Shown: in pieces, positions 1 to 64,000 of the stretch
Position numbering within the stretch: the stretch's first letter is position 1
How the letters are laid out: the number at the start of each line of letters is the position of its first letter
NCBI GenBank assembly: GCA_964448115.1
Contig: CAYUVA010000015.1
Span: 3,953-67,952, forward strand
Length of the DNA: 64,000 bases
Direction of reading: 5' to 3'
From: an uncultured bacterium
GTDB taxonomy: Bacteria > CAYUVA01
Program-made: the position numbers and the translations under genes
Notes under the pieces: model-generated
Databases searched by the model: none
What the model saw: the letters and a program-made list of their open reading frames with translations, nothing else
What the model was told of the DNA's origin: nothing

Positions 1-382
1 CGAATCTCCCGCGCAGTATCTCCACATGATCCATAACAAATGTGCCTGCCTCGAAGCCATAGATGATAGTCATCGGTTTATCATCCACGGTTGTCATATC
101 GACTAAGGTACCAGCTACTGCCTCAACATGGGGCAGTTTTTCCACCTCCTTCATCATATTCTCATCGAGGACGCTAAGGAAAATATCGGATGCATGTCGC
201 TTCAGGCAGGTGATGTGCGTGCCCCTGGTTTCGAGCATATCGACCCAGGTTGCCACGAATCCCTGGGAGATGGATACCAGTGAAACCACAGCCGCGATGC
301 CGATAGTGATGCCTATGATGGTCAGGATGCTGCGAGTTTTTCTTCTGAATATGTTGCGGATAATGATGCTAAAAAACAGCAT
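1..382 (-). CDS. ABC transporter permease, FtsX/MacB family (N-terminal part; gene runs off the left edge)
   Basis: Not in the ORF track because it is open at the window edge. Reverse-complement translation from the ATG at 382..380 gives MLFFSIIIRNIFRRKTRSILTIIGITIGIAAVVSLVSISQGFVATWVDMLETRG... This is the typical N-terminal TM helix plus periplasmic-domain start of FtsX/MacB permeases. The frame stays open to position 1. This call replaces the + strand ORF 63..449. Confidence 0.8.
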   Translation of the reverse strand, partial: MLFFSIIIRNIFRRKTRSILTIIGITIGIAAVVSLVSISQGFVATWVDMLETRGTHITCLKRHASDIFLSVLDENMMKEVEKLPHVEAVAGTLVDMTTVDDKPMTIIYGFEAGTFVMDHVEILRGRF

Positions 383-455
383 GAATAGCCTACTTGTGGT
401 TGAGCAAAGCCTTAGTTCTATCAGCCATCAATCCCCATCGATGAACTGATCGCAA

Positions 456-1856
456 TCAATCAACAACCTTTCGTTTCCAGCGCGTGCCATCCTTGGTATC
501 TTCCAGTAGGATCCCCATTTCCTTGAGTTTATCTCTTATGCGGTCTGCGGCGGCAAAGTCCCTGTTCTTGCGTGCCTGTTCCCTTTGTTTAATCATCGCT
601 TCAATATCTTCATCAAGGACCTCTTCATCGAATCTCATTACCGCCAGGACACTATCTATCTCCTGAAGGAACCCTAAGATCGCATCCGTGTCATCAAGCG
701 ACAACGCATCGTGATCTATAAGGTCATTCACCGTTCTTACGAACTCGAACAAACATCCCAATCCACCGGAGACATTCAGGTCATCATCCATCTGCTCGAT
801 AAAGCCATTCCTGGTCTCATCGATGATTCTCATAATATCGGACCGGGTAGTATCGCCCCCCTTCTTATAATCCTTCAATCGCAGAACAAAGTCATCCAAC
901 CTTTTCAGTGCCTCGCTGCAATGTCGCAGGGTCTGTGTTGAGTAGTTCAGGGGTTTCCTATAGTGCGAAGATATGAAAAAATAACGCAGGGTACGAGGTT
1001 CTATGCCTTGTTCAAGAAGCTCGCGCAGAGTAAAAATATTGCCCAGCGACTTGGACATCTTTTCGGTATCTATGGATAGAAATTCATTGTGCAACCAGTA
1101 TCGCACAAATGGCTTTCCCGTGGCAGCCTCGCTTTGGGCTATCTCGTTTTCGTGATGCGGAAATATCAGGTCTTTACCTCCGGTATGAATGTCAAAGGTC
1201 TGGCCGAGGTAGTACATGCTCATCGCTGAGCACTCCAGGTGCCAGCCAGGTCTCCCCTTACCGAACTTGCTATCCCAGTAAGGCTCGCCCTTTTTGGCAG
1301 CCTTCCAGAGCACGAAATCGCGGGGATTTTCCTTGGAATATTCATCTACTTCATACCTGGCGCCAAGGACGAGCTTAGACTTGTTTATCTTGGACAACCT
1401 GCCGTATTTATCGAAGCGCTCTATGGAGAAGTAAGTGGAGCCATCCTTTTGATATGTATAGCCTTTCTCGGAAAGGCGCTCGATGAGATCGAGCATCTGC
1501 TCGATGTGCTCGGTCGCTCTCGGATAGTGCTCGAAGCGCTCTATATTGAGCATACTGATCTCCTCGAAAAAGGAGTCTATATAGCGCTCGGTCAACTCAC
1601 CTAGCGAGATGCCCTCTTGGTTCGATCTTTTTATGGTCTTGTCATCCACATCGGTAAGATTCATTACATGGATCACCTTGAATCCACGATACTTGAGGTA
1701 TCTTCGCAGCAGGTCGGCGAAGATAAATGCCCTGAAGTTACCGATGTGTGGGTGATCATAAACCGTTGGTCCACAGGTGTAGATGCGCACAACCCCAGGC
1801 TGCAGGGGCTCGAATATCTCCACCATCTTGGTCAATGTATTGTATAATCTAAGCAT
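456..1856 (-). CDS. cysS: cysteine--tRNA ligase
   Basis: 466 aa. Class I aaRS HIGH-type motif (CGPTVYDHPHIGNFRAF) and KMSKS motif (EKMSKSLGN), with overall CysRS-like order. Confidence 0.95.
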   Translation of the reverse strand: MLRLYNTLTKMVEIFEPLQPGVVRIYTCGPTVYDHPHIGNFRAFIFADLLRRYLKYRGFKVIHVMNLTDVDDKTIKRSNQEGISLGELTERYIDSFFEEISMLNIERFEHYPRATEHIEQMLDLIERLSEKGYTYQKDGSTYFSIERFDKYGRLSKINKSKLVLGARYEVDEYSKENPRDFVLWKAAKKGEPYWDSKFGKGRPGWHLECSAMSMYYLGQTFDIHTGGKDLIFPHHENEIAQSEAATGKPFVRYWLHNEFLSIDTEKMSKSLGNIFTLRELLEQGIEPRTLRYFFISSHYRKPLNYSTQTLRHCSEALKRLDDFVLRLKDYKKGGDTTRSDIMRIIDETRNGFIEQMDDDLNVSGGLGCLFEFVRTVNDLIDHDALSLDDTDAILGFLQEIDSVLAVMRFDEEVLDEDIEAMIKQREQARKNRDFAAADRIRDKLKEMGILLEDTKDGTRWKRKVVD

Positions 1857-1969
1857 AACCTGTTACCTCGATCATCAAGGTATCTTACCCTAATCCCGCT
1901 TCAATTCCAAGTTCATTGGCAGCTTCTTACATGCTTACATGGAGATGGTGGGGATCATTCTACAGGAAA

Positions 1970-2037
1970 ACTCGATAAATTAGTGAATGCCAAAGACTCG
2001 ATAAATGAATATGAAAACGATAAAATATCGAGTGAAT
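1970..2037 (+). promoter_or_regulatory. cluster of short direct and inverted repeats upstream of the dnaE2-like gene (candidate operator region)
   Basis: ACTCGATAAAT at 1970-1980 and 1996-2006. Palindrome CGATAAAATATCG at 2018-2030. ATCGAGT (2027-2033) is the inverse of ACTCGAT. AGTGAAT at 1982-1988 and 2031-2037. All lie 12-80 nt upstream of the ATG at 2049. Confidence 0.3.
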
Positions 2038-2048
2038 CAGGGTAGCAA

Positions 2049-5000
2049 ATGAGCTTCGTGCATCTTAACATAAAATCGAATTACTCGATGTTATGGGGAG
2101 CATCCTTTATCGACCAGATATGCCGTAAAGTAAAAGATATGGGCATGAATGCGCTAGCTCTCACGGACAGAAACAACCTCTATGCTTTGTACACCTTCCT
2201 TGAGCGAGCCAAAGAAAACCAACTAAAGGCGATCATTGGTGCTGAGGTAACAACTCGAAACCATCGAGTAATAGTATTAGTCAAAGACTCGATCGGCTAC
2301 AGCAATCTGTGCAATATCATTACCAGGCGAAACCTTGATCCGATACTTAATAATGAAAGGATTGAGATTCTAACCGATGATATGAGGTGGGATTGCAACT
2401 ACGGCACAGAGGAATTCTGTATTGATTATGCCAAGTCTGTTTCCAAAGATTCTGAGCTACCATCAGGGTTAGAGTTGCAAACACTCACTCAGATGTTGAT
2501 AGAGCATCAGGATGGCACGGTGATCCTTACTGATTCCATTGAGTTGCTTAAGAGACTTAAAGGCAAGGTAGAACATTTGTTTGCGGAGGTTAAGTGCTCG
2601 GTTAACAAGATCCTGTTTGATGCAAGGAAGCAAGGATTCCCTATCGTTGCTACGAACGATGTAACCTTTTGCTCGGTAGATGATTACCCTGTGCATAGGC
2701 TATTGCGTGCCATAGATAAAAATTCGACCTTATCAAATCTCGCTGATACTGACCTGGTTTCCACTAAAAACTACCTGAAATCTCCAGAAGAGATGAAGCG
2801 AATATTTTGCTCGTTTCCCGAAGCCTTGGAAAACACGGTCAAAATCGCTGAAATGTGCAATTATGAAGGTCCCTATCACCAGAATGTCTTTATAGGATAC
2901 CAGACCCCTGATAAATCCAGTCCCATTGACTATCTCCGACATGAGGCTTACAAGGGAGCGAAGATACGATATCCAGTAATCGATAGCCGTGTAAGGGATC
3001 GCATGGAATATGAGCTTTCCTTAATAGAGCAGAAAGGTTTTGCAGCTTACTTCCTTATCGTAGCTGATATCGTAAAACAAAGTTCTCGCACCTGTGGCAG
3101 GGGTTCCGGGGCTGCCAGCTTGGTCTCATATTGCCTGAATATCACAAATGTCGATCCTATAAAGCACAAGCTTTTCTTTGAACGCTTTCTTAATCCAGAA
3201 AGGAAAGATCCACCGGACATGGACATCGACTTCGCCTGGGATGAAAGGGACAAGATTATCGAGTATGTCTTTAGAAAATATGGCGGGCAACGAAGTGCCA
3301 TGATCGCAACACATATACATTTCAAACCCAGGGGAGCTATCAGGGAAACAGCAAAAGTCTATGGCGTCCCGGAAAGAGAGATAAGCAAGGTTACCAAGCA
3401 CATTCCATGGTTCTGGTCAACAGAAACCGATGGAGACCTATACACCTGTCTCAGCTCATTGCCCAGGATGCGCAATGTAGATCTCTCACCACCCTGGCAG
3501 GAGATAATGAATTATGCTCAAAGAATAATCGGATTCCCCAGACACATGTCAGTGCATTGCGGCGGAATTGTTGTTACCCCCAAACCGCTTAGCAGTTATG
3601 TTCCTTTGGAACCCGCGCCAAAGGGTGTGAACATTATTCAGTGGGAAAAGGATGCAGCAGAGAGGTTTGGTTTGGTCAAGATTGACTTGTTGGGCAATCG
3701 TTCACTTGCGGTGATACGCGATGCCTTAGAGATGATCAAGAATAACTACCGTACCGAGATCGATACTCAAAAATGGGATCCCGAAAATGATCCTAAAACC
3801 AAGGAATTACTCGCAAAAGGGCAATCTATGGGAGTTTTCTATGTCGAGTCTCCGGCTATGCGACAATTACAAATGAAGACAGGCAAGGGAGATTTCGAGC
3901 ACCTGGTCATCAACAGTTCCATCATCCGTCCAGCAGCCAACCGCTATATCCGTGAATATGTACGCAGACTGAAAGGGGGGCAATATGATCCTTTGCATCC
4001 GCTACTTGAAAATGAACTCAAGGAGACTTACGGGATAATGGTTTACCAGGAGGATGTCTCCAAGGCGGCTATGGCTCTCGCAGGATTCAGCTCATCGGAT
4101 GGGGATGGATTGCGTAAGATAATGTCAAAAAAGGATAGGGAGCGGAGGTTGGAGCAATACAAGCAGAAGTTCTATGATGGCGCTGCCAGGCGGGGCATCC
4201 TCATTGATACCATACACAAGATATGGGATATGATCATGAGTTTCCAGGGCTACAGCTTCTGCAAACCGCACTCGGCTTCTTATGCCAAGGTGAGCTACCA
4301 GTCCGCTTATATAAAGGCTCATTATCCCGCGGAGTTCATCGCTGCGGTGATTAGTAACCAGGGAGGATATTACTCTCCCTTTGCATATATCTCCGAGGCG
4401 AGAAGGATGGGAATAGAAATACTCCCTGTTGATGTCAACTACAGTGATTACAAGTACAAGGGCAAGTACAAGAAACTCAGGGTCGGGTTAATGCAGGTAA
4501 AGGGGCTGTCCATGAAAGCCAAGGAGATCATCCCTAAAGAGAGGGAAAAAAATGGTCTTTATAGTAGTTTGGAGGACTTCGCTCAGCGTACCAGGCTTGA
4601 GCCCAAGGATATGGAGCTTTTAATAACAATAGGCGCATTGGGAAGCATCAGCAACCGAAAGACGAGGCCACAAATTCTCTGGGAATACCTGGCGAAATTC
4701 GGAAAGAACCACAAATACACCAAGGGAATCAGCATATTCGACCCCCCTGAGATCCAGGCTCCAGATCTGCCCGAGTACTCTGAAATGGAAAGATTGCGTC
4801 GCGAGTTTATTACTCTCGGATTCTTAACTTCGAGGCATCCTTTGACCCTATTTAAAAGCAAATTGAAAGGGATAAATCTTGTTCAAGCCAAGGAATTGCA
4901 TCGTTATGTGGGCAGAAGGATTACACTGCTCGGTTGGCTGGTTACCGGCAAGGTGGTAACTACTAAGGATAAGGAGCCGATGGAGTTCGTCAGCTTCGAG

Positions 5001-5156
5001 GACACTACCGATATCTTCGAGACGGTTTTTTTTCCAAAGGTGTATCAAGCCTTCTGCCATATTCTCCAATACCAGTATCCCTATATAATCAAAGGGTTGG
5101 TTGAGCAGGATTTCGGCGCCATTAGCGTAACTGTAGAGGAAATAAGGCTCCTTTAG
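2049..5156 (+). CDS. dnaE2: DNA polymerase III alpha-family protein, DnaE2-like (error-prone)
   Basis: 1035 aa. N-terminal PHP domain (FVHLNIKSNYSML...ALTDRNNLY). Pol III alpha core motifs (GRGSGAASLVSYCLNITNVDP, PPDMDIDF, FYVESPAMRQL, SFCKPHSASYA). Shorter than a typical replicative DnaE1 and convergent with lexA-imuB. Confidence 0.7.
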   Translation: MSFVHLNIKSNYSMLWGASFIDQICRKVKDMGMNALALTDRNNLYALYTFLERAKENQLKAIIGAEVTTRNHRVIVLVKDSIGYSNLCNIITRRNLDPILNNERIEILTDDMRWDCNYGTEEFCIDYAKSVSKDSELPSGLELQTLTQMLIEHQDGTVILTDSIELLKRLKGKVEHLFAEVKCSVNKILFDARKQGFPIVATNDVTFCSVDDYPVHRLLRAIDKNSTLSNLADTDLVSTKNYLKSPEEMKRIFCSFPEALENTVKIAEMCNYEGPYHQNVFIGYQTPDKSSPIDYLRHEAYKGAKIRYPVIDSRVRDRMEYELSLIEQKGFAAYFLIVADIVKQSSRTCGRGSGAASLVSYCLNITNVDPIKHKLFFERFLNPERKDPPDMDIDFAWDERDKIIEYVFRKYGGQRSAMIATHIHFKPRGAIRETAKVYGVPEREISKVTKHIPWFWSTETDGDLYTCLSSLPRMRNVDLSPPWQEIMNYAQRIIGFPRHMSVHCGGIVVTPKPLSSYVPLEPAPKGVNIIQWEKDAAERFGLVKIDLLGNRSLAVIRDALEMIKNNYRTEIDTQKWDPENDPKTKELLAKGQSMGVFYVESPAMRQLQMKTGKGDFEHLVINSSIIRPAANRYIREYVRRLKGGQYDPLHPLLENELKETYGIMVYQEDVSKAAMALAGFSSSDGDGLRKIMSKKDRERRLEQYKQKFYDGAARRGILIDTIHKIWDMIMSFQGYSFCKPHSASYAKVSYQSAYIKAHYPAEFIAAVISNQGGYYSPFAYISEARRMGIEILPVDVNYSDYKYKGKYKKLRVGLMQVKGLSMKAKEIIPKEREKNGLYSSLEDFAQRTRLEPKDMELLITIGALGSISNRKTRPQILWEYLAKFGKNHKYTKGISIFDPPEIQAPDLPEYSEMERLRREFITLGFLTSRHPLTLFKSKLKGINLVQAKELHRYVGRRITLLGWLVTGKVVTTKDKEPMEFVSFEDTTDIFETVFFPKVYQAFCHILQYQYPYIIKGLVEQDFGAISVTVEEIRLL

Positions 5157-5172
5157 CATTACCATTGCGCTT

Positions 5173-6363
5173 TTACCCATACTTATCACCGCTTTTCAAG
5201 GCATCCAGATTTCTACCCAGCCATGCCACTGCATTCTGCCCCCAGCGATCTCGGATCCTGTCCAGCGCAGATGTCAATGACTCCAGGCGCTCTTTTTCTG
5301 GGGCTTGCATGAGCGAGAGGCGCTTCCCTTCCACTACCAGTCCATACAGGGTTACCGTCATTCGTCTGATACGCGTGCGACAAGATAACAGCCCTACTAG
5401 TACAGGCTCCAGACTAGGAAAAATACAAAGCTCCAGGTTCGTCGCCTCTTTCAGCACTAGCCTTCTGATTGCAAGATGCCTGTCACTGAACTCGACCTGC
5501 AAAGTCGCTTTTTTGGCAGCCATTTTCATCTCCCTGAGCCTTTTGGTCGCCCTTTCCAGGATGTAAAAGAGCCTGGCGACAAGCTCCCCTTTGTCATTGG
5601 TGTCCTCGTCAAAGGTATATTGCTCCTTGACCACGGGCAGCGGTTTACGGCTCTGTCCCACCGGACTTAAGTCTATGCCACGGGCGCGGCGGTAAACAGC
5701 TACCGCTTCCTTGCCGAACAATGGATACAGTTGCTGTAGGGTTAGCGAGGCTAATAATCCAACGGTTCTTATATTTAGGTCATGGAGCAGCTTAAGCTGC
5801 GCCGGCTCCATGTCAGGCAGCAGCTTAATCGGCAATGGAGCCAAAAAAGCCTCCTCGCCACCTATTAGGATGCTGCAGAAGCCGTCAGGCTTGACCACAC
5901 GGGTGGCGACCTTGCTCACCAGCTTGTTCGAGCCTAACCCGGCAGTGGATGAAAGTCGGTAGCGCTCCTTGATCTCATTTTTTATCCTTATCGCCGTATC
6001 AACGCTGCGCCCAAACAGCCTGCCGAGTCCGGTCAGGTCAAGGTAGATATGTCCCATGCCGGCGAACTCCATGCAAGGTGAATAACGGCTGGAGTGCTCA
6101 AGGAGCGCTGACATGGCTCGCCGGTAGAGATCCATCCTAGGAGGTATGACCACCAGATCCTTGCAGAGCCTCTGTGCCCGGGAGAGCAGCATTCCCTTGC
6201 ACAAGCCGGCTCGCTGCGCCTCGATCGAAAGATCGTAAAGCACAGCCCGCTGCTGCCCAAGCGGGGCTACAGCCACCGGACGACCACGCAGCCGTGGAGA
6301 GACGACCTCCTCCACAGATACAAGAAAATCGGTGATGTTGATATGTAGTACCTGTCGTTCCAT
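5173..6363 (-). CDS. imuB: ImuB-like Y-family polymerase paralogue lacking the catalytic acidic residues
   Basis: 396 aa with DinB-like layout. Where DinB has HVDMDCFFAAVE and SLDEAYLDVT, this protein reads HINITDFLVSVE and GMGHIYLDLT. The Asp/Asp/Glu catalytic positions are N, T and G/H. It lies immediately downstream of lexA on the same strand. Confidence 0.75.
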   Translation of the reverse strand: MERQVLHINITDFLVSVEEVVSPRLRGRPVAVAPLGQQRAVLYDLSIEAQRAGLCKGMLLSRAQRLCKDLVVIPPRMDLYRRAMSALLEHSSRYSPCMEFAGMGHIYLDLTGLGRLFGRSVDTAIRIKNEIKERYRLSSTAGLGSNKLVSKVATRVVKPDGFCSILIGGEEAFLAPLPIKLLPDMEPAQLKLLHDLNIRTVGLLASLTLQQLYPLFGKEAVAVYRRARGIDLSPVGQSRKPLPVVKEQYTFDEDTNDKGELVARLFYILERATKRLREMKMAAKKATLQVEFSDRHLAIRRLVLKEATNLELCIFPSLEPVLVGLLSCRTRIRRMTVTLYGLVVEGKRLSLMQAPEKERLESLTSALDRIRDRWGQNAVAWLGRNLDALKSGDKYG

Positions 6364-6419
6364 CGTAGTCCAGGCTTGAAGATTGAGGATTGAGGTTTTT
6401 TAAACCACTTCACCTTTGC

Positions 6420-7040
6420 TCACATCCTTCGGATTACGCCGATCACCTTGCCCAGGATGCTGAAATCGGAGACATCGGGTCCCTTGATGATAATGTCGTT
6501 CATTGCCTTGTTCTCCGGGTGAAGCCTCACGATGTTGCCATCCCTGAAGAAGCGCTTCACCGTCGCCTCATCTTTGACCAGGGCGGCTATAATATCGCCG
6601 TTGACTGCGCTCTGCTGCTTTTTTACCACCACGAGATCACCATGGTTTATCCCTATCTCCTTCATGCTATCCCCCTTGACCCTGAGGGCGAACAGTCCCC
6701 CGCCAGGAAACAGGTGATTATCCAGCGCCACATAGCCCTCCAGATTCTCCACCGCGGTAATCGGAACGCCAGCGGCTATGCGACCCACGATGGGCACTTG
6801 GTTTGCTGCATGCGAATCAACATCGATCCCCAAGACCGGGATGATATGCCTCGACTTGTGCGGAGTTCGTCTCAGGTAGCCCTTGCGTTCGATGAGACGA
6901 AGGTGCTGGCGGGCAGCGTTGTCAGAGCTGAAGCCGAAATGAGCGCTGATCTCACGAAGAGTCGGCAATACACCTTGATCCTGTTGCCACCAGATGATGA
7001 AATCGAGCACCTGCTGTTGCCGTTTTGTCAGCCTTTCCAT
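6420..7040 (-). CDS. lexA: LexA repressor
   Basis: 206 aa. Winged-helix N-terminus (LTKRQQQVLDFI...LREIS). Ala-Gly cleavage site (GRIAAGVP). S24 peptidase Ser (VKGDSM) and Lys (ATVKRF). Confidence 0.93.
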   Translation of the reverse strand: MERLTKRQQQVLDFIIWWQQDQGVLPTLREISAHFGFSSDNAARQHLRLIERKGYLRRTPHKSRHIIPVLGIDVDSHAANQVPIVGRIAAGVPITAVENLEGYVALDNHLFPGGGLFALRVKGDSMKEIGINHGDLVVVKKQQSAVNGDIIAALVKDEATVKRFFRDGNIVRLHPENKAMNDIIIKGPDVSDFSILGKVIGVIRRM

Positions 7041-7076
7041 GGCTTACCCTCCGTTAAGAGGTTAATAACTTCCATG

Positions 7077-7099
7077 ACACTACATCTATAATATAGTGT
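7077..7099. promoter_or_regulatory. 23-nt palindrome upstream of lexA (candidate SOS box overlapping a TATAAT-like element)
   Basis: ACACTACATCTATAATATAGTGT. The outer arms ACACTA/TAGTGT are exact reverse complements. It sits 37-59 nt upstream of the lexA start (7040) with an A/T-rich TATAAT-like centre. Confidence 0.35.
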
Positions 7100-7209
7100 A
7101 TTTTTGCGCAGTATGCAAGTGGAAAATGATAATTATTCGTTCAAGGTTGACTAAAGTCTAAAGTCTATTTGGATCATGGCTAGTAGGTCATCTCCATCGC
7201 ATTCGCTTG

Positions 7210-8835
7210 TTATGCTTCGAGAATGCTCCAGGGCATGATCTCATCTTTGCTCTTGGGACGATTTATGAAAAACTGGGGATTGAATTGCCATTCCTTTATT
7301 GCTTGTGCATAATTCCCCTTCTTGTGCAGTTTGAGCAAGAATTCGCCAACTCTTCGGTTGCCGATGGAAAGCAATGCCTGCATGGCAGCCCACTTGGGAG
7401 CATCGTGGATTACATGGATTCCCCTGAATCCCCTCAAGCCAGCCTTGATTATCTTTAGCCTTTCATCCAAAACCCGGCGGGAAGCCATCGGTCTTAAGCC
7501 AAAAGGAGTAAATGCCTTTGGAATAAAGGAGTTTATGCTAAGAGTTATGTCTGGGATTCTATTTGAGCTTGCCGCTTTTTTCATGGTGTGCTGTATCCAT
7601 TTGGTAAGTTCTATGGTTTGATGTGCAACCTCGTCGGTCTCGCCGGGCAGCCCGATGATAAAGTATAAACGCAAATTTTGAAATCCTAGGCAAGCGATCT
7701 CCGAGACCACATTTTCCAGCTTTGCCTTATCAAAAGGTTTATCTATCTGCGCCTGGAGTTCAGCGGATGCGGTCTCTGGCGCCAGAGTTATTGTCTGATT
7801 GCCGCACTGCTTGAGCGCCTGCAAAAGCTCGCTATTGAGGCTGTTCAAGCATAACGAGCTTGGACTAGCTCTCAATCCAAGAGATTTAGCCTCTAAAAGG
7901 ATGTCCATGAACTTGGGATGATTGCTGTCAGAAGAGCTGATAAATCCTGTTGTGTTGCACTCAGGCGGCGCTTTTTTCACCATGGCAGTTATTTCATCGA
8001 ACTTCCTGAGTCTAAAAGGTGCCATTCGATTTCCCAGGAGGCAAAATCCGCACCGGAAGGGACATCCACGCGATATCTCAACCAGGTGCATATCGGAAAA
8101 CTCAGATTCTCTTGCATAGATGCTCGAACAGGCATCAGCACCTGATAGAACATCAACTCGGGCTATCTTAACTGGCATAGGAGCATTGCCTATGGGATCT
8201 ATTCCGGCGATAAATCCCTTGTTATCATAAGAAACCCTGTATAATGAAGGTATGTATATGTAATCGAGATGATATAACTCCCAGAGCAGCTCCTCCCGGG
8301 TAAGATCATCCTCAAGAAGCTGACAATAGTGTTCTAGGAACGGAGGCAGCACTAGCTCAGCCTCGCCGATGAAAAAGACATCTATGAAATCAGAAAGAGG
8401 TTCTGGATTGCCCGTAACTGCAATTCCGCCCGCGGCGATCAATGGATGCGTTTCGTTCCTATCTTTTGCTAAAAGCGGTATCCCTGCCAGATCTAATATC
8501 TTTAAGATATTAGGATAATCATTCTCAAACGAAACGCTGAAGGCGATCATATCAAAGTCGGTAAGCGGGCGCTTCTCTTCCAAGGTCATCAGCCTTTTGC
8601 CAGTCCGTTTGTATTCGCTGAACAACGGAGGCTCAGGCAAAAATGCACGATGAGCACTGGCGGCATGATGCGCATTGATCATCTGGTAAACCAGTTGGAA
8701 CCCTAAACTTGAGGCGGCTACATGGTAATAATTAGGATAAACTAGCGCTATCCTGACACCGCCACTAGACGAGGGTATATTATCACCCTTCTCTTCGATA
8801 AAGGTAATTTCTAGCCAGGATCTTATCTTATCCAT
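7210..8835 (-). CDS. radical SAM protein with N-terminal B12-binding-like domain (TIGR03960-like, from memory)
   Basis: CxxxCxxC cluster motif EISRGCPFRCGFC. N-terminal VRIALVYPNYYHVAASSLGFQLVYQ. I moved the start from 9018 to the ATG at 8835 (MDKIRSW...), because the longer form overlaps the upstream gene by 115 nt and adds a non-conserved-looking leader. Confidence 0.8.
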   Translation of the reverse strand: MDKIRSWLEITFIEEKGDNIPSSSGGVRIALVYPNYYHVAASSLGFQLVYQMINAHHAASAHRAFLPEPPLFSEYKRTGKRLMTLEEKRPLTDFDMIAFSVSFENDYPNILKILDLAGIPLLAKDRNETHPLIAAGGIAVTGNPEPLSDFIDVFFIGEAELVLPPFLEHYCQLLEDDLTREELLWELYHLDYIYIPSLYRVSYDNKGFIAGIDPIGNAPMPVKIARVDVLSGADACSSIYARESEFSDMHLVEISRGCPFRCGFCLLGNRMAPFRLRKFDEITAMVKKAPPECNTTGFISSSDSNHPKFMDILLEAKSLGLRASPSSLCLNSLNSELLQALKQCGNQTITLAPETASAELQAQIDKPFDKAKLENVVSEIACLGFQNLRLYFIIGLPGETDEVAHQTIELTKWIQHTMKKAASSNRIPDITLSINSFIPKAFTPFGLRPMASRRVLDERLKIIKAGLRGFRGIHVIHDAPKWAAMQALLSIGNRRVGEFLLKLHKKGNYAQAIKEWQFNPQFFINRPKSKDEIMPWSILEA

Positions 8836-8902
8836 TATCGACTTGTTTCTGGTTAGTATGTTTCTAGTAAAAGGTGCCTGCTTACTACTAGTAGAATAGT
8901 TT

Positions 8903-11900
8903 CTATAGTTGTGCCCGTCGGCAGCGGATAATGGTGTCCGCATCGCTGGAGACGATGTATATCTTACCGTCAGATCCCTCATAGCCAGCAATCGGAAAAC
9001 GAAGATGTAGATTATCAAAGGGATCGAAGTTCCTCGAACTGGGATCCAGCAGCAGATTCATCTTGTCATCGAACACGAAGATGCGATTTGATTTGGGGCA
9101 GAAGACGAATAAAAAACCATCATCGGTTAACATCAAAGAGCTATATTTATCGATCTTGCTAAGAAATGTCTCGCTTAACAAATTACCGTTCTTGTCGATA
9201 AGGACGATGCTTTTAGTTCCATCATCCACTACATAAAATCTATCATGTTTATCAACCGCCACCCCAGCCGGCGATACGAACTTGCCAAAGAAGGAATCAA
9301 TCTTGGTAACAGAGCGGCTTTTACCGTTGGGGCTGCAAATAATGACATTGCCGCGGTTGTAGTTGCTTATCATGGCATCACCTTTTGAGTTGAAGACCAT
9401 ATCAAAAGGACCTCTCAAGTGTCCGCAGTCAACGAATCCCAGGAATCTCCCCTGCTGGTCATACTTGTGAATCTTGTGAAAAAGCATATCTACTACATAT
9501 AAATTCCCATTAGCATCCATGGATAACCTGAACAGGGAGCTAAAGTCAGTCGATTCTTTGCCTTTTCTCCCCCATAAGCGTTCAAGTTTGCCGCCTGCTG
9601 AGAATACCTTTACTCTGAAGTTTGTAGAATCTGCCATGAAAACCTCCCCGGAGTCGTTGACTACAACATCCTTGGGACCTCTGCAATGGCGATCCTCTAT
9701 CCCTGGACCCGAATATCTCTGCTCAGCGATAAGTTTGAACCGGATGGTGCTTATTCGGTTAGGCATAAATGGTCCTGGCTGCGGTGGCTTAGTACAGAGC
9801 GACCAGTGTGGAATGTCCTTATAGACTGGCACATTATCCTGTTGCATCTTCAGGATGAATCGGTCGTTTGCTACCGCATCCTCGATGATGATCTCGATCT
9901 TATGTAATCCCATACCCATGAGCCGCTGCTTATAAACTTCATCTAAAGATTGGCTGGTTCTTCTTTTGGTCTCCAATAGAAGTTCATCATCCAAAAGGAT
10001 ACGACAGGATGCCGATGTATCAAGCTTAAAGGCATAATTTTCTATCCGGCCGAGGATTAAAGAACCAAAAATCCTGATTCTCGATCCATCCGATGAGAGG
10101 TCAAATGCCTGCCCCAGGTTTCGTATATTAAGCGACTTAATGACACCAGTATCCTTGGTCTGATCATCTGGGTCAATTATCTCAACATTCAGTCCTTGCA
10201 GTTGCTCTATCTGCCCAGGGGTTAAATTGAATCTCCAGGCTATGGTGGTATCGGGGTGCAGCGGATGCTTTATCGGGTCTATTCTCACCCCAGGATAATA
10301 GGATCTAAATATCCTGGTTATGTATTCAAGCTCAGCACCGCCAATATTAAGTAGATATGAGGCTCCTTTACCGGGGTCTTTATGTATGAGGACATCCTGG
10401 CCGGGATCGAACATATTATAGACCTTTGCCCAGGAGTCGGAGCGCCACTGATAATGAAAATGGCTGGCATAGAAGTTTACGAAACGACAGGTATCATGAT
10501 TGGCGAAGATCTCAGAGAGATAGACCTGGTTGCCCTTTAAGTATTCATCCCTCGCCTGATAACAAACCTCGTTTATATGCGGGAAGTAGCCATACTGGAA
10601 GTGGAAAGCGTTTTTATAAACCACGAATATCAGCTTATACTGCGAAGATAACAAGACTATGCCGGCTAGAATCAATGCAATATTCTGAACCCATTGTCGT
10701 TGGATCTTAAGCCTGGATAGAATATCCCTGAGCAATATCACTCCGAAGACGATACCGATTATCATGCCAGGCAACACTGAGCCAAGTATGCGCTGAATTA
10801 GTGGGCTTTCAGAGAGTATCCCCGGCAGAGCATATAGCCAGAACCATATATAAAGAAGGAAATACCCTGTCTTATTAAGATAAAAAATGAAAAACACCAA
10901 TCCAAGTATGAAAAACGGCGCGACATAAGGACTCAGGATGGGATGCTCCGGCTCGTTGAATGAGCCGGGACCGCTTCGATAAATGTATGTAGAAAAAAAG
11001 TGGACCACATTGTTCCAAAGCGGAGACCAATCCCCGGTGTGATGTACCTGGTTAGTGATGAATAGGTGCCCGGAAGTCCTGCCAAATAGGCTATTTGGAT
11101 GGTATATTCCATAGACTATCAGCGGAGAGGCGGCTATCGCTGCGATCATGAATGACACCAGTATCTTGGGAAGGTGCCGACGAATAAACTCCCCCCGCTG
11201 CTTGAATAATATATAAATCCAGTAGATGCCTAGCAGCAGCGGTGTTATCTTGGCAGAGCTGTAAGTGTTGAAAATAAGCCCCAGAAAACCACCGAAGTAT
11301 ATATAATCCCTCAAACTTGCCGACCTTGTCGCCCGATATAGGAATAAAAACATGGCTGCCTGCACAAGCGGAAGCGAGGTTACCCGCCAGACGGTCCTGC
11401 TGTATATGACATGCGGAGTACATAGGGCAATGAATAGCGTGGCTAGTAGCGCAAGCCTTTGATCGAAGATGCGTCTGAGCAGTCGATAAAAAACAAACAC
11501 GGTCAAAATGCCTATGGTCACGGGAACCAGACGCATGGAGAGATAATTTGCTCCAAACAGTATCATGGGAGGCAATAGGAGGTAGAAAAATAGCGTCTCT
11601 ATATCCCATCTCTGGTTGGTGAGGGGACGATATACCTTCCCCTCCAGCATCTGAAGCGCCTCTACCCCATCCCATGCCTCATCGTTGTTCAACCCCCATG
11701 GGAATTCCGGAAGCTGGTAAACCCTGAAGAAGATGGCGATGATCATGATAAGTACAATCAGGATTGCTTCCACTTTCAATGGAATAGATACCCCCTTGAT
11801 GCCTTCTTTCCTGCGGGAGAGCGCATAGATGATAACCAGTGGAATGTCCATTAAATATAATATCGCGCCGGTCTTCACCGACCATCTGAAATGAATAAAA

Positions 11901-13252
11901 AGCTGCCCGGCAACTGCCAATCCTATCATCGTAATCACAAGTGGAAAGAACAGGTACCAACGATCATAAAAAAGCTCCAGGAAACCTACGAAATGTCTCT
12001 TTTTCTTGAGCCTATCAGCTAGTTCAGGGAATTCGAGCGCCGATATCTCCACTGTTTCATCACTGGAGATGGTGTCAGAAACCCTCGCTGGTTCTGTCTC
12101 CTCTTCCTCCATATCAATTGGTAAAGGTTCTAGTATATCCTTCCCTGAATCCTCTTTGTCCTCGATCCCCTCAAAATCAGGTTCTTTCGCTCTTAAGCGC
12201 CATTTTGAAACAAAACGAATGATGATAAAGGAAAACAGGGCAATTGAAGCGATAGCAATTATTACCGCGATAAGGAACATCCATCCCGCCTTGCTAGCCC
12301 CATATACAGGCAGCTTCTCGATATCGCTCGTGGAGAAAAGCTGCATGCGGTGGTTCCAGGTGTCGCAGACGGCAAGGAGTTTTCCATCCTTGGAGATAGC
12401 TATTCCGGCTGGTCTGTCGAACTGTCCTGGTTCTCTTCCAAAGGCGCCGAACGCCTTGTGCAAACTTCCATCGGGCTTGAATATTAGAACCCGGCTAAAT
12501 ACGGGATCGGTGGCATAGATGAATCCCTTGGCATCCAAGGTTACGAAGGCATCAGCATGTCGCTCTCTCTTTTGCGGTAAATCTATGACCATGAGGGGCT
12601 TTCCATCTTCCCCTAAGCGCTGCAACCTCTTGTTGCCGGCATCGAAGATGATGATATCCCCCTTGGAGGCAATGGCTAATCCCACCGGTTCTAAAAGCTC
12701 GCCCTTTGCATTCCCCTTCTTGGAGATGGTGCGAAGGACCCTGCCATCCTGGCTCAGCACGACTATGCGACCGTTGCCGGTGTCGCTGACATAAATCTCG
12801 CCATCGGGGGCTAGGGCAACATCCTTGGGTGCAAAGAAACCACCCTGGTAAGAACGCACGAAGTTCCCCGAGCTATCCAGAACCTGCAATCGATGGTTCC
12901 ATGTATCTGCTATATAGATGAATTTAGAGCTACTGCTTATGCCAGTGGGATCCATGAATTGCAGCGGCTGAGAGCCTTTCTCTCCAACGGTTAGTAAATG
13001 CTTCCCCTGCGGGGTTAGTTTCTGCACTCGATAGTTTCTGAAATCAGCCACCCATAGGTTACCTGCATCATCGAAGGCGCAATCCCTTGGCTCGTTGAAT
13101 TCGCCATCATTTACGCCTTGGTTACCAATTACTATTAGAGGTTTGATTATTGTAGCTGGAGTCGCTTCGATTGCCCACGAGGTAAGACAAGCAAAGAATA
13201 AAGCAGCGTTGATCAAATAAAACAGTTTTTTATTTTTCATTATTACCAGCAA
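8903..13252 (-). CDS. 1449-aa mosaic envelope protein: signal peptide, NHL beta-propeller, GT39/PMT-ArnT-like polytopic glycosyltransferase region, PA14-like domain, second NHL propeller
   Basis: N-terminal NHL-type repeats (GEFNEPRDCAFDDAGNLWVADFRNYRVQKL; WNHRLQVLD; GNGRIVVL; WNHRMQLF). An acidic linker is followed by about 12 hydrophobic helices (aa about 430-880). A soluble segment has a PA14-like pattern (YAFKLDTSASCRILLDDELLLE). C-terminal NHL-type repeats follow (NFRVKVFS, HKIHKYD). Confidence 0.75.
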   Translation of the reverse strand: MLVIMKNKKLFYLINAALFFACLTSWAIEATPATIIKPLIVIGNQGVNDGEFNEPRDCAFDDAGNLWVADFRNYRVQKLTPQGKHLLTVGEKGSQPLQFMDPTGISSSSKFIYIADTWNHRLQVLDSSGNFVRSYQGGFFAPKDVALAPDGEIYVSDTGNGRIVVLSQDGRVLRTISKKGNAKGELLEPVGLAIASKGDIIIFDAGNKRLQRLGEDGKPLMVIDLPQKRERHADAFVTLDAKGFIYATDPVFSRVLIFKPDGSLHKAFGAFGREPGQFDRPAGIAISKDGKLLAVCDTWNHRMQLFSTSDIEKLPVYGASKAGWMFLIAVIIAIASIALFSFIIIRFVSKWRLRAKEPDFEGIEDKEDSGKDILEPLPIDMEEEETEPARVSDTISSDETVEISALEFPELADRLKKKRHFVGFLELFYDRWYLFFPLVITMIGLAVAGQLFIHFRWSVKTGAILYLMDIPLVIIYALSRRKEGIKGVSIPLKVEAILIVLIMIIAIFFRVYQLPEFPWGLNNDEAWDGVEALQMLEGKVYRPLTNQRWDIETLFFYLLLPPMILFGANYLSMRLVPVTIGILTVFVFYRLLRRIFDQRLALLATLFIALCTPHVIYSRTVWRVTSLPLVQAAMFLFLYRATRSASLRDYIYFGGFLGLIFNTYSSAKITPLLLGIYWIYILFKQRGEFIRRHLPKILVSFMIAAIAASPLIVYGIYHPNSLFGRTSGHLFITNQVHHTGDWSPLWNNVVHFFSTYIYRSGPGSFNEPEHPILSPYVAPFFILGLVFFIFYLNKTGYFLLYIWFWLYALPGILSESPLIQRILGSVLPGMIIGIVFGVILLRDILSRLKIQRQWVQNIALILAGIVLLSSQYKLIFVVYKNAFHFQYGYFPHINEVCYQARDEYLKGNQVYLSEIFANHDTCRFVNFYASHFHYQWRSDSWAKVYNMFDPGQDVLIHKDPGKGASYLLNIGGAELEYITRIFRSYYPGVRIDPIKHPLHPDTTIAWRFNLTPGQIEQLQGLNVEIIDPDDQTKDTGVIKSLNIRNLGQAFDLSSDGSRIRIFGSLILGRIENYAFKLDTSASCRILLDDELLLETKRRTSQSLDEVYKQRLMGMGLHKIEIIIEDAVANDRFILKMQQDNVPVYKDIPHWSLCTKPPQPGPFMPNRISTIRFKLIAEQRYSGPGIEDRHCRGPKDVVVNDSGEVFMADSTNFRVKVFSAGGKLERLWGRKGKESTDFSSLFRLSMDANGNLYVVDMLFHKIHKYDQQGRFLGFVDCGHLRGPFDMVFNSKGDAMISNYNRGNVIICSPNGKSRSVTKIDSFFGKFVSPAGVAVDKHDRFYVVDDGTKSIVLIDKNGNLLSETFLSKIDKYSSLMLTDDGFLFVFCPKSNRIFVFDDKMNLLLDPSSRNFDPFDNLHLRFPIAGYEGSDGKIYIVSSDADTIIRCRRAQL

Positions 13253-13299
13253 GCCAATCGATGTTGTTTTTGTTACCTTATGTATCTGTTTAAGTTACA

Positions 13300-14034
13300 T
13301 CAATACTCGACCATGCGAGCCTGCAACATCAGTTGAAACATCTCTTTGACCGCGCTGACCATGCCGCTCATAACTGCCCTGGAGACGATGCTATGTCCGA
13401 TATTAAGCTCCTCAATAACGCTTATGGAGGCAATCTTTTGCACATTATTATAGTTTAGTCCATGCCCGGCATTTACTCGCAATCCAATGGAATTGGCATA
13501 CTGAGCAGCCTCCACTATCTTGTGAAGTTCTCGGGCGATTTTCTCCCTTCCTCTTGCATTTGCGTAGTTTCCGGTATGCAATTCTATGGAGACGGTCCCT
13601 GCCTCTTTGGCTGCGTCTATCTGGTCCTTGGATGGCTCTATAAATATGCTCGGTGTAATGCCTGCTTCCTTTACCCTGAGACAGATATCCTTGACTTTAC
13701 CGAGGTTTGCGATGACATCCAGTCCCCCTTCGGTGGTCAACTCACGGCGATTCTCTGGCACAAGGCAGACATCATCCGGCATGTATTTTAGGGCTATATT
13801 TACCATCTCCTGGGTACCTGCCATCTCCAGGTTGAGTTTTGTCTGAACGGTTTTGCGAAGCAGCTCGAGGTCTCTTTCCTGGATGTGTCGGCGATCCTCG
13901 CGGAGATGAATGGTGATCCCGTTTGCTCCGCCAAGCTCTGCAAGAGTCGCCGCAGTTACCGGATCCGGCTCACTTCCACCTCTTGCTTGCCTGATGGTGG
14001 CTATATGATCGATGTTAACTCCTAGTCTAATCAT
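13300..14034 (-). CDS. pdxJ: pyridoxine 5'-phosphate synthase
   Basis: 244 aa. LGVNIDHIATIRQARG and HLREDRRHI motifs. Confidence 0.93.
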   Translation of the reverse strand: MIRLGVNIDHIATIRQARGGSEPDPVTAATLAELGGANGITIHLREDRRHIQERDLELLRKTVQTKLNLEMAGTQEMVNIALKYMPDDVCLVPENRRELTTEGGLDVIANLGKVKDICLRVKEAGITPSIFIEPSKDQIDAAKEAGTVSIELHTGNYANARGREKIARELHKIVEAAQYANSIGLRVNAGHGLNYNNVQKIASISVIEELNIGHSIVSRAVMSGMVSAVKEMFQLMLQARMVEY

Positions 14035-15029
14035 TGCACATCCTCCTTTTCAACTACTTCATCGGTCGGATGAATTAAACCCTTTACTTGGCTAGGGGTC
14101 GGTTGCATTATAGTAACTTTAATAAAAGGTGGCTCAAGTGATTTAACATTGATATTAGGGGGTATTCCCTCGATATGTGGTTCAAGTTCATATACGCCTG
14201 GCTCCAGGTCATCAGTATATAAAATAACCTTAAAATCAAGTGCATTAAGCCTATCCACTGCACTCTTGGGTCCCTCAATGGTTATGCTTACCGTTGAAGG
14301 CTCAGTCTTTATGCCTGGCTCGGTCGATATTACTACAGGTGACAAGATCCGTTCAATCCGCATCTCCTCGATACTTACCTCGACTATCACTTGTCTGACT
14401 TCGCCTAGATGGACATACTCGTTAGGTGGCTTAAGTGATGCGTTGATTATAAAGCTGTTCGCATAACCGCTTATATCGATCGGGTCGGTTGGCAATTTAT
14501 CCACATCCTTGAGCACGCTTTGGGGACCGAAGATCTTGATCTCCTCAATCAGTGGTTTCACATCTCCAAGTATGAATCCCTCAGCTGGTTTGCCCTTGAT
14601 TATAGGCTTAGTAGGAACGACCTTGGAGACGATCGCCTCAAGGGTAACCTCTACGGCACGGGGGAAGATGCTTACGATCTCAACACCCTGGGGCAGCTTT
14701 ATTTTTTCCTTGGAGATAAACATAGTATAGGTGCCCGGGTCGCTTATTTTTGTTAGATCTATATAAACATCCTCTATCGTATCTGGGCTTATTGTTGAAA
14801 GCTGCACCTGCCTTCCTTTAATATTTATGGTTACATTGTTGGTCGATTGATATACCAGTTCCAGGTTTTGTGGAATATTTCGTATCTCAAGTGGTACGGT
14901 ATAAGAGACCTTGACCTCCGGCATGATGAGCAGAGTGGTCCATAGCAAAAATCCAAGGATCAAGGAGGCGATCTTGAGCGGCAGGTTGCCAAGAATCGCC
15001 CGATTAATCTTCCTTAGTGCCCTTCTCAT
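14031..15029 (-). CDS. YbbR-domain protein (CdaR-like regulator of diadenylate cyclase)
   Basis: 332 aa with one N-terminal TM helix followed by repeated beta-rich YbbR-like modules. It lies directly downstream of cdaA and overlaps it, which is the conserved cdaA-cdaR arrangement. Confidence 0.75.
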   Translation of the reverse strand: MRRALRKINRAILGNLPLKIASLILGFLLWTTLLIMPEVKVSYTVPLEIRNIPQNLELVYQSTNNVTINIKGRQVQLSTISPDTIEDVYIDLTKISDPGTYTMFISKEKIKLPQGVEIVSIFPRAVEVTLEAIVSKVVPTKPIIKGKPAEGFILGDVKPLIEEIKIFGPQSVLKDVDKLPTDPIDISGYANSFIINASLKPPNEYVHLGEVRQVIVEVSIEEMRIERILSPVVISTEPGIKTEPSTVSITIEGPKSAVDRLNALDFKVILYTDDLEPGVYELEPHIEGIPPNINVKSLEPPFIKVTIMQPTPSQVKGLIHPTDEVVEKEDVQ

Positions 15030-15816
15030 ATAACTTCCTGTAAAGCGTTGGCATCAGTATCTGCAAAAGGAATTTCTTGAGCGTCTCGTAGTTGAATCCC
15101 CTGGTTAGCTTACGCTCATAAGCTACCGAGACGATGCCGGTCTCCTCGGAGACGACTATTACTATTGCATCTGATTCATCGGACAGCCCCAGCGCAGCCC
15201 GATGCCTGGTACCCAGCTCGGTATCATCTACCGGGCTTTTGGTTAAGGGTAAAAAACATGAGGCAGCAGCTATCTGGCTGTTTTGGATGATCACTGCCCC
15301 GTCGTGTAGCGGTGAGTCGGGGAAGAAGATGGTCCTTAAAAGCTCGCTAGTTACTCGCGCCTCGATCGGAATGCCCATCTCAACAAAATGCCTTAGTCCC
15401 ACAGCTTTTTCTATCACGATCAATGCGCCGGTCTTGCTTGCGCTCAAAGCCATTGCAGCCTGGACGATCTCCTCTATGATTATCTCACCGGCAGCGGAGC
15501 GCTTGCTATAGAATCTCCATAAACCGACCTGTGCTAAAGCCCTTCGCAGCTCGGGCTGAAAGATAACCACAAGAACCAGAACCCATACCGCCCAAAACTG
15601 GCTCAAGATCCACTTGAAGGCATGAAGTTCGTACATATCTGCAAGTTGAGCCGCGATGAACAAGACGATGATGCCTAAAAGGATCTGGGTAGCAAGCGTT
15701 CCCTTGATCATCAAAAATACACGATAAATCAAGTAAGAGACCAGTAGGATGTCTATAAGATCCTTCCAATCGAAGGATACAGAGCTGTAGAATTCGAGTA
15801 AGTTACCTAGATTCAT
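15004..15816 (-). CDS. cdaA: diadenylate cyclase CdaA (DisA_N/DAC domain)
   Basis: 270 aa. Three N-terminal TM helices, then DAC motifs DGAVII, GTRHRAALG and VSEETG. Confidence 0.9.
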   Translation of the reverse strand: MNLGNLLEFYSSVSFDWKDLIDILLVSYLIYRVFLMIKGTLATQILLGIIVLFIAAQLADMYELHAFKWILSQFWAVWVLVLVVIFQPELRRALAQVGLWRFYSKRSAAGEIIIEEIVQAAMALSASKTGALIVIEKAVGLRHFVEMGIPIEARVTSELLRTIFFPDSPLHDGAVIIQNSQIAAASCFLPLTKSPVDDTELGTRHRAALGLSDESDAIVIVVSEETGIVSVAYERKLTRGFNYETLKKFLLQILMPTLYRKLYEKGTKED

Positions 15817-15972
15817 TCTAGAACCTTAATCTACCATCGTTCTTCGGTGCTTATGCTTGGTAGCCTTTTCTTAATACTCCCTGCTATTATAGTGCAATCA
15901 GAATTTTTAACAATCACCTTTTTAGGTTCAGGGCTTGATTTTTAGGGAACTTATAGCTAAAAATTCATCTGG

Positions 15973-16842
15973 GTGTTAACACGGGATAATGCTATGCGAA
16001 ATCTGGACAATATCAAGATCATATTCCTGGGCGCAGGATTCGGGGAGAGACTGAGCAACGGCATCAGAAGCCTTAGCGGCGAGGAATTCGAGAGGTACCG
16101 ACCCTATCTGGACACCTCCAAGCTGCTGGTGAAGATAAATGGTGCACCAGTTATCGATTATAATCTAGATAAATTGGGCAAACTTCCTGACCTAAGGATA
16201 GACGAGCAAGTATTTCTTGTAACCAATCACCTTCATTACCCTGAGATTATCGCATGGGCACAAAGCAGAGGATTCCCCACTGACAACATCATCGATAATG
16301 GAGCTATTCGCTTCGACAAGCGCAAGGGAGCCGTCGGTGATCTCCATGATGCAGCAAGGGATCTGGGAATAGAGCAGCATCTTATCGTGATAGCAGGGGA
16401 CTGTATATACGATATCGATTTTGAGAAGCTATTCGGCTACTTTGATCAGGCAGCCGATCGCTATAGCGTGATCACTTATTATAAGGAGTCTCCTGAGCGC
16501 ATGATATATCGCGGTGCAATTACCCTCGATGGTGATAATCGTGTATTAAGGCTTGAAGAGAAGGTCCCACATCCGACCAGCACGCTTGCTGCCGTGCCCT
16601 TGTATTACCTTAACTCAGCGGCAGTCGGCGCCCTAAAGGAGTTTATTCGCATTAGAAGGACATACAATCTACGGGATTCAATGGGGGATTTCATCGGCTG
16701 GCTTGCCTCAAAGGAGCGACAAGACCTTACTATCAAAGCATTTCCTCTGCCCGGCAAAAGATACGACATAGGTAACCTGGAGGATCTAAAAGCCACCGAA
16801 AGAAAATTTATTAACATCTTAAAAAATCTAGCGAAAAATTAG
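15973..16842 (+). CDS. sugar-phosphate nucleotidyltransferase-family protein
   Basis: 289 aa. N-terminal glycine-rich loop IIFLGAGFGERL. The track start is GTG; the ATG at 15994 (MRNLDNIK...) is an alternative start. Confidence 0.6.
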   Translation: MLTRDNAMRNLDNIKIIFLGAGFGERLSNGIRSLSGEEFERYRPYLDTSKLLVKINGAPVIDYNLDKLGKLPDLRIDEQVFLVTNHLHYPEIIAWAQSRGFPTDNIIDNGAIRFDKRKGAVGDLHDAARDLGIEQHLIVIAGDCIYDIDFEKLFGYFDQAADRYSVITYYKESPERMIYRGAITLDGDNRVLRLEEKVPHPTSTLAAVPLYYLNSAAVGALKEFIRIRRTYNLRDSMGDFIGWLASKERQDLTIKAFPLPGKRYDIGNLEDLKATERKFINILKNLAKN

Positions 16843-16934
16843 TTTGTTCTTATTACATTTGCTTTAGTTGCTAAAAGGCTAACCATCAGATGGTATGATT
16901 TTAACACAAGTTAGATCTCAAGGAGAAAACAATA

Positions 16935-17267
16935 ATGTCAGAAAAAAGAATAGTGGCTATTGCAATCATCGTAATGTTGGCAGGGAGTCTTACTTGCTGT
17001 AGCGGTATAAAAGCTGTCAAATCAATTAAGAAAGGCGATGAAGCGCTAACCGTGCACCAACAGGATCTAAATCGCAGCGCAGAATATCAATTAAGCGCTG
17101 GTAATTGGCTACCCCAAAACCGTGAAGCCATAAATAATATGATTGAAAAATATGGCAAAGATAATGCCCACTACAATCCCGATAACAAACCATTAGCCGT
17201 GTTCGACTTCGATAACACCTGTATCTATAATGATATCGGATATGCTGTTTTTTACTACCTAATCTAG
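16935..17267 (+). pseudogene. truncated HAD-superfamily (phosphatase-like) exported protein; ends just after motif I
   Basis: 110 aa. Signal/lipoprotein-like N-terminus (IIVMLAGSLTCCSG). HAD motif I DxDxT (AVFDFDNTCIYND) is followed by a stop 13 codons later. No motif II-IV region is present. Confidence 0.4.
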
Positions 17268-17281
17268 GTGATAGGTTGACT

Positions 17282-18022
17282 ATGAAAAAAAGCATAATGA
17301 TGAACAAACGGACAATGATCGTTAATATTGCAATATATGCTGTAATCATTCTGCTATTTAGCTCATGTCCTGTCGCACAGGAGAGCAAAAAGGAGGAGAA
17401 GATGAAGAATAAATATGCGAATATCGAGCTGCCCAGGGAATTTATATCTGGAGATCTGACCACCCTGGAGGCGATAAGACAAAGGGAATCTGTCCGCGAC
17501 TACTCTGATAGGCAACTCAGCTTAGCCGAGGTTTCCACTTTGTTATTCTCCGCCCAGGGCATCACCCATGTGCATCATGGCTTTTCCATGCGAGCTGCCC
17601 CTAGCGCCGGAGCGCTCTATCCGCTTGAGATATACCTGGTAGCAAACAGAATAGAGGGATTAGATAAAGGGATCTATCGCTATATACCCCAAAAACATTC
17701 GCTGGAGATGATTAAAGAAGGAAACCTGGTATCTGATGTCTGCAATGCTGCCTTGAGGCAGGATTCTATAAAAAAAGGAGCCGCCGTGTTCATCTATAGC
17801 GCGGTTCCCCAAAGAACCACGGTAAAATATGGCAACCGTGGCATACGCTATATCTATATCGAAGTCGGACACGCCTCGCAGAATGTCTTTTTGCAGGCGA
17901 CCTCCATGAATATCGATTCGGTGGTAATCGGCGCCTTTGATGACCAGAGATTAAACGATATTCTGGGTATTGATGGCAAAAAAGAGACGGCTGTGTATAT
18001 TCAGGTTCTTGGTAAGCCCTAG
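17282..18022 (+). CDS. SagB-type dehydrogenase / nitroreductase-family protein with lipoprotein-like signal peptide
   Basis: RESVRDYS, LLFSAQGIT and RAAPSAGALYPLEIYLV motifs. N-terminal hydrophobic segment ends in LLFSSC. Start set at the ATG at 17282; the track start at 17276 is TTG. Confidence 0.8.
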   Translation: MKKSIMMNKRTMIVNIAIYAVIILLFSSCPVAQESKKEEKMKNKYANIELPREFISGDLTTLEAIRQRESVRDYSDRQLSLAEVSTLLFSAQGITHVHHGFSMRAAPSAGALYPLEIYLVANRIEGLDKGIYRYIPQKHSLEMIKEGNLVSDVCNAALRQDSIKKGAAVFIYSAVPQRTTVKYGNRGIRYIYIEVGHASQNVFLQATSMNIDSVVIGAFDDQRLNDILGIDGKKETAVYIQVLGKP

Positions 18023-18357
18023 AGGCTCTTCAATCGCTCCAGTGCCTTTTTGTATCCCTGGTGTGTCCTTGACCAATCGACAAGCTTTTCACAGGGGAAA
18101 TCATCGCATAGATTACACCTTTCCAATCCCTTTTCATCAGCGCAACATTTGAGTATCCAGCAATCCGGCGACCAGTGACGGTCGCGATCTCCTCTGCATC
18201 CAGCGCAGGCGATCTTTTCAAGAGGTATCTTCTCGCCCCGCTTTTCATCAAAATAGTTGGCGATCCGCTTGGCAATACTCTTATCTTCGGTTGCCTTGTA
18301 GATATCGCAAACGCTGCAATCGAGGCCACAAACCGCGAACATCAGATCATCACCCAT
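18019..18357 (-). CDS. Cys-rich DUF3795-like protein
   Basis: 112 aa. CGLDCSVCDIY...CAGCRG...CCADEKGLERCNLCDDFPC pattern. Confidence 0.65.
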   Translation of the reverse strand: MGDDLMFAVCGLDCSVCDIYKATEDKSIAKRIANYFDEKRGEKIPLEKIACAGCRGDRDRHWSPDCWILKCCADEKGLERCNLCDDFPCEKLVDWSRTHQGYKKALERLKSL

Positions 18358-18510
18358 TTATGCCTCCTTTTATCCCTAATATCTCTTAACACCACTAGGA
18401 TAATATATCCAAGAACGATTCACTACTCCAAATTGCTCAAATCAATTCAAATGAAGAGCAGATGGTGTATAATCTCATTGTAACCTGGAGATCGATGAAG
18501 CAAAACACTT

Positions 18511-19731
18511 ATGGCTCTGATAGTACAAAAGTTCGGTGGCACCTCTGTTGGCGATGTCAATAAGATCAAGGCGGTAGCAGCCCACATAGCCGAGACCATC
18601 TCAAGAGGGAACCAGGTGGTGGCGGTAACTTCTGCAATGGCAGGAACCACCGACCGCCTGCTAGATCTTGCCAGAGAGGTATGTGAAAACCCGAACCTCA
18701 AGGAACAGGATGTCCTTTTAGCAACCGGCGAGCAAGTTACGGCTGCCCTGTTAGCAATCGCGTTGATTGATAAGGGAATAAATGCAGCCTCCTTTGTAAG
18801 TTTCCAGATCGGACTGATCACCAATGATGAATACTTCAATGCCAAGATCGAGGGAGCAGATCCAACCTTTTTAATGCGGGCAATCGAGCGTGGAATAACC
18901 CCGGTAGTTGCCGGCTACCAGGGGATAACTAAAGAACATAATATATCTACCTTGGGCAGAGGTGGAACCGATACCACCGCAGTTGCAATCGCTCACATAC
19001 TCAAGGCTGAGATATGCGAGATCTACACAGATGTAGCTGGTGTATATACCGCTGATCCGAGATTGGTCGATGATGCCAAGAATATCAAGACCCTCGATTA
19101 TGAGCAGATGATGGAGCTTGCTTCATCTGGCTCAAAGGTTCTAGCTGCCAGGGCGGTGCATTATGCTCGCAGATTCAATGTCCCGGTAATAGTCAAGCCT
19201 ATCCACCTGGTTGGCGAGGGCACGCTCATGACAGAAAGCCAATCAGGCTCCAGGCGTTCCATTACTGGCATAACAAGCACCGATAAAATAGTTAATCTAA
19301 CCATGGTGGGAATCCCCCGTAACGAAGAGGTCATGGGAACATTACTCGCTGAGATGTCAAGGAAAAATATCCGCATCGAGTTGGTTGGAAAAACGATCGT
19401 TGACGGGCTAGACTCTTGCAGTTTCATTTGCAGCTTCTCCAACCTTTATCAGGCATACCTGATTGCCAAGGAAGTCGGTGAATCGCTAGGAGTACAAGAG
19501 ATAATATATGATGACAAGACTGCCAAGGTTTCCATAGTCGGCTGTGGATTGCTTCATATACCAGGTTTGATCTCCATCATAAACACTATCCTCAACCAAG
19601 AGGGGATTCACTTCTCGCAGATAAGCCTTTCTGAAAGCAATATTTCTTTTATAATACCCAAGCAACACCTCAAGCTTGCTCTAGACAAGCTGCACAAAGA
19701 GTTTTTCATCGACAAGGATTACTCCACTTGA
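18511..19731 (+). CDS. lysC: aspartate kinase
   Basis: 406 aa. VQKFGGTSVG and LGRGGTDTTA motifs, with C-terminal ACT-like repeats. Confidence 0.93.
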   Translation: MALIVQKFGGTSVGDVNKIKAVAAHIAETISRGNQVVAVTSAMAGTTDRLLDLAREVCENPNLKEQDVLLATGEQVTAALLAIALIDKGINAASFVSFQIGLITNDEYFNAKIEGADPTFLMRAIERGITPVVAGYQGITKEHNISTLGRGGTDTTAVAIAHILKAEICEIYTDVAGVYTADPRLVDDAKNIKTLDYEQMMELASSGSKVLAARAVHYARRFNVPVIVKPIHLVGEGTLMTESQSGSRRSITGITSTDKIVNLTMVGIPRNEEVMGTLLAEMSRKNIRIELVGKTIVDGLDSCSFICSFSNLYQAYLIAKEVGESLGVQEIIYDDKTAKVSIVGCGLLHIPGLISIINTILNQEGIHFSQISLSESNISFIIPKQHLKLALDKLHKEFFIDKDYST

Positions 19732-20504
19732 TGTTTGAATATTCTATGTTTGGCAAGCATTCGCAAATGATAGACACTCTATTTAGGATGATATACCCTC
19801 CACGTTGTTTTATGTGTGGAGCTTCAAGTGATCTGACCGCGGAAGGGTATCTATGCATCAATTGCGAAAAGAGGCTATCATGGCTAAAAAAGCCTACATG
19901 CACTCATTGCGGCATCCCATTGCTTGAAGAGGATTACCATGCAGGCGATGAGTATATCTGTGATAGATGCTCCAGAATCCCTATCCACTCATTTAAGCGA
20001 CTAGCTTCATTATTTTACTATGACTATCATGGACCAGCGGCGGAAATGATAAAACAGCTAAAACATAATAAGAAATTGTATCTGCTGCTTCCGCTTAGAT
20101 ATTATATTCATCTTGCTTTATCCGAGACCGGCTTGCTAGAAGGAGTTGATTACCTTGTTCCGGTGCCAATCCATACTTTTCGATTCATGAAACGAGGCTT
20201 CAATCAGGCATCTGAGCTTTGCAAAATCATCTCAAAAAAATTCCGTATCCCAATAGACAGAAGCCTCATACGAAAGCGCCATACATCAACCCAAACCGGC
20301 GGTTTCTATGAAAGGATGCGCAACATCGCCGGCGCATTTACCCTGAAAAAGGGGCATAACCTTATGGGAACAAGAGTATTGCTGGTCGATGATGTCTATA
20401 CCAGCGGGGCTACCATGAGAGAATGCGCTAAAGTCCTCAAAGCTGGAGGAGTCAATCAGGTGCATGGATTCACCATCTGTAGAGTGGTTGGTAATGTAAG
20501 CTAG
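19731..20504 (+). CDS. comF: ComF-family phosphoribosyltransferase-domain protein
   Basis: N-terminal double CxxC zinc-finger pattern (CFMCG...CINCE; CTHCG...CDRC). PRTase motif VLLVDDVYTSGATM. The ATG at 19731 overlaps the lysC stop. Confidence 0.85.
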   Translation: MFEYSMFGKHSQMIDTLFRMIYPPRCFMCGASSDLTAEGYLCINCEKRLSWLKKPTCTHCGIPLLEEDYHAGDEYICDRCSRIPIHSFKRLASLFYYDYHGPAAEMIKQLKHNKKLYLLLPLRYYIHLALSETGLLEGVDYLVPVPIHTFRFMKRGFNQASELCKIISKKFRIPIDRSLIRKRHTSTQTGGFYERMRNIAGAFTLKKGHNLMGTRVLLVDDVYTSGATMRECAKVLKAGGVNQVHGFTICRVVGNVS

Positions 20505-20518
20505 GCTGATAGATTTGT

Positions 20519-20533
20519 TGGCATAAATATTGC
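20519..20533 (+). promoter_or_regulatory. candidate sigma54 (-24/-12) promoter upstream of the pilin gene
   Basis: TGGCATAAATATTGC matches TGGCAC-N5-TTGC with the correct GG-N10-GC spacing. It lies about 140 nt upstream of the pilin ATG (20674). Confidence 0.45.
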
Positions 20534-20673
20534 GATACTAAGTATGTTGGATTTTCCAAGAATGATGATGATAACGAATACAAGAGATCGCAAATGAGTA
20601 ATAAGGACAGGCTTTGTAAAAGCGAGCAGATCTTAGTGACATTTTTCGGCAACTTGAATCGTACTAGTGAGTT

Positions 20674-21180
20674 ATGAACCAAGAAATTATTTCTATCAAT
20701 ACAAGAAGACCAGGATGTAAAGAAGGCTTTACCTTGATAGAACTACTTATTGTAGTAGCAATAATTGGCATCATTGCAGCAATAGCCATCCCTTCCTTGC
20801 TTCGCTCCAGGATGAGCGCAAATGAGGCATCCACAATCGGAGCCTGCAAGACTATTCTCGCTGCCCAGATAGACTATAACAACAACACAAATCCACATAC
20901 TTATGCTGACAGACTTGAGGATCTTGTAAGTGGCGAGGGAGCCGGTGAAGTAGCTTTTATGGACCCGAATATTGCCAAGGGATTGAAGGCTGGCTATACA
21001 TTTACCTTAGTAAAGGGCAGCGTAATAGGAGAAAGCTCGTGGTCCTTCTCCGCAGCCGCCTGGCCGGTAGCTTACAAAAGCTCTGGAGTTCGCAGCTTCT
21101 ATATCGATGAGACCGGCGTGATCCGAGGAAGCGATATAGGAGGAGCGATCCCTTTAGTTGACCTCCCTGCAATAGATTAA
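20674..21180 (+). CDS. type IV pilin / pseudopilin with prepilin N-terminal methylation motif
   Basis: 168 aa. Leader ends ...CKEG|FTLIELLIVVAIIGIIAAIAIP (class III signal peptide). Confidence 0.85.
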   Translation: MNQEIISINTRRPGCKEGFTLIELLIVVAIIGIIAAIAIPSLLRSRMSANEASTIGACKTILAAQIDYNNNTNPHTYADRLEDLVSGEGAGEVAFMDPNIAKGLKAGYTFTLVKGSVIGESSWSFSAAAWPVAYKSSGVRSFYIDETGVIRGSDIGGAIPLVDLPAID

Positions 21181-21215
21181 TTCAAGCCGGATAAGATAAT
21201 CCTGATCTGACTCAG

Positions 21216-21482
21216 ATGCCTCTGGCAATAGGACTCCCGATAGCGATGTCGATCTGCTTGCAGGTGAAGAGGCTTCAGGGAACCGGCACGAAGATTATGA
21301 CACCTTGCGGAAAGAATGGCAGCCAAACGGGCTGGATGATGACCTTCACTTATGAAGGAACCGATGACAAAGGGAATGTGGTAACCTGCAGTTGCGATGT
21401 GATCCTGCAAAGCAGCGGTTATGACAGCCTGGATGATGATTCTAACTTGGAGCCGAATAGGTTTATGGTTGCACCCTATTAG
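21216..21482 (+). CDS. small hypothetical protein (weak call)
   Basis: 88-aa ORF with no recognisable motif. It sits in the otherwise empty pilin-tadB gap. Confidence 0.2.
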   Translation: MPLAIGLPIAMSICLQVKRLQGTGTKIMTPCGKNGSQTGWMMTFTYEGTDDKGNVVTCSCDVILQSSGYDSLDDDSNLEPNRFMVAPY

Positions 21483-21522
21483 AGAAACAAGTAACTATCT
21501 TTGAAATTATTACACTTCGAGG

Positions 21523-21551
21523 TTGACATGAATTGTGAAATTTTATACATT
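21523..21551 (+). promoter_or_regulatory. candidate sigma70 promoter for tadB/tadC/FHA genes
   Basis: TTGACA (21523-21528), 17-nt spacer, TACATT (21546-21551). About 58 nt upstream of the ATG at 21610. Confidence 0.3.
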
Positions 21552-21609
21552 CTACATTTAGTTTGGTTTAATTTGGATGAATCATGCTGAACATATCGGA
21601 GAATAAAAG

Positions 21610-22479
21610 ATGAATGTCGATCTGGCGATATTGAGGGATGTAACCTACCTGTTTGCGCTGCTAGCCGGTATCCTATTCGCAATAGCTGGCTTCACAGCCT
21701 TCAGGAAAGGTTTTAAGAGGTATGAGGAGAAGTATCTAAGCAAGACCGCACAAGATCTCGATGAGATGTTCTTGCCTGTCTCACCGGAACAATTTCTGTA
21801 TATCAATGTGCTTATCACCTTCTTATTGGGGCTTGCTGGGTTGGTTTTAAGTGCTGGGGACTTCGTGGTTGCTTTTTTATGCGCTATCGTAGGCTTCCTT
21901 ATCCCGCGTTTCTGGCTGAATTATAAAAAGAAGAAGCGCCTTAAGATGTTCGAGGAGCAAATGGTCGATGCGCTGACCACGATGGCAAACTCACTTAAGG
22001 CGGGTTTTTCACTGGTACAGACATTCGAGATGGTGGCAAAGGAGATGAATCCGCCGATCTCCGAGGAATTCGGCTTGATGCTCAGGGAGAACAAGCTCGG
22101 CGTGCACCTGGACAAGGCGCTTTTGAACATGACAAAAAGGGTACGAAGCAATAACCTAGACCTGGTGGTAACCTCGACAATCATTGCCCGAACCGCTGGT
22201 GGTAACCTGGCAGAGATCTTTACCACCATCGCTTCAACTATCAGAGAGATCTCTCGGTTAGAGGGGAAGATCGATGCCCTGACCGCGCAAGGCAAGTGGC
22301 AGGGGGCGGTACTGGGTATTATCCCCATATTGCTCGCCGTTGCAATATACTTCATAGATCCGTCTTACATCACCATATTGGTAGAGGATGTGATCGGGTG
22401 GATAATGATAGGGCTTATTATTATCTTCGAGGCGTTGGGCTTCTTTTTCATAAGGAAGATTGCAACTATAGACATCTGA
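21610..22479 (+). CDS. tadB: type II secretion system F-family protein, TadB-like
   Basis: 289 aa with N- and C-terminal TM helices flanking a T2SSF-like cytoplasmic domain. Paired with a second F-family gene. Confidence 0.8.
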   Translation: MNVDLAILRDVTYLFALLAGILFAIAGFTAFRKGFKRYEEKYLSKTAQDLDEMFLPVSPEQFLYINVLITFLLGLAGLVLSAGDFVVAFLCAIVGFLIPRFWLNYKKKKRLKMFEEQMVDALTTMANSLKAGFSLVQTFEMVAKEMNPPISEEFGLMLRENKLGVHLDKALLNMTKRVRSNNLDLVVTSTIIARTAGGNLAEIFTTIASTIREISRLEGKIDALTAQGKWQGAVLGIIPILLAVAIYFIDPSYITILVEDVIGWIMIGLIIIFEALGFFFIRKIATIDI

Positions 22480-22499
22480 TTCATCAAGGGGAATAACTG

Positions 22500-23438
22500 A
22501 TGCCGATTAGCGATACAATATTCAAACTTTTAATCACAGCCTTCGGCTTTTTATCCATTGTCCTGGGCGTCTATGCCCTGGCACCAAAGAAGAAGTACTT
22601 CGAGGAAGAAGAGGAGGAAGAAGCTCCCCTGGTACAGAGAGGACACCTGGGAGCAAAACGGCAAGAACTTAAAGAGCTGTTTTTGCTTTACAGGATCACA
22701 CTCCCGCTTGTTACCTGGCTTGCTTTCTTCATCAGCAAGTTGCCTATTGAGGACTACCGAAATCGGCTTAACCGCAAGCTAACCGCAGCCGGCAATCCTG
22801 GAGCATATAACGCGGATGAGTTCATTGCGCTACGCATACTGGTATTCTTTGGAATACCGATCCTGACCTTCCTTCTATTCACTGCCATGTTTGGCAATTG
22901 CCATCCGCTTATCTTGAGCTTAGCTACCTTGCTTGGCTTCTTCCTACCACCTGTATGGCTGCGCGATACGCTGATGAAGCGAGCCAAAGAGATCAACCGC
23001 TCTTTGCCCTATATACTTGACCTACTAACTCTGTCCATCGAGGCAGGATTGGACTTCATCTCCTCTGTTGAGCGTATCGTTATGAAGAAGGAGTCCACTG
23101 GACCGCTTTACGATGAGCTATTCCAGATGCTGCAGGAGCTTAAGATGGGCAAGACGCGACGCGAGGCACTTCGCGATATGGCTCGGAGGATAAACCTGGA
23201 CAATGTGAACTCGGTGGTAGCTGCCCTAATCCAGGCGGATCAGCTCGGTACCAGCTTAGGTCCAGTGCTTCGTATCCAGTCAGAGATGCTTCGGGTCAGG
23301 CGCTCACAGCAGGCTGAAAAACTTGCTATGGAAGCGCCAGTCAAGCTGTTGTTCCCTCTGCTTTTTATCTTCCTGGCAGTTATAATGTTGTTATTATCAC
23401 CAGTTGTTATCAGATTCATCAGGGGTCAGTTGTTCTAG
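22500..23438 (+). CDS. tadC: type II secretion system F-family protein, TadC-like
   Basis: 312 aa with the same topology. LPYILDLLTLSIEAGLDF-type T2SSF core. Confidence 0.8.
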   Translation: MPISDTIFKLLITAFGFLSIVLGVYALAPKKKYFEEEEEEEAPLVQRGHLGAKRQELKELFLLYRITLPLVTWLAFFISKLPIEDYRNRLNRKLTAAGNPGAYNADEFIALRILVFFGIPILTFLLFTAMFGNCHPLILSLATLLGFFLPPVWLRDTLMKRAKEINRSLPYILDLLTLSIEAGLDFISSVERIVMKKESTGPLYDELFQMLQELKMGKTRREALRDMARRINLDNVNSVVAALIQADQLGTSLGPVLRIQSEMLRVRRSQQAEKLAMEAPVKLLFPLLFIFLAVIMLLLSPVVIRFIRGQLF

Positions 23439-23526
23439 CGAATGGATAAGATCTTTCAGTCATCGACACACAATCACACTTTTCTCAAGCGTTGTAACAT
23501 TATTGTTCACCTAAGGAAAAGCAAGG

Positions 23527-24804
23527 ATGTCAGATAAATCCTCCAAGCAACATCCTAAGCTAGTTATGCTCACTGGTGGAGGTGAGGGAACTGAGTTTCC
23601 TCTCGATCGCGATGTAACCAAGATCGGCAGGGCAATAGAGAACGAGATCATTCTAAACGATAAAAGTGCCTCCCGAGTTCATTCAGAGATAAATAACCTC
23701 GATGGTGAGTGCTACATTCGGGACTTAAATAGCCGCAACGGTACTGAGGTCAATGGTGTTGTCGTTAGCGAGACCAGGCTTAACAATGGCGATATTATTC
23801 GCATCGGGAAGACTTCCTTCAAGTTCATAGATCCCCTTGCTGATAAGGAGGATGTTTCGGGAGGCGAAGCGACCTTCGACTTCGATGAGGAGGACTGGGA
23901 GAGCCTGGCGCTTGGAAAAGAAGGAGAAAAAAAGAGGGAAAAGAAGAAAGCAAAGGAGCCGCTTTTAAGCATTAGGAATATCATTATAGGTATCGCTATA
24001 GTAGTGGTTATCCTTATAGTGGCTGCTTTTTATGTGATATTCTCCGGTGAAGAAGAATTCGTCAATGTTCCCATGCCACTGCCGCAAGATCCCCCTTATG
24101 GTTACATGGCAAAAGGGGATCAAAACCATTTTGATAAGGTTATCTACGAGTTTGAGGTGAACTTCGATGAACCAGTGGAACTTCTTTTCAAGGTCTATGA
24201 TATTGATGATGACCAGGAGGTTGTTATTAAGCTCAATGGCGAGACCATACATGCTGTTGAGCCTACCGGAGACGGGGTGTATAGCGCATTGCGCAGGTTG
24301 AAGTTACCGGATGACCTGGTCTATCGTGATCGTACTAATCGGGTGATCTTTATTAATAATCGCTATCCGCCAATTAAGGACTATTGGGCGGTCAGCAATG
24401 TTAACATCGAGCCGGCAAAGGTCTATGTATGCCAGGAAGAAAAAGGGAGAGCGACCTATGAGGTTGCAAAAAGTAAGTACGATACCCGCAAGATAATGCT
24501 CGGCAACCTGTGGGAGTGTATTAAGCTGCTTGAGGAAACCCTGCGCTTATCTGAGGTATGCGTGCCTAAGCCCGACTATTACCTCGAGGCGGTCAATCTC
24601 CTGGCAACATCAAAAGAGGAGCTTGATGAAAGATATCGTAAGCTCTTATTTACAGTGGAGCGAGACAAGAGGATGCGCCGTTATGCTGATGTGAAGATGA
24701 ACCTGATAAAGATCACTCGCTTGATTCCAGATCCAACAGATGAGCGTCATGTAAAGGCTCAGAAGGATCTACGACGAATCAACCGCCTTACAAAGAAGAA
24801 ATAG
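23527..24804 (+). CDS. FHA-domain membrane protein
   Basis: N-terminal FHA domain (KIGRAIENEIILNDKSASRVHSEI...RDLNSRNGTEVNG). K/E-rich linker, one TM helix (IIIGIAIVVVILIVAAFYVIF) and a roughly 250-aa extracytoplasmic domain. Confidence 0.8.
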   Translation: MSDKSSKQHPKLVMLTGGGEGTEFPLDRDVTKIGRAIENEIILNDKSASRVHSEINNLDGECYIRDLNSRNGTEVNGVVVSETRLNNGDIIRIGKTSFKFIDPLADKEDVSGGEATFDFDEEDWESLALGKEGEKKREKKKAKEPLLSIRNIIIGIAIVVVILIVAAFYVIFSGEEEFVNVPMPLPQDPPYGYMAKGDQNHFDKVIYEFEVNFDEPVELLFKVYDIDDDQEVVIKLNGETIHAVEPTGDGVYSALRRLKLPDDLVYRDRTNRVIFINNRYPPIKDYWAVSNVNIEPAKVYVCQEEKGRATYEVAKSKYDTRKIMLGNLWECIKLLEETLRLSEVCVPKPDYYLEAVNLLATSKEELDERYRKLLFTVERDKRMRRYADVKMNLIKITRLIPDPTDERHVKAQKDLRRINRLTKKK

Positions 24805-24950
24805 TAACGATAAACTATACACTATATTTAATTTATACATATACTATCAAATTCATAATAAGGATATTAATTCATTTATTCATTCACAAGCAGTTTGAAA
24901 TGCCAACATTTGTCTGCTATTATTAAAATAATTACAAGTATCAAGTAATT

Positions 24951-25577
24951 ATGATTGCAATTGAACAAAAGATTGTTGATATATCCAAAGAATACTCCAG
25001 AAGATTGTCTGAAAAGATAGAATCTCGCCTTACTGAACTGCAATCGGATGATACATCTCATTATATGATCTTCTCACTTCTAGGTATTGATGAAAAAGAA
25101 AGTGAAGCTATTGATAAATATCAAAATATGGGGCGATTTGTATATCGATATGCGGGTTCATTCCTTGAGAATGTAGTACTTTTATGTTTTGAATCAGTAT
25201 ATCCGGAAATTGAAACACCCTTTAAGATCAATAATTCTCTTTCATCAAAACCTCGTAAATTTAGCATTGACTTTCGCTTGGGCGATAGGTTGTATGAGAT
25301 AAAATGGAGGGATGCCACAACTGATGGAGATCATGTTGTTAAGGAACACACAAAAGCAAGAAGTTGCAAAGAGGCAGGATTTATTCCTGTGAGATTGATG
25401 TTTTTTTATCCTAATCGCAAACAGGCAATCATAATACAAGACACCATAAAGAGCTTATATAAGGGTCTGGATGGAGAGTGCTACTTTGGCAAAGATGCCT
25501 GGGATCATGTTTACCACAAAACAGATATCGACCTTTTAGAAATACTAAGGAATATAGCTGAAAGGAGGGCTGGATAG
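24951..25577 (+). CDS. putative type II restriction endonuclease (PD-(D/E)xK)
   Basis: 208 aa. Candidate catalytic motif SIDFRLGDRLYEIKW (D-x8-E-x-K). It lies 3 nt upstream of a DNA methyltransferase gene in an AT-rich island. Confidence 0.5.
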   Translation: MIAIEQKIVDISKEYSRRLSEKIESRLTELQSDDTSHYMIFSLLGIDEKESEAIDKYQNMGRFVYRYAGSFLENVVLLCFESVYPEIETPFKINNSLSSKPRKFSIDFRLGDRLYEIKWRDATTDGDHVVKEHTKARSCKEAGFIPVRLMFFYPNRKQAIIIQDTIKSLYKGLDGECYFGKDAWDHVYHKTDIDLLEILRNIAERRAG

Positions 25578-25580
25578 TCC

Positions 25581-26789
25581 ATGTCTCAAATTATTCACGG
25601 GGATTGTCTAACTGAGCTTAAAAATATTGCTTCGGAGAGCATTGACCTTATTTATGTGGATCCTCCATTTTTCACCCAGAAAAAGCAAAAATTAATCAGT
25701 AGAAAAACCGGACAGATATACTCCTTTAATGATACATGGAAAAATATTGAAGAATATATTAGTTTTATAAAAGATAGAATACTGGAATGCCATAGAGTAT
25801 TAAAAGATACAGGAAGTTTATTTTTTCATTGTGATCGTAAGGCATCACATCATATACGAATAATACTTGATGATATTTTTGGTACTGATAATTTCCATAG
25901 CGACATTGTATGGACTTATCGGAGATGGTCTAATTCCAAGAAAGGTCTTTTACACTGTCATCAAAATATTTTATTTTATAGCAAAAGTAAAAACTATAAA
26001 TTTAATACTCTATACGAAGATTATTCTGCAACTACAAATATAGATCAAATATTTCAACTTCGTGTTAGGGATGAAAATGGAAAGACTATTTATAAGCAAA
26101 ATGATCATGGCGAGTATGAGTTAAATCCATCTAAAAAAGGTGTTCCACTTTCTGATGTATGGTACATCCCGTATCTTAATCCCAAAGCTAAAGAGAGAAC
26201 CGGATTCCCAACCCAAAAACCTGTCTTATTGCTTGAAAGAATAATACAACTTGTTACCGATGAAGGTGATATAGTCCTAGACCCTTTCTGCGGAAGTGGA
26301 ACCACTCTTGTTGCAGCAAAACTATGCAACCGTAAATATATTGGGATAGATATCTTAAAAGAGGCTGTTGGACTTTCCAGACAGCGGATTGAGAATCCCA
26401 TAAAGACCGATTCTAACCTTATCAGAAACGGCATAAGTTCATATGTAAATCAAACTTCTGAAATATTAGAATTACTTGAAAAAATAGGTGCAATTCCGGT
26501 CCAAAGGAACAAAGGTATCGATGGATTTATCAAAATCAATAATATTATCAAACCTATTCCTGTTCGTATTCAAAGAAAAAATGAAACTATTGAATCCTGC
26601 ATTGAAACTTTGATAAATGCTTGTAGTAAAAATAAGTATCAATTCAAAATTTTAATTAAAACGAATAGTCTATCTAAACCTTCCATATATCCCATCACCG
26701 ATAATTTATTAAAATATAATATTGCTTTAATTGAAAATATCAATGATTTTATTAATAATAAAAAAAAGTATATTAATTTAACTCTGTAA
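25581..26789 (+). CDS. beta-class N6-adenine/N4-cytosine DNA methyltransferase with C-terminal extension
   Basis: Catalytic motif IV DPPF (IYVDPPFF) precedes the SAM-binding motif I (DPFCGSGTT). FPTQKPVLLLERII is also present. About 120 extra C-terminal residues. Confidence 0.9.
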   Translation: MSQIIHGDCLTELKNIASESIDLIYVDPPFFTQKKQKLISRKTGQIYSFNDTWKNIEEYISFIKDRILECHRVLKDTGSLFFHCDRKASHHIRIILDDIFGTDNFHSDIVWTYRRWSNSKKGLLHCHQNILFYSKSKNYKFNTLYEDYSATTNIDQIFQLRVRDENGKTIYKQNDHGEYELNPSKKGVPLSDVWYIPYLNPKAKERTGFPTQKPVLLLERIIQLVTDEGDIVLDPFCGSGTTLVAAKLCNRKYIGIDILKEAVGLSRQRIENPIKTDSNLIRNGISSYVNQTSEILELLEKIGAIPVQRNKGIDGFIKINNIIKPIPVRIQRKNETIESCIETLINACSKNKYQFKILIKTNSLSKPSIYPITDNLLKYNIALIENINDFINNKKKYINLTL

Positions 26790-26893
26790 CTTATTTTTCT
26801 ACATTTTGTGTGACTCCCTTGACAACACTAACCTCTATGAATAACCTCTATGAATGATAAATGCCAATCTTTTACAGACGGAGGTAAATAAAA

Positions 26894-28405
26894 ATGAAAA
26901 TAGTCGAGTGTGTTCCTAACTTCAGCGAGGGACGAAGACCTGAGATAATCGATGAGATCGTTGCTGAGATAACAAAAATCAAGGGCGTTACCCTCATCGA
27001 TAAGGAGATGGATCCCAGCCATAATCGCGCGGTTGTTACATTCATTGGACCCCCGCAAGCTGCCAAACAGGCTGCCTTTAACAGCATCAAGAAAGCGGCT
27101 GAACTTATCGATCTCAATAAGCATGAGGGCGAGCATCCCCGGATGGGCGCTTGCGATGTCTGCCCCTTTATCCCCATTCAGGACATGACCACCGAGGAAT
27201 GCGTTCAACTGGCAAAGGAACTCGGCAACAAGGTCGGCGAAAAGCTCGAAATACCAGTATTCCTTTACGAGGATGCAGCAACAAGAGAGGACAGGCGCAA
27301 CCTGGCTAAGATCAGAAAAGGTCAATTCGAGGGACTGCGAGATCTGATTGGCAAAGACCCCGACAAGACACCGGACTTCGGACCCAACAGGATTCACCCT
27401 ACCGCTGGTGCAATAGCCATTGGCGCTCGATTCTTTCTTATAGCTTACAATGTTAATCTCAATACAACCGATGTGGAGATTGCCAAGGAGATAGCCAAGG
27501 CGATTCGCGAATCCGGGGGTGGCTTTCCTAATGTAAAAGGGATGGGCTTTGAGCTGGCTGACCGCGGGTTGAGCCAGGTCTCGATGAACATGACAGATTA
27601 TCGCGTAACCTCGCTGGCAACCGTTTATAAGGAGATCGAACGCCGAGCTGCCGAGAAAGGGATCGAAGTAGTTGAAAGCGAGATCGTGGGGCTTATCCCC
27701 CTTCCCGCGGTTGTACAATCGTTCTGCGAGATGCTCAAAGTCAAAGTATGGGATGATAAGCAGATCATCGAGAACAGCATCCCCGCTCCGCCTCCGCACC
27801 CATTTGAGGCACCCAGGTATTTCTGCGATGAGCTGGCAAGCTCAGCTCCTACACCAGGCGGTGGCTCGGTGGCTGCCCTGGCTGGCTGCCTTGCTGGGTG
27901 TCTCAATCAGATGGTGTGCAACCTCACCATAGGCAAGAAAAAGTATGCAGAGGTAGAGGATGAGATGAAGGGCTATCTAACACAAGTCAAGGAACTCTCA
28001 GACAAACTATACAACATGATGCAAAAGGATGCGGATGCTTTCGATGCGGTCATGGCTTCATTCAAGCTCCCCAAGGAGACCGAAGAGGAAAAGGCAAAAC
28101 GCTCCGAGGAGATACAAAGGGCAACTATGGTCGCTACTCAAGTGCCTTTCGAGACCATGGAATTGGCAATGGAGGTACTTAGGCTGTCAAAGGTGATAGG
28201 AGAAAAGGGTAATAAAAACGCCCTATCTGATGCAAAGAGCGCAGCGGTTATGGCAAGGGGGGCTATCTACTGCGCGGGGCTGAATGTCAAGATAAATGTT
28301 CCTGGCTTAAAGGATCGCCAATTTGCTGATGACATATTGGCAAAGACACTCGATATGGAAGGAAAGGCAGATCAGCTTGAGCGAGAAGTGCTAGCAATAG
28401 AATGA
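26894..28405 (+). CDS. ftcD: glutamate formimidoyltransferase / formimidoyltetrahydrofolate cyclodeaminase (bifunctional)
   Basis: 503 aa. N-terminal VECVPNFSEGR. The helical C-terminal half fits a cyclodeaminase domain. GGAGG-type RBS upstream. Confidence 0.88.
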   Translation: MKIVECVPNFSEGRRPEIIDEIVAEITKIKGVTLIDKEMDPSHNRAVVTFIGPPQAAKQAAFNSIKKAAELIDLNKHEGEHPRMGACDVCPFIPIQDMTTEECVQLAKELGNKVGEKLEIPVFLYEDAATREDRRNLAKIRKGQFEGLRDLIGKDPDKTPDFGPNRIHPTAGAIAIGARFFLIAYNVNLNTTDVEIAKEIAKAIRESGGGFPNVKGMGFELADRGLSQVSMNMTDYRVTSLATVYKEIERRAAEKGIEVVESEIVGLIPLPAVVQSFCEMLKVKVWDDKQIIENSIPAPPPHPFEAPRYFCDELASSAPTPGGGSVAALAGCLAGCLNQMVCNLTIGKKKYAEVEDEMKGYLTQVKELSDKLYNMMQKDADAFDAVMASFKLPKETEEEKAKRSEEIQRATMVATQVPFETMELAMEVLRLSKVIGEKGNKNALSDAKSAAVMARGAIYCAGLNVKINVPGLKDRQFADDILAKTLDMEGKADQLEREVLAIE

Positions 28406-28425
28406 GTTAAGCTTCTAAGAATAGC

Positions 28426-28454
28426 TTGACTGCTTGATCGCAAAGGCTTAGTAT
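28426..28454 (+). promoter_or_regulatory. candidate sigma70 promoter for the secretin gene (would give a near-leaderless transcript)
   Basis: TTGACT (28426-28431), 17-nt spacer, TAGTAT (28449-28454). The ATG is at 28464, only 9 nt after the -10 element. Confidence 0.3.
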
Positions 28455-28463
28455 GCTTTCAGG

Positions 28464-30737
28464 ATGTCTAAACCTAGGATATGGAGTGGCTTGGCTTTTA
28501 TCATCAGCAGCAGCATACTCCTTTGTAGTCTCCTGGCTGGTTGTACCGCGACCAGGGAGTATCGCAAAGGGATAAAATACGAGGAAGCTGGAGAATACGA
28601 CCAGGCTATAGCTCATTACGAGAAGGCTCTGATTGCCAAGCCGGATGATATTGAGATACGCACCCGCTTGGAATCGCTGCGTTCCAGGGCTGCTCAAAAG
28701 GCACTACAGCCAGCCCGCGAAGCATTTACTAAAGGGAAATTCGACCATGCTGAGAAGCTGTTCCTCAAAGCCTTAAGCTACCAGCCGGCAAATGCTGAAG
28801 CACTATATTACCTTGAGAAGATCGAGAAGCTCCACAAAAGGCAACAGCTTATTGCTTCCATTCAGAATCTGATAAAAGAGGGCAAATACGAAAACGCCAA
28901 AGAGCTATTAACTCAACTAAATTCAATAAGTCCAGGCGAACCGGTCGCTGCCGGGCTTGGTGAACAACTAAATAAAGCGCTTTCAGGTGCTGCATCGGGA
29001 AGCTCGGCATTGTCCCCGCTCCAACACCGACTTGCTTTTGTATTCAAGGATGCACCGATGTCGGCTGTGCTCGATTCGATCTCTGATGCTTCTGGGATTA
29101 CCATCCTCTATGATGATTCAGTCGGAAAAAAGAAGGTCTCGGTCAATATCAAAGAGACAACGGTAGAAAAGGCGCTCGAATATCTGGTCAGAATCTATGA
29201 CCTGATAAAAGAGGAGATCGATCCCTACACTATCTTACTGGTGGAAAACAACGCCATCAATCGAAAGAAGCTAGCACGAGAACAGGTTAAGTCTTTCGCA
29301 TTGAACTACCTGCCAGCCGAAGATATGCTCAGATTGCTGAAGCCACTAGTGCCAGAGGCTGCCATTGCGGTGAACAGCTCCAACAACATCATCGTGATGC
29401 GCGGAACCCCGCGGGCTTTATCAATCGCCCAGAGCATAATCGAGGCAAATGATAGGCGGAGGCTCGAAGTCCTGGTCGATGTGGAGCTTCTGGAGGTCAA
29501 TCGATCACTTTTAAGATCAATCGGCAGCGATCTGGGGAAAAGTCCCATAATCAAAGGCTCAATTATTACTCCCAGCGCTTCAGGGGAATCCTCAACCGCA
29601 AGCGGCATCCCTCTATCAGAGCTGCTCGAGCTGGACGCCGAGTCTTTCGTCTTCGAGCTTCCCGATTTCTATGTACGATTGCTCAGACAGCACGCTGCCA
29701 GCAGGCTTTTAGCAAACCCGCGCATCAGGATTCTCTCCGGCGAACAAGCCAGCCTTCATATCGGAGACAAGGTGCCTATCGAGACCACTCGCCGCCGAGA
29801 CTTCGACACCAACGAGGAGGTATTCAGCTACGAGTACAAGGATGTTGGCATCAAGCTGAGTATCAAGCCCTTTATCCACAACCAAGAAGAGACAACCCTG
29901 CATATTACCGTAGAGGTAAGCTCCATCGTAGATAATGCGACAACCACAAGCCCCACCATCGGCACCAGGAACCTTGAGACCACACTTCGACTGAAGGATG
30001 GACAGACCGAGGTCATAGCCGGGTTAATACGAGACGATGAGAGAATTACTCATACACAGATACCGTTGCTTGGTTCTATTCCTCTAATGGGTAGCCTGTT
30101 CTCCTCATCAGATCGCGATGTGCGCGAAACCGAGATAGTAATGACCCTCAGACCGGTTATCAGACATGGCGATGAGTCTCAAGATAAAATGACCGAGCTA
30201 TGGAGTGGCAAACCATTGGCTTATACAAGCGACCTTGGCACGCTGAGATCGGAAAAAGATGCAACAACATTACAAGTGCCCGAAGCAATCCCCAGTGCCG
30301 CTCTTCCAGAGGGAATCCCCTCACCTGCAAAAATCTACCTGGCGCCATCTACAAGGCATCTAAAGCCAGGAGAGACAACCAATCTTCTTGTTAAAATTGA
30401 AAATGCCACTGATGTAAACAGTATCTCTTTTTACCTTGAGTTCACCCCCCAAGTTCTTGAAGTTACCTCGGTTCAAGAGGGAGATTTCCTTGCCAAAGAT
30501 GGTGTACCAACGACATTCTTGCATTCGCTCGATACCGAGTTGGGGCGACTGATAATAGGCAATGCAAGGCTCAGCACAGAAAAGGGAGCTGATGGAAAGG
30601 GAACTATAATGACCCTCGAACTGAAGGCATTGCGAGATGGAAGCTCACGGCTGGTCTTTACCAATGGACTATTGTTGGGCAGCCAAGGAGCACTACCGGT
30701 CAGCTTTACACCAGGCAAGATAACTGTAACTCAGTGA
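28464..30737 (+). CDS. secretin-family outer-membrane lipoprotein with N-terminal TPR region and C-terminal cohesin-like domain
   Basis: Lipobox LLAGC. TPR-like repeats (aa about 30-170). Secretin core (LLANPRIRILSGEQASLHIGDKVPI ... IPLLGSIPLMGSLF). C-terminal segment LEFTPQVLEVTSVQEGDFL... is cohesin-like. Confidence 0.82.
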   Translation: MSKPRIWSGLAFIISSSILLCSLLAGCTATREYRKGIKYEEAGEYDQAIAHYEKALIAKPDDIEIRTRLESLRSRAAQKALQPAREAFTKGKFDHAEKLFLKALSYQPANAEALYYLEKIEKLHKRQQLIASIQNLIKEGKYENAKELLTQLNSISPGEPVAAGLGEQLNKALSGAASGSSALSPLQHRLAFVFKDAPMSAVLDSISDASGITILYDDSVGKKKVSVNIKETTVEKALEYLVRIYDLIKEEIDPYTILLVENNAINRKKLAREQVKSFALNYLPAEDMLRLLKPLVPEAAIAVNSSNNIIVMRGTPRALSIAQSIIEANDRRRLEVLVDVELLEVNRSLLRSIGSDLGKSPIIKGSIITPSASGESSTASGIPLSELLELDAESFVFELPDFYVRLLRQHAASRLLANPRIRILSGEQASLHIGDKVPIETTRRRDFDTNEEVFSYEYKDVGIKLSIKPFIHNQEETTLHITVEVSSIVDNATTTSPTIGTRNLETTLRLKDGQTEVIAGLIRDDERITHTQIPLLGSIPLMGSLFSSSDRDVRETEIVMTLRPVIRHGDESQDKMTELWSGKPLAYTSDLGTLRSEKDATTLQVPEAIPSAALPEGIPSPAKIYLAPSTRHLKPGETTNLLVKIENATDVNSISFYLEFTPQVLEVTSVQEGDFLAKDGVPTTFLHSLDTELGRLIIGNARLSTEKGADGKGTIMTLELKALRDGSSRLVFTNGLLLGSQGALPVSFTPGKITVTQ

Positions 30738-32197
30738 TAAAGCAGGCAAACAGCATCCACAAGGCATTAGGGATCCTGCTGTTTTTTATGTTGTTTTTTT
30801 CTCCGCTGGTTTTTTCTCCCTTTAGCTTCAGTATCTTCAGGCAGCCGAAGCTATGGTTTTCCCTGACGCTAATTCTAATGGTGATGATCTTAAGAGGTTT
30901 ATTACCGAATTCCTCACCAGCTTACACCAGGCTCAAAAGTAAAGATAATTCCTCTCTCCCCAGCCCTCTCCCAGGGGGAGAGGGAGATCCTGTCCCCTCT
31001 CCCCGTGGGAGAGGGTCAGGGAGAGGGTTTAACTCTAATGGTTCTACTAATGTAATTTACACGAGTAGCGATAATAAAGGTAAACTTTTTCATGATTACC
31101 CGCTAAGGCTTCTGATTATCCCAGGCATCATCATTGCAGCGCTCAATATCGCCTTTTCATCGCACCCGCTGCTAAGTGCTAAATACTACTGCATTATAGC
31201 TTTGTTTTTTTATCTGCACCTGGTCGTTGCCGTTGATTTTTCGGGCATTGGCTCGCGGAGGTATCTGCTTATCGGGATGCTTAGCGGCGCAGTAATATCA
31301 TCGATCTACTCGATTATGCAGTTCATGGACATCGAGCCGATCTTCGAGCGAGCCGAGCGGGTCAAGTACCTCGGTTCAGCGATCTACAGCGCAGCCTTCA
31401 TGGGGCAGCCGACTTTGTTGGCAGGCTATCTTTGCGTGATGCCCTTTATTTTTCTGTGGCTTGCGATGCGTGCTAGCAAGCGCTGGCATAATATCGCAGG
31501 GCTTCTTGGATTTATGCTGACCACTGCGAGCCTGTTCGTAACCCAATCACGGGGCGCATTTGTCGGCTATGGAGTCGGCATGGTCGCCCTAACAGCGATT
31601 TTACTGAGATACCGCATATCGAGGCGGGCTGTAGGGTTCATTATAGCAATGATGCTATGTTTTATAGTGGCATCATCGGCTTATATCGCCACCAACAAGG
31701 ACTTTCGCGCCAAGATCATGCGCGGGATCAAGCTCAAGGGAAGCTATTCAGCAGCGACCAGGATCTTCTTCTGGCGGGTGGCGTTTGAGATGATGCGAGA
31801 GCGACCGATTATAGGCGTTGGACTGGGGAGATACGGCTATCATTACTATGATGTTGAGGTGATGCTCCACCGTGAGGGCAAGACCAGCCTAGCCACTGCC
31901 AAGGATGCGATGATCTTGCAGGCGCACAACGAGTTTATCCAGGTCGCCGCCGAGCTTGGTGCGCTGGGATTTTTATTATTTCTCGCCTTCAATCTAGGCA
32001 TCTTCAAGGTTGGCTTGCGCAAGCTAAGCCTTTATCGAGGTTATCCCCCAGATCAGCTATTCCAAGCCTGCCTCTTATCAGCGTTGATTTGCCTCTTGAC
32101 CTACAGTTTATTCAGCTTCCCGCTTCATATAGCCCCCTCCGCGCTGAACTATGTAGTGATAGGCGCGATGCTGTCGGGTAGGGGAAAAATTACTTAA
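30734..32197 (+). CDS. O-antigen ligase (Wzy_C) family polytopic membrane protein
   Basis: 487 aa with about 10-12 hydrophobic helices. Wzy_C-like loop (TQSRGAFVG...). Late motif ILQAHNEFIQVAAELG. The GTG start overlaps the secretin stop. Confidence 0.78.
   Translation: MIKQANSIHKALGILLFFMLFFSPLVFSPFSFSIFRQPKLWFSLTLILMVMILRGLLPNSSPAYTRLKSKDNSSLPSPLPGGEGDPVPSPRGRGSGRGFNSNGSTNVIYTSSDNKGKLFHDYPLRLLIIPGIIIAALNIAFSSHPLLSAKYYCIIALFFYLHLVVAVDFSGIGSRRYLLIGMLSGAVISSIYSIMQFMDIEPIFERAERVKYLGSAIYSAAFMGQPTLLAGYLCVMPFIFLWLAMRASKRWHNIAGLLGFMLTTASLFVTQSRGAFVGYGVGMVALTAILLRYRISRRAVGFIIAMMLCFIVASSAYIATNKDFRAKIMRGIKLKGSYSAATRIFFWRVAFEMMRERPIIGVGLGRYGYHYYDVEVMLHREGKTSLATAKDAMILQAHNEFIQVAAELGALGFLLFLAFNLGIFKVGLRKLSLYRGYPPDQLFQACLLSALICLLTYSLFSFPLHIAPSALNYVVIGAMLSGRGKIT
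30951..31027. repeat. compound palindromic G/C-rich repeat (two tandem hairpins plus a flanking partial copy) embedded in-frame in the ligase gene
   Basis: CCCTCTCCC(30964-30972)-AGG-GGGAGAGGG(30976-30984). CCCTCTCCC(30995-31003)-CGT-GGGAGAGGG(31007-31015). A further GGGAGAGGG at 31019-31027 faces CCTCTCTCCCC at 30951-30961. Confidence 0.6.
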
Positions 32198-32210
32198 ATG
32201 ATTAATTATC

Positions 32211-33701
32211 TTATTGAGGTCCAAAATATCCTTTAGATTTAGTTTGATAGAATTTGAAATCGATAGTTTTTTTATTATTAGAATATAATTTATCTATTAT
32301 TTTATTTATTTCATTTAAATTCATGCTTGATGGATCATTGATTTCCTTATTTGCAACCAATTCATCAACAATATTATCAATAATTCTCATAAATATTCCT
32401 TGTTGGAAATATTCCTTATTATATGGTGGATAAGTAAACAGTATATTCATACCTTTTTTGAAATTCATTATTTTAAATAAAGCTTCTTGGCATTTTTGAC
32501 AAATAATAGTCTTATTTTTTATAATATTATTAACTGAATTACCCCAATAATGCATTGATTTTTTATCAATATTGTTATTGTTATTATTCTCAAATATCTT
32601 TATTTCATTTATGGAATTATATTTTCTATATCTTATTTCTTCAACAGAAAATTTAACACTTCCAAATCCGAAGGGTTTACCAAATCCTATTTTATGATAT
32701 ATATTTAATGGCAATGCTAAAGAATAGGTAATTAAATTTAATAATTGGTTAGATATTCCATCAAAATATATTCTAAACACATCTGATTTACTATTCTCAA
32801 TCATTGCTTCTACTTTATACTTATATATAATGGGCAATTCATCTGAATTTATTCTTTCATTTCTTCTATCATTATAGTGTAATTTTCTCCAGTTATTTTG
32901 ATACCATTCAAGACATTTATTATGATCTTGATGATAATAAAATTTTCTACCTCTGTATTTATTTCCAATAAATTCTGCAAATTCTTTTCTATCAACAGTC
33001 CTATATTCTATATCTTTAGGAGTGAAATACCACCAATTTGACATGCTAGGAGATGGTCCCCCAAGATAAGATTTACCTTCAATATCAGGCAAAAAATATT
33101 TACTACTTAAATTTTCTACATTAATAGAGGCATCTTCAATAGATATTCTTCCTTTAAGAGAAAATGCATCATTATTATCATCTTCCTTTTCAAAGATCTG
33201 TCCAAATAAAAAAGTTGAAATATCTAATTCCCATTCATTAAAAGGATCTTGATTAAGAGGTCTCTTGGGTCGATATTTTTTACTAAGTGCATAATTCTCA
33301 TTCTTCCATATCCGGTCTCCTATTTTAATGGTATAAGAATCAAAGACATTATAGCCTTTATGTCTTCCTTTCGTTTTTCGTGAACCTTTTATTTTCTCAT
33401 ATGTTTGGTTGTATTTACCTAACCAACCATCAGTTACAGCCTCAATAAAGCTTCTTAACATTCCTCTAATAGTAGAGCTAGGAATTATGGCTTTATTATC
33501 TTCTCTGTAAAATTTACTTTCTTTTATTCTTTTTTCGCTCTCTGGAATCTGTTGACCCACAATATGTACAGGAGTCAATGCTTGAATATATAGCTCTATA
33601 TATCCTTCATATAATTCTCCCGAGGTCAAATCCTCATATTTGAAGAGATTTGGCTTATCACCAAACGGCACGAAATCATAAGGATTAGGTGGATGTGACA
33701 T
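32211..33701 (-). CDS. RAMP-superfamily protein (Cas7-group, Cmr6/Csm5/TIGR03986-like)
   Basis: 496 aa. The N-terminus MSHPPNPYDFVPF is the P-Y-[DN]-F-V-P start I associate with TIGR03986-type RAMPs. Beta1 YIQALTPVHIVG, AIIPSSTIRGMLRS, and glycine-rich loop GFGKPFGFGSVKF. 17-nt overlap with the upstream gene. Very AT-rich. Confidence 0.72.
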   Translation of the reverse strand: MSHPPNPYDFVPFGDKPNLFKYEDLTSGELYEGYIELYIQALTPVHIVGQQIPESEKRIKESKFYREDNKAIIPSSTIRGMLRSFIEAVTDGWLGKYNQTYEKIKGSRKTKGRHKGYNVFDSYTIKIGDRIWKNENYALSKKYRPKRPLNQDPFNEWELDISTFLFGQIFEKEDDNNDAFSLKGRISIEDASINVENLSSKYFLPDIEGKSYLGGPSPSMSNWWYFTPKDIEYRTVDRKEFAEFIGNKYRGRKFYYHQDHNKCLEWYQNNWRKLHYNDRRNERINSDELPIIYKYKVEAMIENSKSDVFRIYFDGISNQLLNLITYSLALPLNIYHKIGFGKPFGFGSVKFSVEEIRYRKYNSINEIKIFENNNNNNIDKKSMHYWGNSVNNIIKNKTIICQKCQEALFKIMNFKKGMNILFTYPPYNKEYFQQGIFMRIIDNIVDELVANKEINDPSSMNLNEINKIIDKLYSNNKKTIDFKFYQTKSKGYFGPQ

Positions 33702-34788
33702 TTTTTTCCTCCTTTATTCCTAAGGCTTCTCTTAGTACTTTTTTCGCTTCCTCATCGAATTCAAGTGTTATATTTTCTCTACGTAAAAGATCCTCAAGAA
33801 GATCTTCTTTATTATTTTCCTCACTGGAATCTGCTGTTTTCTTAACCACATATTCCTTCTCATCTTCATTAACTATACTCACCCTCCCCCTGCCGACGGA
33901 GGAGAGGGCGCCGAAGCGGATCATCCCATACTCGATCTCACGCTTCCATAATGCCATAAGCGCCATGTGTACACGCTCAGGCTCACGGATGGTGAAGGTA
34001 ACCTCAAACTCCATATTCCTGCCGAACTCTACGAAGGTGTGCAGCCCGCCTGACACCGATGCATGTGTTACCCTGTCCAGCGGATTGCGCATCTTTATAT
34101 GACGAATAGCGTTTGAGGGATCATAAACACTATCAGGCGTCCACTTTCCACAAGCTCCAGGTTCTTTCGTGCCTCCTGATAGTTTCCCTACCTCAATCTG
34201 CAAGCGCCCTTTATATCCTTTAGGTTCCTTTTTATTTGATTTTTCCTTGTCCTCTTGCTTCTTGTCGCTGTCCTCTTTACTCGTGTCGAGGGCTTGTCCG
34301 AACAAGCTAAAGACTAACTGCCACCCGGGATCCTTTAGCGCATTTTCTTGTTTTTTCTTGTAATTTTCATCAGCTTCTTCCTTTTTCTTCTGTATAAAGG
34401 CATCCCAATATTTTTCCTTCACCAGGTGTCTGATAGTCCAATTTCTCAAGGCTCCCCTGATCGCAGAGGCAGGGATGGTGTAAACAGGTTTTACTTCATT
34501 GTTCTCAAGAAACAATGTCATATAAGGTAGAGTAACCTGGGAAAATTTTTTATCATCCTCTCGGTCCGATTTATCTCTTGGTATCATTCTAAATTGACAT
34601 TCGCTTCCCCTTGCTTTTCCTATAGGCTTACCATCATTACCTATCGGGCTTTGTCGCCAAGAGGCATTGTGCGTACTCCGAATGAGCAGAGGTGTCTCGG
34701 TCTTAAATGTCCATTTAATGACCGCCAGGCTAGTCAGCTCAGAATAATCAGGTATCTTTTTGTCTTTATTACTAGTTTCGTTGATCAT
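33685..34788 (-). CDS. RAMP-superfamily protein (Cas7-like, large insertions)
   Basis: Start moved to the ATG at 34788 (MINETSNK...), giving 367 aa. FKTETPLLIRS, YTIPASAIRGALRNW, SLFGQA, and G-rich loop GALSSVGRGRVSI. 17-nt overlaps with the genes on both sides. Confidence 0.68.
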   Translation of the reverse strand: MINETSNKDKKIPDYSELTSLAVIKWTFKTETPLLIRSTHNASWRQSPIGNDGKPIGKARGSECQFRMIPRDKSDREDDKKFSQVTLPYMTLFLENNEVKPVYTIPASAIRGALRNWTIRHLVKEKYWDAFIQKKKEEADENYKKKQENALKDPGWQLVFSLFGQALDTSKEDSDKKQEDKEKSNKKEPKGYKGRLQIEVGKLSGGTKEPGACGKWTPDSVYDPSNAIRHIKMRNPLDRVTHASVSGGLHTFVEFGRNMEFEVTFTIREPERVHMALMALWKREIEYGMIRFGALSSVGRGRVSIVNEDEKEYVVKKTADSSEENNKEDLLEDLLRRENITLEFDEEAKKVLREALGIKEEKNVTST

Positions 34789-35824
34789 TTTGATTATCCT
34801 CCAATGCCTTAAAGAAGGCTTCTTTTGCTTTTTGTATGAATTCATCCTTCTTACCAGTTATATCTTCAAGGGCATTATAACCAGCTTCGTTCTTATCCAT
34901 TAGATTCTTTATCCAATCGCTTATTTTATCAGATTTCAACTCCTCTATCTTTGTTAGATTCCATTCAAACCTTCCAAATCCCCTAGTTGCCATAGCACCG
35001 AGGGTTAATGGGTAGATATCGGAGTTGAATCCCTCAAGCCCGAACAATAGCAGTCCAATCTCTAGTGGGGATAAATTCTGCCCACAGATTTCCACTTTGA
35101 ACTCGATTCCCTCCGGCACCACCTCAAAGTCATATAAAAGATGTTTACCGGCGGTGCCAGTTTTAGGATCAATAGCTACAGACATCAAACGATATGTGTA
35201 TTCATTAGGTTTCCAATCCAATAACCAGTTCTTTTTATTATCATCCTTATCATCCCAATTGGGTATGCTATTACTTGAAGGATTAGAGATGCATTTGGCA
35301 TCCCAGAATTCGAGTTTGCCTTCATGATATGTTGTGCCAAACATGGTCCCAAGCCAGCCATAATTTTCAAGGATTTTTTTCTTTTTTAATTTTAAATACT
35401 CTTCCTTCTTTTCTTTATCTGTAAGCATTCTACCATCTTTTTCTAATTCTTTTATTATATTTTCTAATTCTTTATTAAACTCTTCATCTTTAATAGCCCT
35501 ATATGATCTATTTAATTCATTACTATGTAATTTATAAAGATTATTCGTATCTTTCTTGTTAATTGATCTAATCACTTGATCTAACCAGCTATATAGACTT
35601 CCTTGTAATGCACTACCTGGTATGATTGGTTTACCCTTAAAATCTTTTACGATATAGGTATCGATTTTTTTCCTTTTTTCTCCCTTTCTTTCGACTGTTT
35701 TTTCTTCTTCTTTTCCTGAGCCTATGTGAAGTGGCGATAAGGTTTTGAGTGTCCCCGTGATTTTTATCCTGTTATCGAAGCCTTCTCCTTTGAATTTAGG
35801 CTTGTCATTCGTTGAGTTGCTCAT
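34772..35824 (-). CDS. RAMP-superfamily protein, Cas7 (Csm3/Cmr4-like)
   Basis: 350 aa. LKTLSPLHIGSG, KIDTYIVKDFKGKPIIPGSALQGSLYSW, MFGTT, and G-rich loop ATRGFGRFEW. A K/E-rich helical insertion follows the first core motifs. Confidence 0.8.
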   Translation of the reverse strand: MSNSTNDKPKFKGEGFDNRIKITGTLKTLSPLHIGSGKEEEKTVERKGEKRKKIDTYIVKDFKGKPIIPGSALQGSLYSWLDQVIRSINKKDTNNLYKLHSNELNRSYRAIKDEEFNKELENIIKELEKDGRMLTDKEKKEEYLKLKKKKILENYGWLGTMFGTTYHEGKLEFWDAKCISNPSSNSIPNWDDKDDNKKNWLLDWKPNEYTYRLMSVAIDPKTGTAGKHLLYDFEVVPEGIEFKVEICGQNLSPLEIGLLLFGLEGFNSDIYPLTLGAMATRGFGRFEWNLTKIEELKSDKISDWIKNLMDKNEAGYNALEDITGKKDEFIQKAKEAFFKALEDNQNDQRN

Positions 35825-35835
35825 TTTTCCCTCCC

Positions 35836-37662
35836 TTATAGATATTTATTGTAGAAACATACATTTGTTATTAGCACTTCCCCAAAGCCATTCTCCGGCA
35901 CAAAGGGGCATTTATCCCACGCTTTATCCCCATTAGCTTCATATTTCTCTTTAGCCCAATCTGGTATAGGTAATCCCTTATTATACCATTCATACATCTT
36001 ATTTTTTGCTTTGTCCTTTATTTTAAGTTTAAAGATACTTCCCGCTTTCGTTAGATAAAATGGATAATATTTTTTATTGCCTTGAAATCTCTTTAGAAGA
36101 TAACCGCCCTTCATAACCTGTGCTGCAAAGAAATCAACTAATTTGAGTGATCCGCCTGATACCTCGTTCCAATATTTATTATAAAGCTTTTTGAGTTCAT
36201 CGCCCGAATGCTCCATTATCATATCATCCGGATTGATCATCAGCGCATCCGATTGCAGGGCAATGAGCACCTCTTTGGTGTTCTCATCAAGCTGAGGTGG
36301 CTGGTGGCACTTATGCGCGGGCAGTGGCTCCAGGTATGCCTTGATTTTGCTGCATCCCTTGCCGAGTCGGCGAAAATGGGAATGTACAAACTCAAACAAA
36401 TCCTTTAGCACTGCATTTCTTTCATTTTCATCCACTCCATCCAACATAACCTCTCCGAGCCATAATATTGGTGCTTTATTGCTATCATGAGGACAGACAT
36501 ACTGGTAAGTATATAATGAGTTTTCTTTAGCGGATCGGAAATCACCCTCTATAGCAGTCCTTGAGTAGAAAAAGCGCCGCGGCGATACCCACCCGAAACG
36601 TTTTTTAATGTAAGAGTCATCCTTCCAATCAACCTGGAACTTTAAAACTCCTCGCTTAATAACATCCTTTTCGTAATCTTTGTTATCGAATGTCAGTATA
36701 TTCAAATAACATCCATTAACCTCCGCAATTGAATAAGGTATCACAATCGGTCTCGGCTTTTCCTTATAAGTAGGAAATGCGTGGGTAAAGCGAATTTTGC
36801 TGAAGTTTTCTTTTAGTTTTGCGAACTCATGATTTCCTGACACGACTTCTTTATTTAAACTATCTGGATCGGTTACCCTGTTTATATCAGCAGCTAGAGA
36901 GCCTTTGATGACTGCTCCGCTGATTATTTCTTCAGACTCAAGATAATTGCCCTTTTTCCTCGTACCTCCGAGCAGTAAAGGCTCCTCAGCCTCTATCCGT
37001 AGAAGGTAGCGTGTTTGGTTATTCTCTGTGGGTGAGTTATTGGGAACATTATCATTGACCTCGCATCGCTTAAGCTCGCATTTCTTAAGTTCGATGTCCA
37101 CACTCTGCACAGCGCCGAAGCCGACGGTCTTGAAGCCACCAAAGCCTGTAATCCACCTCAACGCAGGCTTCAGGGCATTGCATATCTCATCCGCCTTCGC
37201 TTCATCTAGGGCATAGAAAGATATTTTACCATTAAATTTAACAGTCATCCCTCTTGGGAATGGCATTTCAATAGATAAAAGTGCAGTTTCCTTTGTGGTT
37301 TTAAATGTCGGATCAATGCTTATGCGGTGGGCGTATTCGTTATCCAGAGTCTTTTCCAGGGGATAGAAATTGGATATCTCTAAAAGTCCTCTGTGGGGCC
37401 CGGGGTCATTTTCATCAGCTCCCTTGCCAAATAGTTTTTCTATAAATGATTTGCTAGATGTATTAAGCTCCTTCATCGCTTCTCGCAGCTTACCCTTGAT
37501 ATGACTCGAAGGGATGCAGATTCTATCCATGAAGTCTCGATGAAACATAACATCGATGCCGTACTCGGTTTTGCTAGTCGCCTTGACCATTATAGGCGCT
37601 CTTACATGGAAGGTAACATTAAGCTCGTATTTGAGTGCAAGTTGATTATTAGTTGTCATCAT
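35836..37662 (-). CDS. double-RAMP fusion: N-terminal Cas7-like domain plus C-terminal Cas5 (Cmr3/Csm4/Csx10)-like domain
   Basis: 608 aa. Domain 1 (aa about 1-195): GIDVMFHRDFMDRICIPSSHIKGKLREA, KLFGKG, GFGGFKTVGFGAV. Domain 2 (aa about 215-608): LLRIEAEEPLLLGG...EEIISGAVIKGSLAADI, C-terminal YLTKAGSIFKL and PENGFGEVLI. Confidence 0.68.
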   Translation of the reverse strand: MMTTNNQLALKYELNVTFHVRAPIMVKATSKTEYGIDVMFHRDFMDRICIPSSHIKGKLREAMKELNTSSKSFIEKLFGKGADENDPGPHRGLLEISNFYPLEKTLDNEYAHRISIDPTFKTTKETALLSIEMPFPRGMTVKFNGKISFYALDEAKADEICNALKPALRWITGFGGFKTVGFGAVQSVDIELKKCELKRCEVNDNVPNNSPTENNQTRYLLRIEAEEPLLLGGTRKKGNYLESEEIISGAVIKGSLAADINRVTDPDSLNKEVVSGNHEFAKLKENFSKIRFTHAFPTYKEKPRPIVIPYSIAEVNGCYLNILTFDNKDYEKDVIKRGVLKFQVDWKDDSYIKKRFGWVSPRRFFYSRTAIEGDFRSAKENSLYTYQYVCPHDSNKAPILWLGEVMLDGVDENERNAVLKDLFEFVHSHFRRLGKGCSKIKAYLEPLPAHKCHQPPQLDENTKEVLIALQSDALMINPDDMIMEHSGDELKKLYNKYWNEVSGGSLKLVDFFAAQVMKGGYLLKRFQGNKKYYPFYLTKAGSIFKLKIKDKAKNKMYEWYNKGLPIPDWAKEKYEANGDKAWDKCPFVPENGFGEVLITNVCFYNKYL

Positions 37663-39179
37663 TCACCCTCCTTTGGAACATAATCCCATAGATCTGCGAT
37701 CCAATAGAGCCACTTATATTCGTGGTCATTGATGATTTTGTCTCGCGTATTCTTAATAATTCTTTTATCAACAGGTGGCATTTCTACATTATCTAATACA
37801 AATTGAAAATGTTTTTCAACACCTTTTAAGTTGCATTTTCTCAGTTCATCCATGATTTGATAGAGCTTTGTTCTAGGGAAGTTGTTTTTGAATGCCAGGA
37901 TTGTTACAGTAACATCACAGAAATTCTCCTTAGTAATCAGCAGGTCATCGAATATCTTATTTTTGTAGAATGTGTTGGTGAACTCTTGGACTCCCCCTTG
38001 CAGTATGTCGATTGATTCGAGTATGAGGTAGTGCATTGCGTTGCCTTTTTCGTGTTTATCAGGTGGATCGGAACCGAGCTGTTTTTTCGCCATATCAACT
38101 AACTGGCTAGCGAATCGTTTCACTTGGAGTATGGGTGCTTTGTGATTGCAGAAAACCACGCCGAATGAGTGAGTGAGTGGCATACTACCAAAATTCATTT
38201 TATCGCAGTTCTCAAAGAAGTGCCACATGAAATCCCAGCCTAGCCAAGCCGGCAGCGCTACAGAAGCCTCATCCCCACCCCAGAGGGTGATCTCGATGCG
38301 ACATTTATTTTCATTGTTATCATTATAAATGAAACAATTCTTATCCATATAATTCAGAATAAATTCTTTGATAATTTTATTTCTACCACTATCAAGAGCA
38401 TTCTCAAAATTTCTATAATCATCTGGATTAACACAATTTTTATTCTTTAATTTGGTAAATTTATTTCCATCGAAATATATAAAAGCCTTTTTACCTCGAA
38501 GAACATCGGTGATATCATGTGGTTGATCTTTTACTAGTTGCTCAAAATCCCAAGTGTATATTAATGATTTTTTGTTATTTAGTATTTCTCTATTTATATA
38601 ATCTTTTTTCAGATTTCTACCCATTTTTTCTCTTCTTATATAAGTTATACGAGACAGATCTTTCTTAATTTTATCATAATGCATAGCTGGGCGCACTCCA
38701 TCCCAATTGCAATATGGTTTTTCTTTATAATCGACCTCTTTTTTAGGTAAAATCACTGTCGGTTGCTTGAATTGTTGAAGCCGTATCTTATTTTGAAGCT
38801 TTTCTTTATCTTCCTTAAAATCGCCACTTTCTTCTACAGCAGCACCGATAAAAGATGCTTCGTTTTTAGTATATTCCCGAGCAAAATTAAGTGCTTTATT
38901 AACTATTGTTTTGATCTGTTCTTCACTTTCATACTTCTTTTTTGTTTTATAAATACCAATACTTCCACCTGTTGTTATTGGATCAAGTAAAGAAGTAAGA
39001 TCAGAATTTGTATTAGGGTGTATTTTAAGGTCCGTAAACTTCACCGCATTCCTTAAAAGCAAGGATCCGCCGCGGATGGTGCTGATGTCGTCTGTGTCAT
39101 AGACGAAGCTGTCCAGGTTAACTGCCTCAATCTGAATGTAGTATTTCTTTTTCTCTGTCATTTTCTCACCTCTTGTCAC
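37659..39179 (-). CDS. small HD-less Cas10-like protein (two Palm/cyclase-like domains, GGDE motif)
   Basis: 506 aa. N-terminal Palm-like segment (YYIQIEAVNLDSF...ISTIRGGSLLL...ITTGGSIGIY). Second Palm has KAFIYFDGNKF (metal Asp), WGGDEASV (GGDE = nt 38268-38279, checked codon by codon) and THSFGVVFCNHKAPILQVKRFASQLVDMAKK. Helical C-terminus. No H-D motif region. 4-nt overlaps with both neighbours. Confidence 0.68.
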   Translation of the reverse strand: MTRGEKMTEKKKYYIQIEAVNLDSFVYDTDDISTIRGGSLLLRNAVKFTDLKIHPNTNSDLTSLLDPITTGGSIGIYKTKKKYESEEQIKTIVNKALNFAREYTKNEASFIGAAVEESGDFKEDKEKLQNKIRLQQFKQPTVILPKKEVDYKEKPYCNWDGVRPAMHYDKIKKDLSRITYIRREKMGRNLKKDYINREILNNKKSLIYTWDFEQLVKDQPHDITDVLRGKKAFIYFDGNKFTKLKNKNCVNPDDYRNFENALDSGRNKIIKEFILNYMDKNCFIYNDNNENKCRIEITLWGGDEASVALPAWLGWDFMWHFFENCDKMNFGSMPLTHSFGVVFCNHKAPILQVKRFASQLVDMAKKQLGSDPPDKHEKGNAMHYLILESIDILQGGVQEFTNTFYKNKIFDDLLITKENFCDVTVTILAFKNNFPRTKLYQIMDELRKCNLKGVEKHFQFVLDNVEMPPVDKRIIKNTRDKIINDHEYKWLYWIADLWDYVPKEGE

Positions 39180-40735
39180 GTATCTTTATCATACTTATCT
39201 AGTTTGTACAATATCAAAATATAAACAAGAAAAATTATAATTGCAATCAGATAAATTCCCTTGAAATATGGAAAAAACACTTGCCAAAATCCTGGATATT
39301 CTCCTGGGACTGATAAAAAGCCTACAATGAAACTCGATCCCTCGAAAAACAAAGCCACAATAGCGACTAATATTCCCCACCGATTTACTTTCTCAATAAA
39401 TTCATCCTTAAGGTATTGATAAGTGCGGTTAATCTCTGCTTCAACTTCCTTGTATAGCTTAGGAATTTGAAAACTCTCGTACATTGTATCGGTCATCTCG
39501 ATCCCCTGATCCTGATTTGTGAGTTCAAGGAACCAATACATATTAGAAAATTCGATAAAATCACTGCTAATTTTTCTAAATTTTTTCCTTTTGTTTTCTT
39601 CAATTATATCCTCTGTTGCTTTTGTAATTCTGAGCGAAAAATAAACCAACTGTGTTCTGTAGAATAATCCTAATAGGGCGATCTGATAATACATGGTCTT
39701 AAAATGTTTATAAAAGGTTTTATTATTAAAACCTTTATTAGGATCATCATTATCACTGAAAACTAAATATGCTATTGAATATCTAGTAAAACCATATATC
39801 GATCCCAAGTGTTGCCAACGCCTATATAGATGCGACTCCATTTCTTCACGAATAAATGACTCGTAATATTGCCAGTCTGAACCATGTTTATCAACATATA
39901 ACAATCTTGAAAATCCGCGCAGGACTTTATTATCGTAATCTTGAAGCAAATGATTTTTCAAATCATCTGGTATATCAAGAGAAACGAATGTATTAACAAA
40001 CATTCTATCATCAAGTATTGGCAGGATATAACGATCTTCAAAATTTGGCTTATTTTCAATCTCAATATTTCCTGAATTAAAAAAACTATGAATTATGGAA
40101 CAAATTACATTATTTATCTTAGGATGTTTATCATCATAATCAGGCTTTGATACATTATTTGAATCTATAAAACAATGATAACTATAGAAATCTTTAATCA
40201 TAAACTTTATACGAAGTGCGATATTTTGGTATTCAACTTGTTCTTCATAAGATGGGTATAGTAGTCGTGATAGATTATTGAAATCTAATACATCTTTAAA
40301 ACATACCTGATTTAAATCATTTTGGACATATTCAATCTGAAATGAAAGAATAAATATATCGGGTTCAAATTTATGTAGTACAAGATATGTGATATTAAAT
40401 TTATAAGAATTATCACTGTCGAATAATTCTACCTCAAACATACTTTCATTTTCATTATCTTTTTCATTTTTATCAAATGCTAAATAAGTTCTCAATAAAA
40501 TATTATTTTTTTTATTTTGATCTTTTCCATAAGTCAACAATGCTTCCCTTACATACGAATGAAAATAAATATATTCTTGCCAGTATTTCTCTTTTTCATA
40601 AGGCTTTTCTTCCCAATTAAGATTACCATTATATATTGGCAAATCATCCCCTTTCTTTATCCTATCCTTTCTTTCCTCCATCACAAACGGAAACATGAAA
40701 ATCGTCGAAAACTTCTTTACCTTAAAGTGCATCAT
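39176..40735 (-). CDS. CorA-topology membrane protein (large cytoplasmic domain plus two C-terminal TM helices); candidate membrane effector
   Basis: 519 aa. A roughly 450-aa soluble N-terminal region ends in a long helix (TYQYLKDEFIEKVNRW). TM1 is GILVAIVALFFEGSSFIVGFLSV, then a short loop (PGEYPGF), then TM2 IYLIAIIIFLVYILILY. No GMN motif. The ATGA overlap with the upstream gene was checked at 40732-40735. Confidence 0.45.
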   Translation of the reverse strand: MMHFKVKKFSTIFMFPFVMEERKDRIKKGDDLPIYNGNLNWEEKPYEKEKYWQEYIYFHSYVREALLTYGKDQNKKNNILLRTYLAFDKNEKDNENESMFEVELFDSDNSYKFNITYLVLHKFEPDIFILSFQIEYVQNDLNQVCFKDVLDFNNLSRLLYPSYEEQVEYQNIALRIKFMIKDFYSYHCFIDSNNVSKPDYDDKHPKINNVICSIIHSFFNSGNIEIENKPNFEDRYILPILDDRMFVNTFVSLDIPDDLKNHLLQDYDNKVLRGFSRLLYVDKHGSDWQYYESFIREEMESHLYRRWQHLGSIYGFTRYSIAYLVFSDNDDPNKGFNNKTFYKHFKTMYYQIALLGLFYRTQLVYFSLRITKATEDIIEENKRKKFRKISSDFIEFSNMYWFLELTNQDQGIEMTDTMYESFQIPKLYKEVEAEINRTYQYLKDEFIEKVNRWGILVAIVALFFEGSSFIVGFLSVPGEYPGFWQVFFPYFKGIYLIAIIIFLVYILILYKLDKYDKDT

Positions 40736-41610
40736 TGCCGAATGATCTCCTTGATGAAACGAGCAGCAACGCTCTGGAAGCCATCATCGCACTCGCTCGA
40801 TGCCTTTACTCCTAGAAATCCGCCATAAGCATCGGTTCGATGCCAGCGTTCACAACCTTTCGGGAATAACTCAAGTAGGTCTATTCCCCGCATGATAAAA
40901 TCCCTTGAGCCATAAAGGCTCAGCTTGCTTATCCCAGCGCTATTCTCTGTGATCACCATGATATCAGGGAGGCTCTTTAGCTTGCCTTTGCGATACAGCT
41001 CGACCTGAGCCTCGGTCTTGGGCAACTGGTGGAGATCGGCGATGATCGAAGTCCGATCCGAGCTTGTTCTGACAATGGCAAGCTTCCCGACCTGCTCACG
41101 GTTTTTATAATCGTTGCTCAGCAGCTCGATCTCCTCATCGCTGTACCCTTGAGCCTTTATGTCCAGTTCACGAATCCGCCTTATCTCATCCAGCTTTGCT
41201 CCTTCGGTGATCATCCCTAGTACATGGCTCTTATCATTGGCAGCAATGAGCTTTTCCTCTCTGGTAAGCTCATGCCCGATTAGCTCGGCAAACTGTTCGA
41301 GGGAGCTTTTTTCGCTGGAGCGGTTCAAGGATCCATAATCGTGGTGATCTATGATGATCAGATTATGCCCTGCCTCGATAAGTTCCTTCTCTTTGGCAGG
41401 TCCGGGGATCTCCACGATGATCACCGTCTCCTTGAGGTCTTCAAAGGTCGGCTGCGGCTCTTTTTCCAGGCGTGCGCCCCAGGGCTGCTTGGATACACGG
41501 ACATCCATGCCATATTTCCTTGCTATCTCGATTATCCTGGCGCTCTCTAGATCGTTCTTGGGAACGATCAATGAAGCATCTATTTTAGCTATTTCAGCCA
41601 ACTTTTCCAC
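40732..41610 (-). CDS. DHH-motif protein (possible NrN-like phosphoesterase; divergent)
   Basis: 292 aa. TVIIVEIPGP...(17 aa)...LIIIDHHDYG resembles DHH-family motifs II-III (DHH = nt 41341-41349, checked). The canonical motif I DxD and the DHHA1 GGGH motif are not evident (only AYGGF). The track start is GTG with no obvious RBS, so the 5' end is uncertain. Confidence 0.4.
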   Translation of the reverse strand: MEKLAEIAKIDASLIVPKNDLESARIIEIARKYGMDVRVSKQPWGARLEKEPQPTFEDLKETVIIVEIPGPAKEKELIEAGHNLIIIDHHDYGSLNRSSEKSSLEQFAELIGHELTREEKLIAANDKSHVLGMITEGAKLDEIRRIRELDIKAQGYSDEEIELLSNDYKNREQVGKLAIVRTSSDRTSIIADLHQLPKTEAQVELYRKGKLKSLPDIMVITENSAGISKLSLYGSRDFIMRGIDLLELFPKGCERWHRTDAYGGFLGVKASSECDDGFQSVAARFIKEIIRQ

Positions 41611-41812
41611 TCTAAATATTTGCTAAAATGCCGTAATTAAGTTTATATAACCTATTTTGATATTTCAATAGTCAATCTCAGAGTTACAAATATAGCCTTA
41701 AGGTTCAATGTCATCATAATGTTGATAATTTGTCCTTACATTTCAAGGATATAGCCACATTTTTATCTAATGCTCATTGGGATAAAAGCCAGATATCATT
41801 ATGAACTTTGGC

Positions 41813-42391
41813 TTATAAATATCGCTCTAAGATCTCCCATAGCTCTCTCTTGCCGGTGCCATTAACCGATGAGAAGATGACATGCTGGGGTTGAGCGCTA
41901 CCAAATGCAGATAATATATTCCTTCTCCTCGACTCCAATTGCGAGCGTTTGAGCTTATCCGACTTGGTTAGCGTTAAAATCGGTACTTTATTGCTCACCG
42001 TAATAAGCCGATACATCTCGTGATCAAGCTCATTCGGATGGTGCCTGATATCAAGGATCAATACCACTGCTGTAAGCTGTGAGCGATTATAAATATACTC
42101 AGCCATATTGTGCTGCCAGCCCTGCACAAGATGCTTCGGCGCCTTGGCATAGCCGTATCCGGGGAGATCCACCAGGTGAAAGCGCTCGTTTACTAAAAAA
42201 AAGTTAATCATCCGAGTTCGCCCCGGCGTTGAGCTTACCTTGGCAATGTTACGGCGATTCAGAATGGTGTTGATCAGGCTCGATTTACCTACATTGGAGC
42301 GCCCCACAAAGGCGATCTCAGGGAGGTCGCTCTGCGGGCACTTATCCAAAGAGGGAGCACTTTTGATAAACTTAAGCGAGGTTATCTTCAT
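41813..42391 (-). CDS. engB: ribosome biogenesis GTP-binding protein YihA/EngB
   Basis: 192 aa. G1 GRSNVGKSSLIN, G3 DLPGYG, G4 TKSDK. Confidence 0.93.
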   Translation of the reverse strand: MKITSLKFIKSAPSLDKCPQSDLPEIAFVGRSNVGKSSLINTILNRRNIAKVSSTPGRTRMINFFLVNERFHLVDLPGYGYAKAPKHLVQGWQHNMAEYIYNRSQLTAVVLILDIRHHPNELDHEMYRLITVSNKVPILTLTKSDKLKRSQLESRRRNILSAFGSAQPQHVIFSSVNGTGKRELWEILERYL

Positions 42392-42405
42392 TTACCCTCA
42401 AGTTC

Positions 42406-43593
42406 CTAGTCCGCTTTTTTAACCAATTTGCCTAAGGCACTTGGGGGAGTCAGCTTGCCTAGAACAACTCGTTTCGATGCACCCGTGGCTGAGGGGCAAT
42501 TGCCCGGCAGTCCAGATGCAGATAAGTATCCGAGAATAGCAAAATATACAGCTTCCTTCGCATCGACAGCTATGCCATACTCATCTGTCAGGGCAAACTC
42601 AATCCCGGCAAACCGGTTGGCAATCCTGTCCCTGAAGTAGCCATTATGCGCTCCACCACCACTGAGAAGTATCTTCTCAACTGGATGCTCGACTAGCACA
42701 AAACGCTGAATCTGTTCACAGATCGATGCTACGGTCAACTCGGATAGGGTTGCCAGCACATCGACCAATGGGATATTCTCCCTTTTTATCCTGTCCATCA
42801 GGTCTTTGAAGGCTCTTAGATTAAAGGTTTCTTTGCCGGTCGACTTAGGCGGGGGCAGCTCGAAGTAAGGGTGGGAAAGTAAAATATTCAACATAGCCGG
42901 ATCGACCGTACCCGCCTTTGCCAGTGCACCATCTACATCATAGCGCATGTTCTTTTTCCCATAATAGCGAATGAACTCATCGACCAAACAGTTACCAGGA
43001 CCGGTATCAAAGCCGATGATATTTTCCTCGGACGCATCTTGACCAAGATATGTTATGTTGGCAATTCCTCCTATATTTATAAGCAGGATATTTGCTTTCA
43101 AATTCTTAAATAACAGGTAATCACAATATGGCGCTAGTGGTGCTCCCTGCCCTCCAGCTACTATATCGGCTGCCCTGAAGTCAGAGATCACCGCGATTCC
43201 AGTGCGATGGTGTATGGCAGCCGGTTCAGCAATCTGCATTGTGCAACCTATGCTTTTTGAATTTTGGTTGCTTATTTTAGGTTCGTGATAAACGGTCTGT
43301 CCGTGTGATGCGATCAGGTCAACCTCAACAGGCTCTATATGAAGCTCAACCAAGAAACGATTTACAAGATCTCCATATAAAAATCCAAGCTCATAGCTCA
43401 GCCTGCATAGCGTGGATACCCTCCCCTTGCCTTGGGTAACAGATGCAAGCCTTTTAGATAGGTTCAAAGGATAGGGGTATGATCTGAAGCCGACAAGCTC
43501 CCATTTAATCGAATCAGGCATACCACTGATATCGAGCAATGCAATATCCAATCCATCTGCCGAGGTGCCTGACATCAAACCTATGATCTTCAT
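42406..43593 (-). CDS. anmK: anhydro-N-acetylmuramic acid kinase
   Basis: 395 aa. GLMSGTSADGLD and FDTGPGN motifs. Confidence 0.9.
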   Translation of the reverse strand: MKIIGLMSGTSADGLDIALLDISGMPDSIKWELVGFRSYPYPLNLSKRLASVTQGKGRVSTLCRLSYELGFLYGDLVNRFLVELHIEPVEVDLIASHGQTVYHEPKISNQNSKSIGCTMQIAEPAAIHHRTGIAVISDFRAADIVAGGQGAPLAPYCDYLLFKNLKANILLINIGGIANITYLGQDASEENIIGFDTGPGNCLVDEFIRYYGKKNMRYDVDGALAKAGTVDPAMLNILLSHPYFELPPPKSTGKETFNLRAFKDLMDRIKRENIPLVDVLATLSELTVASICEQIQRFVLVEHPVEKILLSGGGAHNGYFRDRIANRFAGIEFALTDEYGIAVDAKEAVYFAILGYLSASGLPGNCPSATGASKRVVLGKLTPPSALGKLVKKAD

Positions 43594-43627
43594 AATTAAG
43601 CTTTTTCCTCTCCTTATCTTATGTCAA

Positions 43628-44008
43628 TTAAAATGGGAGCTTTGGTTGCTTTGGTCGCTTGATATCCTCTCGCGTCTGCTTGTCGATGGTGAATGTCCAA
43701 TCAAAGCTGGTGAATCCGAGATTTACCGTCTGGGTATATTTTATCCAGATCGTAATTCTCCAGTCTTTCTGCTTTATCACCACATTCTCATCTCGCACTC
43801 GCAAGCCTAGCTCATGAATCTTTGTCCAAATTCTCTTTTGAATATCATTATAGGGTAACGGATTATCAAGGTACTCCCGATCCCAATTGACCAGCATATC
43901 TACCTCTTCAACCAGCTTCAGGTGCCTTAGATAGACGAGACCGAATTTTATGGCAACAAAGATTCCAACTATAATCCCTATAAGGATGAGATAGTTGATG
44001 AGGTCCAT
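43628..44008 (-). CDS. small membrane protein, unknown function
   Basis: Start moved to the ATG at 44008 (MDLINYLILIGIIVGIFVAI...), which is preceded by an AAGAGGA RBS. One TM helix. Confidence 0.5.
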   Translation of the reverse strand: MDLINYLILIGIIVGIFVAIKFGLVYLRHLKLVEEVDMLVNWDREYLDNPLPYNDIQKRIWTKIHELGLRVRDENVVIKQKDWRITIWIKYTQTVNLGFTSFDWTFTIDKQTREDIKRPKQPKLPF

Positions 44009-44094
44009 TTTTCCTCTTTGATTAACCAGATGTCCGATCCCTTTGATACTCCCCATTTCCCAACTCCTAATTATTTACTTGCCATGCCGCCTTT

Positions 44095-44829
44095 TTACTG
44101 AATCACCCTACCAATGCGTCGCCATCTTAGCTCTCCGCTGAACGGGGGAAGCTTGACTAAAAATGTCTTATCAATATTTAACAAGGTTGTTTTTTTAGTA
44201 TTATCCCAAGAAAAATATAGGATAAATGCTTTTCCTTTAACATACTTCATATCCAGTTGCCCCCAGAACCTGGAGTCCTGGCTATTGTCGCGATTATCTC
44301 CCATGACGAAGAGATGATTCGGTTTTATAGTTACCGGTCCATAGTAATCCCTTGTATAATGTGCTGGATTCATGATGTTATCGCCATCGGTGAACTGGAC
44401 ATAGTCCTCCTCCAATGGCTCGCCGTTGATATAGACCTGTTTCCTTCTAATCTCCAGACGCTCTCCTGGCAAGCCGATAACCCTTTTTATAAAATCCCTC
44501 TCATCATCATAAGGATACTTAAAAACGATCACATCTCCTCGCTTTGGCTTTGCCCATTTGATGAGAAAATCGTTCTTGAAAGGATTCCTTATCCCATAGG
44601 CGAGCTTGTTGACTAATAGGTAATCTCCGATAAGCAATGTGGATTTCATTGAGCCAGAGGGGATCTTAAAGGCTTGGACGATAAATGTGCGGATGAATAT
44701 GGCAAGTACGACCGCTATAACTATGGTCTCACCGTATTCTCTCAGTTTTGATTTTACTTGCTCGTTATCCTCCGACCTTTTAGCCGCATTACTCGCTTCG
44801 CTTTTTTTTTCAGCCCTTTGTTTACCCAT
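44095..44829 (-). CDS. lepB: signal peptidase I
   Basis: 244 aa. Catalytic Ser box IPSGSMKSTL, Lys box KRVIGLPGE, and GDNRDNSQDSR. Confidence 0.9.
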   Translation of the reverse strand: MGKQRAEKKSEASNAAKRSEDNEQVKSKLREYGETIVIAVVLAIFIRTFIVQAFKIPSGSMKSTLLIGDYLLVNKLAYGIRNPFKNDFLIKWAKPKRGDVIVFKYPYDDERDFIKRVIGLPGERLEIRRKQVYINGEPLEEDYVQFTDGDNIMNPAHYTRDYYGPVTIKPNHLFVMGDNRDNSQDSRFWGQLDMKYVKGKAFILYFSWDNTKKTTLLNIDKTFLVKLPPFSGELRWRRIGRVIQ

Positions 44830-44989
44830 AAAGCGCCCCTTCAGCTAATATAGCAAAAGATAGAGTTCAATGTTACCTATTTAACGAGGTTTAAGACAAA
44901 TAACAAGGTCTATTGTTCCTTTTATTCAGGCTTAATGTGAGGGATACAAGGTATAATAAATCGAGTCAACTCGCTAGCTAACCATATTC

Positions 44990-46306
44990 TCACCGATCGC
45001 TCCTCATTTCCTTCTTGTATGCCTCTTCCCGCATCTTGTTCACATAGCTAGGATCCTGGAAGCTGTACTTGAAGCGAGTGTGGAAGTCATAGTTCCCCTT
45101 GAGAATAGCAACTACATCCTCAATAAAGACCAACTCCTCATCAGTCGGGATGACTAGTACCTTCACAGGGGAGTCGTCGCTGCTTATAATTGACTCTTTG
45201 TTTCTGGTACAGGCTGCTCGATTCTTCTTTAAATCAAGCTTGATGCCGATATTTTCGAGATTAGTGCATGCCTTTTCCCTGATCTGCCAAGCCATCTCCC
45301 CTACTCCAGCAGTGAATACTACCGCATCGACTCTTCCAAGTATAGCGCTATAGGAGCCAATGTATTTTTTAATACGATGGCATTCAATCTCTATCGCGAG
45401 CAAAGCTCTTCTATCTCCCTCCTCAGCAGCACGCAAAATATCTCGTCTATCGGTGTACTTACCAGTAATACCGAACAGACCACTAGCCTTATTGAGTATC
45501 TTCTCTATATCCGCGGCGAAAACCCCAAGTCGCTCGGTCATATACGGGATGATAGCAGGATCGATATCCCCGCTTCGAGTCCCCATAACCAATCCCTCAA
45601 GGGGAGTAAGTCCCATGCTGTGGTCATAAGACAGTCCATTTTTCACCGCTGTAAAGCTGACCCCATTGCCTATATGACAGGTTATAAGGTTGATCTCAAA
45701 GGGATCTTTTTTAAGCAATACTGAAGCGCGTTTGGATACATACAGGTGAGATGTTCCATGGAATCCATACCTTCTGACTCCATATTTCTTGTACCATTCG
45801 TAAGGAACAGCATATATATAACAATGCTCCGGCATGGTCTGATGAAAGGCGGTATCCATGATTGCCACATGGGGCACCTGGGGGAGCACTTGTCGGGCAG
45901 CCTTTATCCCCTGTATATTAGGTGGATTGTGAAGCGGTGCTAACGGCGATAGCTCCTCGAAGGTGGCTATCACCTCGTCATCTATCTTCACCGATTTGTT
46001 GAACTTTTCCCCGCCATGTACCACCCGGTGTCCAACCGCGCTTATTTGTTCCATCTTTTCCACAACTCCCACTTTAGGGTCAATGAGGGTCTGAAGGATA
46101 AGTTCAATAGCTTCTTTATGGGTAGGACAATCGCGCTCTAATTTATAAGGTTGCCGGTCAGGCACCTGGTGAGTGATAAACGAGTTACCTACCGTTACCC
46201 GTTCAACTGCCCCATTAGCCATCACCATTCTATCAGTCCAATTGTAAACCATATATTTTACCGAGGAACTACCGCAGTTGAGTGAAAGTATTATCTCATC
46301 AGCCAT
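44990..46306 (-). CDS. ackA: acetate kinase
   Basis: 438 aa. LSLNCGSSSVKY, HRVVHGG and GFHGTSH motifs. AGGAG RBS. About 35 extra C-terminal residues relative to the roughly 400-aa norm. Confidence 0.93.
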   Translation of the reverse strand: MADEIILSLNCGSSSVKYMVYNWTDRMVMANGAVERVTVGNSFITHQVPDRQPYKLERDCPTHKEAIELILQTLIDPKVGVVEKMEQISAVGHRVVHGGEKFNKSVKIDDEVIATFEELSPLAPLHNPPNIQGIKAARQVLPQVPHVAIMDTAFHQTMPEHCYIYAVPYEWYKKYGVRRYGFHGTSHLYVSKRASVLLKKDPFEINLITCHIGNGVSFTAVKNGLSYDHSMGLTPLEGLVMGTRSGDIDPAIIPYMTERLGVFAADIEKILNKASGLFGITGKYTDRRDILRAAEEGDRRALLAIEIECHRIKKYIGSYSAILGRVDAVVFTAGVGEMAWQIREKACTNLENIGIKLDLKKNRAACTRNKESIISSDDSPVKVLVIPTDEELVFIEDVVAILKGNYDFHTRFKYSFQDPSYVNKMREEAYKKEMRSDR

Positions 46307-46428
46307 CCTTGTATTCTCCTTGGAATTTTATTTGGTATTTCGCTATATCAACTCGAGGTTTCATATTTGTTAGATCTCGAATGACTAAAAGCAGCTTTTC
46401 TCAGATCAATATCACTGAAGGATATTCG

Positions 46429-46842
46429 CTAGAAGCGTTCAAGAGCATTAAAGAAGAAATTGATCTCCTTGACTGCATTTTCCTTGCTATCTGATCCGTG
46501 CACCGCGTTAGCTTGAATATCGGTTCCATATAGGTTCCTTAAGGTGCCATCAGCAGCCGCTCTGGAGTTAGTAGCGCCCATTATAGCTCTCACTCGATCA
46601 ACCGCATCCTCTCCTTCTAAAAGAATGGCAACGATTCGATCTTGGGTCATGAAATCGACAAGCTCCATGTAAAAACTCTTATCCTTATGAACAGCATAGA
46701 AGTTCATAGCATCTTCCTTGGTGAGCTTAAGCATCCTTAAGCCCTTGACTATGAAGCCTTCCTTCTCGAATCGTGAGATAATTGAGCCGATAATATTTTT
46801 TTGGATTGCATCGGGTTTGATAAGCACAAGTGTCTGGTCCAT
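46429..46842 (-). CDS. ndk: nucleoside-diphosphate kinase
   Basis: 137 aa. LVLIKPDA and NAVHGSDS (active-site His). Confidence 0.95.
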   Translation of the reverse strand: MDQTLVLIKPDAIQKNIIGSIISRFEKEGFIVKGLRMLKLTKEDAMNFYAVHKDKSFYMELVDFMTQDRIVAILLEGEDAVDRVRAIMGATNSRAAADGTLRNLYGTDIQANAVHGSDSKENAVKEINFFFNALERF

Positions 46843-46865
46843 ATTGTCGCTCTTTACTACTTGTT

Positions 46866-47417
46866 CTATTCCTTTCCTATAACCTTTCTAGCTGCCATTC
46901 TCCCAGCCTCGAATGCCCTGAGGTTGATCTCCTCGGTGCCTTTGGGTACTCGGTTCACTATCGCTTTTTCTATAGCTTCGGGGGAGACAATCTTAGCTAT
47001 TTCTGCCAACGCGCCAAGGGATACGATATTGATGACAAAGGACTTACCGATTTCATATACGATATCGGTGATCGGTACCGCATAAGTCTTTGTGGTTATC
47101 TCAGGATTAGGAGTTACATCGGTTTTATCGATGAGTATTATTCCCTCAGGTTTTACATCCTTGGCATACTTATCATAAGCCTCTTGAGATATAGCCAACA
47201 GGAAATCTATATTCTCAGCCTTGGGGTGATCTATGTCCTGGTCGCTGATTATCACCTCTGATTTGCTGGCTCCACCTCTAGCCTCTGGTCCATAAGACTG
47301 GCTTTGCAGTGCGTTGTGGCCATTGTATATCGATGCTGCTTCAGCCAGTATGATGCCGGCAGTTATCATGCCTTGTCCACCCTGTCCGCTCAAGCGAACT
47401 TCATATCTGAATGCCAT
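46866..47417 (-). CDS. 2-oxoacid:ferredoxin oxidoreductase, gamma subunit
   Basis: 183 aa. RLSGQGGQGMITAGIILA...SYGPEARGG is typical of POR/KOR/VOR gamma subunits. Confidence 0.85.
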   Translation of the reverse strand: MAFRYEVRLSGQGGQGMITAGIILAEAASIYNGHNALQSQSYGPEARGGASKSEVIISDQDIDHPKAENIDFLLAISQEAYDKYAKDVKPEGIILIDKTDVTPNPEITTKTYAVPITDIVYEIGKSFVINIVSLGALAEIAKIVSPEAIEKAIVNRVPKGTEEINLRAFEAGRMAARKVIGKE

Positions 47418-47682
47418 CTTTGAAACCGCTCCTTGTTATTGTTTCTTCATCAAGCAACCTCGATGCATTATCGAGAGCTTTTCAAGGTCAAGGTCTTTCT
47501 TTGTGAAACATGCGGGATCATAATATACTTAAATTAAAATGCAAGTTTACTATGGGACAAGATTGATCCTAATTTGAAAACCTGCCTATAGATCAACTCT
47601 TCACAGATAATTGATTTGACTTTCAAATGTGCGTTGTATAAGCTTTTGGCGTTGAAAATTATGATGAAGATAATCGGAGGCG

Positions 47683-48045
47683 ATGGTGTACAAGATAGAT
47701 AGCAAGCCTTGGGGGGAGGAACTCTGGTTCGCCTTTGAGGCTGGTAAATACGCCGGCAAGATAATCAAGATAAAAGCTAACCACAGATTCAGCCTCCAAT
47801 ACCATAAGGAAAAACATGAGACCTTTTATATACAGTCTGGAAAGGCTCGGCTTACCTGGGGTGACTCCAAAGAAAACCTTGTCGAGGAAATGCTTGAGCC
47901 TGGAGATATCCGAGTGATACCACCAGGAAAGATCCATCGGCTTGAGGCTATCGAGGATCTAACATTCATTGAGATCTCAACGCCTCAGGTACATGATGTG
48001 GTTAGACTAGAAGATGATTATGGGAGAGAAGATGTCGAATCATGA
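47683..48045 (+). CDS. cupin-domain protein (type II mannose-6-phosphate isomerase C-terminal-domain-like)
   Basis: 120 aa. KPWGEE...GKIIKIKANHRFSLQYHKEKHETFYIQSG...IPPGKIHRLE. Confidence 0.75.
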   Translation: MVYKIDSKPWGEELWFAFEAGKYAGKIIKIKANHRFSLQYHKEKHETFYIQSGKARLTWGDSKENLVEEMLEPGDIRVIPPGKIHRLEAIEDLTFIEISTPQVHDVVRLEDDYGREDVES

Positions 48046-49114
48046 CTATGCATTGATAATGGCAGGCGGATATGGCACCCGCCTCTGGCCAAGAAGCCGT
48101 AAGAAAAAAAGCAAGCAACTGCTTAATATTATCGGTGAAAATTCGCTACTACAGGATACTTTTTATAGGGTCAAACAAATAGTACCGCCTGATCGTATAA
48201 TCGTTTCAACCTCTCTTATTATTATTGATGAGCTTATGAAACAGATACCACAAGTGCCAAAGGAAAACTTCATTATTGAAACCGAAAGTAGAAATACAGC
48301 CCCATGCACCGGTATTGCAGCCGTTCTAATCAACTCCAGAGACCCTGATGCAATCATGGGCGTATTTCCGGCAGACCATGTCATACGCAAGGTGGATATT
48401 TTCGCCAAACATGCCATCACATGCTACATGTTCATGGAGGACTTCGATGGAATAGTAACCCTAGGGGTAAAGCCGACTAGACCCGAAACTGGTTATGGTT
48501 ATATCCATACCGAAAGGGAACGAAAGAGCTATAATGGATTTACCTATGCAAAGGTAAAGGAATTCACCGAAAAACCGAATAAAGAGACTGCTTGCCACTT
48601 CTTCATGGCATCAAATTATCTTTGGAACAGCGGTATGTTCTTTTTTAAGACTCGATCCCTGCTGGAGTATTTCAAAAGAGACCTCCCGACGGTATATGAT
48701 GAATTGATGAAGATTGAACAGAGACTGGTAAAAGAGAACATCAATGATATCATCCCCGAACATCTACCTAAAATGAAGGATATCTCCATCGATTATGGGA
48801 TCCTGGAGAAAGAACGAAGTATAGTTACCTTTGAGGCGGATTTCGACTGGAACGATGTCGGCTCTTGGAATTCGGTCTTTGATATTTTCGTCAAAGATAC
48901 AAGTGGCAATGTGGCTCATGGGGATCACATCTTCTATGAGACCGAACATAGCTATATATATAGCGAGAAACGCTTTGTAGTCGCTATCGGCTTAAAGAAC
49001 ACCATTATTGTTGACACTGATGATGCAATCCTGGTTTGCAAGAGGGATCAGGCACAAAAGGTCAGCTCGGTTCACGAGTTGATCTCAAAAATGAACCGTG
49101 AGGACCTTTTGTGA
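48032..49114 (+). CDS. mannose-1-phosphate guanylyltransferase-like nucleotidyltransferase
   Basis: IMAGGYGTRLWPRSR signature. Start set at the ATG at 48032 (MSNHDYAL...), which follows a GGGAGAG RBS. 14-nt overlap with the cupin gene. Confidence 0.85.
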   Translation: MSNHDYALIMAGGYGTRLWPRSRKKKSKQLLNIIGENSLLQDTFYRVKQIVPPDRIIVSTSLIIIDELMKQIPQVPKENFIIETESRNTAPCTGIAAVLINSRDPDAIMGVFPADHVIRKVDIFAKHAITCYMFMEDFDGIVTLGVKPTRPETGYGYIHTERERKSYNGFTYAKVKEFTEKPNKETACHFFMASNYLWNSGMFFFKTRSLLEYFKRDLPTVYDELMKIEQRLVKENINDIIPEHLPKMKDISIDYGILEKERSIVTFEADFDWNDVGSWNSVFDIFVKDTSGNVAHGDHIFYETEHSYIYSEKRFVVAIGLKNTIIVDTDDAILVCKRDQAQKVSSVHELISKMNREDLL

Positions 49115-49188
49115 TAGGTAAATCTATCTGCTGTAGCGGAATAACCGGTTTAATCTCCTTGTTTAACCCTTAAAAAAATACAAGTACC

Positions 49189-49929
49189 ATGAACAAATTA
49201 ATTCAAGAGATAAAAAGCCAGATTAGGGTTATATTTGAGCGTGATCCAGCAGCAAAAAACACCCTAGAGATAGTGCTTACCTATCCAGGATTTCATGCTA
49301 TCTTGTTACATCGGGTTTCACATAGCTTATACAACCGCAAGATGTTTACACTTGCGAGAATATTATCGCATATTGCAAGGGCTTTGACTGGTATCGAGAT
49401 CCACCCTGGCGCCAAGATCGGCAAGAGATTCTTCATAGACCACGGCATGGGAGTTGTCATCGGTGAGACCGCGGAGATCGGGGACGATGTTACCCTTTAT
49501 CATGGGGTTACTTTGGGGGGAGTTACCACGAAAAAGGTCAAGCGCCACCCGACTATAGGAAACAATGTGGTAATTGCTACTGGCGCAAAGGTGCTGGGGA
49601 ATATCGTTGTGGGAGACAATAGCAAAATTGGCGCTGGTTCGGTGGTTGTAAAGGATGTGCCACCAAATGCTACCGTGGTTGGTATCCCCGGCAGGGTGGT
49701 CATCAAAGATGGAGTCAAGCTGGGTGAAGTAAACCTGGATCATCATAAACTTCCAGATCCGGTCGCAGAAGCCGTCCGCTGCCTGAATGAACAGCTTCAT
49801 AGCCTGAAGAAAGAGATAGATAAACTCAAGGCAGAAAGCGCATCCAAAGCAAAGAAGGACTCAAAGCCTAGAAAGCAAACCCAAAGTAGCGATTGCCGCA
49901 AGCCAACTAAGACTTTATCTGCTAAATAA
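49189..49929 (+). CDS. cysE: serine O-acetyltransferase with Lys-rich C-terminal tail
   Basis: 246 aa. [31 protein letters not shown] followed by hexapeptide repeats. The last roughly 50 aa are K/S-rich. Confidence 0.9.
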
Positions 49930-49932
49930 ATT

Positions 49933-49942
49933 CCCCCCCCCC
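49933..49942. repeat. C10 homopolymer in the cysE-rsmA intergenic region
   Basis: Ten consecutive C residues counted directly, starting 4 nt after the cysE stop. Confidence 0.9.
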
Positions 49943-49990
49943 ATGACCCACTTGTATTAAAGGCTTGCATGGCACATAATAAAGGGTGAT

Positions 49991-50857
49991 ATGACCCATC
50001 TTTTCAAGGATGATATCAAGGCTTTGCTTACTCACTATCGTGCCTCTGCTCTAAAATCCAGGGGACAGAATTTCCTGATCGAGAAAGCATACCTGGAGAG
50101 GATCGCTAAACTCGCTGAAAGCCTGGGGCAACGACCTATCTTGGAGATTGGCGCTGGGGTTGGCAACCTGAGCGAGTATTTGTGTGAATTGGATAATCGG
50201 CTTGTACTTGTCGATATAGATCCTCTTTTCATACAAATCCTGAGAGATCGATACGGCGATACAGTGAATATCGACATCCTGGAGGCTGATATGACCGATA
50301 TTGAGATGGTCGGTCAAGCTATGAAACTAGTAGGCGAGTCGTCTTTAGTGGTGGGCAATCTTCCTTATAATGCAGCAACTAGAATACTTACTAATTTACT
50401 GTTGCATAGCGATCTTATCCCCGCAATGCTAATTATGACCCAACTGGAGGTTGCATACCGAATAAATGCGAAAGCACAAGATCCTAATCGCTGCTATCTG
50501 AGCGTCGCCGTGCAGATTCTCTTTGATTCAAGTGTCGAGTTTGTCCTTCCACCTGATGCCTTCTGGCCAAGACCAAAGGTGCAATCAGCCATGATCTTAT
50601 TGAAAAGAAAGCGCCGACATGATGAATTAAGCATCGATTTCGAGTCAATCCTTAAGGTCATTCAGGCTTCATTTCAAACAAGGCGAAAGATGATAAAGAA
50701 TAGCCTGTTGCAGGCACTCGGCAATCATCCGCTTAAGAGTCAAGTACCTACTGCGCTTACCAGGGCAGGGATCGATGGAAGACTACGAGCACAGGAACTC
50801 GGCACACTTGATTTCATCAAGCTGGCTTCGGAAATACACCGAGCAGGGATCTTATGA
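49991..50857 (+). CDS. rsmA: 16S rRNA (adenine1518/1519-N6)-dimethyltransferase
   Basis: 288 aa. GQNFL, LEIGAGVGNLS and VVGNLPYN motifs. Confidence 0.92.
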   Translation: MTHLFKDDIKALLTHYRASALKSRGQNFLIEKAYLERIAKLAESLGQRPILEIGAGVGNLSEYLCELDNRLVLVDIDPLFIQILRDRYGDTVNIDILEADMTDIEMVGQAMKLVGESSLVVGNLPYNAATRILTNLLLHSDLIPAMLIMTQLEVAYRINAKAQDPNRCYLSVAVQILFDSSVEFVLPPDAFWPRPKVQSAMILLKRKRRHDELSIDFESILKVIQASFQTRRKMIKNSLLQALGNHPLKSQVPTALTRAGIDGRLRAQELGTLDFIKLASEIHRAGIL

Positions 50858-51672
50858 GCAATTTGATAATTAGCATAATCCTCGGATTGGTGCAGGGCAC
50901 AACAGAATTCCTGCCGGTTAGCAGCTCCGGGCACCTGGTTATCCTGCAAGCTATCATTCCCGGCTTCAAGGAGCCTGGGTTATTATATGACCTGGTGCTT
51001 CACCTTGCCACGTTGCTGGCTGTCTTGATCTACTTTAGACGGGATATCTTTCAGATAATCTCAGGCTGGTTGAGCAATCCCCTTAAGTTCAGCAGCGACT
51101 CGCCCTCATGGTTGGGGTGGCTGATAATTATCGGTACAATTCCGACTGGGATTATCGGTGTAAGCTTTGAGAGTATGTTCAAGCACAGTTTTGAGCGTCC
51201 CATGCTGGCTGCCGGCTGTCTGTTGATAACTGGAACATTATTGGTAATAGCTTCGACTTTGACTCGCAAGGCAACACATTCTAGGATACTAGGAATAAAG
51301 GAAGCCTTGATAATCGGGCTAGCTCAAGGCTTAGCCATCTTGCCAGGGATCTCTCGTTCGGGGAGCACCATCTCGGTAGCCTTGCTTCTGGGCATATCTG
51401 CCATGGATGCAGCTCGGTTTTCCTTTCTATTATCCATACCATCGATCCTGGCTGCCGGACTCTTCGAGGCGAGGGATCTAGTTATTACAGCCTCTGCAAG
51501 TCAAAACGGTATCATGTTTTATTCGATTGGCTTCTTGGCAGCCGCCATTATCGGCTATATCAGCATCGCTTTCTTGCTCAAAGTGCTAATAAAAGGACAT
51601 CTGCACTACTTTGGCTATTATTGCTGGCTCTCTGGTGGAGGGTTTATTATCTATTATGCACTTATGGTTTAA
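50854..51672 (+). CDS. uppP: undecaprenyl-diphosphate phosphatase
   Basis: 272 aa. EFLPVSSSGHL and PGISRSGSTI motifs. Confidence 0.93.
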   Translation: MSNLIISIILGLVQGTTEFLPVSSSGHLVILQAIIPGFKEPGLLYDLVLHLATLLAVLIYFRRDIFQIISGWLSNPLKFSSDSPSWLGWLIIIGTIPTGIIGVSFESMFKHSFERPMLAAGCLLITGTLLVIASTLTRKATHSRILGIKEALIIGLAQGLAILPGISRSGSTISVALLLGISAMDAARFSFLLSIPSILAAGLFEARDLVITASASQNGIMFYSIGFLAAAIIGYISIAFLLKVLIKGHLHYFGYYCWLSGGGFIIYYALMV

Positions 51673-51738
51673 TACGGCTCAGAAAACAGGTGGATTATGC
51701 CACTTTATTTCTTAATAAATTTAATGTAAACTATTGCT

Positions 51739-54180
51739 ATGTCTAAGAAGAGAAAAAATAACAACAGAAAAAACAGCGGAAACAATAGCAGGGAAGCTGT
51801 TCGATCAAAGGAGCGCTTTTACAACACCTGGTGGTTCAATGAGATAGCTGGCTTGATATCGATATTCCTAGCTGTCTTCATCTTCGTATCTCTTTACACC
51901 TACAGTCCTTATGATCCTTCGTTCAATAACATCAATGCTCAGTTAAAGCCGCAAAACAAGTTCGGCATCCCCGGATCCTACTTTGCTGATATCGCTTTTC
52001 AATTATTCGGCGAGTCTGCCTATTTGCTTTCAGTGTTCCTTGCGGTCATAGCGGTAAAACTGATACAGGGAGGCTCTAAAAGAACTCGATATGTCATGAT
52101 CTTCCCTCTTTCCATCCTGGTTTTTTCCTTTTGCTTATTGTCAAATCTTGTCTTCAAACAAAGTTTTCTAGGCAAACAGATTGAACCTGGCGGAGTGGTT
52201 GGTTCACTTGCCCGAGAATCCTTAGTCCCAGTTTTCAACCTATTCGGTACCTATCTACTTGGTGTGCTTTTGCTACTAATATCGACAATACTTGTGCTGG
52301 GTATCAGGATCTCTAGTGTCTCCATTGCCTTTGCTAAAGCAATAAGCTGGATGTGGAGGCAACTAACACATTTAGCGCCCAAGATTGAAACTATTCCTCC
52401 CAGTAAAGATTATATTGCTGGTAAATCTGACACGAAAGCATCAAGAAAAAAGGATGTTAAAAGCAAACTGGAGGAGAAAAGAAGAAAAAGGGAACAAGCT
52501 AAGGCTGAAAAAGAGGCTATAAAAAGGCTTAAGAATGAGAATATCTTAGATGAACAGCAGTATAATGAACCTTCGCAGCCCCCGGAGATAGTTACTAACC
52601 ACAACAATGGCAATTATGAAGAAAGTGATGCGAAATTTACACCTCGGGAGGATCAACCAAAGCTAATCTCTCATAAGAAATATGTTCTTCCTCCCTTGTC
52701 CATTCTGCAAGATCCGCCAGCGCAAAGCGAACAAATCGAGACTGAAGAGCTTTATCGCACTGCCGAAGCACTGATCAACAAGCTTAAACATTTTGGAGTA
52801 GAAGGTAAGGTTATCCGCATACGCCCTGGTCCGGTGGTTACTCGCTATGAGTTCGAGCCTTCGCCGGGGATCAAGGTCTCCAAGGTTGTCGGACTCTCCG
52901 ATGATCTCGCTTTGGCATTAGGCGCTACTGCGCCACCCCGCATTGCTCTAATTCCCGGCAAGTCAGCACTCGGCATTGAACTGCCCAATAAAAAGCGAGA
53001 CATTATATACATAAAGGAGATCCTCGCCTCGGATTCTTTTATCAAAGAGGATGCAGCCCTAAAGATCGCATTGGGTAAGAATATACAAGGCGATCCCTAC
53101 ATCGCTAATCTTTCTGACATGCCCCACCTGCTTATCGCCGGAGCAACCGGCGCTGGCAAAAGCGTTTGTATAAACTCCATCCTGGTTAGCCTGCTCATGA
53201 CCTACACGCCGCAGGAACTCCAACTAGTCCTTATCGATCCCAAGAGGCTGGAGTTATCCATATACGATGACATACCTCATCTTAGGGACCCAGTGGTAAT
53301 CGATCCCAAGGTAGCAGCCTCCGCGCTTGGCTGGGCTGTGGAAAAGATGGAGGAGCGCTACGACACTCTCGCAGATGATGGCGTTAGAAATATCGTTCAA
53401 TACAATGAGACCATGAGGCAACGGGCTAAACAGGAACAATGGAGCGATGCCGAGCTGGAAATGAATCTCATGCCCTATCTGGTGATTATAATCGATGAGT
53501 TTTCCGACCTTATGACCGTTGCTTCTCGTGAGGTGGAGACATATATCATCCGCCTGGCGCAGATGGCACGCGCTGCTGGCATTCACCTGGTGGTTGCCAC
53601 GCAAAGACCCTCGGTGAATGTAGTTACCGGCATCATCAAGGTCAACTTTCCCTGCCGCATTGCCTTCAAGGTTACCCAGCGGGTTGACTCCCGAACTATT
53701 ATCGACCAGATCGGAGCTGAGAAGCTACTAGGCAGAGGAGATATGCTATTCATACCACCAGGTAGCTCAAAGCCGATCCGAGTACATGGCGCTTATGTCT
53801 CCGAGCGAGAGATCAATAGCATCATCGACTTCATTAAGGATCAAAACTACATAGCAGCTAGCACCAATCACCAGGACGAGGAAGAGGAGCCTTCATTGAT
53901 CGAGGTTCATAATCACCTGGAACAGAATCAAGATCTCGTAAGCCAAGATCCACTCTATCAGCGTGCAATGGAGCTGGTGGTCTCTACCGGACACGCCTCG
54001 ATCTCAATGCTACAAAGGCGTTTCAAGGTCGGTTATGCACGCGCGGCTAGACTAATCGATATGATGGAACGCGCCGGTGTAGTAGGTCCCTTTGAGGGGA
54101 GTAAGCCACGAGAGGTTCTACTTACTCCCGATCAGATCCAATATAGCGATCCTTCTCCTGAACAGGACGACCTCCAGTAA
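51739..54180 (+). CDS. ftsK: DNA translocase FtsK/SpoIIIE
   Basis: 813 aa. N-terminal TM helices and a K/E-rich linker. Walker A AGATGAGKS, Walker B LVIIIDEF, ATQRPS. C-terminal gamma domain SISMLQRRFKVGYARAARLIDMME. Confidence 0.95.
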   Translation: MSKKRKNNNRKNSGNNSREAVRSKERFYNTWWFNEIAGLISIFLAVFIFVSLYTYSPYDPSFNNINAQLKPQNKFGIPGSYFADIAFQLFGESAYLLSVFLAVIAVKLIQGGSKRTRYVMIFPLSILVFSFCLLSNLVFKQSFLGKQIEPGGVVGSLARESLVPVFNLFGTYLLGVLLLLISTILVLGIRISSVSIAFAKAISWMWRQLTHLAPKIETIPPSKDYIAGKSDTKASRKKDVKSKLEEKRRKREQAKAEKEAIKRLKNENILDEQQYNEPSQPPEIVTNHNNGNYEESDAKFTPREDQPKLISHKKYVLPPLSILQDPPAQSEQIETEELYRTAEALINKLKHFGVEGKVIRIRPGPVVTRYEFEPSPGIKVSKVVGLSDDLALALGATAPPRIALIPGKSALGIELPNKKRDIIYIKEILASDSFIKEDAALKIALGKNIQGDPYIANLSDMPHLLIAGATGAGKSVCINSILVSLLMTYTPQELQLVLIDPKRLELSIYDDIPHLRDPVVIDPKVAASALGWAVEKMEERYDTLADDGVRNIVQYNETMRQRAKQEQWSDAELEMNLMPYLVIIIDEFSDLMTVASREVETYIIRLAQMARAAGIHLVVATQRPSVNVVTGIIKVNFPCRIAFKVTQRVDSRTIIDQIGAEKLLGRGDMLFIPPGSSKPIRVHGAYVSEREINSIIDFIKDQNYIAASTNHQDEEEEPSLIEVHNHLEQNQDLVSQDPLYQRAMELVVSTGHASISMLQRRFKVGYARAARLIDMMERAGVVGPFEGSKPREVLLTPDQIQYSDPSPEQDDLQ

Positions 54181-54317
54181 GACTAAAATTCGTTCAATGA
54201 AAACAATTTTTTATGCTACTTGGAACGAACTTTGCTCTTGACGAAGGATGTATAATCTGATATAGAAAAGGGCGAAATTAACTTAGTTGGCTATATTCAA
54301 TGAAAGGGGTTTAAGGA

Positions 54318-55901
54318 ATGAGAACTCGCTTTTTCATTAGCAATCTGCTTGTGTTGTCTCTTGTAATCGGGCTGTCTTGCGTAGCTTATGCTGGTTGGGT
54401 CAACGATCCTTATGCTAACAAGCCTGTATGCCAGGCTAGCGGCAAGCAGGTAACACCGATCGCTATATTCGATGGAAGTTCTGCTTACATCGTTGTTTGG
54501 ACTGATCCAAGATCAGGCTCTGATTACCTTTATGCCCAAAAGGTCAACGCTAGCGATGGCTCGGTGGCATGGGCAGCCAACGGCATCCAGGTCTCCAATG
54601 TAGAGGTAACTGGCAATTATGATCTGATCAGCGATGGTGGCAATGGAGCTATTGTTGTCTGGATAGGTGGCCCTGGTAGCGATGTTTATGCAGCTCATAT
54701 CCTGGCTAACGGCACTATGGATACCAGTGATAGCTGGCTGGCAAATGGCGTAGTGATTTGCAGCGCAGCTGGAGTACAGGCTGATGTAGATGCTATTGAG
54801 GATTTAAGCGGAGGAGCAGGCATTGTTTGGGAAGATAACCGTTCCGGAACAGATGCGGATATTTACGGTCATCATCTATTAAGCACTGGAGATCTGGATA
54901 CAAGTGGCAGTTGGGTAGCTGACGGACTGGCACTGAATAATGATGTTGATGACCAGCTTGATCCTATCTTAGTATTAGGTACTGTAAACAGCGCCATTGT
55001 TGCCTGGACCGACTATTACCAGGCTAGCGCTCTGGTTGAGCCTGATATTCGCGGCTGTCATATTTTCTATAATGGAACCATCGATACATCGGATAATTGG
55101 AACGGTGGGAGCACTGATTTTGCTGATAATATTAGCGGTGCGCAACACCTGAAAGCGATGGTCTCTGATGGCAATGGTGGTGCCTTGTTCTTCTGGATAG
55201 ATTATCGCGATACCATATATGGAGATATTTACGGTCATCATATATTAAGCACCGGGGCAAAAGATACCTCAGGTGGCTGGTCTGGTAACGGCGTTGCTTT
55301 TGTTTACGGCACTGGCAAGCAGGTTGATGATGTTCAGGCAGTCCCTGACGGACTGGGAGGAGCGTTGATCAACTACCGCGAATTATATCTTGCAACAAAC
55401 GATGATCGTATCTATGTAATGCATGTAAAGAACGATGGTAATGCGGACAACAGCGAAAACTGGATCTCTGGTGGAAATATTTTGTGTTCCCACCCGGAGT
55501 ATCAGACTAATCCTCGATTGATCTCCGATAATACAGGTGGTGCAATAAGTGTTTGGCAGGATGATCGCACCACGGTTGATAGTGACCTGTATGCCCAAAG
55601 GATACTAAGCAATGGCTTAGTAGGACCTGGCGCCTGGAACTACAATGGTGGAAGCGCTGTTTGTCTAGCCGCCGGCGATCAAGAAGACCAATTCATCATA
55701 CCTGATGGCACCAACGGATGCGTTATCTTCTGGAGTGATGGCAGAACCGGCAAGGGGACTCAGAATGACATATATTGTCAGCGCATAACCCAGGAGGGGT
55801 TCCTGAATCCAGAGATCCCCAGCATGGGCTTCTGGGCAATAATTCTTTGCATCATTCTGCTTAGCGGGGTCATCCTTTACAGGAAAAAGAGACTGGCATA
55901 A
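54318..55901 (+). CDS. secreted protein with about 8 tandem ~45-50-aa repeats (beta-propeller-like) and a C-terminal sorting-signal-like tail
   Basis: Signal peptide (LLVLSLVIGLSCVAYA). Recurring unit: G-G-A-x-hhW-x-D-x-R-(x)n-D-hY-(G/A)-(H/Q)-(H/R)-hL-(S/A)-x-G. Examples: GGAGIVWEDNRSGTDADIYGHHLLSTG, GGALFFWIDYRDTIYGDIYGHHILSTG, GGAISVWQDDRTTVDSDLYAQRILSNG. The tail is NPEIPS + hydrophobic helix + YRKKR. Confidence 0.6.
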   Translation: MRTRFFISNLLVLSLVIGLSCVAYAGWVNDPYANKPVCQASGKQVTPIAIFDGSSAYIVVWTDPRSGSDYLYAQKVNASDGSVAWAANGIQVSNVEVTGNYDLISDGGNGAIVVWIGGPGSDVYAAHILANGTMDTSDSWLANGVVICSAAGVQADVDAIEDLSGGAGIVWEDNRSGTDADIYGHHLLSTGDLDTSGSWVADGLALNNDVDDQLDPILVLGTVNSAIVAWTDYYQASALVEPDIRGCHIFYNGTIDTSDNWNGGSTDFADNISGAQHLKAMVSDGNGGALFFWIDYRDTIYGDIYGHHILSTGAKDTSGGWSGNGVAFVYGTGKQVDDVQAVPDGLGGALINYRELYLATNDDRIYVMHVKNDGNADNSENWISGGNILCSHPEYQTNPRLISDNTGGAISVWQDDRTTVDSDLYAQRILSNGLVGPGAWNYNGGSAVCLAAGDQEDQFIIPDGTNGCVIFWSDGRTGKGTQNDIYCQRITQEGFLNPEIPSMGFWAIILCIILLSGVILYRKKRLA

Positions 55902-55970
55902 GAACAGTACCTGATAGCCGAGATTATCTTACTATTGAGCAGCATAAGATAATGCACTAGTATCTTGTGC

Positions 55971-57503
55971 ATGGATAAAAGCAGCGCTGTTAAATCAACT
56001 TCATTATCTCTCTATTTTGCGCTTGCTTTTGCCATTCTTCTTGGTGCCATTTTAAGAGCTTTAGTTATATATAGTATTTCTTATTTATACGGGCCCGGAG
56101 ACCCATTTTGCTATTTCGAGGTGGCTCAAAATATATACAAAGGTAAGGGCTTCACCCTCGATTATATATACCATCTGCTTCATCTCCCCGCATCGATAAG
56201 CCATTCTATGGATTACTACGAGCCTGTCTTCCCGCTTACACTAGCGGCGACATTTTTTGTCATCGGATGTTCGGTTATATCAGCTAAAATTGTATCGCTG
56301 ATCGCCGGTATCTGCAATCTTGCATTGGTATTTCTACTCACAAGAAAGCTGTTTGATGATGGTGCCGGCTTGATAGCTACTTTTTTGCTCGTTTTGCATC
56401 CGGTGGCTATATACCATAGCGGACTGGTGATGAAGGAATCCCTGCTGGTAGGTTTGTATCTTGTCTTCATGATTATACTTACCGAAGCGGTTCATAAAAG
56501 TTCATCCAAATTGTTATTCGCACTGGGATCTATTGCTGGGATTATCTCAGCTTACCAGTACGAATCGATACCGGTTATGATTGTGCCACTGTTGGTCATA
56601 TTTTTTAGATCCAAAGGTGCAAAACGACTAATCCTAACCATAGGATGGATACTCCCTTTAATAGCTGTTATTGCTTTTAATTTAACACATTCTGGAACTT
56701 TACTTGGTTATAAGTATCTATATTTCTTCGGTCATGAGTCCTTTATTCTGTATTTGCCGGAGGTCGGCAAGAATTTTTCTTTATCTGCGGTTATTGGACG
56801 ATTGATCCTATTGCCTATAGATTATGGCTTGATAAGCACCATCAAGGGCTTGTTTTTAGTCGGTAGTACGCTTGCGATAATAGCTATTATTAAATATAGG
56901 AGACTTACTTACACCGGTTGGCTGCTATTGATTCTCCTCCCTTATTTTTATTTTCATTTAGTTGCCAGAAACCTTTATTTCAGGGATTACATGGTTCCTT
57001 ACACGCTGGTCTTGCCGCTGGTTGCCGGGCTGATTATCTCGCTCATCGATTATAGACGCATTCTCGGAGCGACGCTCCTTTTACTGGTGCTTTTTGAATA
57101 CCATGTGTTTTGTATAACCGGCGGATACTTCGAGAGTGAGTATAGATCGAGTTTCTTTAGCCTTCCATACAAGCCCATATATAATAACCTCCAATTTCCG
57201 TGGTTTAATTCGTGGCTTCAAGCTCTTGATAATGCGGGGATAAGGATCAGGGAATTGGTCGCCGAGGGGGAGCCGATAATGTCGGTCAATCCATGGGAGG
57301 TACACTACATCCTCGATCGCCCCACGGTAATGATGTCCAGAGATAGAGATTCAACTAAAATCGAGTACTTGAAGAAACGATACGCTATACGATATATTCT
57401 CGATAGCCGCCCAGGCGAGATCGCTCTTATCGACACTAAAGCCAGGGAAATACATCTATTCACCGAGCATGGTAAAAATTATAGGGTTGTTACTGTGCCT
57501 TGA
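55971..57503 (+). CDS. GT39/ArnT-PMT-like polytopic membrane glycosyltransferase-family protein
   Basis: About 510 aa with 11-13 hydrophobic helices. An early loop resembles the GT-C family (YGPGDPFCYFEVAQNIYKGKGF). Start set at the ATG at 55971. Confidence 0.65.
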   Translation: MDKSSAVKSTSLSLYFALAFAILLGAILRALVIYSISYLYGPGDPFCYFEVAQNIYKGKGFTLDYIYHLLHLPASISHSMDYYEPVFPLTLAATFFVIGCSVISAKIVSLIAGICNLALVFLLTRKLFDDGAGLIATFLLVLHPVAIYHSGLVMKESLLVGLYLVFMIILTEAVHKSSSKLLFALGSIAGIISAYQYESIPVMIVPLLVIFFRSKGAKRLILTIGWILPLIAVIAFNLTHSGTLLGYKYLYFFGHESFILYLPEVGKNFSLSAVIGRLILLPIDYGLISTIKGLFLVGSTLAIIAIIKYRRLTYTGWLLLILLPYFYFHLVARNLYFRDYMVPYTLVLPLVAGLIISLIDYRRILGATLLLLVLFEYHVFCITGGYFESEYRSSFFSLPYKPIYNNLQFPWFNSWLQALDNAGIRIRELVAEGEPIMSVNPWEVHYILDRPTVMMSRDRDSTKIEYLKKRYAIRYILDSRPGEIALIDTKAREIHLFTEHGKNYRVVTVP

Positions 57504-57572
57504 CCTTTGAGACATGGTTGCATAATTACTTTGTTTAGTGCTACATTTTCAATACAGGACAGGTAAATTTCA

Positions 57573-57926
57573 ATGCATAAGATAATCTACGCTGTCGGTT
57601 TTATCATGGTAGGTCTTGGATTTGCATGTTGGTTTCTGGCTGACATCGACAAGTATCCTCGGTTGGACAGGTATCACCTGCCTTTGTTGAAGTACGGCAC
57701 TATGGTAATCGGGGTTGCGATTGTGCTTAACATAATTTTTACGCTCCAGGATACCTGGTGGAAACTCAGTTCCAGGACATGTAAGCGCTGCGGTGCCCCG
57801 GCAAAAAAGGGATTCAGGTACTGCGAGGCTTGCCTAATGTACCTCGAGAAGCTAGGTACTATGAAAAAGCTACGCGAGGAGGAAAAGGAGTGGAAGCAAA
57901 GGAATGTTAGAAGACGAAGATCTTAG
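57573..57926 (+). CDS. small membrane protein with C-terminal zinc-ribbon motif
   Basis: 117 aa with two TM helices, then CKRCG...YCEAC and a K/R/E-rich tail. Confidence 0.5.
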   Translation: MHKIIYAVGFIMVGLGFACWFLADIDKYPRLDRYHLPLLKYGTMVIGVAIVLNIIFTLQDTWWKLSSRTCKRCGAPAKKGFRYCEACLMYLEKLGTMKKLREEEKEWKQRNVRRRRS

Positions 57927-59418
57927 GTCTGTTCAACAAGCCCGCGATCTGCTAAGACAGGCTGATCAGGCTCAGGTTAAGCTGCGCGAATTCACCCAAG
58001 GTGAGATAGACCGCATAGCAGAAGCCATGGCAGAAGCTGGCTACCTGGCAGCTCGCAAGCTTGCCCAGATGGCTTGCGCAGAGAGCGGATTCGGCATCCC
58101 AGAGGACAAGGAGATAAAGAACATCGTTGCAACAAGGATGCTTTATGATCATATAAAAGATTACAAAACGGTCGGTATATTGAATAACTATCCTGGGAAG
58201 GGGATCATCGAGATCGCAGAGCCAATGGGGGTGATTGTTGGGATAATCCCCAGCACAAATCCGACCTCTACTGCAATGTATAAGGCTATAATAGCCTTAA
58301 AATCCCGAAATAGTATTGTAATGTCTCCACATCCAGCCACGGTGAACTGTATAAATGTTTCCTGTAAGTTGATGCATGAGGCTGCGGTGGCTGCCGGAGC
58401 GCCGAGGGGTTGCATCGGTTGTCTTAACATCCCAACTATGGCAGGGACAAACGAGCTTATGCGACATAAACTCACCTCGCTTATCCTTGCCACCGGCGGC
58501 TCGGCTTTGGTAAAGGCAGCATATAGCTCCGGCAAGCCTGCCTATGGGGTCGGTCCCGGAAATGTCCCCGCTTATATTGACCGCAGCGCTGATATTGCCA
58601 AGGCGGTCAAGGATATCATCGCCGGCAAGACCTTTGACAATGGAACCGTTTGTGCTGCCGAACAGGCGATAGTCGCCGACCTCCCCATCAAGGACCAGGT
58701 GATCGCTGAGCTTAAGGCTCAGGGTGCGTATTTTTTAAACGAAAAGGAGATCGACCTGCTCGGAGCTCGCCTGGTAACCGCGGATGGTAGAATAGCTGGC
58801 GATATGGTTGGACAACCAGCCAGGCTCATTGCGCAACGCGCCGGGTTCGTAGTCCCTGGTGATACATCGGTGCTGGTAGCGCAGCTCGATGATGTAGGTG
58901 CATCGGTTCCGCTTTCCAGGGAGAAACTAAGCCCGGTGCTCGCTTTTTATGTCGCTGATGGTTGGGTGAAGGCTTGCCAGATCTGCATCAGGCTCCTGGA
59001 ATTCGGTGGCATGGGGCATACTATGGTTATCCACTGCCGGGATCCCGAAGTTATCCTGGAGTATGGCTTGAAGAAGCCTGCGTTCAGGATACTGGTCAAC
59101 ACACCCTCCACGCATGGAGCCATTGGCTATACAACCGGCTTGGATCCTGCATTGACCCTTGGCTGTGGCACCTGGGGAGGCTCCAGCACTGCAGATAACA
59201 TCAATCCGTTGCACTTGCTGAACATTAAAAGAGTCGCGGTCGGCATTAAGGATACTGATGGCAATCCGATCCCAGACTGGGATATTATTGGATTGAGCAG
59301 AAATAATAGCCATAAACCCGCTACTAGACGATCATACAAAGATGATGATGAAAACATGATCAGCGACGAGCAAATAAATCAGATCGTTGCACGCGGGATA
59401 AAAAATATAAGAAAGTAA
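57904..59418 (+). CDS. CoA-acylating aldehyde dehydrogenase (EutE/PduP-type) with C-terminal amphipathic-helix extension
   Basis: 504 aa. N-terminus (VQQARDLLRQADQAQ...) and core (IPSTNPTST, TGGSALVKAAYSSGKPAYGVGPGN, FDNGTVCAAEQ with the catalytic Cys) are typical of acetylating ALDHs. The extra tail is ...DDDENMISDEQINQIVARGIKNIRK. Confidence 0.85.
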   Translation: MLEDEDLRSVQQARDLLRQADQAQVKLREFTQGEIDRIAEAMAEAGYLAARKLAQMACAESGFGIPEDKEIKNIVATRMLYDHIKDYKTVGILNNYPGKGIIEIAEPMGVIVGIIPSTNPTSTAMYKAIIALKSRNSIVMSPHPATVNCINVSCKLMHEAAVAAGAPRGCIGCLNIPTMAGTNELMRHKLTSLILATGGSALVKAAYSSGKPAYGVGPGNVPAYIDRSADIAKAVKDIIAGKTFDNGTVCAAEQAIVADLPIKDQVIAELKAQGAYFLNEKEIDLLGARLVTADGRIAGDMVGQPARLIAQRAGFVVPGDTSVLVAQLDDVGASVPLSREKLSPVLAFYVADGWVKACQICIRLLEFGGMGHTMVIHCRDPEVILEYGLKKPAFRILVNTPSTHGAIGYTTGLDPALTLGCGTWGGSSTADNINPLHLLNIKRVAVGIKDTDGNPIPDWDIIGLSRNNSHKPATRRSYKDDDENMISDEQINQIVARGIKNIRK

Positions 59419-59454
59419 CAATATTAAGCTTAGTTTTAAACAAGGAGTATTATC

Positions 59455-60705
59455 TTGAGTCATGAAGATTCACGAAACCAGATGAATGATATTGAGGAGC
59501 TGATTGCGCGAGGGGATATGTTTTTCCAGGCAAGGCATTATCATAATGCATATCTTGCCTTTCTCAAAGCATCGCAGGCTGATCCACAAAATGCTGAGGC
59601 TGCCTTAAAGTTGGGCTTCACTGAGCTACATAGAGGTAACAATCAAGATTGTATCAAACATCTGCAACTCGCTCGAAAACTCGATCCCGAATATGCTGAT
59701 TCCTGCATGAGTGAAGGTACCCGACTCTTCCTAAACGAAGAATTTGACCTGGCTATCGATAAATTAAACAGCTTTATTAGACAAAATCCCAATAACATAA
59801 ACTCGCTGCTGGTTCGTGCAGCCTGCTATCAAATGAAGGAGGATTGGGATAATTGTATCACCGATTACGACACATTGTTATCTATGATGCCTGGCAATGA
59901 TAATTTCATGTACCTTCGAGGGCTAACCTATGCACAAAAGGGGAACCTGAAACAAAGCACTGAGGACATTGCCAGCGCGATAAAAGGCAATCCAAGCAAT
60001 ATAGATGCTTATATTTTGCTTATACATCTGACTCAAAGGTACGATAATGCCAAGAATGCCGAGGCATTGGCAACCAAGGCTATCCAGGATAATCCTGATG
60101 CGGTCAGCCTTTATAAAACTCGCGGTGAATTAAGACAGCTCTTAAACAAGCATGAACAGGCGATAGAGGACTTCGATTACGCATTAGAGCTTGATGAAAA
60201 CGATTTGAGTATATGGGGACTCAAGGCTGATAGCCTGGTAAAACTCAGGCAATACGAGCAGGCTATAGCTGCCTGTAAAAAAGCACTCGAAGCTCATCCC
60301 GACTCAAAAAATATTCTAATATTACTAGCCAATATCTACGGAAGAAGTAAAAACTATGAGCAATCAATACGAGTATGTACGGATGCTTTAGAGAAATTTC
60401 CTGATGAGATAGATATCTATCGCACCAGGGCAACCAGCTATATAGGTTTGGGGAAACTGGAAGATGCGTTGTTAGATCTCCTACTAGCATTATCTCTAGA
60501 CCCAAAAGCATATATTATTTTCTTTGATTTCGCGTTATTGCTTGATCTTGCTGGAAATAAAAATGGGGCTTTGAGGGCTTTGCGCAACTTCATAGAAAGC
60601 ACCGAGAATGATCCAGCTTATGATCAAAAAAGGGAACAGGCAAAGGAATGGATACTGGACTTGAAAAAAGAGATAGAACAATCAAAACATAATCAAGACG
60701 ATTGA
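59455..60705 (+). CDS. TPR-repeat protein
   Basis: 416 aa of consecutive 34-aa TPR-like units. TTG start 7 nt after an AAGGAG RBS. Confidence 0.85.
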   Translation: MSHEDSRNQMNDIEELIARGDMFFQARHYHNAYLAFLKASQADPQNAEAALKLGFTELHRGNNQDCIKHLQLARKLDPEYADSCMSEGTRLFLNEEFDLAIDKLNSFIRQNPNNINSLLVRAACYQMKEDWDNCITDYDTLLSMMPGNDNFMYLRGLTYAQKGNLKQSTEDIASAIKGNPSNIDAYILLIHLTQRYDNAKNAEALATKAIQDNPDAVSLYKTRGELRQLLNKHEQAIEDFDYALELDENDLSIWGLKADSLVKLRQYEQAIAACKKALEAHPDSKNILILLANIYGRSKNYEQSIRVCTDALEKFPDEIDIYRTRATSYIGLGKLEDALLDLLLALSLDPKAYIIFFDFALLLDLAGNKNGALRALRNFIESTENDPAYDQKREQAKEWILDLKKEIEQSKHNQDD

Positions 60706-60708
60706 TCG

Positions 60709-61629
60709 ATGAATAAAGATGACCTGAACAAGCTGGTCAATGACATCCTGCACGAGGAGGAGAGACACTCCCCTACCCTGGAAATTGGATGCGAGGCTCG
60801 ATATGATCTTAAAAGTTCGCAGCCAATACCGGCGATGGTCTCCAATCGGCACATACACCTCAAGCAGGAAACTATAGAGCTTCTCTTCGGCAAGGGATAC
60901 AGGCTAGAGCGAATAAGATCCCTAGGACAGCCGGGGGAATTCGTATCGCAAGCTGAGGTAACCATCGCAACCATGCGAGATGCCATACCAAGTGTGCGTG
61001 TGCTCGGTCCGCCCCGCAGCTTCGACCAGGTTGAGTTATCGCGCACCGATGGGTATCGCCTGGGAATCAGTCCGCCTGTTCGTCTCAGTGGAAATATCAA
61101 GGGAAGTGAGAGCATAACCCTAATTGGTCCAAAAGGCTCTATCTACCTGAAAGAGGGTGCCATTGTTGCTGCCCGTCATATCCATCTGACACCTTACGAT
61201 GCAAAACAATTCCAGGTCAAGGATAAAGAACTAGTTTCAGTGCTCGTGCCTGGTGATAGACCCTTGATCTTCGATGATGTGATCGTGCGAGTTAATGAAT
61301 CGTTCGCACTAGAGTTCCATATCGACCAGGACGAGGCAAACGCTGCCCATCTAAATAACCACGACCAGGTATATATCGTCGAGCGTAAAGTCGTGTGCGA
61401 CAGGGATGAACAGCCCGCTAAGAAGAAAGCGGAAAAACCTAAGCCAACTGATAGGATCAAAGCCTCTACTGATGATGGGATGCGGGCAATGGGTTTCATC
61501 TCCGAGGCTGATGTGAGGAAAGCTATCAAGGATAAGGCAAAACTATATATAGATAAGACTACAATAATAACCGCCCTGGCTCGCGAGCTGGGAACTGAGA
61601 ATGATATATTCGTAATGCTCGATACATGA
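60709..61629 (+). CDS. pduL: phosphate propanoyl/acyltransferase PduL with N-terminal amphipathic helix and C-terminal extension
   Basis: Duplicated PduL core (VSNRHIHLKQETIELLFG...VRVLGP; AARHIHLTPYDAKQF...IVRVNE). N-terminus MNKDDLNKLVNDILHEE. K-rich linker and about 50 extra C-terminal residues. Confidence 0.9.
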   Translation: MNKDDLNKLVNDILHEEERHSPTLEIGCEARYDLKSSQPIPAMVSNRHIHLKQETIELLFGKGYRLERIRSLGQPGEFVSQAEVTIATMRDAIPSVRVLGPPRSFDQVELSRTDGYRLGISPPVRLSGNIKGSESITLIGPKGSIYLKEGAIVAARHIHLTPYDAKQFQVKDKELVSVLVPGDRPLIFDDVIVRVNESFALEFHIDQDEANAAHLNNHDQVYIVERKVVCDRDEQPAKKKAEKPKPTDRIKASTDDGMRAMGFISEADVRKAIKDKAKLYIDKTTIITALARELGTENDIFVMLDT

Positions 61630-62046
61630 GCAAGAGCAAAGACAGACTACTAGATGAAATCCGTAGCTTCGCATACAAGGGATGGATTGTTAGATCATCT
61701 TTGGAAAAATGGAGTACCAGCGATAACCTACACAAAGAAACCTTTACCCGCATTCCCACTGGTCGGATATGGCATGGATACTGAAATTGATTTCCCCAAT
61801 GCCTGGGAATTCTGTAATAATAATCCGATCCTTCCGGTGGACACCCGCTACGAGCTGGAACACATTGACCATATTAGCGAGATAATAATAGACTTCTTCT
61901 CTTAAAGAGCATTTTTCTCAATATCCCTATCAACCTTTTGGATCATAAAAATAACCCACCCTATAAATATAAATTGATTTAGATGCAATATATCACTGGA
62001 ATATCACTTAATATTATGCTATTAGCAGAAGACAAGGAGGATTAAA

Positions 62047-64000
62047 ATGCAAGGAAAACCGACTAGTTTCTGGTCAAAGTTAAAAAAGGATGAATCAGGC
62101 GAGATATTGGGATGGCATCCTTTGGTGGATCACCTGGCTGATGTAGGCGCCTGCTGTGAGGCGCTATTACAGTTGCCCTTGCTCAATCGCCGACTTGCAA
62201 GGTTGGGGGGAATTGATGCACTCGATGAGATCACCATTGCAAGGCTATCATTCCTGGCATCCCTTCACGATATAGGTAAATTCAACACTGGTTTCCAGGA
62301 TGGCGCACTCAGCAAAAAAGCACCACGCATCGGGCATGTCTGGGAGTTTTGGGGGATATTCTCTCCATTGGGAGATAAATCCCTGAAAAAAACACTTATC
62401 GAGCTGATCAAGCTAAGGGAGATGCTATCCTGGCTTAAAAAATCACCTGTAGTCAAGCCGGATCAGTTGCTCATGGAGATGATCGCATCGATAATCTGCC
62501 ATCATGGAAAACCTATTCCTCTCAATAGACATACTGAACCTCCACCAAGTAAAGACTTATGGGAAGCAAAATTCAATCTAGAACCAATTCGTGGTCTTGA
62601 GCAAGCGATCACCAAGGCACTGGAGTGGTTTCCGGGTATATTCGATGCAAGCCAACCATCCCTGCCCGCCAATCACCAGTTCTATCATGCCTTTAATGGC
62701 TTAGTTACATTGGCTGATTGGATCGCCTCTACTGAAACATTCTTCCCTTATAGCAATGAAAAAGATGGTGATCGAATCGATTTAGCAAGGCAATCTGCGA
62801 AGAATGCTCTGGATGCAATGGGGCTGACAACCGATAGAATCAGAGCTGGTATGGGTAACAAGAAACCTGGCTTCTCTGATATTAGCTCGTACAAGGCTCC
62901 ACGACCGCTGCAGGTTCTTATCCAAGGGCTACCATACGATGAATCTGGTGATCTTGTGCTCCTGGAATCGGAGACCGGGAGCGGCAAGACCGAGGCAGCG
63001 CTAATCCGGTTCATTCAGCTATTTCACGCCGGCAAGGTCGATGGCATATACTTTGCCCTGCCGACCCGCACCTCAGCAATGCAAATCTACAAACGGGTAT
63101 GCGCAGCAATAAACAGATGCTTCCCGGATTATAGTCGGCGACCGCCGGTGATACTCGCTGTGCCTGGATATCTTGGAGTCGATGGTCAGGAGCGTACTCG
63201 TCCGGCTGGTTTTGAGCATCTATGGGATGATGATGAGAACTACCTTGTCCAGGCCCGGGGATGGGCTGCAGAGCAACCAAAGCGATACTTCACCGGATCA
63301 GTGATCATAGGCACCATCGACCAGGCATTGTTTTCAACCCTGATGGTGAAACATTCACACTTAAGGGCGACTGCTCTTTTACGGCATCTTTTAGTTGTCG
63401 ATGAGGTTCACGCATCCGATGTGTATATGACCGAGATGCTATTAGAGTTGGTTAGACGGCAACTCGAATGCGGTGGATATGTGCTGCTGATGTCCGCAAC
63501 ACTAGGATCTGCCATGCGGGCCAGGTTTTTATACCCGCCTCATCAGAAGCCTGATTATGCAAAACACAAGGACGATAAGTATCCCTTGATAACTCTTATG
63601 ACTGGGAAAGATACTCGCTTTATTCCTATTAAGCATACTTTGAAAACTAAAATAGTTGATTGTAAGATAAAGTCTATTATCGATCAGCATGACCAGGTTG
63701 CACTCATGGCGCTTGATGCTGCCACAAAGGGAGCAAAGGTGCTTGTGCTGCGCAATACAGTAGATGATTGTATAAAAACCCAACAGGCACTGGAACAAGC
63801 TGCCTATATCCATAATAAAGCTGACCTGCTATACAAGTGCAAGGGGGTCATTACCTGCCATCATTCCCGTTTTGCTGAGCCTGACCGCCAGGATCTTGAT
63901 AAGGCGATAGAGAAAGCAGTTGGAAAAGATGCACCAAATAAGGGATGCGTTGTAGTGGCAACCCAGACCGTTCAGCAGAGCTTAGACCTCGACTCGGATA
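62047..64000 (+). CDS. cas3: CRISPR-associated helicase/nuclease Cas3 (N-terminal HD domain plus DEAD/DEAH-box helicase; 3' end beyond the window)
   Basis: Not in the ORF track because it is open at the right edge. I translated it manually from the ATG at 62047 (AAGGAGG RBS at 62034-62040): MQGKPTSFWSKLKK...WHPLVDHLADVG...LASLHDIGKFN...IICHHGKP (HD domain). Helicase motif I is LESETGSGKTEAAL, motif II VVDEVHASD, motif III SATLG, and VATQTVQQSLDLDSD follows. No stop in about 651 codons. Confidence 0.9.
   Translation, partial: MQGKPTSFWSKLKKDESGEILGWHPLVDHLADVGACCEALLQLPLLNRRLARLGGIDALDEITIARLSFLASLHDIGKFNTGFQDGALSKKAPRIGHVWEFWGIFSPLGDKSLKKTLIELIKLREMLSWLKKSPVVKPDQLLMEMIASIICHHGKPIPLNRHTEPPPSKDLWEAKFNLEPIRGLEQAITKALEWFPGIFDASQPSLPANHQFYHAFNGLVTLADWIASTETFFPYSNEKDGDRIDLARQSAKNALDAMGLTTDRIRAGMGNKKPGFSDISSYKAPRPLQVLIQGLPYDESGDLVLLESETGSGKTEAALIRFIQLFHAGKVDGIYFALPTRTSAMQIYKRVCAAINRCFPDYSRRPPVILAVPGYLGVDGQERTRPAGFEHLWDDDENYLVQARGWAAEQPKRYFTGSVIIGTIDQALFSTLMVKHSHLRATALLRHLLVVDEVHASDVYMTEMLLELVRRQLECGGYVLLMSATLGSAMRARFLYPPHQKPDYAKHKDDKYPLITLMTGKDTRFIPIKHTLKTKIVDCKIKSIIDQHDQVALMALDAATKGAKVLVLRNTVDDCIKTQQALEQAAYIHNKADLLYKCKGVITCHHSRFAEPDRQDLDKAIEKAVGKDAPNKGCVVVATQTVQQSLDLDSD

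Follow-up and report, generated by a model that had tools for sequence, protein, structure and literature searches.

How would a type III CRISPR effector operon that has no array beside it obtain its guides, and what kind of complex would those guides enter? The DNA analysed here, a stretch of 64 kb from an uncultured bacterium (the window), carries such an operon: seven intact minus-strand reading frames, running from 41610 to 32211 and joined in translationally coupled fashion by 4-nt overlaps, one 11-nt gap and 17-nt overlaps. A sequence-only reading had described these genes, with the same coordinates and junctions, as a type III-like Cas10/RAMP operon that also contains CorA-like and DHH genes, and had proposed profile searches as a check on its RAMP and Cas10 calls. 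The ORF coordinates, read again, agree, and the searches (PADLOC, Pfam, TIGRFAM and PDB) uphold the calls at profile level for every protein. It seems probable, at roughly 0.7, that the operon is a horizontally acquired III-D interference-plus-signalling module that would receive its crRNAs in trans, with Cas7-5 fused and the other three Cas7 proteins separate. The sole non-coding gap bordering the seven genes, 202 AT-rich nucleotides 5′ of the first gene (41611–41812, minus strand), is likely the operon promoter region; upstream of the DHH gene there is a weak sigma-70-like match (41668–41640, minus strand), at the level of consensus only.

Subtype and subunits of the effector complex

The gene order and the Cas7-Cas5 fusion had been thought to lie outside the known type III layouts, and the lack of Cas11 had been counted as a further misfit. 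Both layout features are those of subtype III-D2, solved in 2026 (PDB 9wxh), in which the order is CorA-Cas10-Cas7-5-Cas7x3 (PMC13294483). The solved complex consists of Cas10, Cas7-5 and Cas7x3 only, with no Cas11 subunit, and the C-terminal domain of its Cas10 is Cas11-like (PMC13294483); the absence of Cas11 is thus normal for III-D2. Close kinship with this SAM-AMP-signalling subtype already accounts for most of what looked odd about the module. Judged by its proteins' sequences, the region is a type III-D effector operon of the same Cas10 clade as III-D2. The two have in common the order CorA-Cas10-Cas7-5-Cas7 domains, an HD-less GGDE Cas10 with the E8/Q186 pair and a helical C-terminal domain, the lack of a Cas11 subunit, CorA as the effector, a Cas7-5 that aligns end to end with conserved catalytic D29 and A(-8) pocket, and an INS/TIGR03986 region on the last Cas7.

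The two also differ. Cas7x3 of III-D2 is one protein of 1235 aa, whereas the module has three genes (350, 367 and 496 aa); a VapBC-like toxin-antitoxin pair in III-D2 has an NrN-type DHH gene in its place here; the module has neither cas6 nor an array; and its proteins share about 30% identity or less with their characterised III-D2 counterparts. The unfused, three-gene Cas7 state is found in 29 of the 71 classifiable loci of the family, one of which (L019) has the identical order NrN-CorA-Cas10-Cas7-5-Cas7-Cas7-Cas7, together with a Cas6 fragment and an array. The III-Dv system of Synechocystis (PDB 8s9t-8s9x) likewise combines an INS-bearing Cas7 with partial subunit fusion, but it fuses Cas7, Cas5 and Cas11 into one protein (791 aa) and also has Cas7-2x and Csx19, and the module lacks a Cas11 domain, Csx19 and Cas7-2x.

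Cas10 (37659–39179, minus strand; 506 aa, or 500 aa if translation starts at the following ATG) is, as had been proposed, an HD-less protein with two Palm domains and a GGDE motif. It matches the PADLOC Cas10 profile (4.8e-27) and the III-D2 Cas10 (PDB 9wxh_B, 2e-35), and its layout is Palm1, linker, Palm2 and a helical C-terminal domain. The alignment to 9wxh_B extends through the Cas11-like domain, and a C-terminal helical bundle is present in an AlphaFold model (pLDDT 88.4, pTM 0.88). The best 50 PDB hits of this model in Foldseek are all Cas10, Csm1 or Cmr2, the top one being the III-Dv Cas10 (8s9t_C, TM 0.68).

The Cas7-5 protein (35836–37662, minus strand; 608 aa), a fusion of Cas7.1 and Cas5, aligns to PDB 9wxh_C from end to end (1.1e-57; query 14-598, chain 6-605) and to the III-D Csm4 profile of PADLOC over its whole length (9.4e-45). 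Its D37 corresponds to the catalytic D29 of III-D2, and the tag-pocket residues K58, F287, I371, Y384, L523 and W582 are kept, including the pocket for the 5′-terminal A(-8) (F287, W582) and the stacking residues. The tag-contact residues are identical to those of relatives with arrays ending in ATTGAGAC. [quoted passage not shown] One element of III-D2 is missing, the W351-bearing insertion of the Lid, which III-D2 needs for SAM-AMP2.

The fusion and the three further RAMPs had all been called correctly; Pfam PF03787 (RAMPs) matches the latter at 2.1e-24 (Cas7.2), 4.8e-11 (Cas7.3) and 2.5e-13 (Cas7.4). These three stand-alone minus-strand genes are collinear with the fused Cas7x2, Cas7-INS and Cas7x3 proteins of relatives. 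Cas7.2 (34772–35824; 350 aa) matches TIGR02581 (2.4e-25), aligns to residues 16-82 of Cas7x3 (9wxh_D) and is 36% identical to residues 5-281 of the Cas7x2 of one relative, L008 (8e-47). Cas7.3 (33685–34788; 367 aa) is 35% identical to residues 315-570 of the same protein (3e-49). The longest ORF here spans 33685-34845 (386 aa), and the start at 34788, an ATG, fits the N-termini of homologues. Orthologues of 316-367 aa occupy the same position in four relatives (L002, L003, L004 and L006); a sequence search of the PDB returned no match for Cas7.3, which, unlike its III-D2 counterpart, lacks a four-Cys zinc finger. Cas7.4 (32211–33701; 496 aa), with an INS and a C-terminal extension, is of the TIGR03986 type (1.7e-40); it matches the C-terminal region of Cas7-11e (4.9e-21), aligns to residues 875-1088 of Cas7x3 (9wxh_D) and is 37% identical to residues 61-639 of the L008 Cas7-INS (7e-52).

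Genomic context and the source of guides

The module is flanked, as noted previously, by an O-antigen-ligase-like gene and by EngB, AnmK and LepB. GC content is 0.32-0.41 across exactly the seven genes and 0.44-0.49 in the flanks; since this low-GC island has its edges at the module, horizontal acquisition seems likely. No CRISPR array was found in the 64 kb by TRF, two repeat searches or Rfam, no non-coding gap outside the cas3 region exceeds 430 nt, and among the other 49 ORFs of 100 aa or more, cas3 apart, none hits a further Cas family. These repeat and profile searches agree with the earlier statement that array, cas6, cas1/2 and CARF protein are absent from the window. Its only other cas gene is indeed a cas3 on the opposite strand, 20.4 kb away, with a start codon and ribosome-binding site at 62047; the window holds its 5′ part (62047–64000, plus strand), and the gene continues beyond. 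It is type I-E-like, with PADLOC Cas3e as the best match (1.6e-124) and matches to TIGR01596 (HD) and TIGR01587 (helicase). This gene is context, a candidate neighbour system and not part of the module. Such orphan status is unusual among relatives: of the 28 whose flanks extend 3 kb or more on each side, 26 carry cas6, adaptation genes or an array next to the module, and here there is none within 22-32 kb.

Since the module brings no array, no cas6 and no adaptation genes, mature crRNAs would have to reach it from another part of the genome. The kept A(-8) pocket, stacking residues and tag contacts suggest that the complex is still crRNA-guided, and the most likely source would be an array whose repeats end in a AUUGAGAC-like tag, with a Cas6 encoded elsewhere. 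The neighbouring type I-E system is a less likely source. There are precedents for such sharing: the III-B modules of Marinomonas mediterranea and Sulfolobus islandicus REY15A are array-less, horizontally acquired and use type I crRNAs, and a role as horizontally acquired backups has been proposed for them (PMC5576922). Like the module, they are interference modules without processing or adaptation genes in genomes with a type I system. They differ in being III-B rather than III-D, and SAM-AMP/CorA chemistry and an I-E-like co-resident distinguish the present case; for them crRNA sharing is documented (PMC5576922), whereas for the module it is a proposal.

The co-resident system invites a specific version of this idea, in which the module is a backup that loads Cas6e-processed I-E crRNAs from an array presumably located after the cas3 operon, beyond the window. 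Repeats of I-E systems are not known to end in a AUUGAGAC-type tag, and direct borrowing would therefore need plasticity. M. mediterranea supplies an example, its III-B complex using Cas6f-processed I-F crRNAs despite dissimilar repeats (PMC5576922), and the nearby cas3 and the low-GC island without cas6 or array would suit such an arrangement. We nonetheless think it unlikely: the Cas7-5 tag contacts are indistinguishable from those of relatives with ATTGAGAC-ending repeats, the two loci lie 20 kb apart with unrelated housekeeping genes between them, no I-E array is seen in the window, and a III-A system of Serratia was not seen to use I-E or I-F spacers (PMC5576922).

A module with this context may also be stranded, its effector and signalling genes having come in, or been left behind, without cas6, array and adaptation genes, so that they have no guides now and are silent or non-functional without having yet decayed. 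The adjacency of cas6, adaptation genes or array in 26 of 28 relatives, the exact fit of the island to the seven genes and the similarly bare state of two further loci of the family (L047 and L061) are what such a remnant would lead one to expect. We regard it as doubtful, in that all seven frames are intact and their junctions coupled, the catalytic and ligand-contact residues examined are all conserved or conservatively replaced, and an idle copy would be expected to decay, some toxicity of free CorA having been reported (PMC10600005).

Of the two alternatives in the sequence-only reading, borrowed crRNAs are favoured by the intact tag pocket and catalytic residues and by the III-B precedent (PMC5576922); the other, an array-independent derivative, gained no positive support. 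A complex exapted to a non-CRISPR RNA, or to none, with Cas10/CorA signalling serving another purpose, has as its sole support the lack of array and cas6 in 64 kb, with the type IV-B complex on non-CRISPR RNA a distant conceptual precedent. It is very improbable: the 5′-tag pocket, thumb-bearing Cas7 series, catalytic aspartate and Cas10 activation machinery are as in array-bearing relatives, every one of its proteins has an ortholog in array-bearing L019, and no domain gain or loss points to a new function.

Signalling and proposed mechanism

The lack of a CARF or SAVED effector had also been listed as a misfit, but CorA is itself the effector in SAM-AMP signalling and the DHH protein a predicted SAM-AMP phosphodiesterase of the NrN type, CorA and NrN being established partners in such signalling (PMC10600005). 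III-D2 makes SAM-AMP and SAM-AMP2, no cOA, and has CorA as effector (PMC13294483). In the Cas10 alignment the catalytic and SAM-recognition residues are retained: E18, N21, S73, Q136 and D237 correspond to III-D2 E8, N11, S123, Q186 and D286, and G301-E304 is the GGDE motif. The SAM-recognition pair E8/Q186 is thus conserved; among 50 CorA-linked Cas10 proteins of the family the first position is E in 48 and the second Q in all 50. The adenine-contacting D307 of III-D2 is E here.

Both proteins had been called before, as CorA-like and as DHH-motif. The membrane protein CorA (39176–40735, minus strand; 519 aa) matches the PADLOC CorA profiles over nearly its full length (5.8e-74 and 2.3e-61) and shares 36% identity with the CorA portion of a fusion protein in L002; a PDB sequence search gave no match. 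The DHH protein (40732–41610, minus strand; 292 aa, 289 aa in another assembly of the same DNA) matches PADLOC DHH_CorA (1.4e-23) and, over residues 20-193, the NrN structure 9lq9 (1.6e-15). Its motif IIIDHHD, read directly from the translation, contains D88-H89-H90, whose counterparts in B. fragilis NrN, D85/H86/H87, are essential. In L002 NrN and CorA form one fused protein, and its N-terminal part shares 43% identity with the DHH protein; the two are also fused in L008. By analogy, the DHH protein is predicted to be a SAM-AMP-degrading off switch.

The III-B (Cmr) system of B. fragilis (PMC10600005) shares with the module an HD-less Cas10, CorA paired with an adjacent NrN and the intact DHH motif, and by homology the logic of a SAM-AMP signal that is made and then degraded would be common to both. 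Its complex, in contrast, is built from Cmr1-6, has Cas11 (Cmr5) as a separate subunit and lacks a Cas7-Cas5 fusion or INS-bearing Cas7, and its locus has the cas6 and array that the module lacks nearby. The CorA proteins of III-B and of the HyVt-522 III-D2 system are only 15% identical (Mitsuda et al.). That Cas10 here makes a cyclic oligoadenylate or another nucleotide, which CorA senses in place of SAM-AMP, is hard to credit given the III-D2 products (PMC13294483), the kept E8/Q186 and the adjoining NrN-type gene, even though Actinomyces CorA clades linked to Csm6-2 are proposed to respond to cA6 (PMC11229360) and the classification of 2025 did not settle which ligand the III-D CorA binds.

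On the preferred reading, that of a III-D module guided in trans, a mechanism can be modelled by homology on PDB 9wxh and the B. fragilis system. Cas10, Cas7-5, Cas7.2, Cas7.3 and Cas7.4-INS would assemble on one crRNA, Cas7-5 gripping its 8-nt 5′ tag. When a foreign transcript pairs with it and the 3′ anti-tag of that transcript fails to match the tag, the Palm domains of Cas10 would become active, and Cas10 would convert SAM and ATP to SAM-AMP, with probably little or no SAM-AMP2, because Cas7-5 lacks the tryptophan needed for it. SAM-AMP would open or perturb CorA and so arrest the infected cell, the NrN-type enzyme would hydrolyse the signal and reset it, and cutting of the target RNA by Cas7.1 D37 would also switch Cas10 off. 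Against this reading stand the absence of any crRNA source in the 64 kb, the possibility that the module is stranded where 26 of 28 relatives are not, and, at the level of the proteins, an identity to III-D2 of only about 30% and the change of D307 to E.

A III-D2-like architecture with SAM-AMP and CorA is known already. Should the neighbouring I-E system turn out to supply the guides, phages whose PAM or seed mutations let them escape I-E would still meet RNA-triggered immunity through SAM-AMP and CorA.

Composition and subtype of the operon

The seven minus-strand open reading frames that the sequence-only reading had placed between 41610 and 32211 are all present, and encode proteins of 292, 519, 506, 608, 350, 386 and 496 aa; the 386-aa frame becomes 367 aa when begun at an ATG at 34788, a start that agrees with the N-termini of its homologues. 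Adjacent frames overlap by 4 nt or, at two junctions, by 17 nt, apart from a single 11-nt gap, as had been described. Profile searches, which that reading had asked for, back each of its protein assignments. The first gene specifies an NrN-type DHH protein (292 aa; PADLOC DHH_CorA, 1.4e-23; PDB NrN 9lq9, 1.6e-15) that carries the D88-H89-H90 motif, and it overlaps by 4 nt the gene for a 519-aa CorA membrane protein (PADLOC CorA, 5.8e-74 over residues 10-511). [quoted passage not shown] The 350-, 367- and 496-aa proteins (Cas7.2, Cas7.3 and Cas7.4) match RAMP, Csm3 and III-D Cas7 profiles, the last of them TIGR03986 at 1.7e-40 and also the C-terminal Cas7 of Cas7-11. All four RAMP genes match Pfam RAMPs and TIGR or PADLOC Cas5/Cas7 profiles, and their products, collinear with solved and fused homologues, make up one Cas5 and a series of Cas7 domains; in the 1235-aa chain D of 9wxh, residues 16-82 are matched by the 350-aa protein and 875-1088 by the 496-aa protein.

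Profiles, PDB matches and a structural model agree that Cas10 has the two Palm domains and GGDE motif of a type III large subunit. The AlphaFold model, built from the family alignment (pLDDT 88.4, pTM 0.88), places a helical bundle at residues 397-496, and the sequence aligns to 9wxh chain B up to residue 504 of 506. The best 50 PDB matches of this model in Foldseek are all Cas10, Csm1 or Cmr2, headed by the III-Dv Cas10 (TM 0.68) in a library older than 9wxh. Cas10 lacks an HD domain and ends in a domain that stands in for Cas11, and none of the seven proteins matches a Cas11 profile.

The mechanism of the III-D/III-D2 clade was solved in 2026. The III-D2 locus of 9wxh consists of Cas6, a toxin-antitoxin pair, CorA, Cas10, Cas7-5 and Cas7x3, and the complex contains only Cas10, Cas7-5, Cas7x3 and crRNA, with no Cas11 subunit; its Cas10 lacks HD, has GGDE and ends in a Cas11-like five-helix bundle (PMC13294483). 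These facts remove two of the three misfits on which the sequence-only reading had dwelt, the missing Cas11 and the combination of an unfamiliar gene order with a Cas7-Cas5 fusion, since both are properties of the 9wxh system. That reading was right about a Cas10/RAMP operon with no array, cas6 or cas1/2 in the window; the layout it found unfamiliar is that of III-D2.

The correspondence with III-D2 is incomplete. The Cas7-5 fusion, which joins Cas7.1 to a Lid-bearing Cas5, and CorA are common to both, whereas the three Cas7 domains that Cas7x3 holds in one polypeptide are here three frames with their own starts and stops, summing to 1213 aa against 1235 aa. The VapBC-like toxin-antitoxin pair is absent and an NrN-type DHH gene stands in that place, and where the III-D2 locus has Cas6 the window has no cas6, array or adaptation gene. 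Type III-Dv is more distant: the Cas7-Cas5-Cas11 fusion of that type has a C-terminal domain beyond Cas5 that the window fusion lacks, 8s9t_A was not matched significantly in a PDB sequence search, Cas7.2 and Cas7.3 each have their own gene where III-Dv has Cas7-2x, and the PADLOC Csx19 profile matches none of the seven proteins. The nearest Cas10 relatives are 30-36% identical. We regard the module as a divergent member of the III-D/III-D2 clade, at about 36% identity to its nearest Cas10 relative; having the Cas10 of the III-D2 clade and no Cas7x3, it is most aptly described as a variant of III-D that stands at the unfused end of the III-D2 lineage.

Fusion of the Cas7 genes across the family

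Species-representative genomes were scanned with a Cas10 family alignment, and 80 of the 245 loci detected were retained, from Desulfobacterota, Chloroflexota, Acidobacteriota, Nitrospirota, KSB1, Gammaproteobacteria and Methanothrix; in all of these, open reading frames were called, profiles were built from the window proteins and arrays were detected. Loci are cited by survey handle (L002 and so on). Since at least one contig was counted twice (L008 and L018 are the same contig), the counts that follow are approximate: among 71 classifiable loci, 29, the window included, have Cas7-5 with three separate Cas7 genes, 31 have Cas7-5, Cas7x2 and Cas7-INS, eight have the Cas7-5 and Cas7x3 of III-D2 proper, and three have everything fused (L055, 1915 aa; L069, 1957 aa; L036, a truncated frame of at least 1098 aa). 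In L055 and L069, both Thermoanaerobaculia MAGs, Cas7.1, Cas5, Cas7.2, Cas7.3 and Cas7.4 lie in one frame downstream of Cas10. L069 also has an unusual arrangement at 1-8200, where several Cas2-like frames lie in between seven short arrays, upstream of the CorA-Cas10 module.

We considered that the three RAMP genes might be a frameshifted Cas7x3 pseudogene, and reject this: the same layout occurs in 28 other loci of several phyla, and a split conserved in so many relatives is not a frameshift or sequencing artefact. The five-gene layout recurs in the nearest Cas10 relatives (L002, L003, L004 and L006), and a Deltaproteobacteria MAG (L019) has exactly the order of the window, NrN-CorA-Cas10-Cas7-5-Cas7-Cas7-Cas7, with a Cas6 fragment upstream and a four-repeat array downstream. 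Against a Nitrospirae MAG (L008), the 350- and 367-aa window proteins match successive parts of the 578-aa Cas7x2, residues 5-281 (8e-47) and 315-570 (3e-49), and the 496-aa protein matches the 647-aa Cas7-INS at 7e-52. The clade displays a graded series, from separate genes through Cas7x2 with Cas7-INS and Cas7x3 to one polypeptide of some 1,900 aa. The series is relevant to the route that has been proposed from III-D to the III-E effector, itself a single protein.

The predicted messenger and its partners

The III-D2 system makes SAM-AMP and SAM-AMP2 instead of cyclic oligoadenylates, growth arrest requires CorA, and SAM-AMP synthesis is lost in an E8A/Q186A double mutant of Cas10 (PMC13294483). 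Published residues were transferred through HMMER alignments, in which 9wxh chain B is offset by 20 residues because of a tag. In III-D2 numbering, the window Cas10 keeps E8, N11, L12, S29, S123, Q186, D286, G287, K289, F290, F306, GGDE and K420, and differs at D307 (E), W124 (I) and K425 (E). E8 and Q186 correspond to window E18 and Q136, as expected of an acceptor site adapted to SAM; across the Cas10 family the Q186 position is invariant and the E8 position nearly so. Cas7-5 keeps the catalytic D29 (window D37) and K50, F281, I374, L523 and W589, which cap or stack on the 5′ tag, with a conservative replacement of F387 by Y. A catalytic Asp in Cas7.2 and Cas7.3 was looked for on family alignments, which are too noisy for this purpose. 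Around its residue 350, Cas7-5 also lacks a nine-residue insertion of the Lid; in III-D2 this insertion, which bears W351, is needed for SAM-AMP2 and dispensable for SAM-AMP (PMC13294483). Its absence leads us to predict that the module would make mainly SAM-AMP, and suggests a single-messenger variant.

In the type III-B system of B. fragilis, NrN is a DHH phosphodiesterase specific for SAM-AMP, and its gene adjoins or is fused with corA (PMC10600005); the window likewise has a corA and an adjacent NrN-type DHH gene with its catalytic motif. The lack of a CARF effector is thereby explained, CorA being the effector in III-D2 and NrN the degrader of SAM-AMP in B. fragilis. In predicted function the module resembles both III-D2 and the CorA/NrN system of B. 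fragilis, pairing a III-D-type complex with an NrN-type predicted SAM-AMP phosphodiesterase.

CorA occurs in 52 of the surveyed loci, and NrN, either separate or fused to CorA, accompanies it in 24 of them, spread from L002 to L090 (L002 and L008 were confirmed individually). The 2025 classification states that III-D CorA loci are without known SAM-AMP-cleaving enzymes (PMC12669027). NrN is common in this clade, which appears to be at odds with that statement; we regard the finding as a minor correction rather than as a new principle. At the level of open reading frames, two loci (L052 and L082) encode proteins of about 1000-1015 aa in which an NrN-type DHH domain is seemingly fused C-terminal to an INS-bearing Cas7.4; such a fusion would tether a SAM-AMP-degrading enzyme to the effector complex.

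In 17 other loci CorA's place is taken by a membrane protein of the 4TM type (Pfam S_4TM; PADLOC "4TM effector", 2.4e-56), for example at L003:16723-17616 and L004:16729-17628 and, in the same position, in L012, L015, L024, L026, L029-L032, L034, L045 and L046. NrN is absent from all 17. The Cas10 proteins of these loci have the SAM-recognition E in 15 of 17 and the Q in 17 of 17, and given that this pair is kept, the 4TM protein may represent another class of effector responsive to SAM-AMP. No joint mention of 4TM and SAM-AMP was found in the literature searched.

Isolation of the module and the source of its guides

Between 32 and 42 kb GC content is only 0.32-0.41, compared with 0.44-0.49 on either side, which marks the operon as a compositional island. 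Its neighbors are as first described: an IctB/O-antigen-ligase-like gene, a secretin and FtcD on one side, and EngB, AnmK, LepB and acetate kinase on the other. No direct repeat of at least 10 nt is common to both island edges, and a promoter/terminator scan of this AT-rich region was uninformative (50 promoter-like sites versus 35 expected). A type II restriction-modification pair at 24951-26789 (plus strand; REase, 208 aa, 8.6e-63; MTase, 402 aa, 1.1e-168) lies in a second low-GC patch (0.376, 24-26 kb) about 5.4 kb from the module, and at 30964-31015 a 21-nt palindromic G+C-rich element, CCCTCTCCCAGGGGGAGAGGG, occurs twice, 31 nt apart, within the O-antigen-ligase-like frame. A DnaE-type polymerase at 2049-5156 (plus strand) has best database relatives only about 52% identical, from Acidobacteria, KSB1 and Bacteroidetes MAGs and labeled "error-prone DNA polymerase" by several sources; no close genome was found. 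The host lineage is poorly sampled.

The lack of an array, cas6 or adaptation genes near the module holds throughout the 64-kb window. Tandem Repeats Finder and two repeat searches detected no CRISPR array there, neither Rfam CRISPR-DR nor any other Rfam family matched, and there is no sizeable non-coding gap. The other 49 open reading frames gave no profile match to Cas6, Cas1, Cas2 or another Cas family, and the 74 PADLOC families they did match are all explained by the two genes of the type II restriction-modification pair and by a PRTase-like frame. A single further cas gene is present, a Cas3e-like cas3 that starts at 62047 (plus strand) and runs off the end of the window. A cas6, adaptation genes or an array accompany 26 of the 28 family loci that have 3 kb or more of flanking sequence on each side (the bare ones are L047 and L061), so the bareness of the window is real and, for this family, unusual. 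Among type III systems at large it is nothing out of the ordinary: modules of III-B, III-C and III-D are frequently without these genes and found alongside type I systems, whose crRNAs they can use, and they have been proposed to be horizontally acquired backups (PMC5576922).

Four sources of guides can be ranked, since the tag contacts of Cas7-5 give no sign of adaptation. Arrays beside relatives end in the canonical type III tag, ATTGAGAC in L003, L019, L051 and L064, with variants ATTGAAAC, ACTAAGAC and GTTGAAAC at the arrays of other relatives. The tag-contact residues of the window Cas7-5 are those of the family majority and identical to L051 and L064. Adaptation to another 5′ tag is accordingly rejected, the contacts being as in relatives with ATTGAGAC arrays. 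Most likely, the module draws on a type III-style array and cas6 elsewhere in the genome.

Borrowing from the neighboring I-E system, whose cas3 lies 20.4 kb away, is less likely. The stronger version, in which the genome holds no compatible type III-style array and the module runs on Cas6e-processed I-E crRNAs or other non-cognate RNA, we judge improbable, with a chance of roughly one in five. The Cas3 fragment had no match in a reference genome scan, and in metagenomes only L091 matched, 58% identical and with frame sizes that fit an I-E operon, a locus that serves only as a proxy; its 8.9 kb contain no array. Exact-protein look-ups with the PduL-like gene (two alternative starts) and Cas10 found nothing, and those with CorA and an 83-aa frame recovered only short contigs from run SRR15988951, one of 8.1 and one of 2.3 kb, each ending within the range of the window. 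A stranded module without guides is possible. An array-independent function is unsupported.

The observation behind the sequence-only reading is thus confirmed and its interpretation upheld in part, as an array-less type III operon of a layout that is not new. Were I-E guides in use, this would be the first SAM-AMP/CorA "backup" module shown to use them despite a non-canonical 5′ tag. Few members of the family are, like this one, without a nearby cas6, array or adaptation gene, and the module can therefore be used to ask where array-less modules obtain their guides. The locus alone changes little; it is of use mainly for studying guide supply and as a naturally unfused version of III-D2.

Follow-up and report, generated by a model that had tools for sequence, protein, structure and literature searches.

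The window, by which I mean the whole 64-kb stretch of DNA analysed here, stems from a bacterium that is uncultivated and lacks a close reference genome. It carries a type III operon in the gene order NrN, CorA, Cas10, Cas7-5 and then three Cas7 genes that are not fused. Residues and chains are compared below with the solved type III-D2 complex of Gammaproteobacteria bacterium HyVt-522 (PDB 9wxh/9wxi/9wxj; Mitsuda et al., Nat Commun 2026, PMC13294483). The features of the operon are:

40732..41610, minus strand: NrN-like DHH phosphodiesterase, 292 aa, with which the operon begins; the DHH is D88-H89-H90.
39176..40735, minus strand: CorA-like membrane effector, 519 aa, with a soluble N-terminal sensor domain and C-terminal transmembrane helices.
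39167..39172, minus strand: strong Shine-Dalgarno-like GAGGTG, read from the sequence, 5 nt before the Cas10 ATG at 39161.
37659..39161, minus strand: Cas10 gene, with the ATG at 39161 (500-aa product) and the stop codon at 37659-37661.
38772..39161, minus strand: Palm1, about aa 1-130 of the 500-aa Cas10, with a beta-alpha-beta-beta-alpha-beta pattern in the AlphaFold model; residues mapped onto 9wxh_B.
38496..38771, minus strand: Linker domain, about aa 131-222 of Cas10, containing Q136 (SAM recognition) and CxxDGVRP.
38007..38495, minus strand: Palm2, about aa 223-385 of Cas10, with the metal site D237-G238 in IYFDGNKF, F258-E259 and GGDE.
38268..38279, minus strand: GGDE catalytic motif, Cas10 aa 301-304, corresponding to GGDE 345-348 in the HyVt-522 Cas10.
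37662..38006, minus strand: C-terminal helical bundle (Cas11-like CTD), about aa 386-500 of Cas10, ending in the conserved WxxLADLWDY.
35836..37662, minus strand: Cas7-5 fusion subunit, 608 aa; RNA-cleavage Asp D37 present, W351-equivalent Lid loop absent.
34772..35824, minus strand: Cas7 subunit, 350 aa, counterpart of the first domain in Cas7x3 (TIGR02581 Csx7, E=2.4e-25; 9wxh_D residues 16-82, E=2.4e-17).
33685..34845, minus strand: middle Cas7 subunit, by position; longest ORF 386 aa, probable ATG at 34788 (367 aa).
32211..33701, minus strand: terminal Cas7 of TIGR03986 type, 496 aa, equivalent to Cas7.4 of Cas7x3 (TIGR03986, E=1.7e-40; 9wxh_D residues 875-1088, E=6.1e-13).

A first-pass annotation of this DNA had placed a minimal Cas10-like protein of 506 aa at 37659-39179 without naming a strand. 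The gene lies on the minus strand, which carries an intact open reading frame over this interval, while the plus-strand translation there is interrupted by many stops. The GTG at 39179, which overlaps the stop codon of corA, opens the longest reading frame, and 506 aa is the maximum length. A start at the ATG at 39161, which gives 500 aa, is more likely, because of the Shine-Dalgarno-like sequence in front of this ATG, the length of the database copy of the protein (P0001, 500 aa) and the N-termini of the family. The word minimal is a relative one: the protein is indeed about 500 aa long and devoid of an HD domain, but about 500 aa is also the median length of its own family, which is present at 295 loci of the genome collection. 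All quoted motifs are found where they had been placed, namely ISTIRGGSLLL at aa 32-42, TTGGSIGIY at aa 69-77, IYFDGNKF at aa 234-241 (nt 38457-38480), GGDE at aa 301-304 (nt 38268-38279 exactly), SFGVV at aa 338-342 and AKK at aa 364-366.

The AlphaFold model of the protein (pLDDT 91, pTM 0.91) contains two ferredoxin-like Palm modules, and the GGDE motif lies in the second, in keeping with the Cas10 layout of two Palm domains in one chain and a GGDD or GGDE motif in Palm2. With Palm1 starting at residue ~7, an HD domain cannot be accommodated in front of it, and neither Pfam nor NCBIfam gives an HD match to this protein, so that its absence was noted correctly. With respect to type III-D this is normal, as HD is present in only 3% of III-D Cas10 proteins (PMC11229360) and is an optional rather than a defining feature. 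The Palm1 pocket for SAM/ATP consists of E18, N21, L22, S39 and G71-G72-S73 (506-aa numbering), and the CxxDGVRP segment of the Linker is almost invariant in the family. In the CTD, the Cas11-like or D4 domain of Cas10 proteins, helices are modelled at 391-490 with high pLDDT, the alignment to the CTD of 9wxh_B reaches residue 582, and W484, L491, W492, D493 and Y494 are conserved in the family alignment.

The protein is a genuine type III Cas10, as sequence, profile and fold evidence concur. It matches the PADLOC Cas10 profiles at E=4.8e-27 and, over its full length, the type III-D2 Cas10 chain 9wxh_B at E=2e-35, where 31.5% of the 473 aligned pairs are identical; given these scores, and with the quoted motifs located on family-invariant columns, the resemblance is not a matter of chance. 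The Cas10-like reading was also checked by structure prediction, and the top 50 matches of a Foldseek search of the PDB with the model are Cas10, Csm1 or Cmr2 without exception, headed by the type III-D Cas10 8s9t_C (E=4e-15, TM 0.70). It is hardly credible that the protein should instead be a GGDEF diguanylate cyclase or a stand-alone mCpol of the Panoptes type, even though its small size, its GGDE motif and a Pfam Cas10-Cmr2_palm2 match (residues 236-368, E=1.2e-3) under the curated cut-off could point in that direction. This family is the sole one in Pfam at E<=0.1, and no GGDEF domain is found at that threshold or among the top 50 Foldseek matches. The mCpol, with which the protein had been compared earlier, is likewise a small, HD-less Palm-domain synthase of a nucleotide signal, but it has a single Palm domain and acts on its own, with neither RAMP subunits nor a crRNA. 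In contrast, the window Cas10 combines, in the model, two Palm domains and a Cas11-like CTD in one chain and resides in an operon of Cas5 and Cas7 genes, where the four co-transcribed RAMP genes directly downstream match chains C and D of one solved complex. The 9wxh_B match and the Foldseek results effectively rule out a GGDEF cyclase or mCpol.

In the family alignment of 81 sequences, D237, G238, F241, G301, D303 and E304 are invariant (81/81), which bears out the earlier claim of an intact Palm active site, and these six positions map to residues of the solved homologue where mutation abolishes synthesis. G302 of the GGDE motif is kept in 80/81 members. Of the SAM-pocket residues, E18 is conserved in 75/81, Q136 in 80/81 and N21 in 79/81 sequences. 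In the HyVt-522 Cas10, the mutations D286A, D307A, D347A, E348A and the double mutation E8A/Q186A each abolish SAM-AMP synthesis (PMC13294483); the equivalents of these residues in the window protein are D237, E259, D303, E304, E18 and Q136, respectively. E259, at the position of the adenine-contacting D307, is a conservative change and the only Glu among the 81 family members. Furthermore, L33, A122, W124, G291 and K425 of the homologue are replaced by R43, G72, I74, T242 and E377. The residues E8 and Q186 stand where the cOA-making Cas10 of type III-A has the acceptor-triphosphate binders D253 and K379 (PMC13294483), and E18 and Q136 align with this SAM-type pair, not with the D/K type that binds the triphosphate of ATP.

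The remaining subunits fit a III-D2-like backbone. Residues 14-598 of Cas7-5 align with 9wxh_C (E=1.1e-57), the PADLOC profile Csm4 III-D matches this subunit at E=9.4e-45, and in the family alignment the loop of ~10 residues that bears W351 in the homologue is missing from it as well as from 70/71 relatives. The middle Cas7 is recognised by Pfam RAMPs (E=4.8e-11) and PADLOC Cas7_IIId (E=3.7e-11), and relatives carry orthologues of 316-370 aa at the same position; a PDB sequence search gave no direct match for it. There is no Cas7x3 fusion but three separate open reading frames colinear with it, and this split is not a frameshift artefact, because the same split is observed in ~25 related loci.

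Upstream of Cas10, the NrN-like protein matches PADLOC DHH_CorA (E=1.4e-23) and the solved NrN 9lq9_A (E=1.6e-15), to which its DHH and AANDK motifs align with the DHH intact, and it shares 43% identity with the N-terminal domain of the L001 NrN-CorA fusion. Its gene overlaps corA by 4 nt; in the SAM-AMP signalling pathway of Chi et al. [quoted passage not shown] The CorA-like protein, with a hydrophobic C-terminus in translation, matches PADLOC CorA over 10-511 (E=5.8e-74) and has 36% identity to the C-terminal portion of this L001 fusion (E=9e-83). NrN is known to degrade SAM-AMP specifically, leaving cA2-6 and pApA uncut, and CorA to bind SAM-AMP (PMC10600005), but direct binding has been demonstrated only for the CorA of the Bacteroides fragilis III-B system (PMC10600005; PMC13294483), and III-B and III-D2 CorA proteins are highly divergent. 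By analogy, the window NrN is predicted to be the off switch for SAM-AMP. The first-pass annotation had reported no sensor nearby; Pfam and PADLOC profile searches of the operon and its flanks indeed found no CARF, SAVED or Csm6-2, but a non-CARF sensor-effector, CorA, is encoded together with NrN immediately upstream in the same operon.

The HyVt-522 complex shares with the window the domain order Palm1, Linker, Palm2 and Cas11-like CTD in an HD-less Cas10, the GGDE motif and metal-binding Asp, the SAM-pocket residues E, N, L, S, S and Q, a Cas7-5 fusion partner, a corA gene immediately upstream and the colinearity of the Cas7 genes with Cas7x3. The HyVt-522 Linker binds the 3' anti-tag of the target RNA, and its CTD has been described as Cas11-like. 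However, the two Cas10 proteins are only 31.5% identical, D307 is a Glu in the window, and an insertion of ~60 aa in the HyVt-522 Palm1 is absent (95 aa there vs. 25-38 aa in 81 relatives). Cas7x3 corresponds to three genes in the window, the W351 loop of Cas7-5 is missing, and the place of the VapBC-like toxin-antitoxin module of HyVt-522 is taken by the NrN gene, with no toxin-antitoxin module seen in the operon or its flanks and no cas6 or array nearby. The III-D2 effector module as defined in PMC13294483 comprises the Cas7-5 fusion, a Cas7x3 polypeptide of three joined Cas7 domains, the ancillary CorA with a VapBC-like toxin-antitoxin module, and cas6 with a CRISPR array; of these, the window has Cas7-5 and CorA. 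The B. fragilis III-B Cmr/CorA/NrN system (Chi et al., Nature 2023, PMC10600005) resembles the window in its combination of HD-less Cas10, CorA and NrN DHH phosphodiesterase, in predicted SAM-AMP signalling and in having no Trp for SAM-AMP2. In contrast, its backbone is III-B (Cmr1-6) rather than III-D2-like, and its Cas10 recognises SAM by D70 and E151 instead of the E/Q pair (PMC13294483). As Phmmer at E<=10 found no B. fragilis Cas10 chain from the window Cas10, the two are not detectably similar at this sensitivity. The best matches in the Foldseek library are the Cas10 proteins of Synechocystis III-Dv (8s9t_C, E=4e-15, likewise short with 555 aa) and Saccharolobus III-D1 (8bmw_K, E=3e-12), but in structural alignments these are only 13% identical to the window Cas10, and their complexes contain Csx19, Cas7-2x or numerous single Cas7 paralogues and have not been reported as coupled to CorA or SAM-AMP.

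The conserved residues and the gene context, together with homology and fold, favour the explanation, which I regard as likely, of a III-D2-like Cas10 with SAM-AMP as its product, CorA as effector and NrN as the enzyme that resets the system; how the reaction and its activation proceed, and what CorA and NrN do, I infer from the characterised homologues. By analogy with these, the product of Cas10 is most likely SAM-AMP, a signal described before, and not a cyclic oligoadenylate. It would be the large subunit of a type III-D2-like effector, joined, as in the solved homologue, by Cas7-5, three separate Cas7 subunits and a crRNA. Binding of a non-self target RNA would bring its 3' anti-tag to the Linker and shift Palm2 relative to Palm1. 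SAM, bound in the acceptor pocket through E18, N21, L22, S39, S73 and Q136, would then attack with its 3'-OH the alpha-phosphate of ATP, carried by two Mg2+ bound to D237, D303 and E304, to yield SAM-AMP. This signal would activate the CorA-like membrane protein encoded upstream, leading to growth arrest, until the NrN phosphodiesterase hydrolyses SAM-AMP and the system is reset.

The earlier suggestion that the product may not be a standard cyclic oligoadenylate is probably right, as SAM-AMP and SAM-AMP2 are the products of the nearest homologue that has been characterised (PMC13294483). That the window complex also produces both is rather unlikely, in spite of its conserved catalytic centre. 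The homologue needs W351 of Cas7-5 for SAM-AMP2 synthesis (PMC13294483), and since the Trp-bearing loop required for this second adenylation is absent here, SAM-AMP probably without SAM-AMP2 is to be expected from the loop alignment. The B. fragilis Cmr complex yields SAM-AMP only, which PMC13294483 explains by its lack of a W351-type Trp. In the window complex, a different aromatic residue could replace W351 in three dimensions. A conventional cOA synthase, whose product would act on CorA or on an unrecognised sensor, is very unlikely. Such synthases do use the same GGDE Palm chemistry, and some CorA clades may respond to cA6, a cA6-activated CorA having been speculated for the Actinomyces clade (Hoikkala et al., PMC11229360); however, the acceptor pocket is of the SAM type (E and Q) and not the triphosphate-binding D and K type, the co-transcribed NrN homologue with its intact DHH belongs to enzymes that do not cut cA2-6 or pApA (PMC10600005), and the CARF, SAVED and Csm6-2 proteins are missing from the operon and flanks.

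Alternatively, the operon may be an orphan or decaying effector module that has lost its function in immunity, which I consider unlikely. TRF, a repeat finder, Rfam, a custom detector and profiles for cas6, cas1 and cas2 found no CRISPR array, cas6, cas1 or cas2 in the window, whereas arrays are present in 36/83 and cas6 in 45/83 related loci, and the operon forms a low-GC island amid housekeeping genes. However, its seven open reading frames are all intact and closely coupled, with 4-nt overlaps, and every catalytic residue is retained. Type III modules often use arrays elsewhere in the genome, and ~20 kb of the 84-kb contig as well as the remaining genome lie outside the window, where the array and cas6 could be located. 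It is quite unlikely that the Glu in place of the Asp which recognises the adenine N6 of the donor nucleotide, together with R43, G72, I74 and T242, signifies another donor nucleotide or another SAM conjugate, and/or that a distant array arms the module in trans.

The window Cas10 is no longer surprising, as it belongs to a recently characterised kind. With respect to this kind, the family survey suggests that the HyVt-522 complex is not a typical one, because the Palm1 insertion of 60 aa and the W351 loop are nearly confined to it in the alignments, and SAM-AMP2 signalling may therefore be a speciality of a subclade and not a general III-D2 trait. A stepwise path of fusions has been proposed toward Cas7-11, and it is documented by the unfused Cas7 layout of the window and by relatives with 2+1, x3 and all-in-one fusions. 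According to a classification paper from 2025, III-D loci do not encode enzymes that cleave SAM-AMP, so that the signal used by the CorA systems of III-D was left undecided. The III-D-type module described here, with a bona fide NrN gene that recurs in 24/83 of the related loci fetched for comparison, bears on this remark.

The open reading frame at 37659-39179 is uninterrupted and is located on the minus strand, which the first-pass annotation had not stated; a plus-strand reading of the same interval was rejected, as it contains stop codons throughout. Every motif quoted initially was found in its place, including the GGDE motif at residues 301-304 (nt 38268-38279; residue numbers refer to the 506-aa form). 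The claimed 506 aa are those of the longest reading frame, which starts with a GTG overlapping the stop codon of corA, the gene upstream. However, because a Shine-Dalgarno motif, GAGGTG, is found 5 nt ahead of an ATG at 39161, because the database copy of the protein (P0001) measures 500 aa and because the N-termini of its family begin near this ATG, the product is most likely a protein of 500 aa.

In Pfam the sole match of this protein was Cas10-Cmr2_palm2, below threshold (E=1.2e-3), and no NCBIfam profile matched; matches were obtained with the PADLOC Cas10 profiles (E=4.8e-27) and, over nearly the full length, with the PDB chain 9wxh_B, labelled 'Cas10' (E=2e-35; 31.5% identity across 473 aligned pairs). 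The AlphaFold2 model, for which 46 homologues were used, has high confidence (mean pLDDT 91, pTM 0.91). It places Palm1 at ~1-130 of the 500-aa product, the Linker at ~131-222, Palm2 at ~223-385 and a helical bundle at the C-terminus (~386-500). With Foldseek, using a PDB library older than 9wxh, the top 50 matches were exclusively Cas10, Csm1 and Cmr2 chains, the best being the type III-D Cas10 8s9t_C (E=4e-15, TM 0.70). The first-pass annotation had said that its claim would fail if the strongest profile or structure matches were GGDEF cyclases or Palm proteins other than Cas10; they are not, and readings as a GGDEF cyclase or as mCpol were both rejected on profile, fold and context. As initially proposed, the protein has no HD domain, since its N-terminus already belongs to Palm1; absence of HD is the norm for type III-D Cas10, 3% of loci having the domain (PMC11229360). 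The protein has all defining features tested and is a Cas10; it is new and divergent and belongs to a kind whose characterisation dates from 2023-2026. The initial interpretation is supported once it is corrected for the strand, the likely start codon, what 'minimal' means, and CorA and NrN, which it had missed.

The Cas10 gene is the third of seven tightly packed, co-directional genes:

41610-40732, minus strand: NrN-like DHH phosphodiesterase, 292 aa (PADLOC DHH_CorA, 1.4e-23; solved NrN 9lq9, 1.6e-15; DHH motif D88-H89-H90)
40735-39176, minus strand: CorA-like membrane effector, 519 aa (PADLOC CorA, 5.8e-74)
39161-37659, minus strand: Cas10, 500 aa
37662-35836, minus strand: Cas7-5 fusion, 608 aa (9wxh_C, 1.1e-57)
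35824-32211, minus strand: three separate Cas7 genes, 350, 367/386 and 496 aa, the first mapping to the initial and the last to the final Cas7 domain of the solved Cas7x3 chain 9wxh_D

In the PDB sequence search no match was found for CorA or for the middle Cas7. The earlier statement that no CARF or SAVED sensor is encoded nearby holds for the flanking genes in the window, but it overlooked CorA and NrN in the operon itself. The longest reading frames of the first two free Cas7 genes share 74 nt (34772-34845); when the second is started from the ATG at 34788, it encodes 367 aa (orthologues, 316-370 aa) and the overlap falls to 17 nt. A frameshifted Cas7x3 pseudogene was considered and rejected, because the three-gene layout is kept in the closest relative and in about 25 loci.

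Housekeeping genes lie on both sides of the operon (FTCD, secretin and Wzy-type ligase on one flank; EngB, AnmK, signal peptidase, acetate kinase, NDK and POR on the other). Five of the flanking housekeeping proteins are singletons when clustered at 90% identity, and the matches of the acetate kinase, in Coatesbacteria, Riflebacteria, WOR-3 and Atribacterota MAGs, reach ~70% identity at most. The host is an uncultivated bacterium to which no reference genome is close. Between the housekeeping genes, the operon (32000-41700) forms a low-GC island (GC 0.28-0.42 vs 0.45-0.52 in the flanks), which suggests horizontal acquisition of the seven genes. No CRISPR array was found in the 64-kb window with TRF, a direct-repeat finder, Rfam or a custom k-mer chain detector; the one repeat of 25 nt, with two copies at 21327/21424, appears fortuitous. 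Profiles for cas6, cas1 and cas2 built from related loci had no window match at E<=10. A promoter and terminator scan was uninformative (48 promoter-like matches vs 35.5 expected in AT-rich DNA), the only plausibly placed site lying upstream of nrn (41668-41640). On the plus strand, antisense within the last Cas7 gene, a sigma-70 consensus matched at all 12 of 12 positions (TTGACA-18-TATAAT, 32496-32525) may be a chance match in AT-rich DNA or an antisense promoter.

The closest characterised system is represented by 9wxh/9wxi/9wxj, the type III-D2 effector of Gammaproteobacteria bacterium HyVt-522 (Mitsuda et al. 2026, PMC13294483), in which immunity depends on the GGDE motif and CorA, and synthesis by Cas10 is lost in D286A, D307A, D347A, E348A and the double mutant E8A/Q186A. 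E8 and Q186 are located where D253 and K379 hold the acceptor ATP triphosphate in a cOA-making type III-A Cas10 (PMC13294483). After mapping of residues (PDB chain number = paper number + 20, verified on 26 residues), the window Cas10 has E18, N21, L22, S39, G71, S73 and Q136, D237, G238, K240, F241 and F258, and G301-G302-D303-E304 and K366. Across the alignment of 81 family members S73, D237, G238, F241, G301, D303 and E304 are invariant, and Q136 is retained in 80/81, N21 in 79/81 and E18 in 75/81. Substitutions from the homologue to the window are L33 to R43, A122 to G72, W124 to I74, G291 to T242, K425 to E377 and D307 to E259; W124A is tolerated in HyVt-522 (PMC13294483). The window sequence alone has Glu at the D307 position in the 81-member alignment, and that this unique change falls at the adenine-reading position of Cas10 is one of the main grounds of interest.

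As to the product, W351 in the Lid of the HyVt-522 Cas7-5 is needed for SAM-AMP2: W351A increases SAM-AMP and abolishes SAM-AMP2, and absence of this Trp is the authors' explanation for the B. fragilis Cmr complex making only SAM-AMP (PMC13294483). When aligned with 9wxh_C, W351 lies within a loop of about ten residues that is absent from the window Cas7-5, and because this loop is missing, I predict SAM-AMP to be the main or only product. The loop is absent from 70 of the 71 family Cas7-5 proteins, only that of a Methylobacter tundripaludum MAG (L062) having it; on this evidence the capacity for SAM-AMP2 would be rare in the family, a second main ground of interest.

What is established here is the homology, the fold, the conservation of residues and the context of the gene; the steps of the mechanism are drawn by analogy. 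Cas10, Cas7-5, the three Cas7 subunits and crRNA would assemble, and a non-complementary 3' anti-tag on the Linker would align Palm1 with Palm2, allowing the SAM 3'-OH to attack the ATP alpha-phosphate on two Mg2+ ions to yield SAM-AMP. CorA, activated by SAM-AMP, would then disrupt the membrane and arrest growth, NrN would hydrolyse the signal, and cleavage of the target RNA by D37 of Cas7-5 (D29 in the homologue) would switch synthesis off. NrN is specific for SAM-AMP (Chi et al. 2023, PMC10600005). The system would work like that of HyVt-522 and like the III-B/CorA/NrN system of B. fragilis.

A protein search gave 61 relatives of the window Cas10, mostly of 470-530 aa and at best 36% identical, from Nitrospirae, Deltaproteobacteria, Electrothrix, Thermoanaerobaculia and an Asgard archaeon among others, and a genome scan gave 295 loci in many phyla, including Methanothrix. 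This occurrence in archaea and many bacterial phyla indicates a wide horizontal spread of the short Cas10 module. Close archaeal members are P0003 (Candidatus Jordarchaeaceae archaeon, Asgard lineage) and L017, L022 and L040 (Methanothrix/Methanotrichaceae). The protein was initially called minimal, but within its own clade it is of ordinary size, since family lengths have a median of 498.5 aa (range 457-621). The Palm1 segment from the RGGS Ser to the GAS Ser spans 95 aa in 9wxh_B vs 25-38 aa in all 81 relatives (window, 35 aa); an insertion of ~60 aa (9wxh_B residues ~72-132) is absent from 81/81 relatives surveyed. Judged by this insertion and the W351 loop in sequence alignments, it is the solved HyVt-522 proteins that are atypical for the family.

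I used the window proteins as seeds for profiles and annotated 83 loci with them, which together display every state of Cas7 fusion. Cas7-5 followed by three free Cas7 proteins, as in the window, occurs in about 25 of them, including the closest relative (L001), and the arrangements 7-5 + 7x2 + 7 and 7-5 + 7x3, the canonical III-D2 layout, are also present. In two Thermoanaerobaculia MAGs (L050, L063), reading frames downstream of Cas10 (1915 and 1957 aa) appear to fuse Cas7-5 and all three further Cas7 domains in one chain, a Cas5-containing analogue of the single-protein idea of Cas7-11; Cas10, CorA and an unfused NrN still accompany it. CorA is found in ~50 of the 83 loci, NrN in 24, arrays in 36, cas6 in 45, cas1 in 23 and cas2 in 20; the window has no array, cas6, cas1 or cas2. 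Neither CorA nor NrN was seen on the fetched DNA of many loci with the same Cas10/Cas7-5/three-Cas7 layout (L005-L008, L013, L017, L019, L020, L022-L025 and others), although the SAM-pocket residues are family-wide. In a Nitrospirae MAG (JACQXF010000079.1; L002/L014), HEPN/MNT (nucleotidyltransferase) toxin-antitoxin pairs lie on both sides of the homologous module; after it come cas6, an RT-Cas1 fusion and cas2.

Within the clade NrN is free-standing or fused to the CorA N-terminus in proteins of ~800-920 aa, the latter confirmed by BLAST for L001 and L002, and it also appears fused to the last RAMP:

window 40732-41610: free-standing NrN
L001 7550-9985: NrN fused to CorA
L002 6680-9172: NrN fused to CorA

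Further loci with an NrN domain are L004, L012, L044, L045, L051, L057, L059, L064 and L069. In a Geobacter MAG (L049) and a Myxococcales MAG (L078) the last RAMP reading frames measure ~1000-1015 aa, and in them the terminal Cas7 appears to carry an NrN domain at its C-terminus; if true, the signal-degrading enzyme would be tethered to the effector complex.

As far as sequence allows a test, all features place the window module in the SAM-AMP pathway. It differs from formal III-D2 in lacking the fused Cas7x3; no toxin-antitoxin module was seen in the operon or its flanks, and no cas6 or array in the 64-kb window. The description that suits it best is III-D2-like, with separate Cas7 subunits and a predicted NrN off-switch. 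A 2025 classification paper stated that III-D loci encode no SAM-AMP-cleaving enzymes, for which reason the signal of CorA in III-D was considered unclear (PMC12669027). The window locus and its relatives show, counter to this statement, that predicted NrN enzymes are in fact common in the III-D-type CorA clade, and their presence within III-D is a further main ground of interest.
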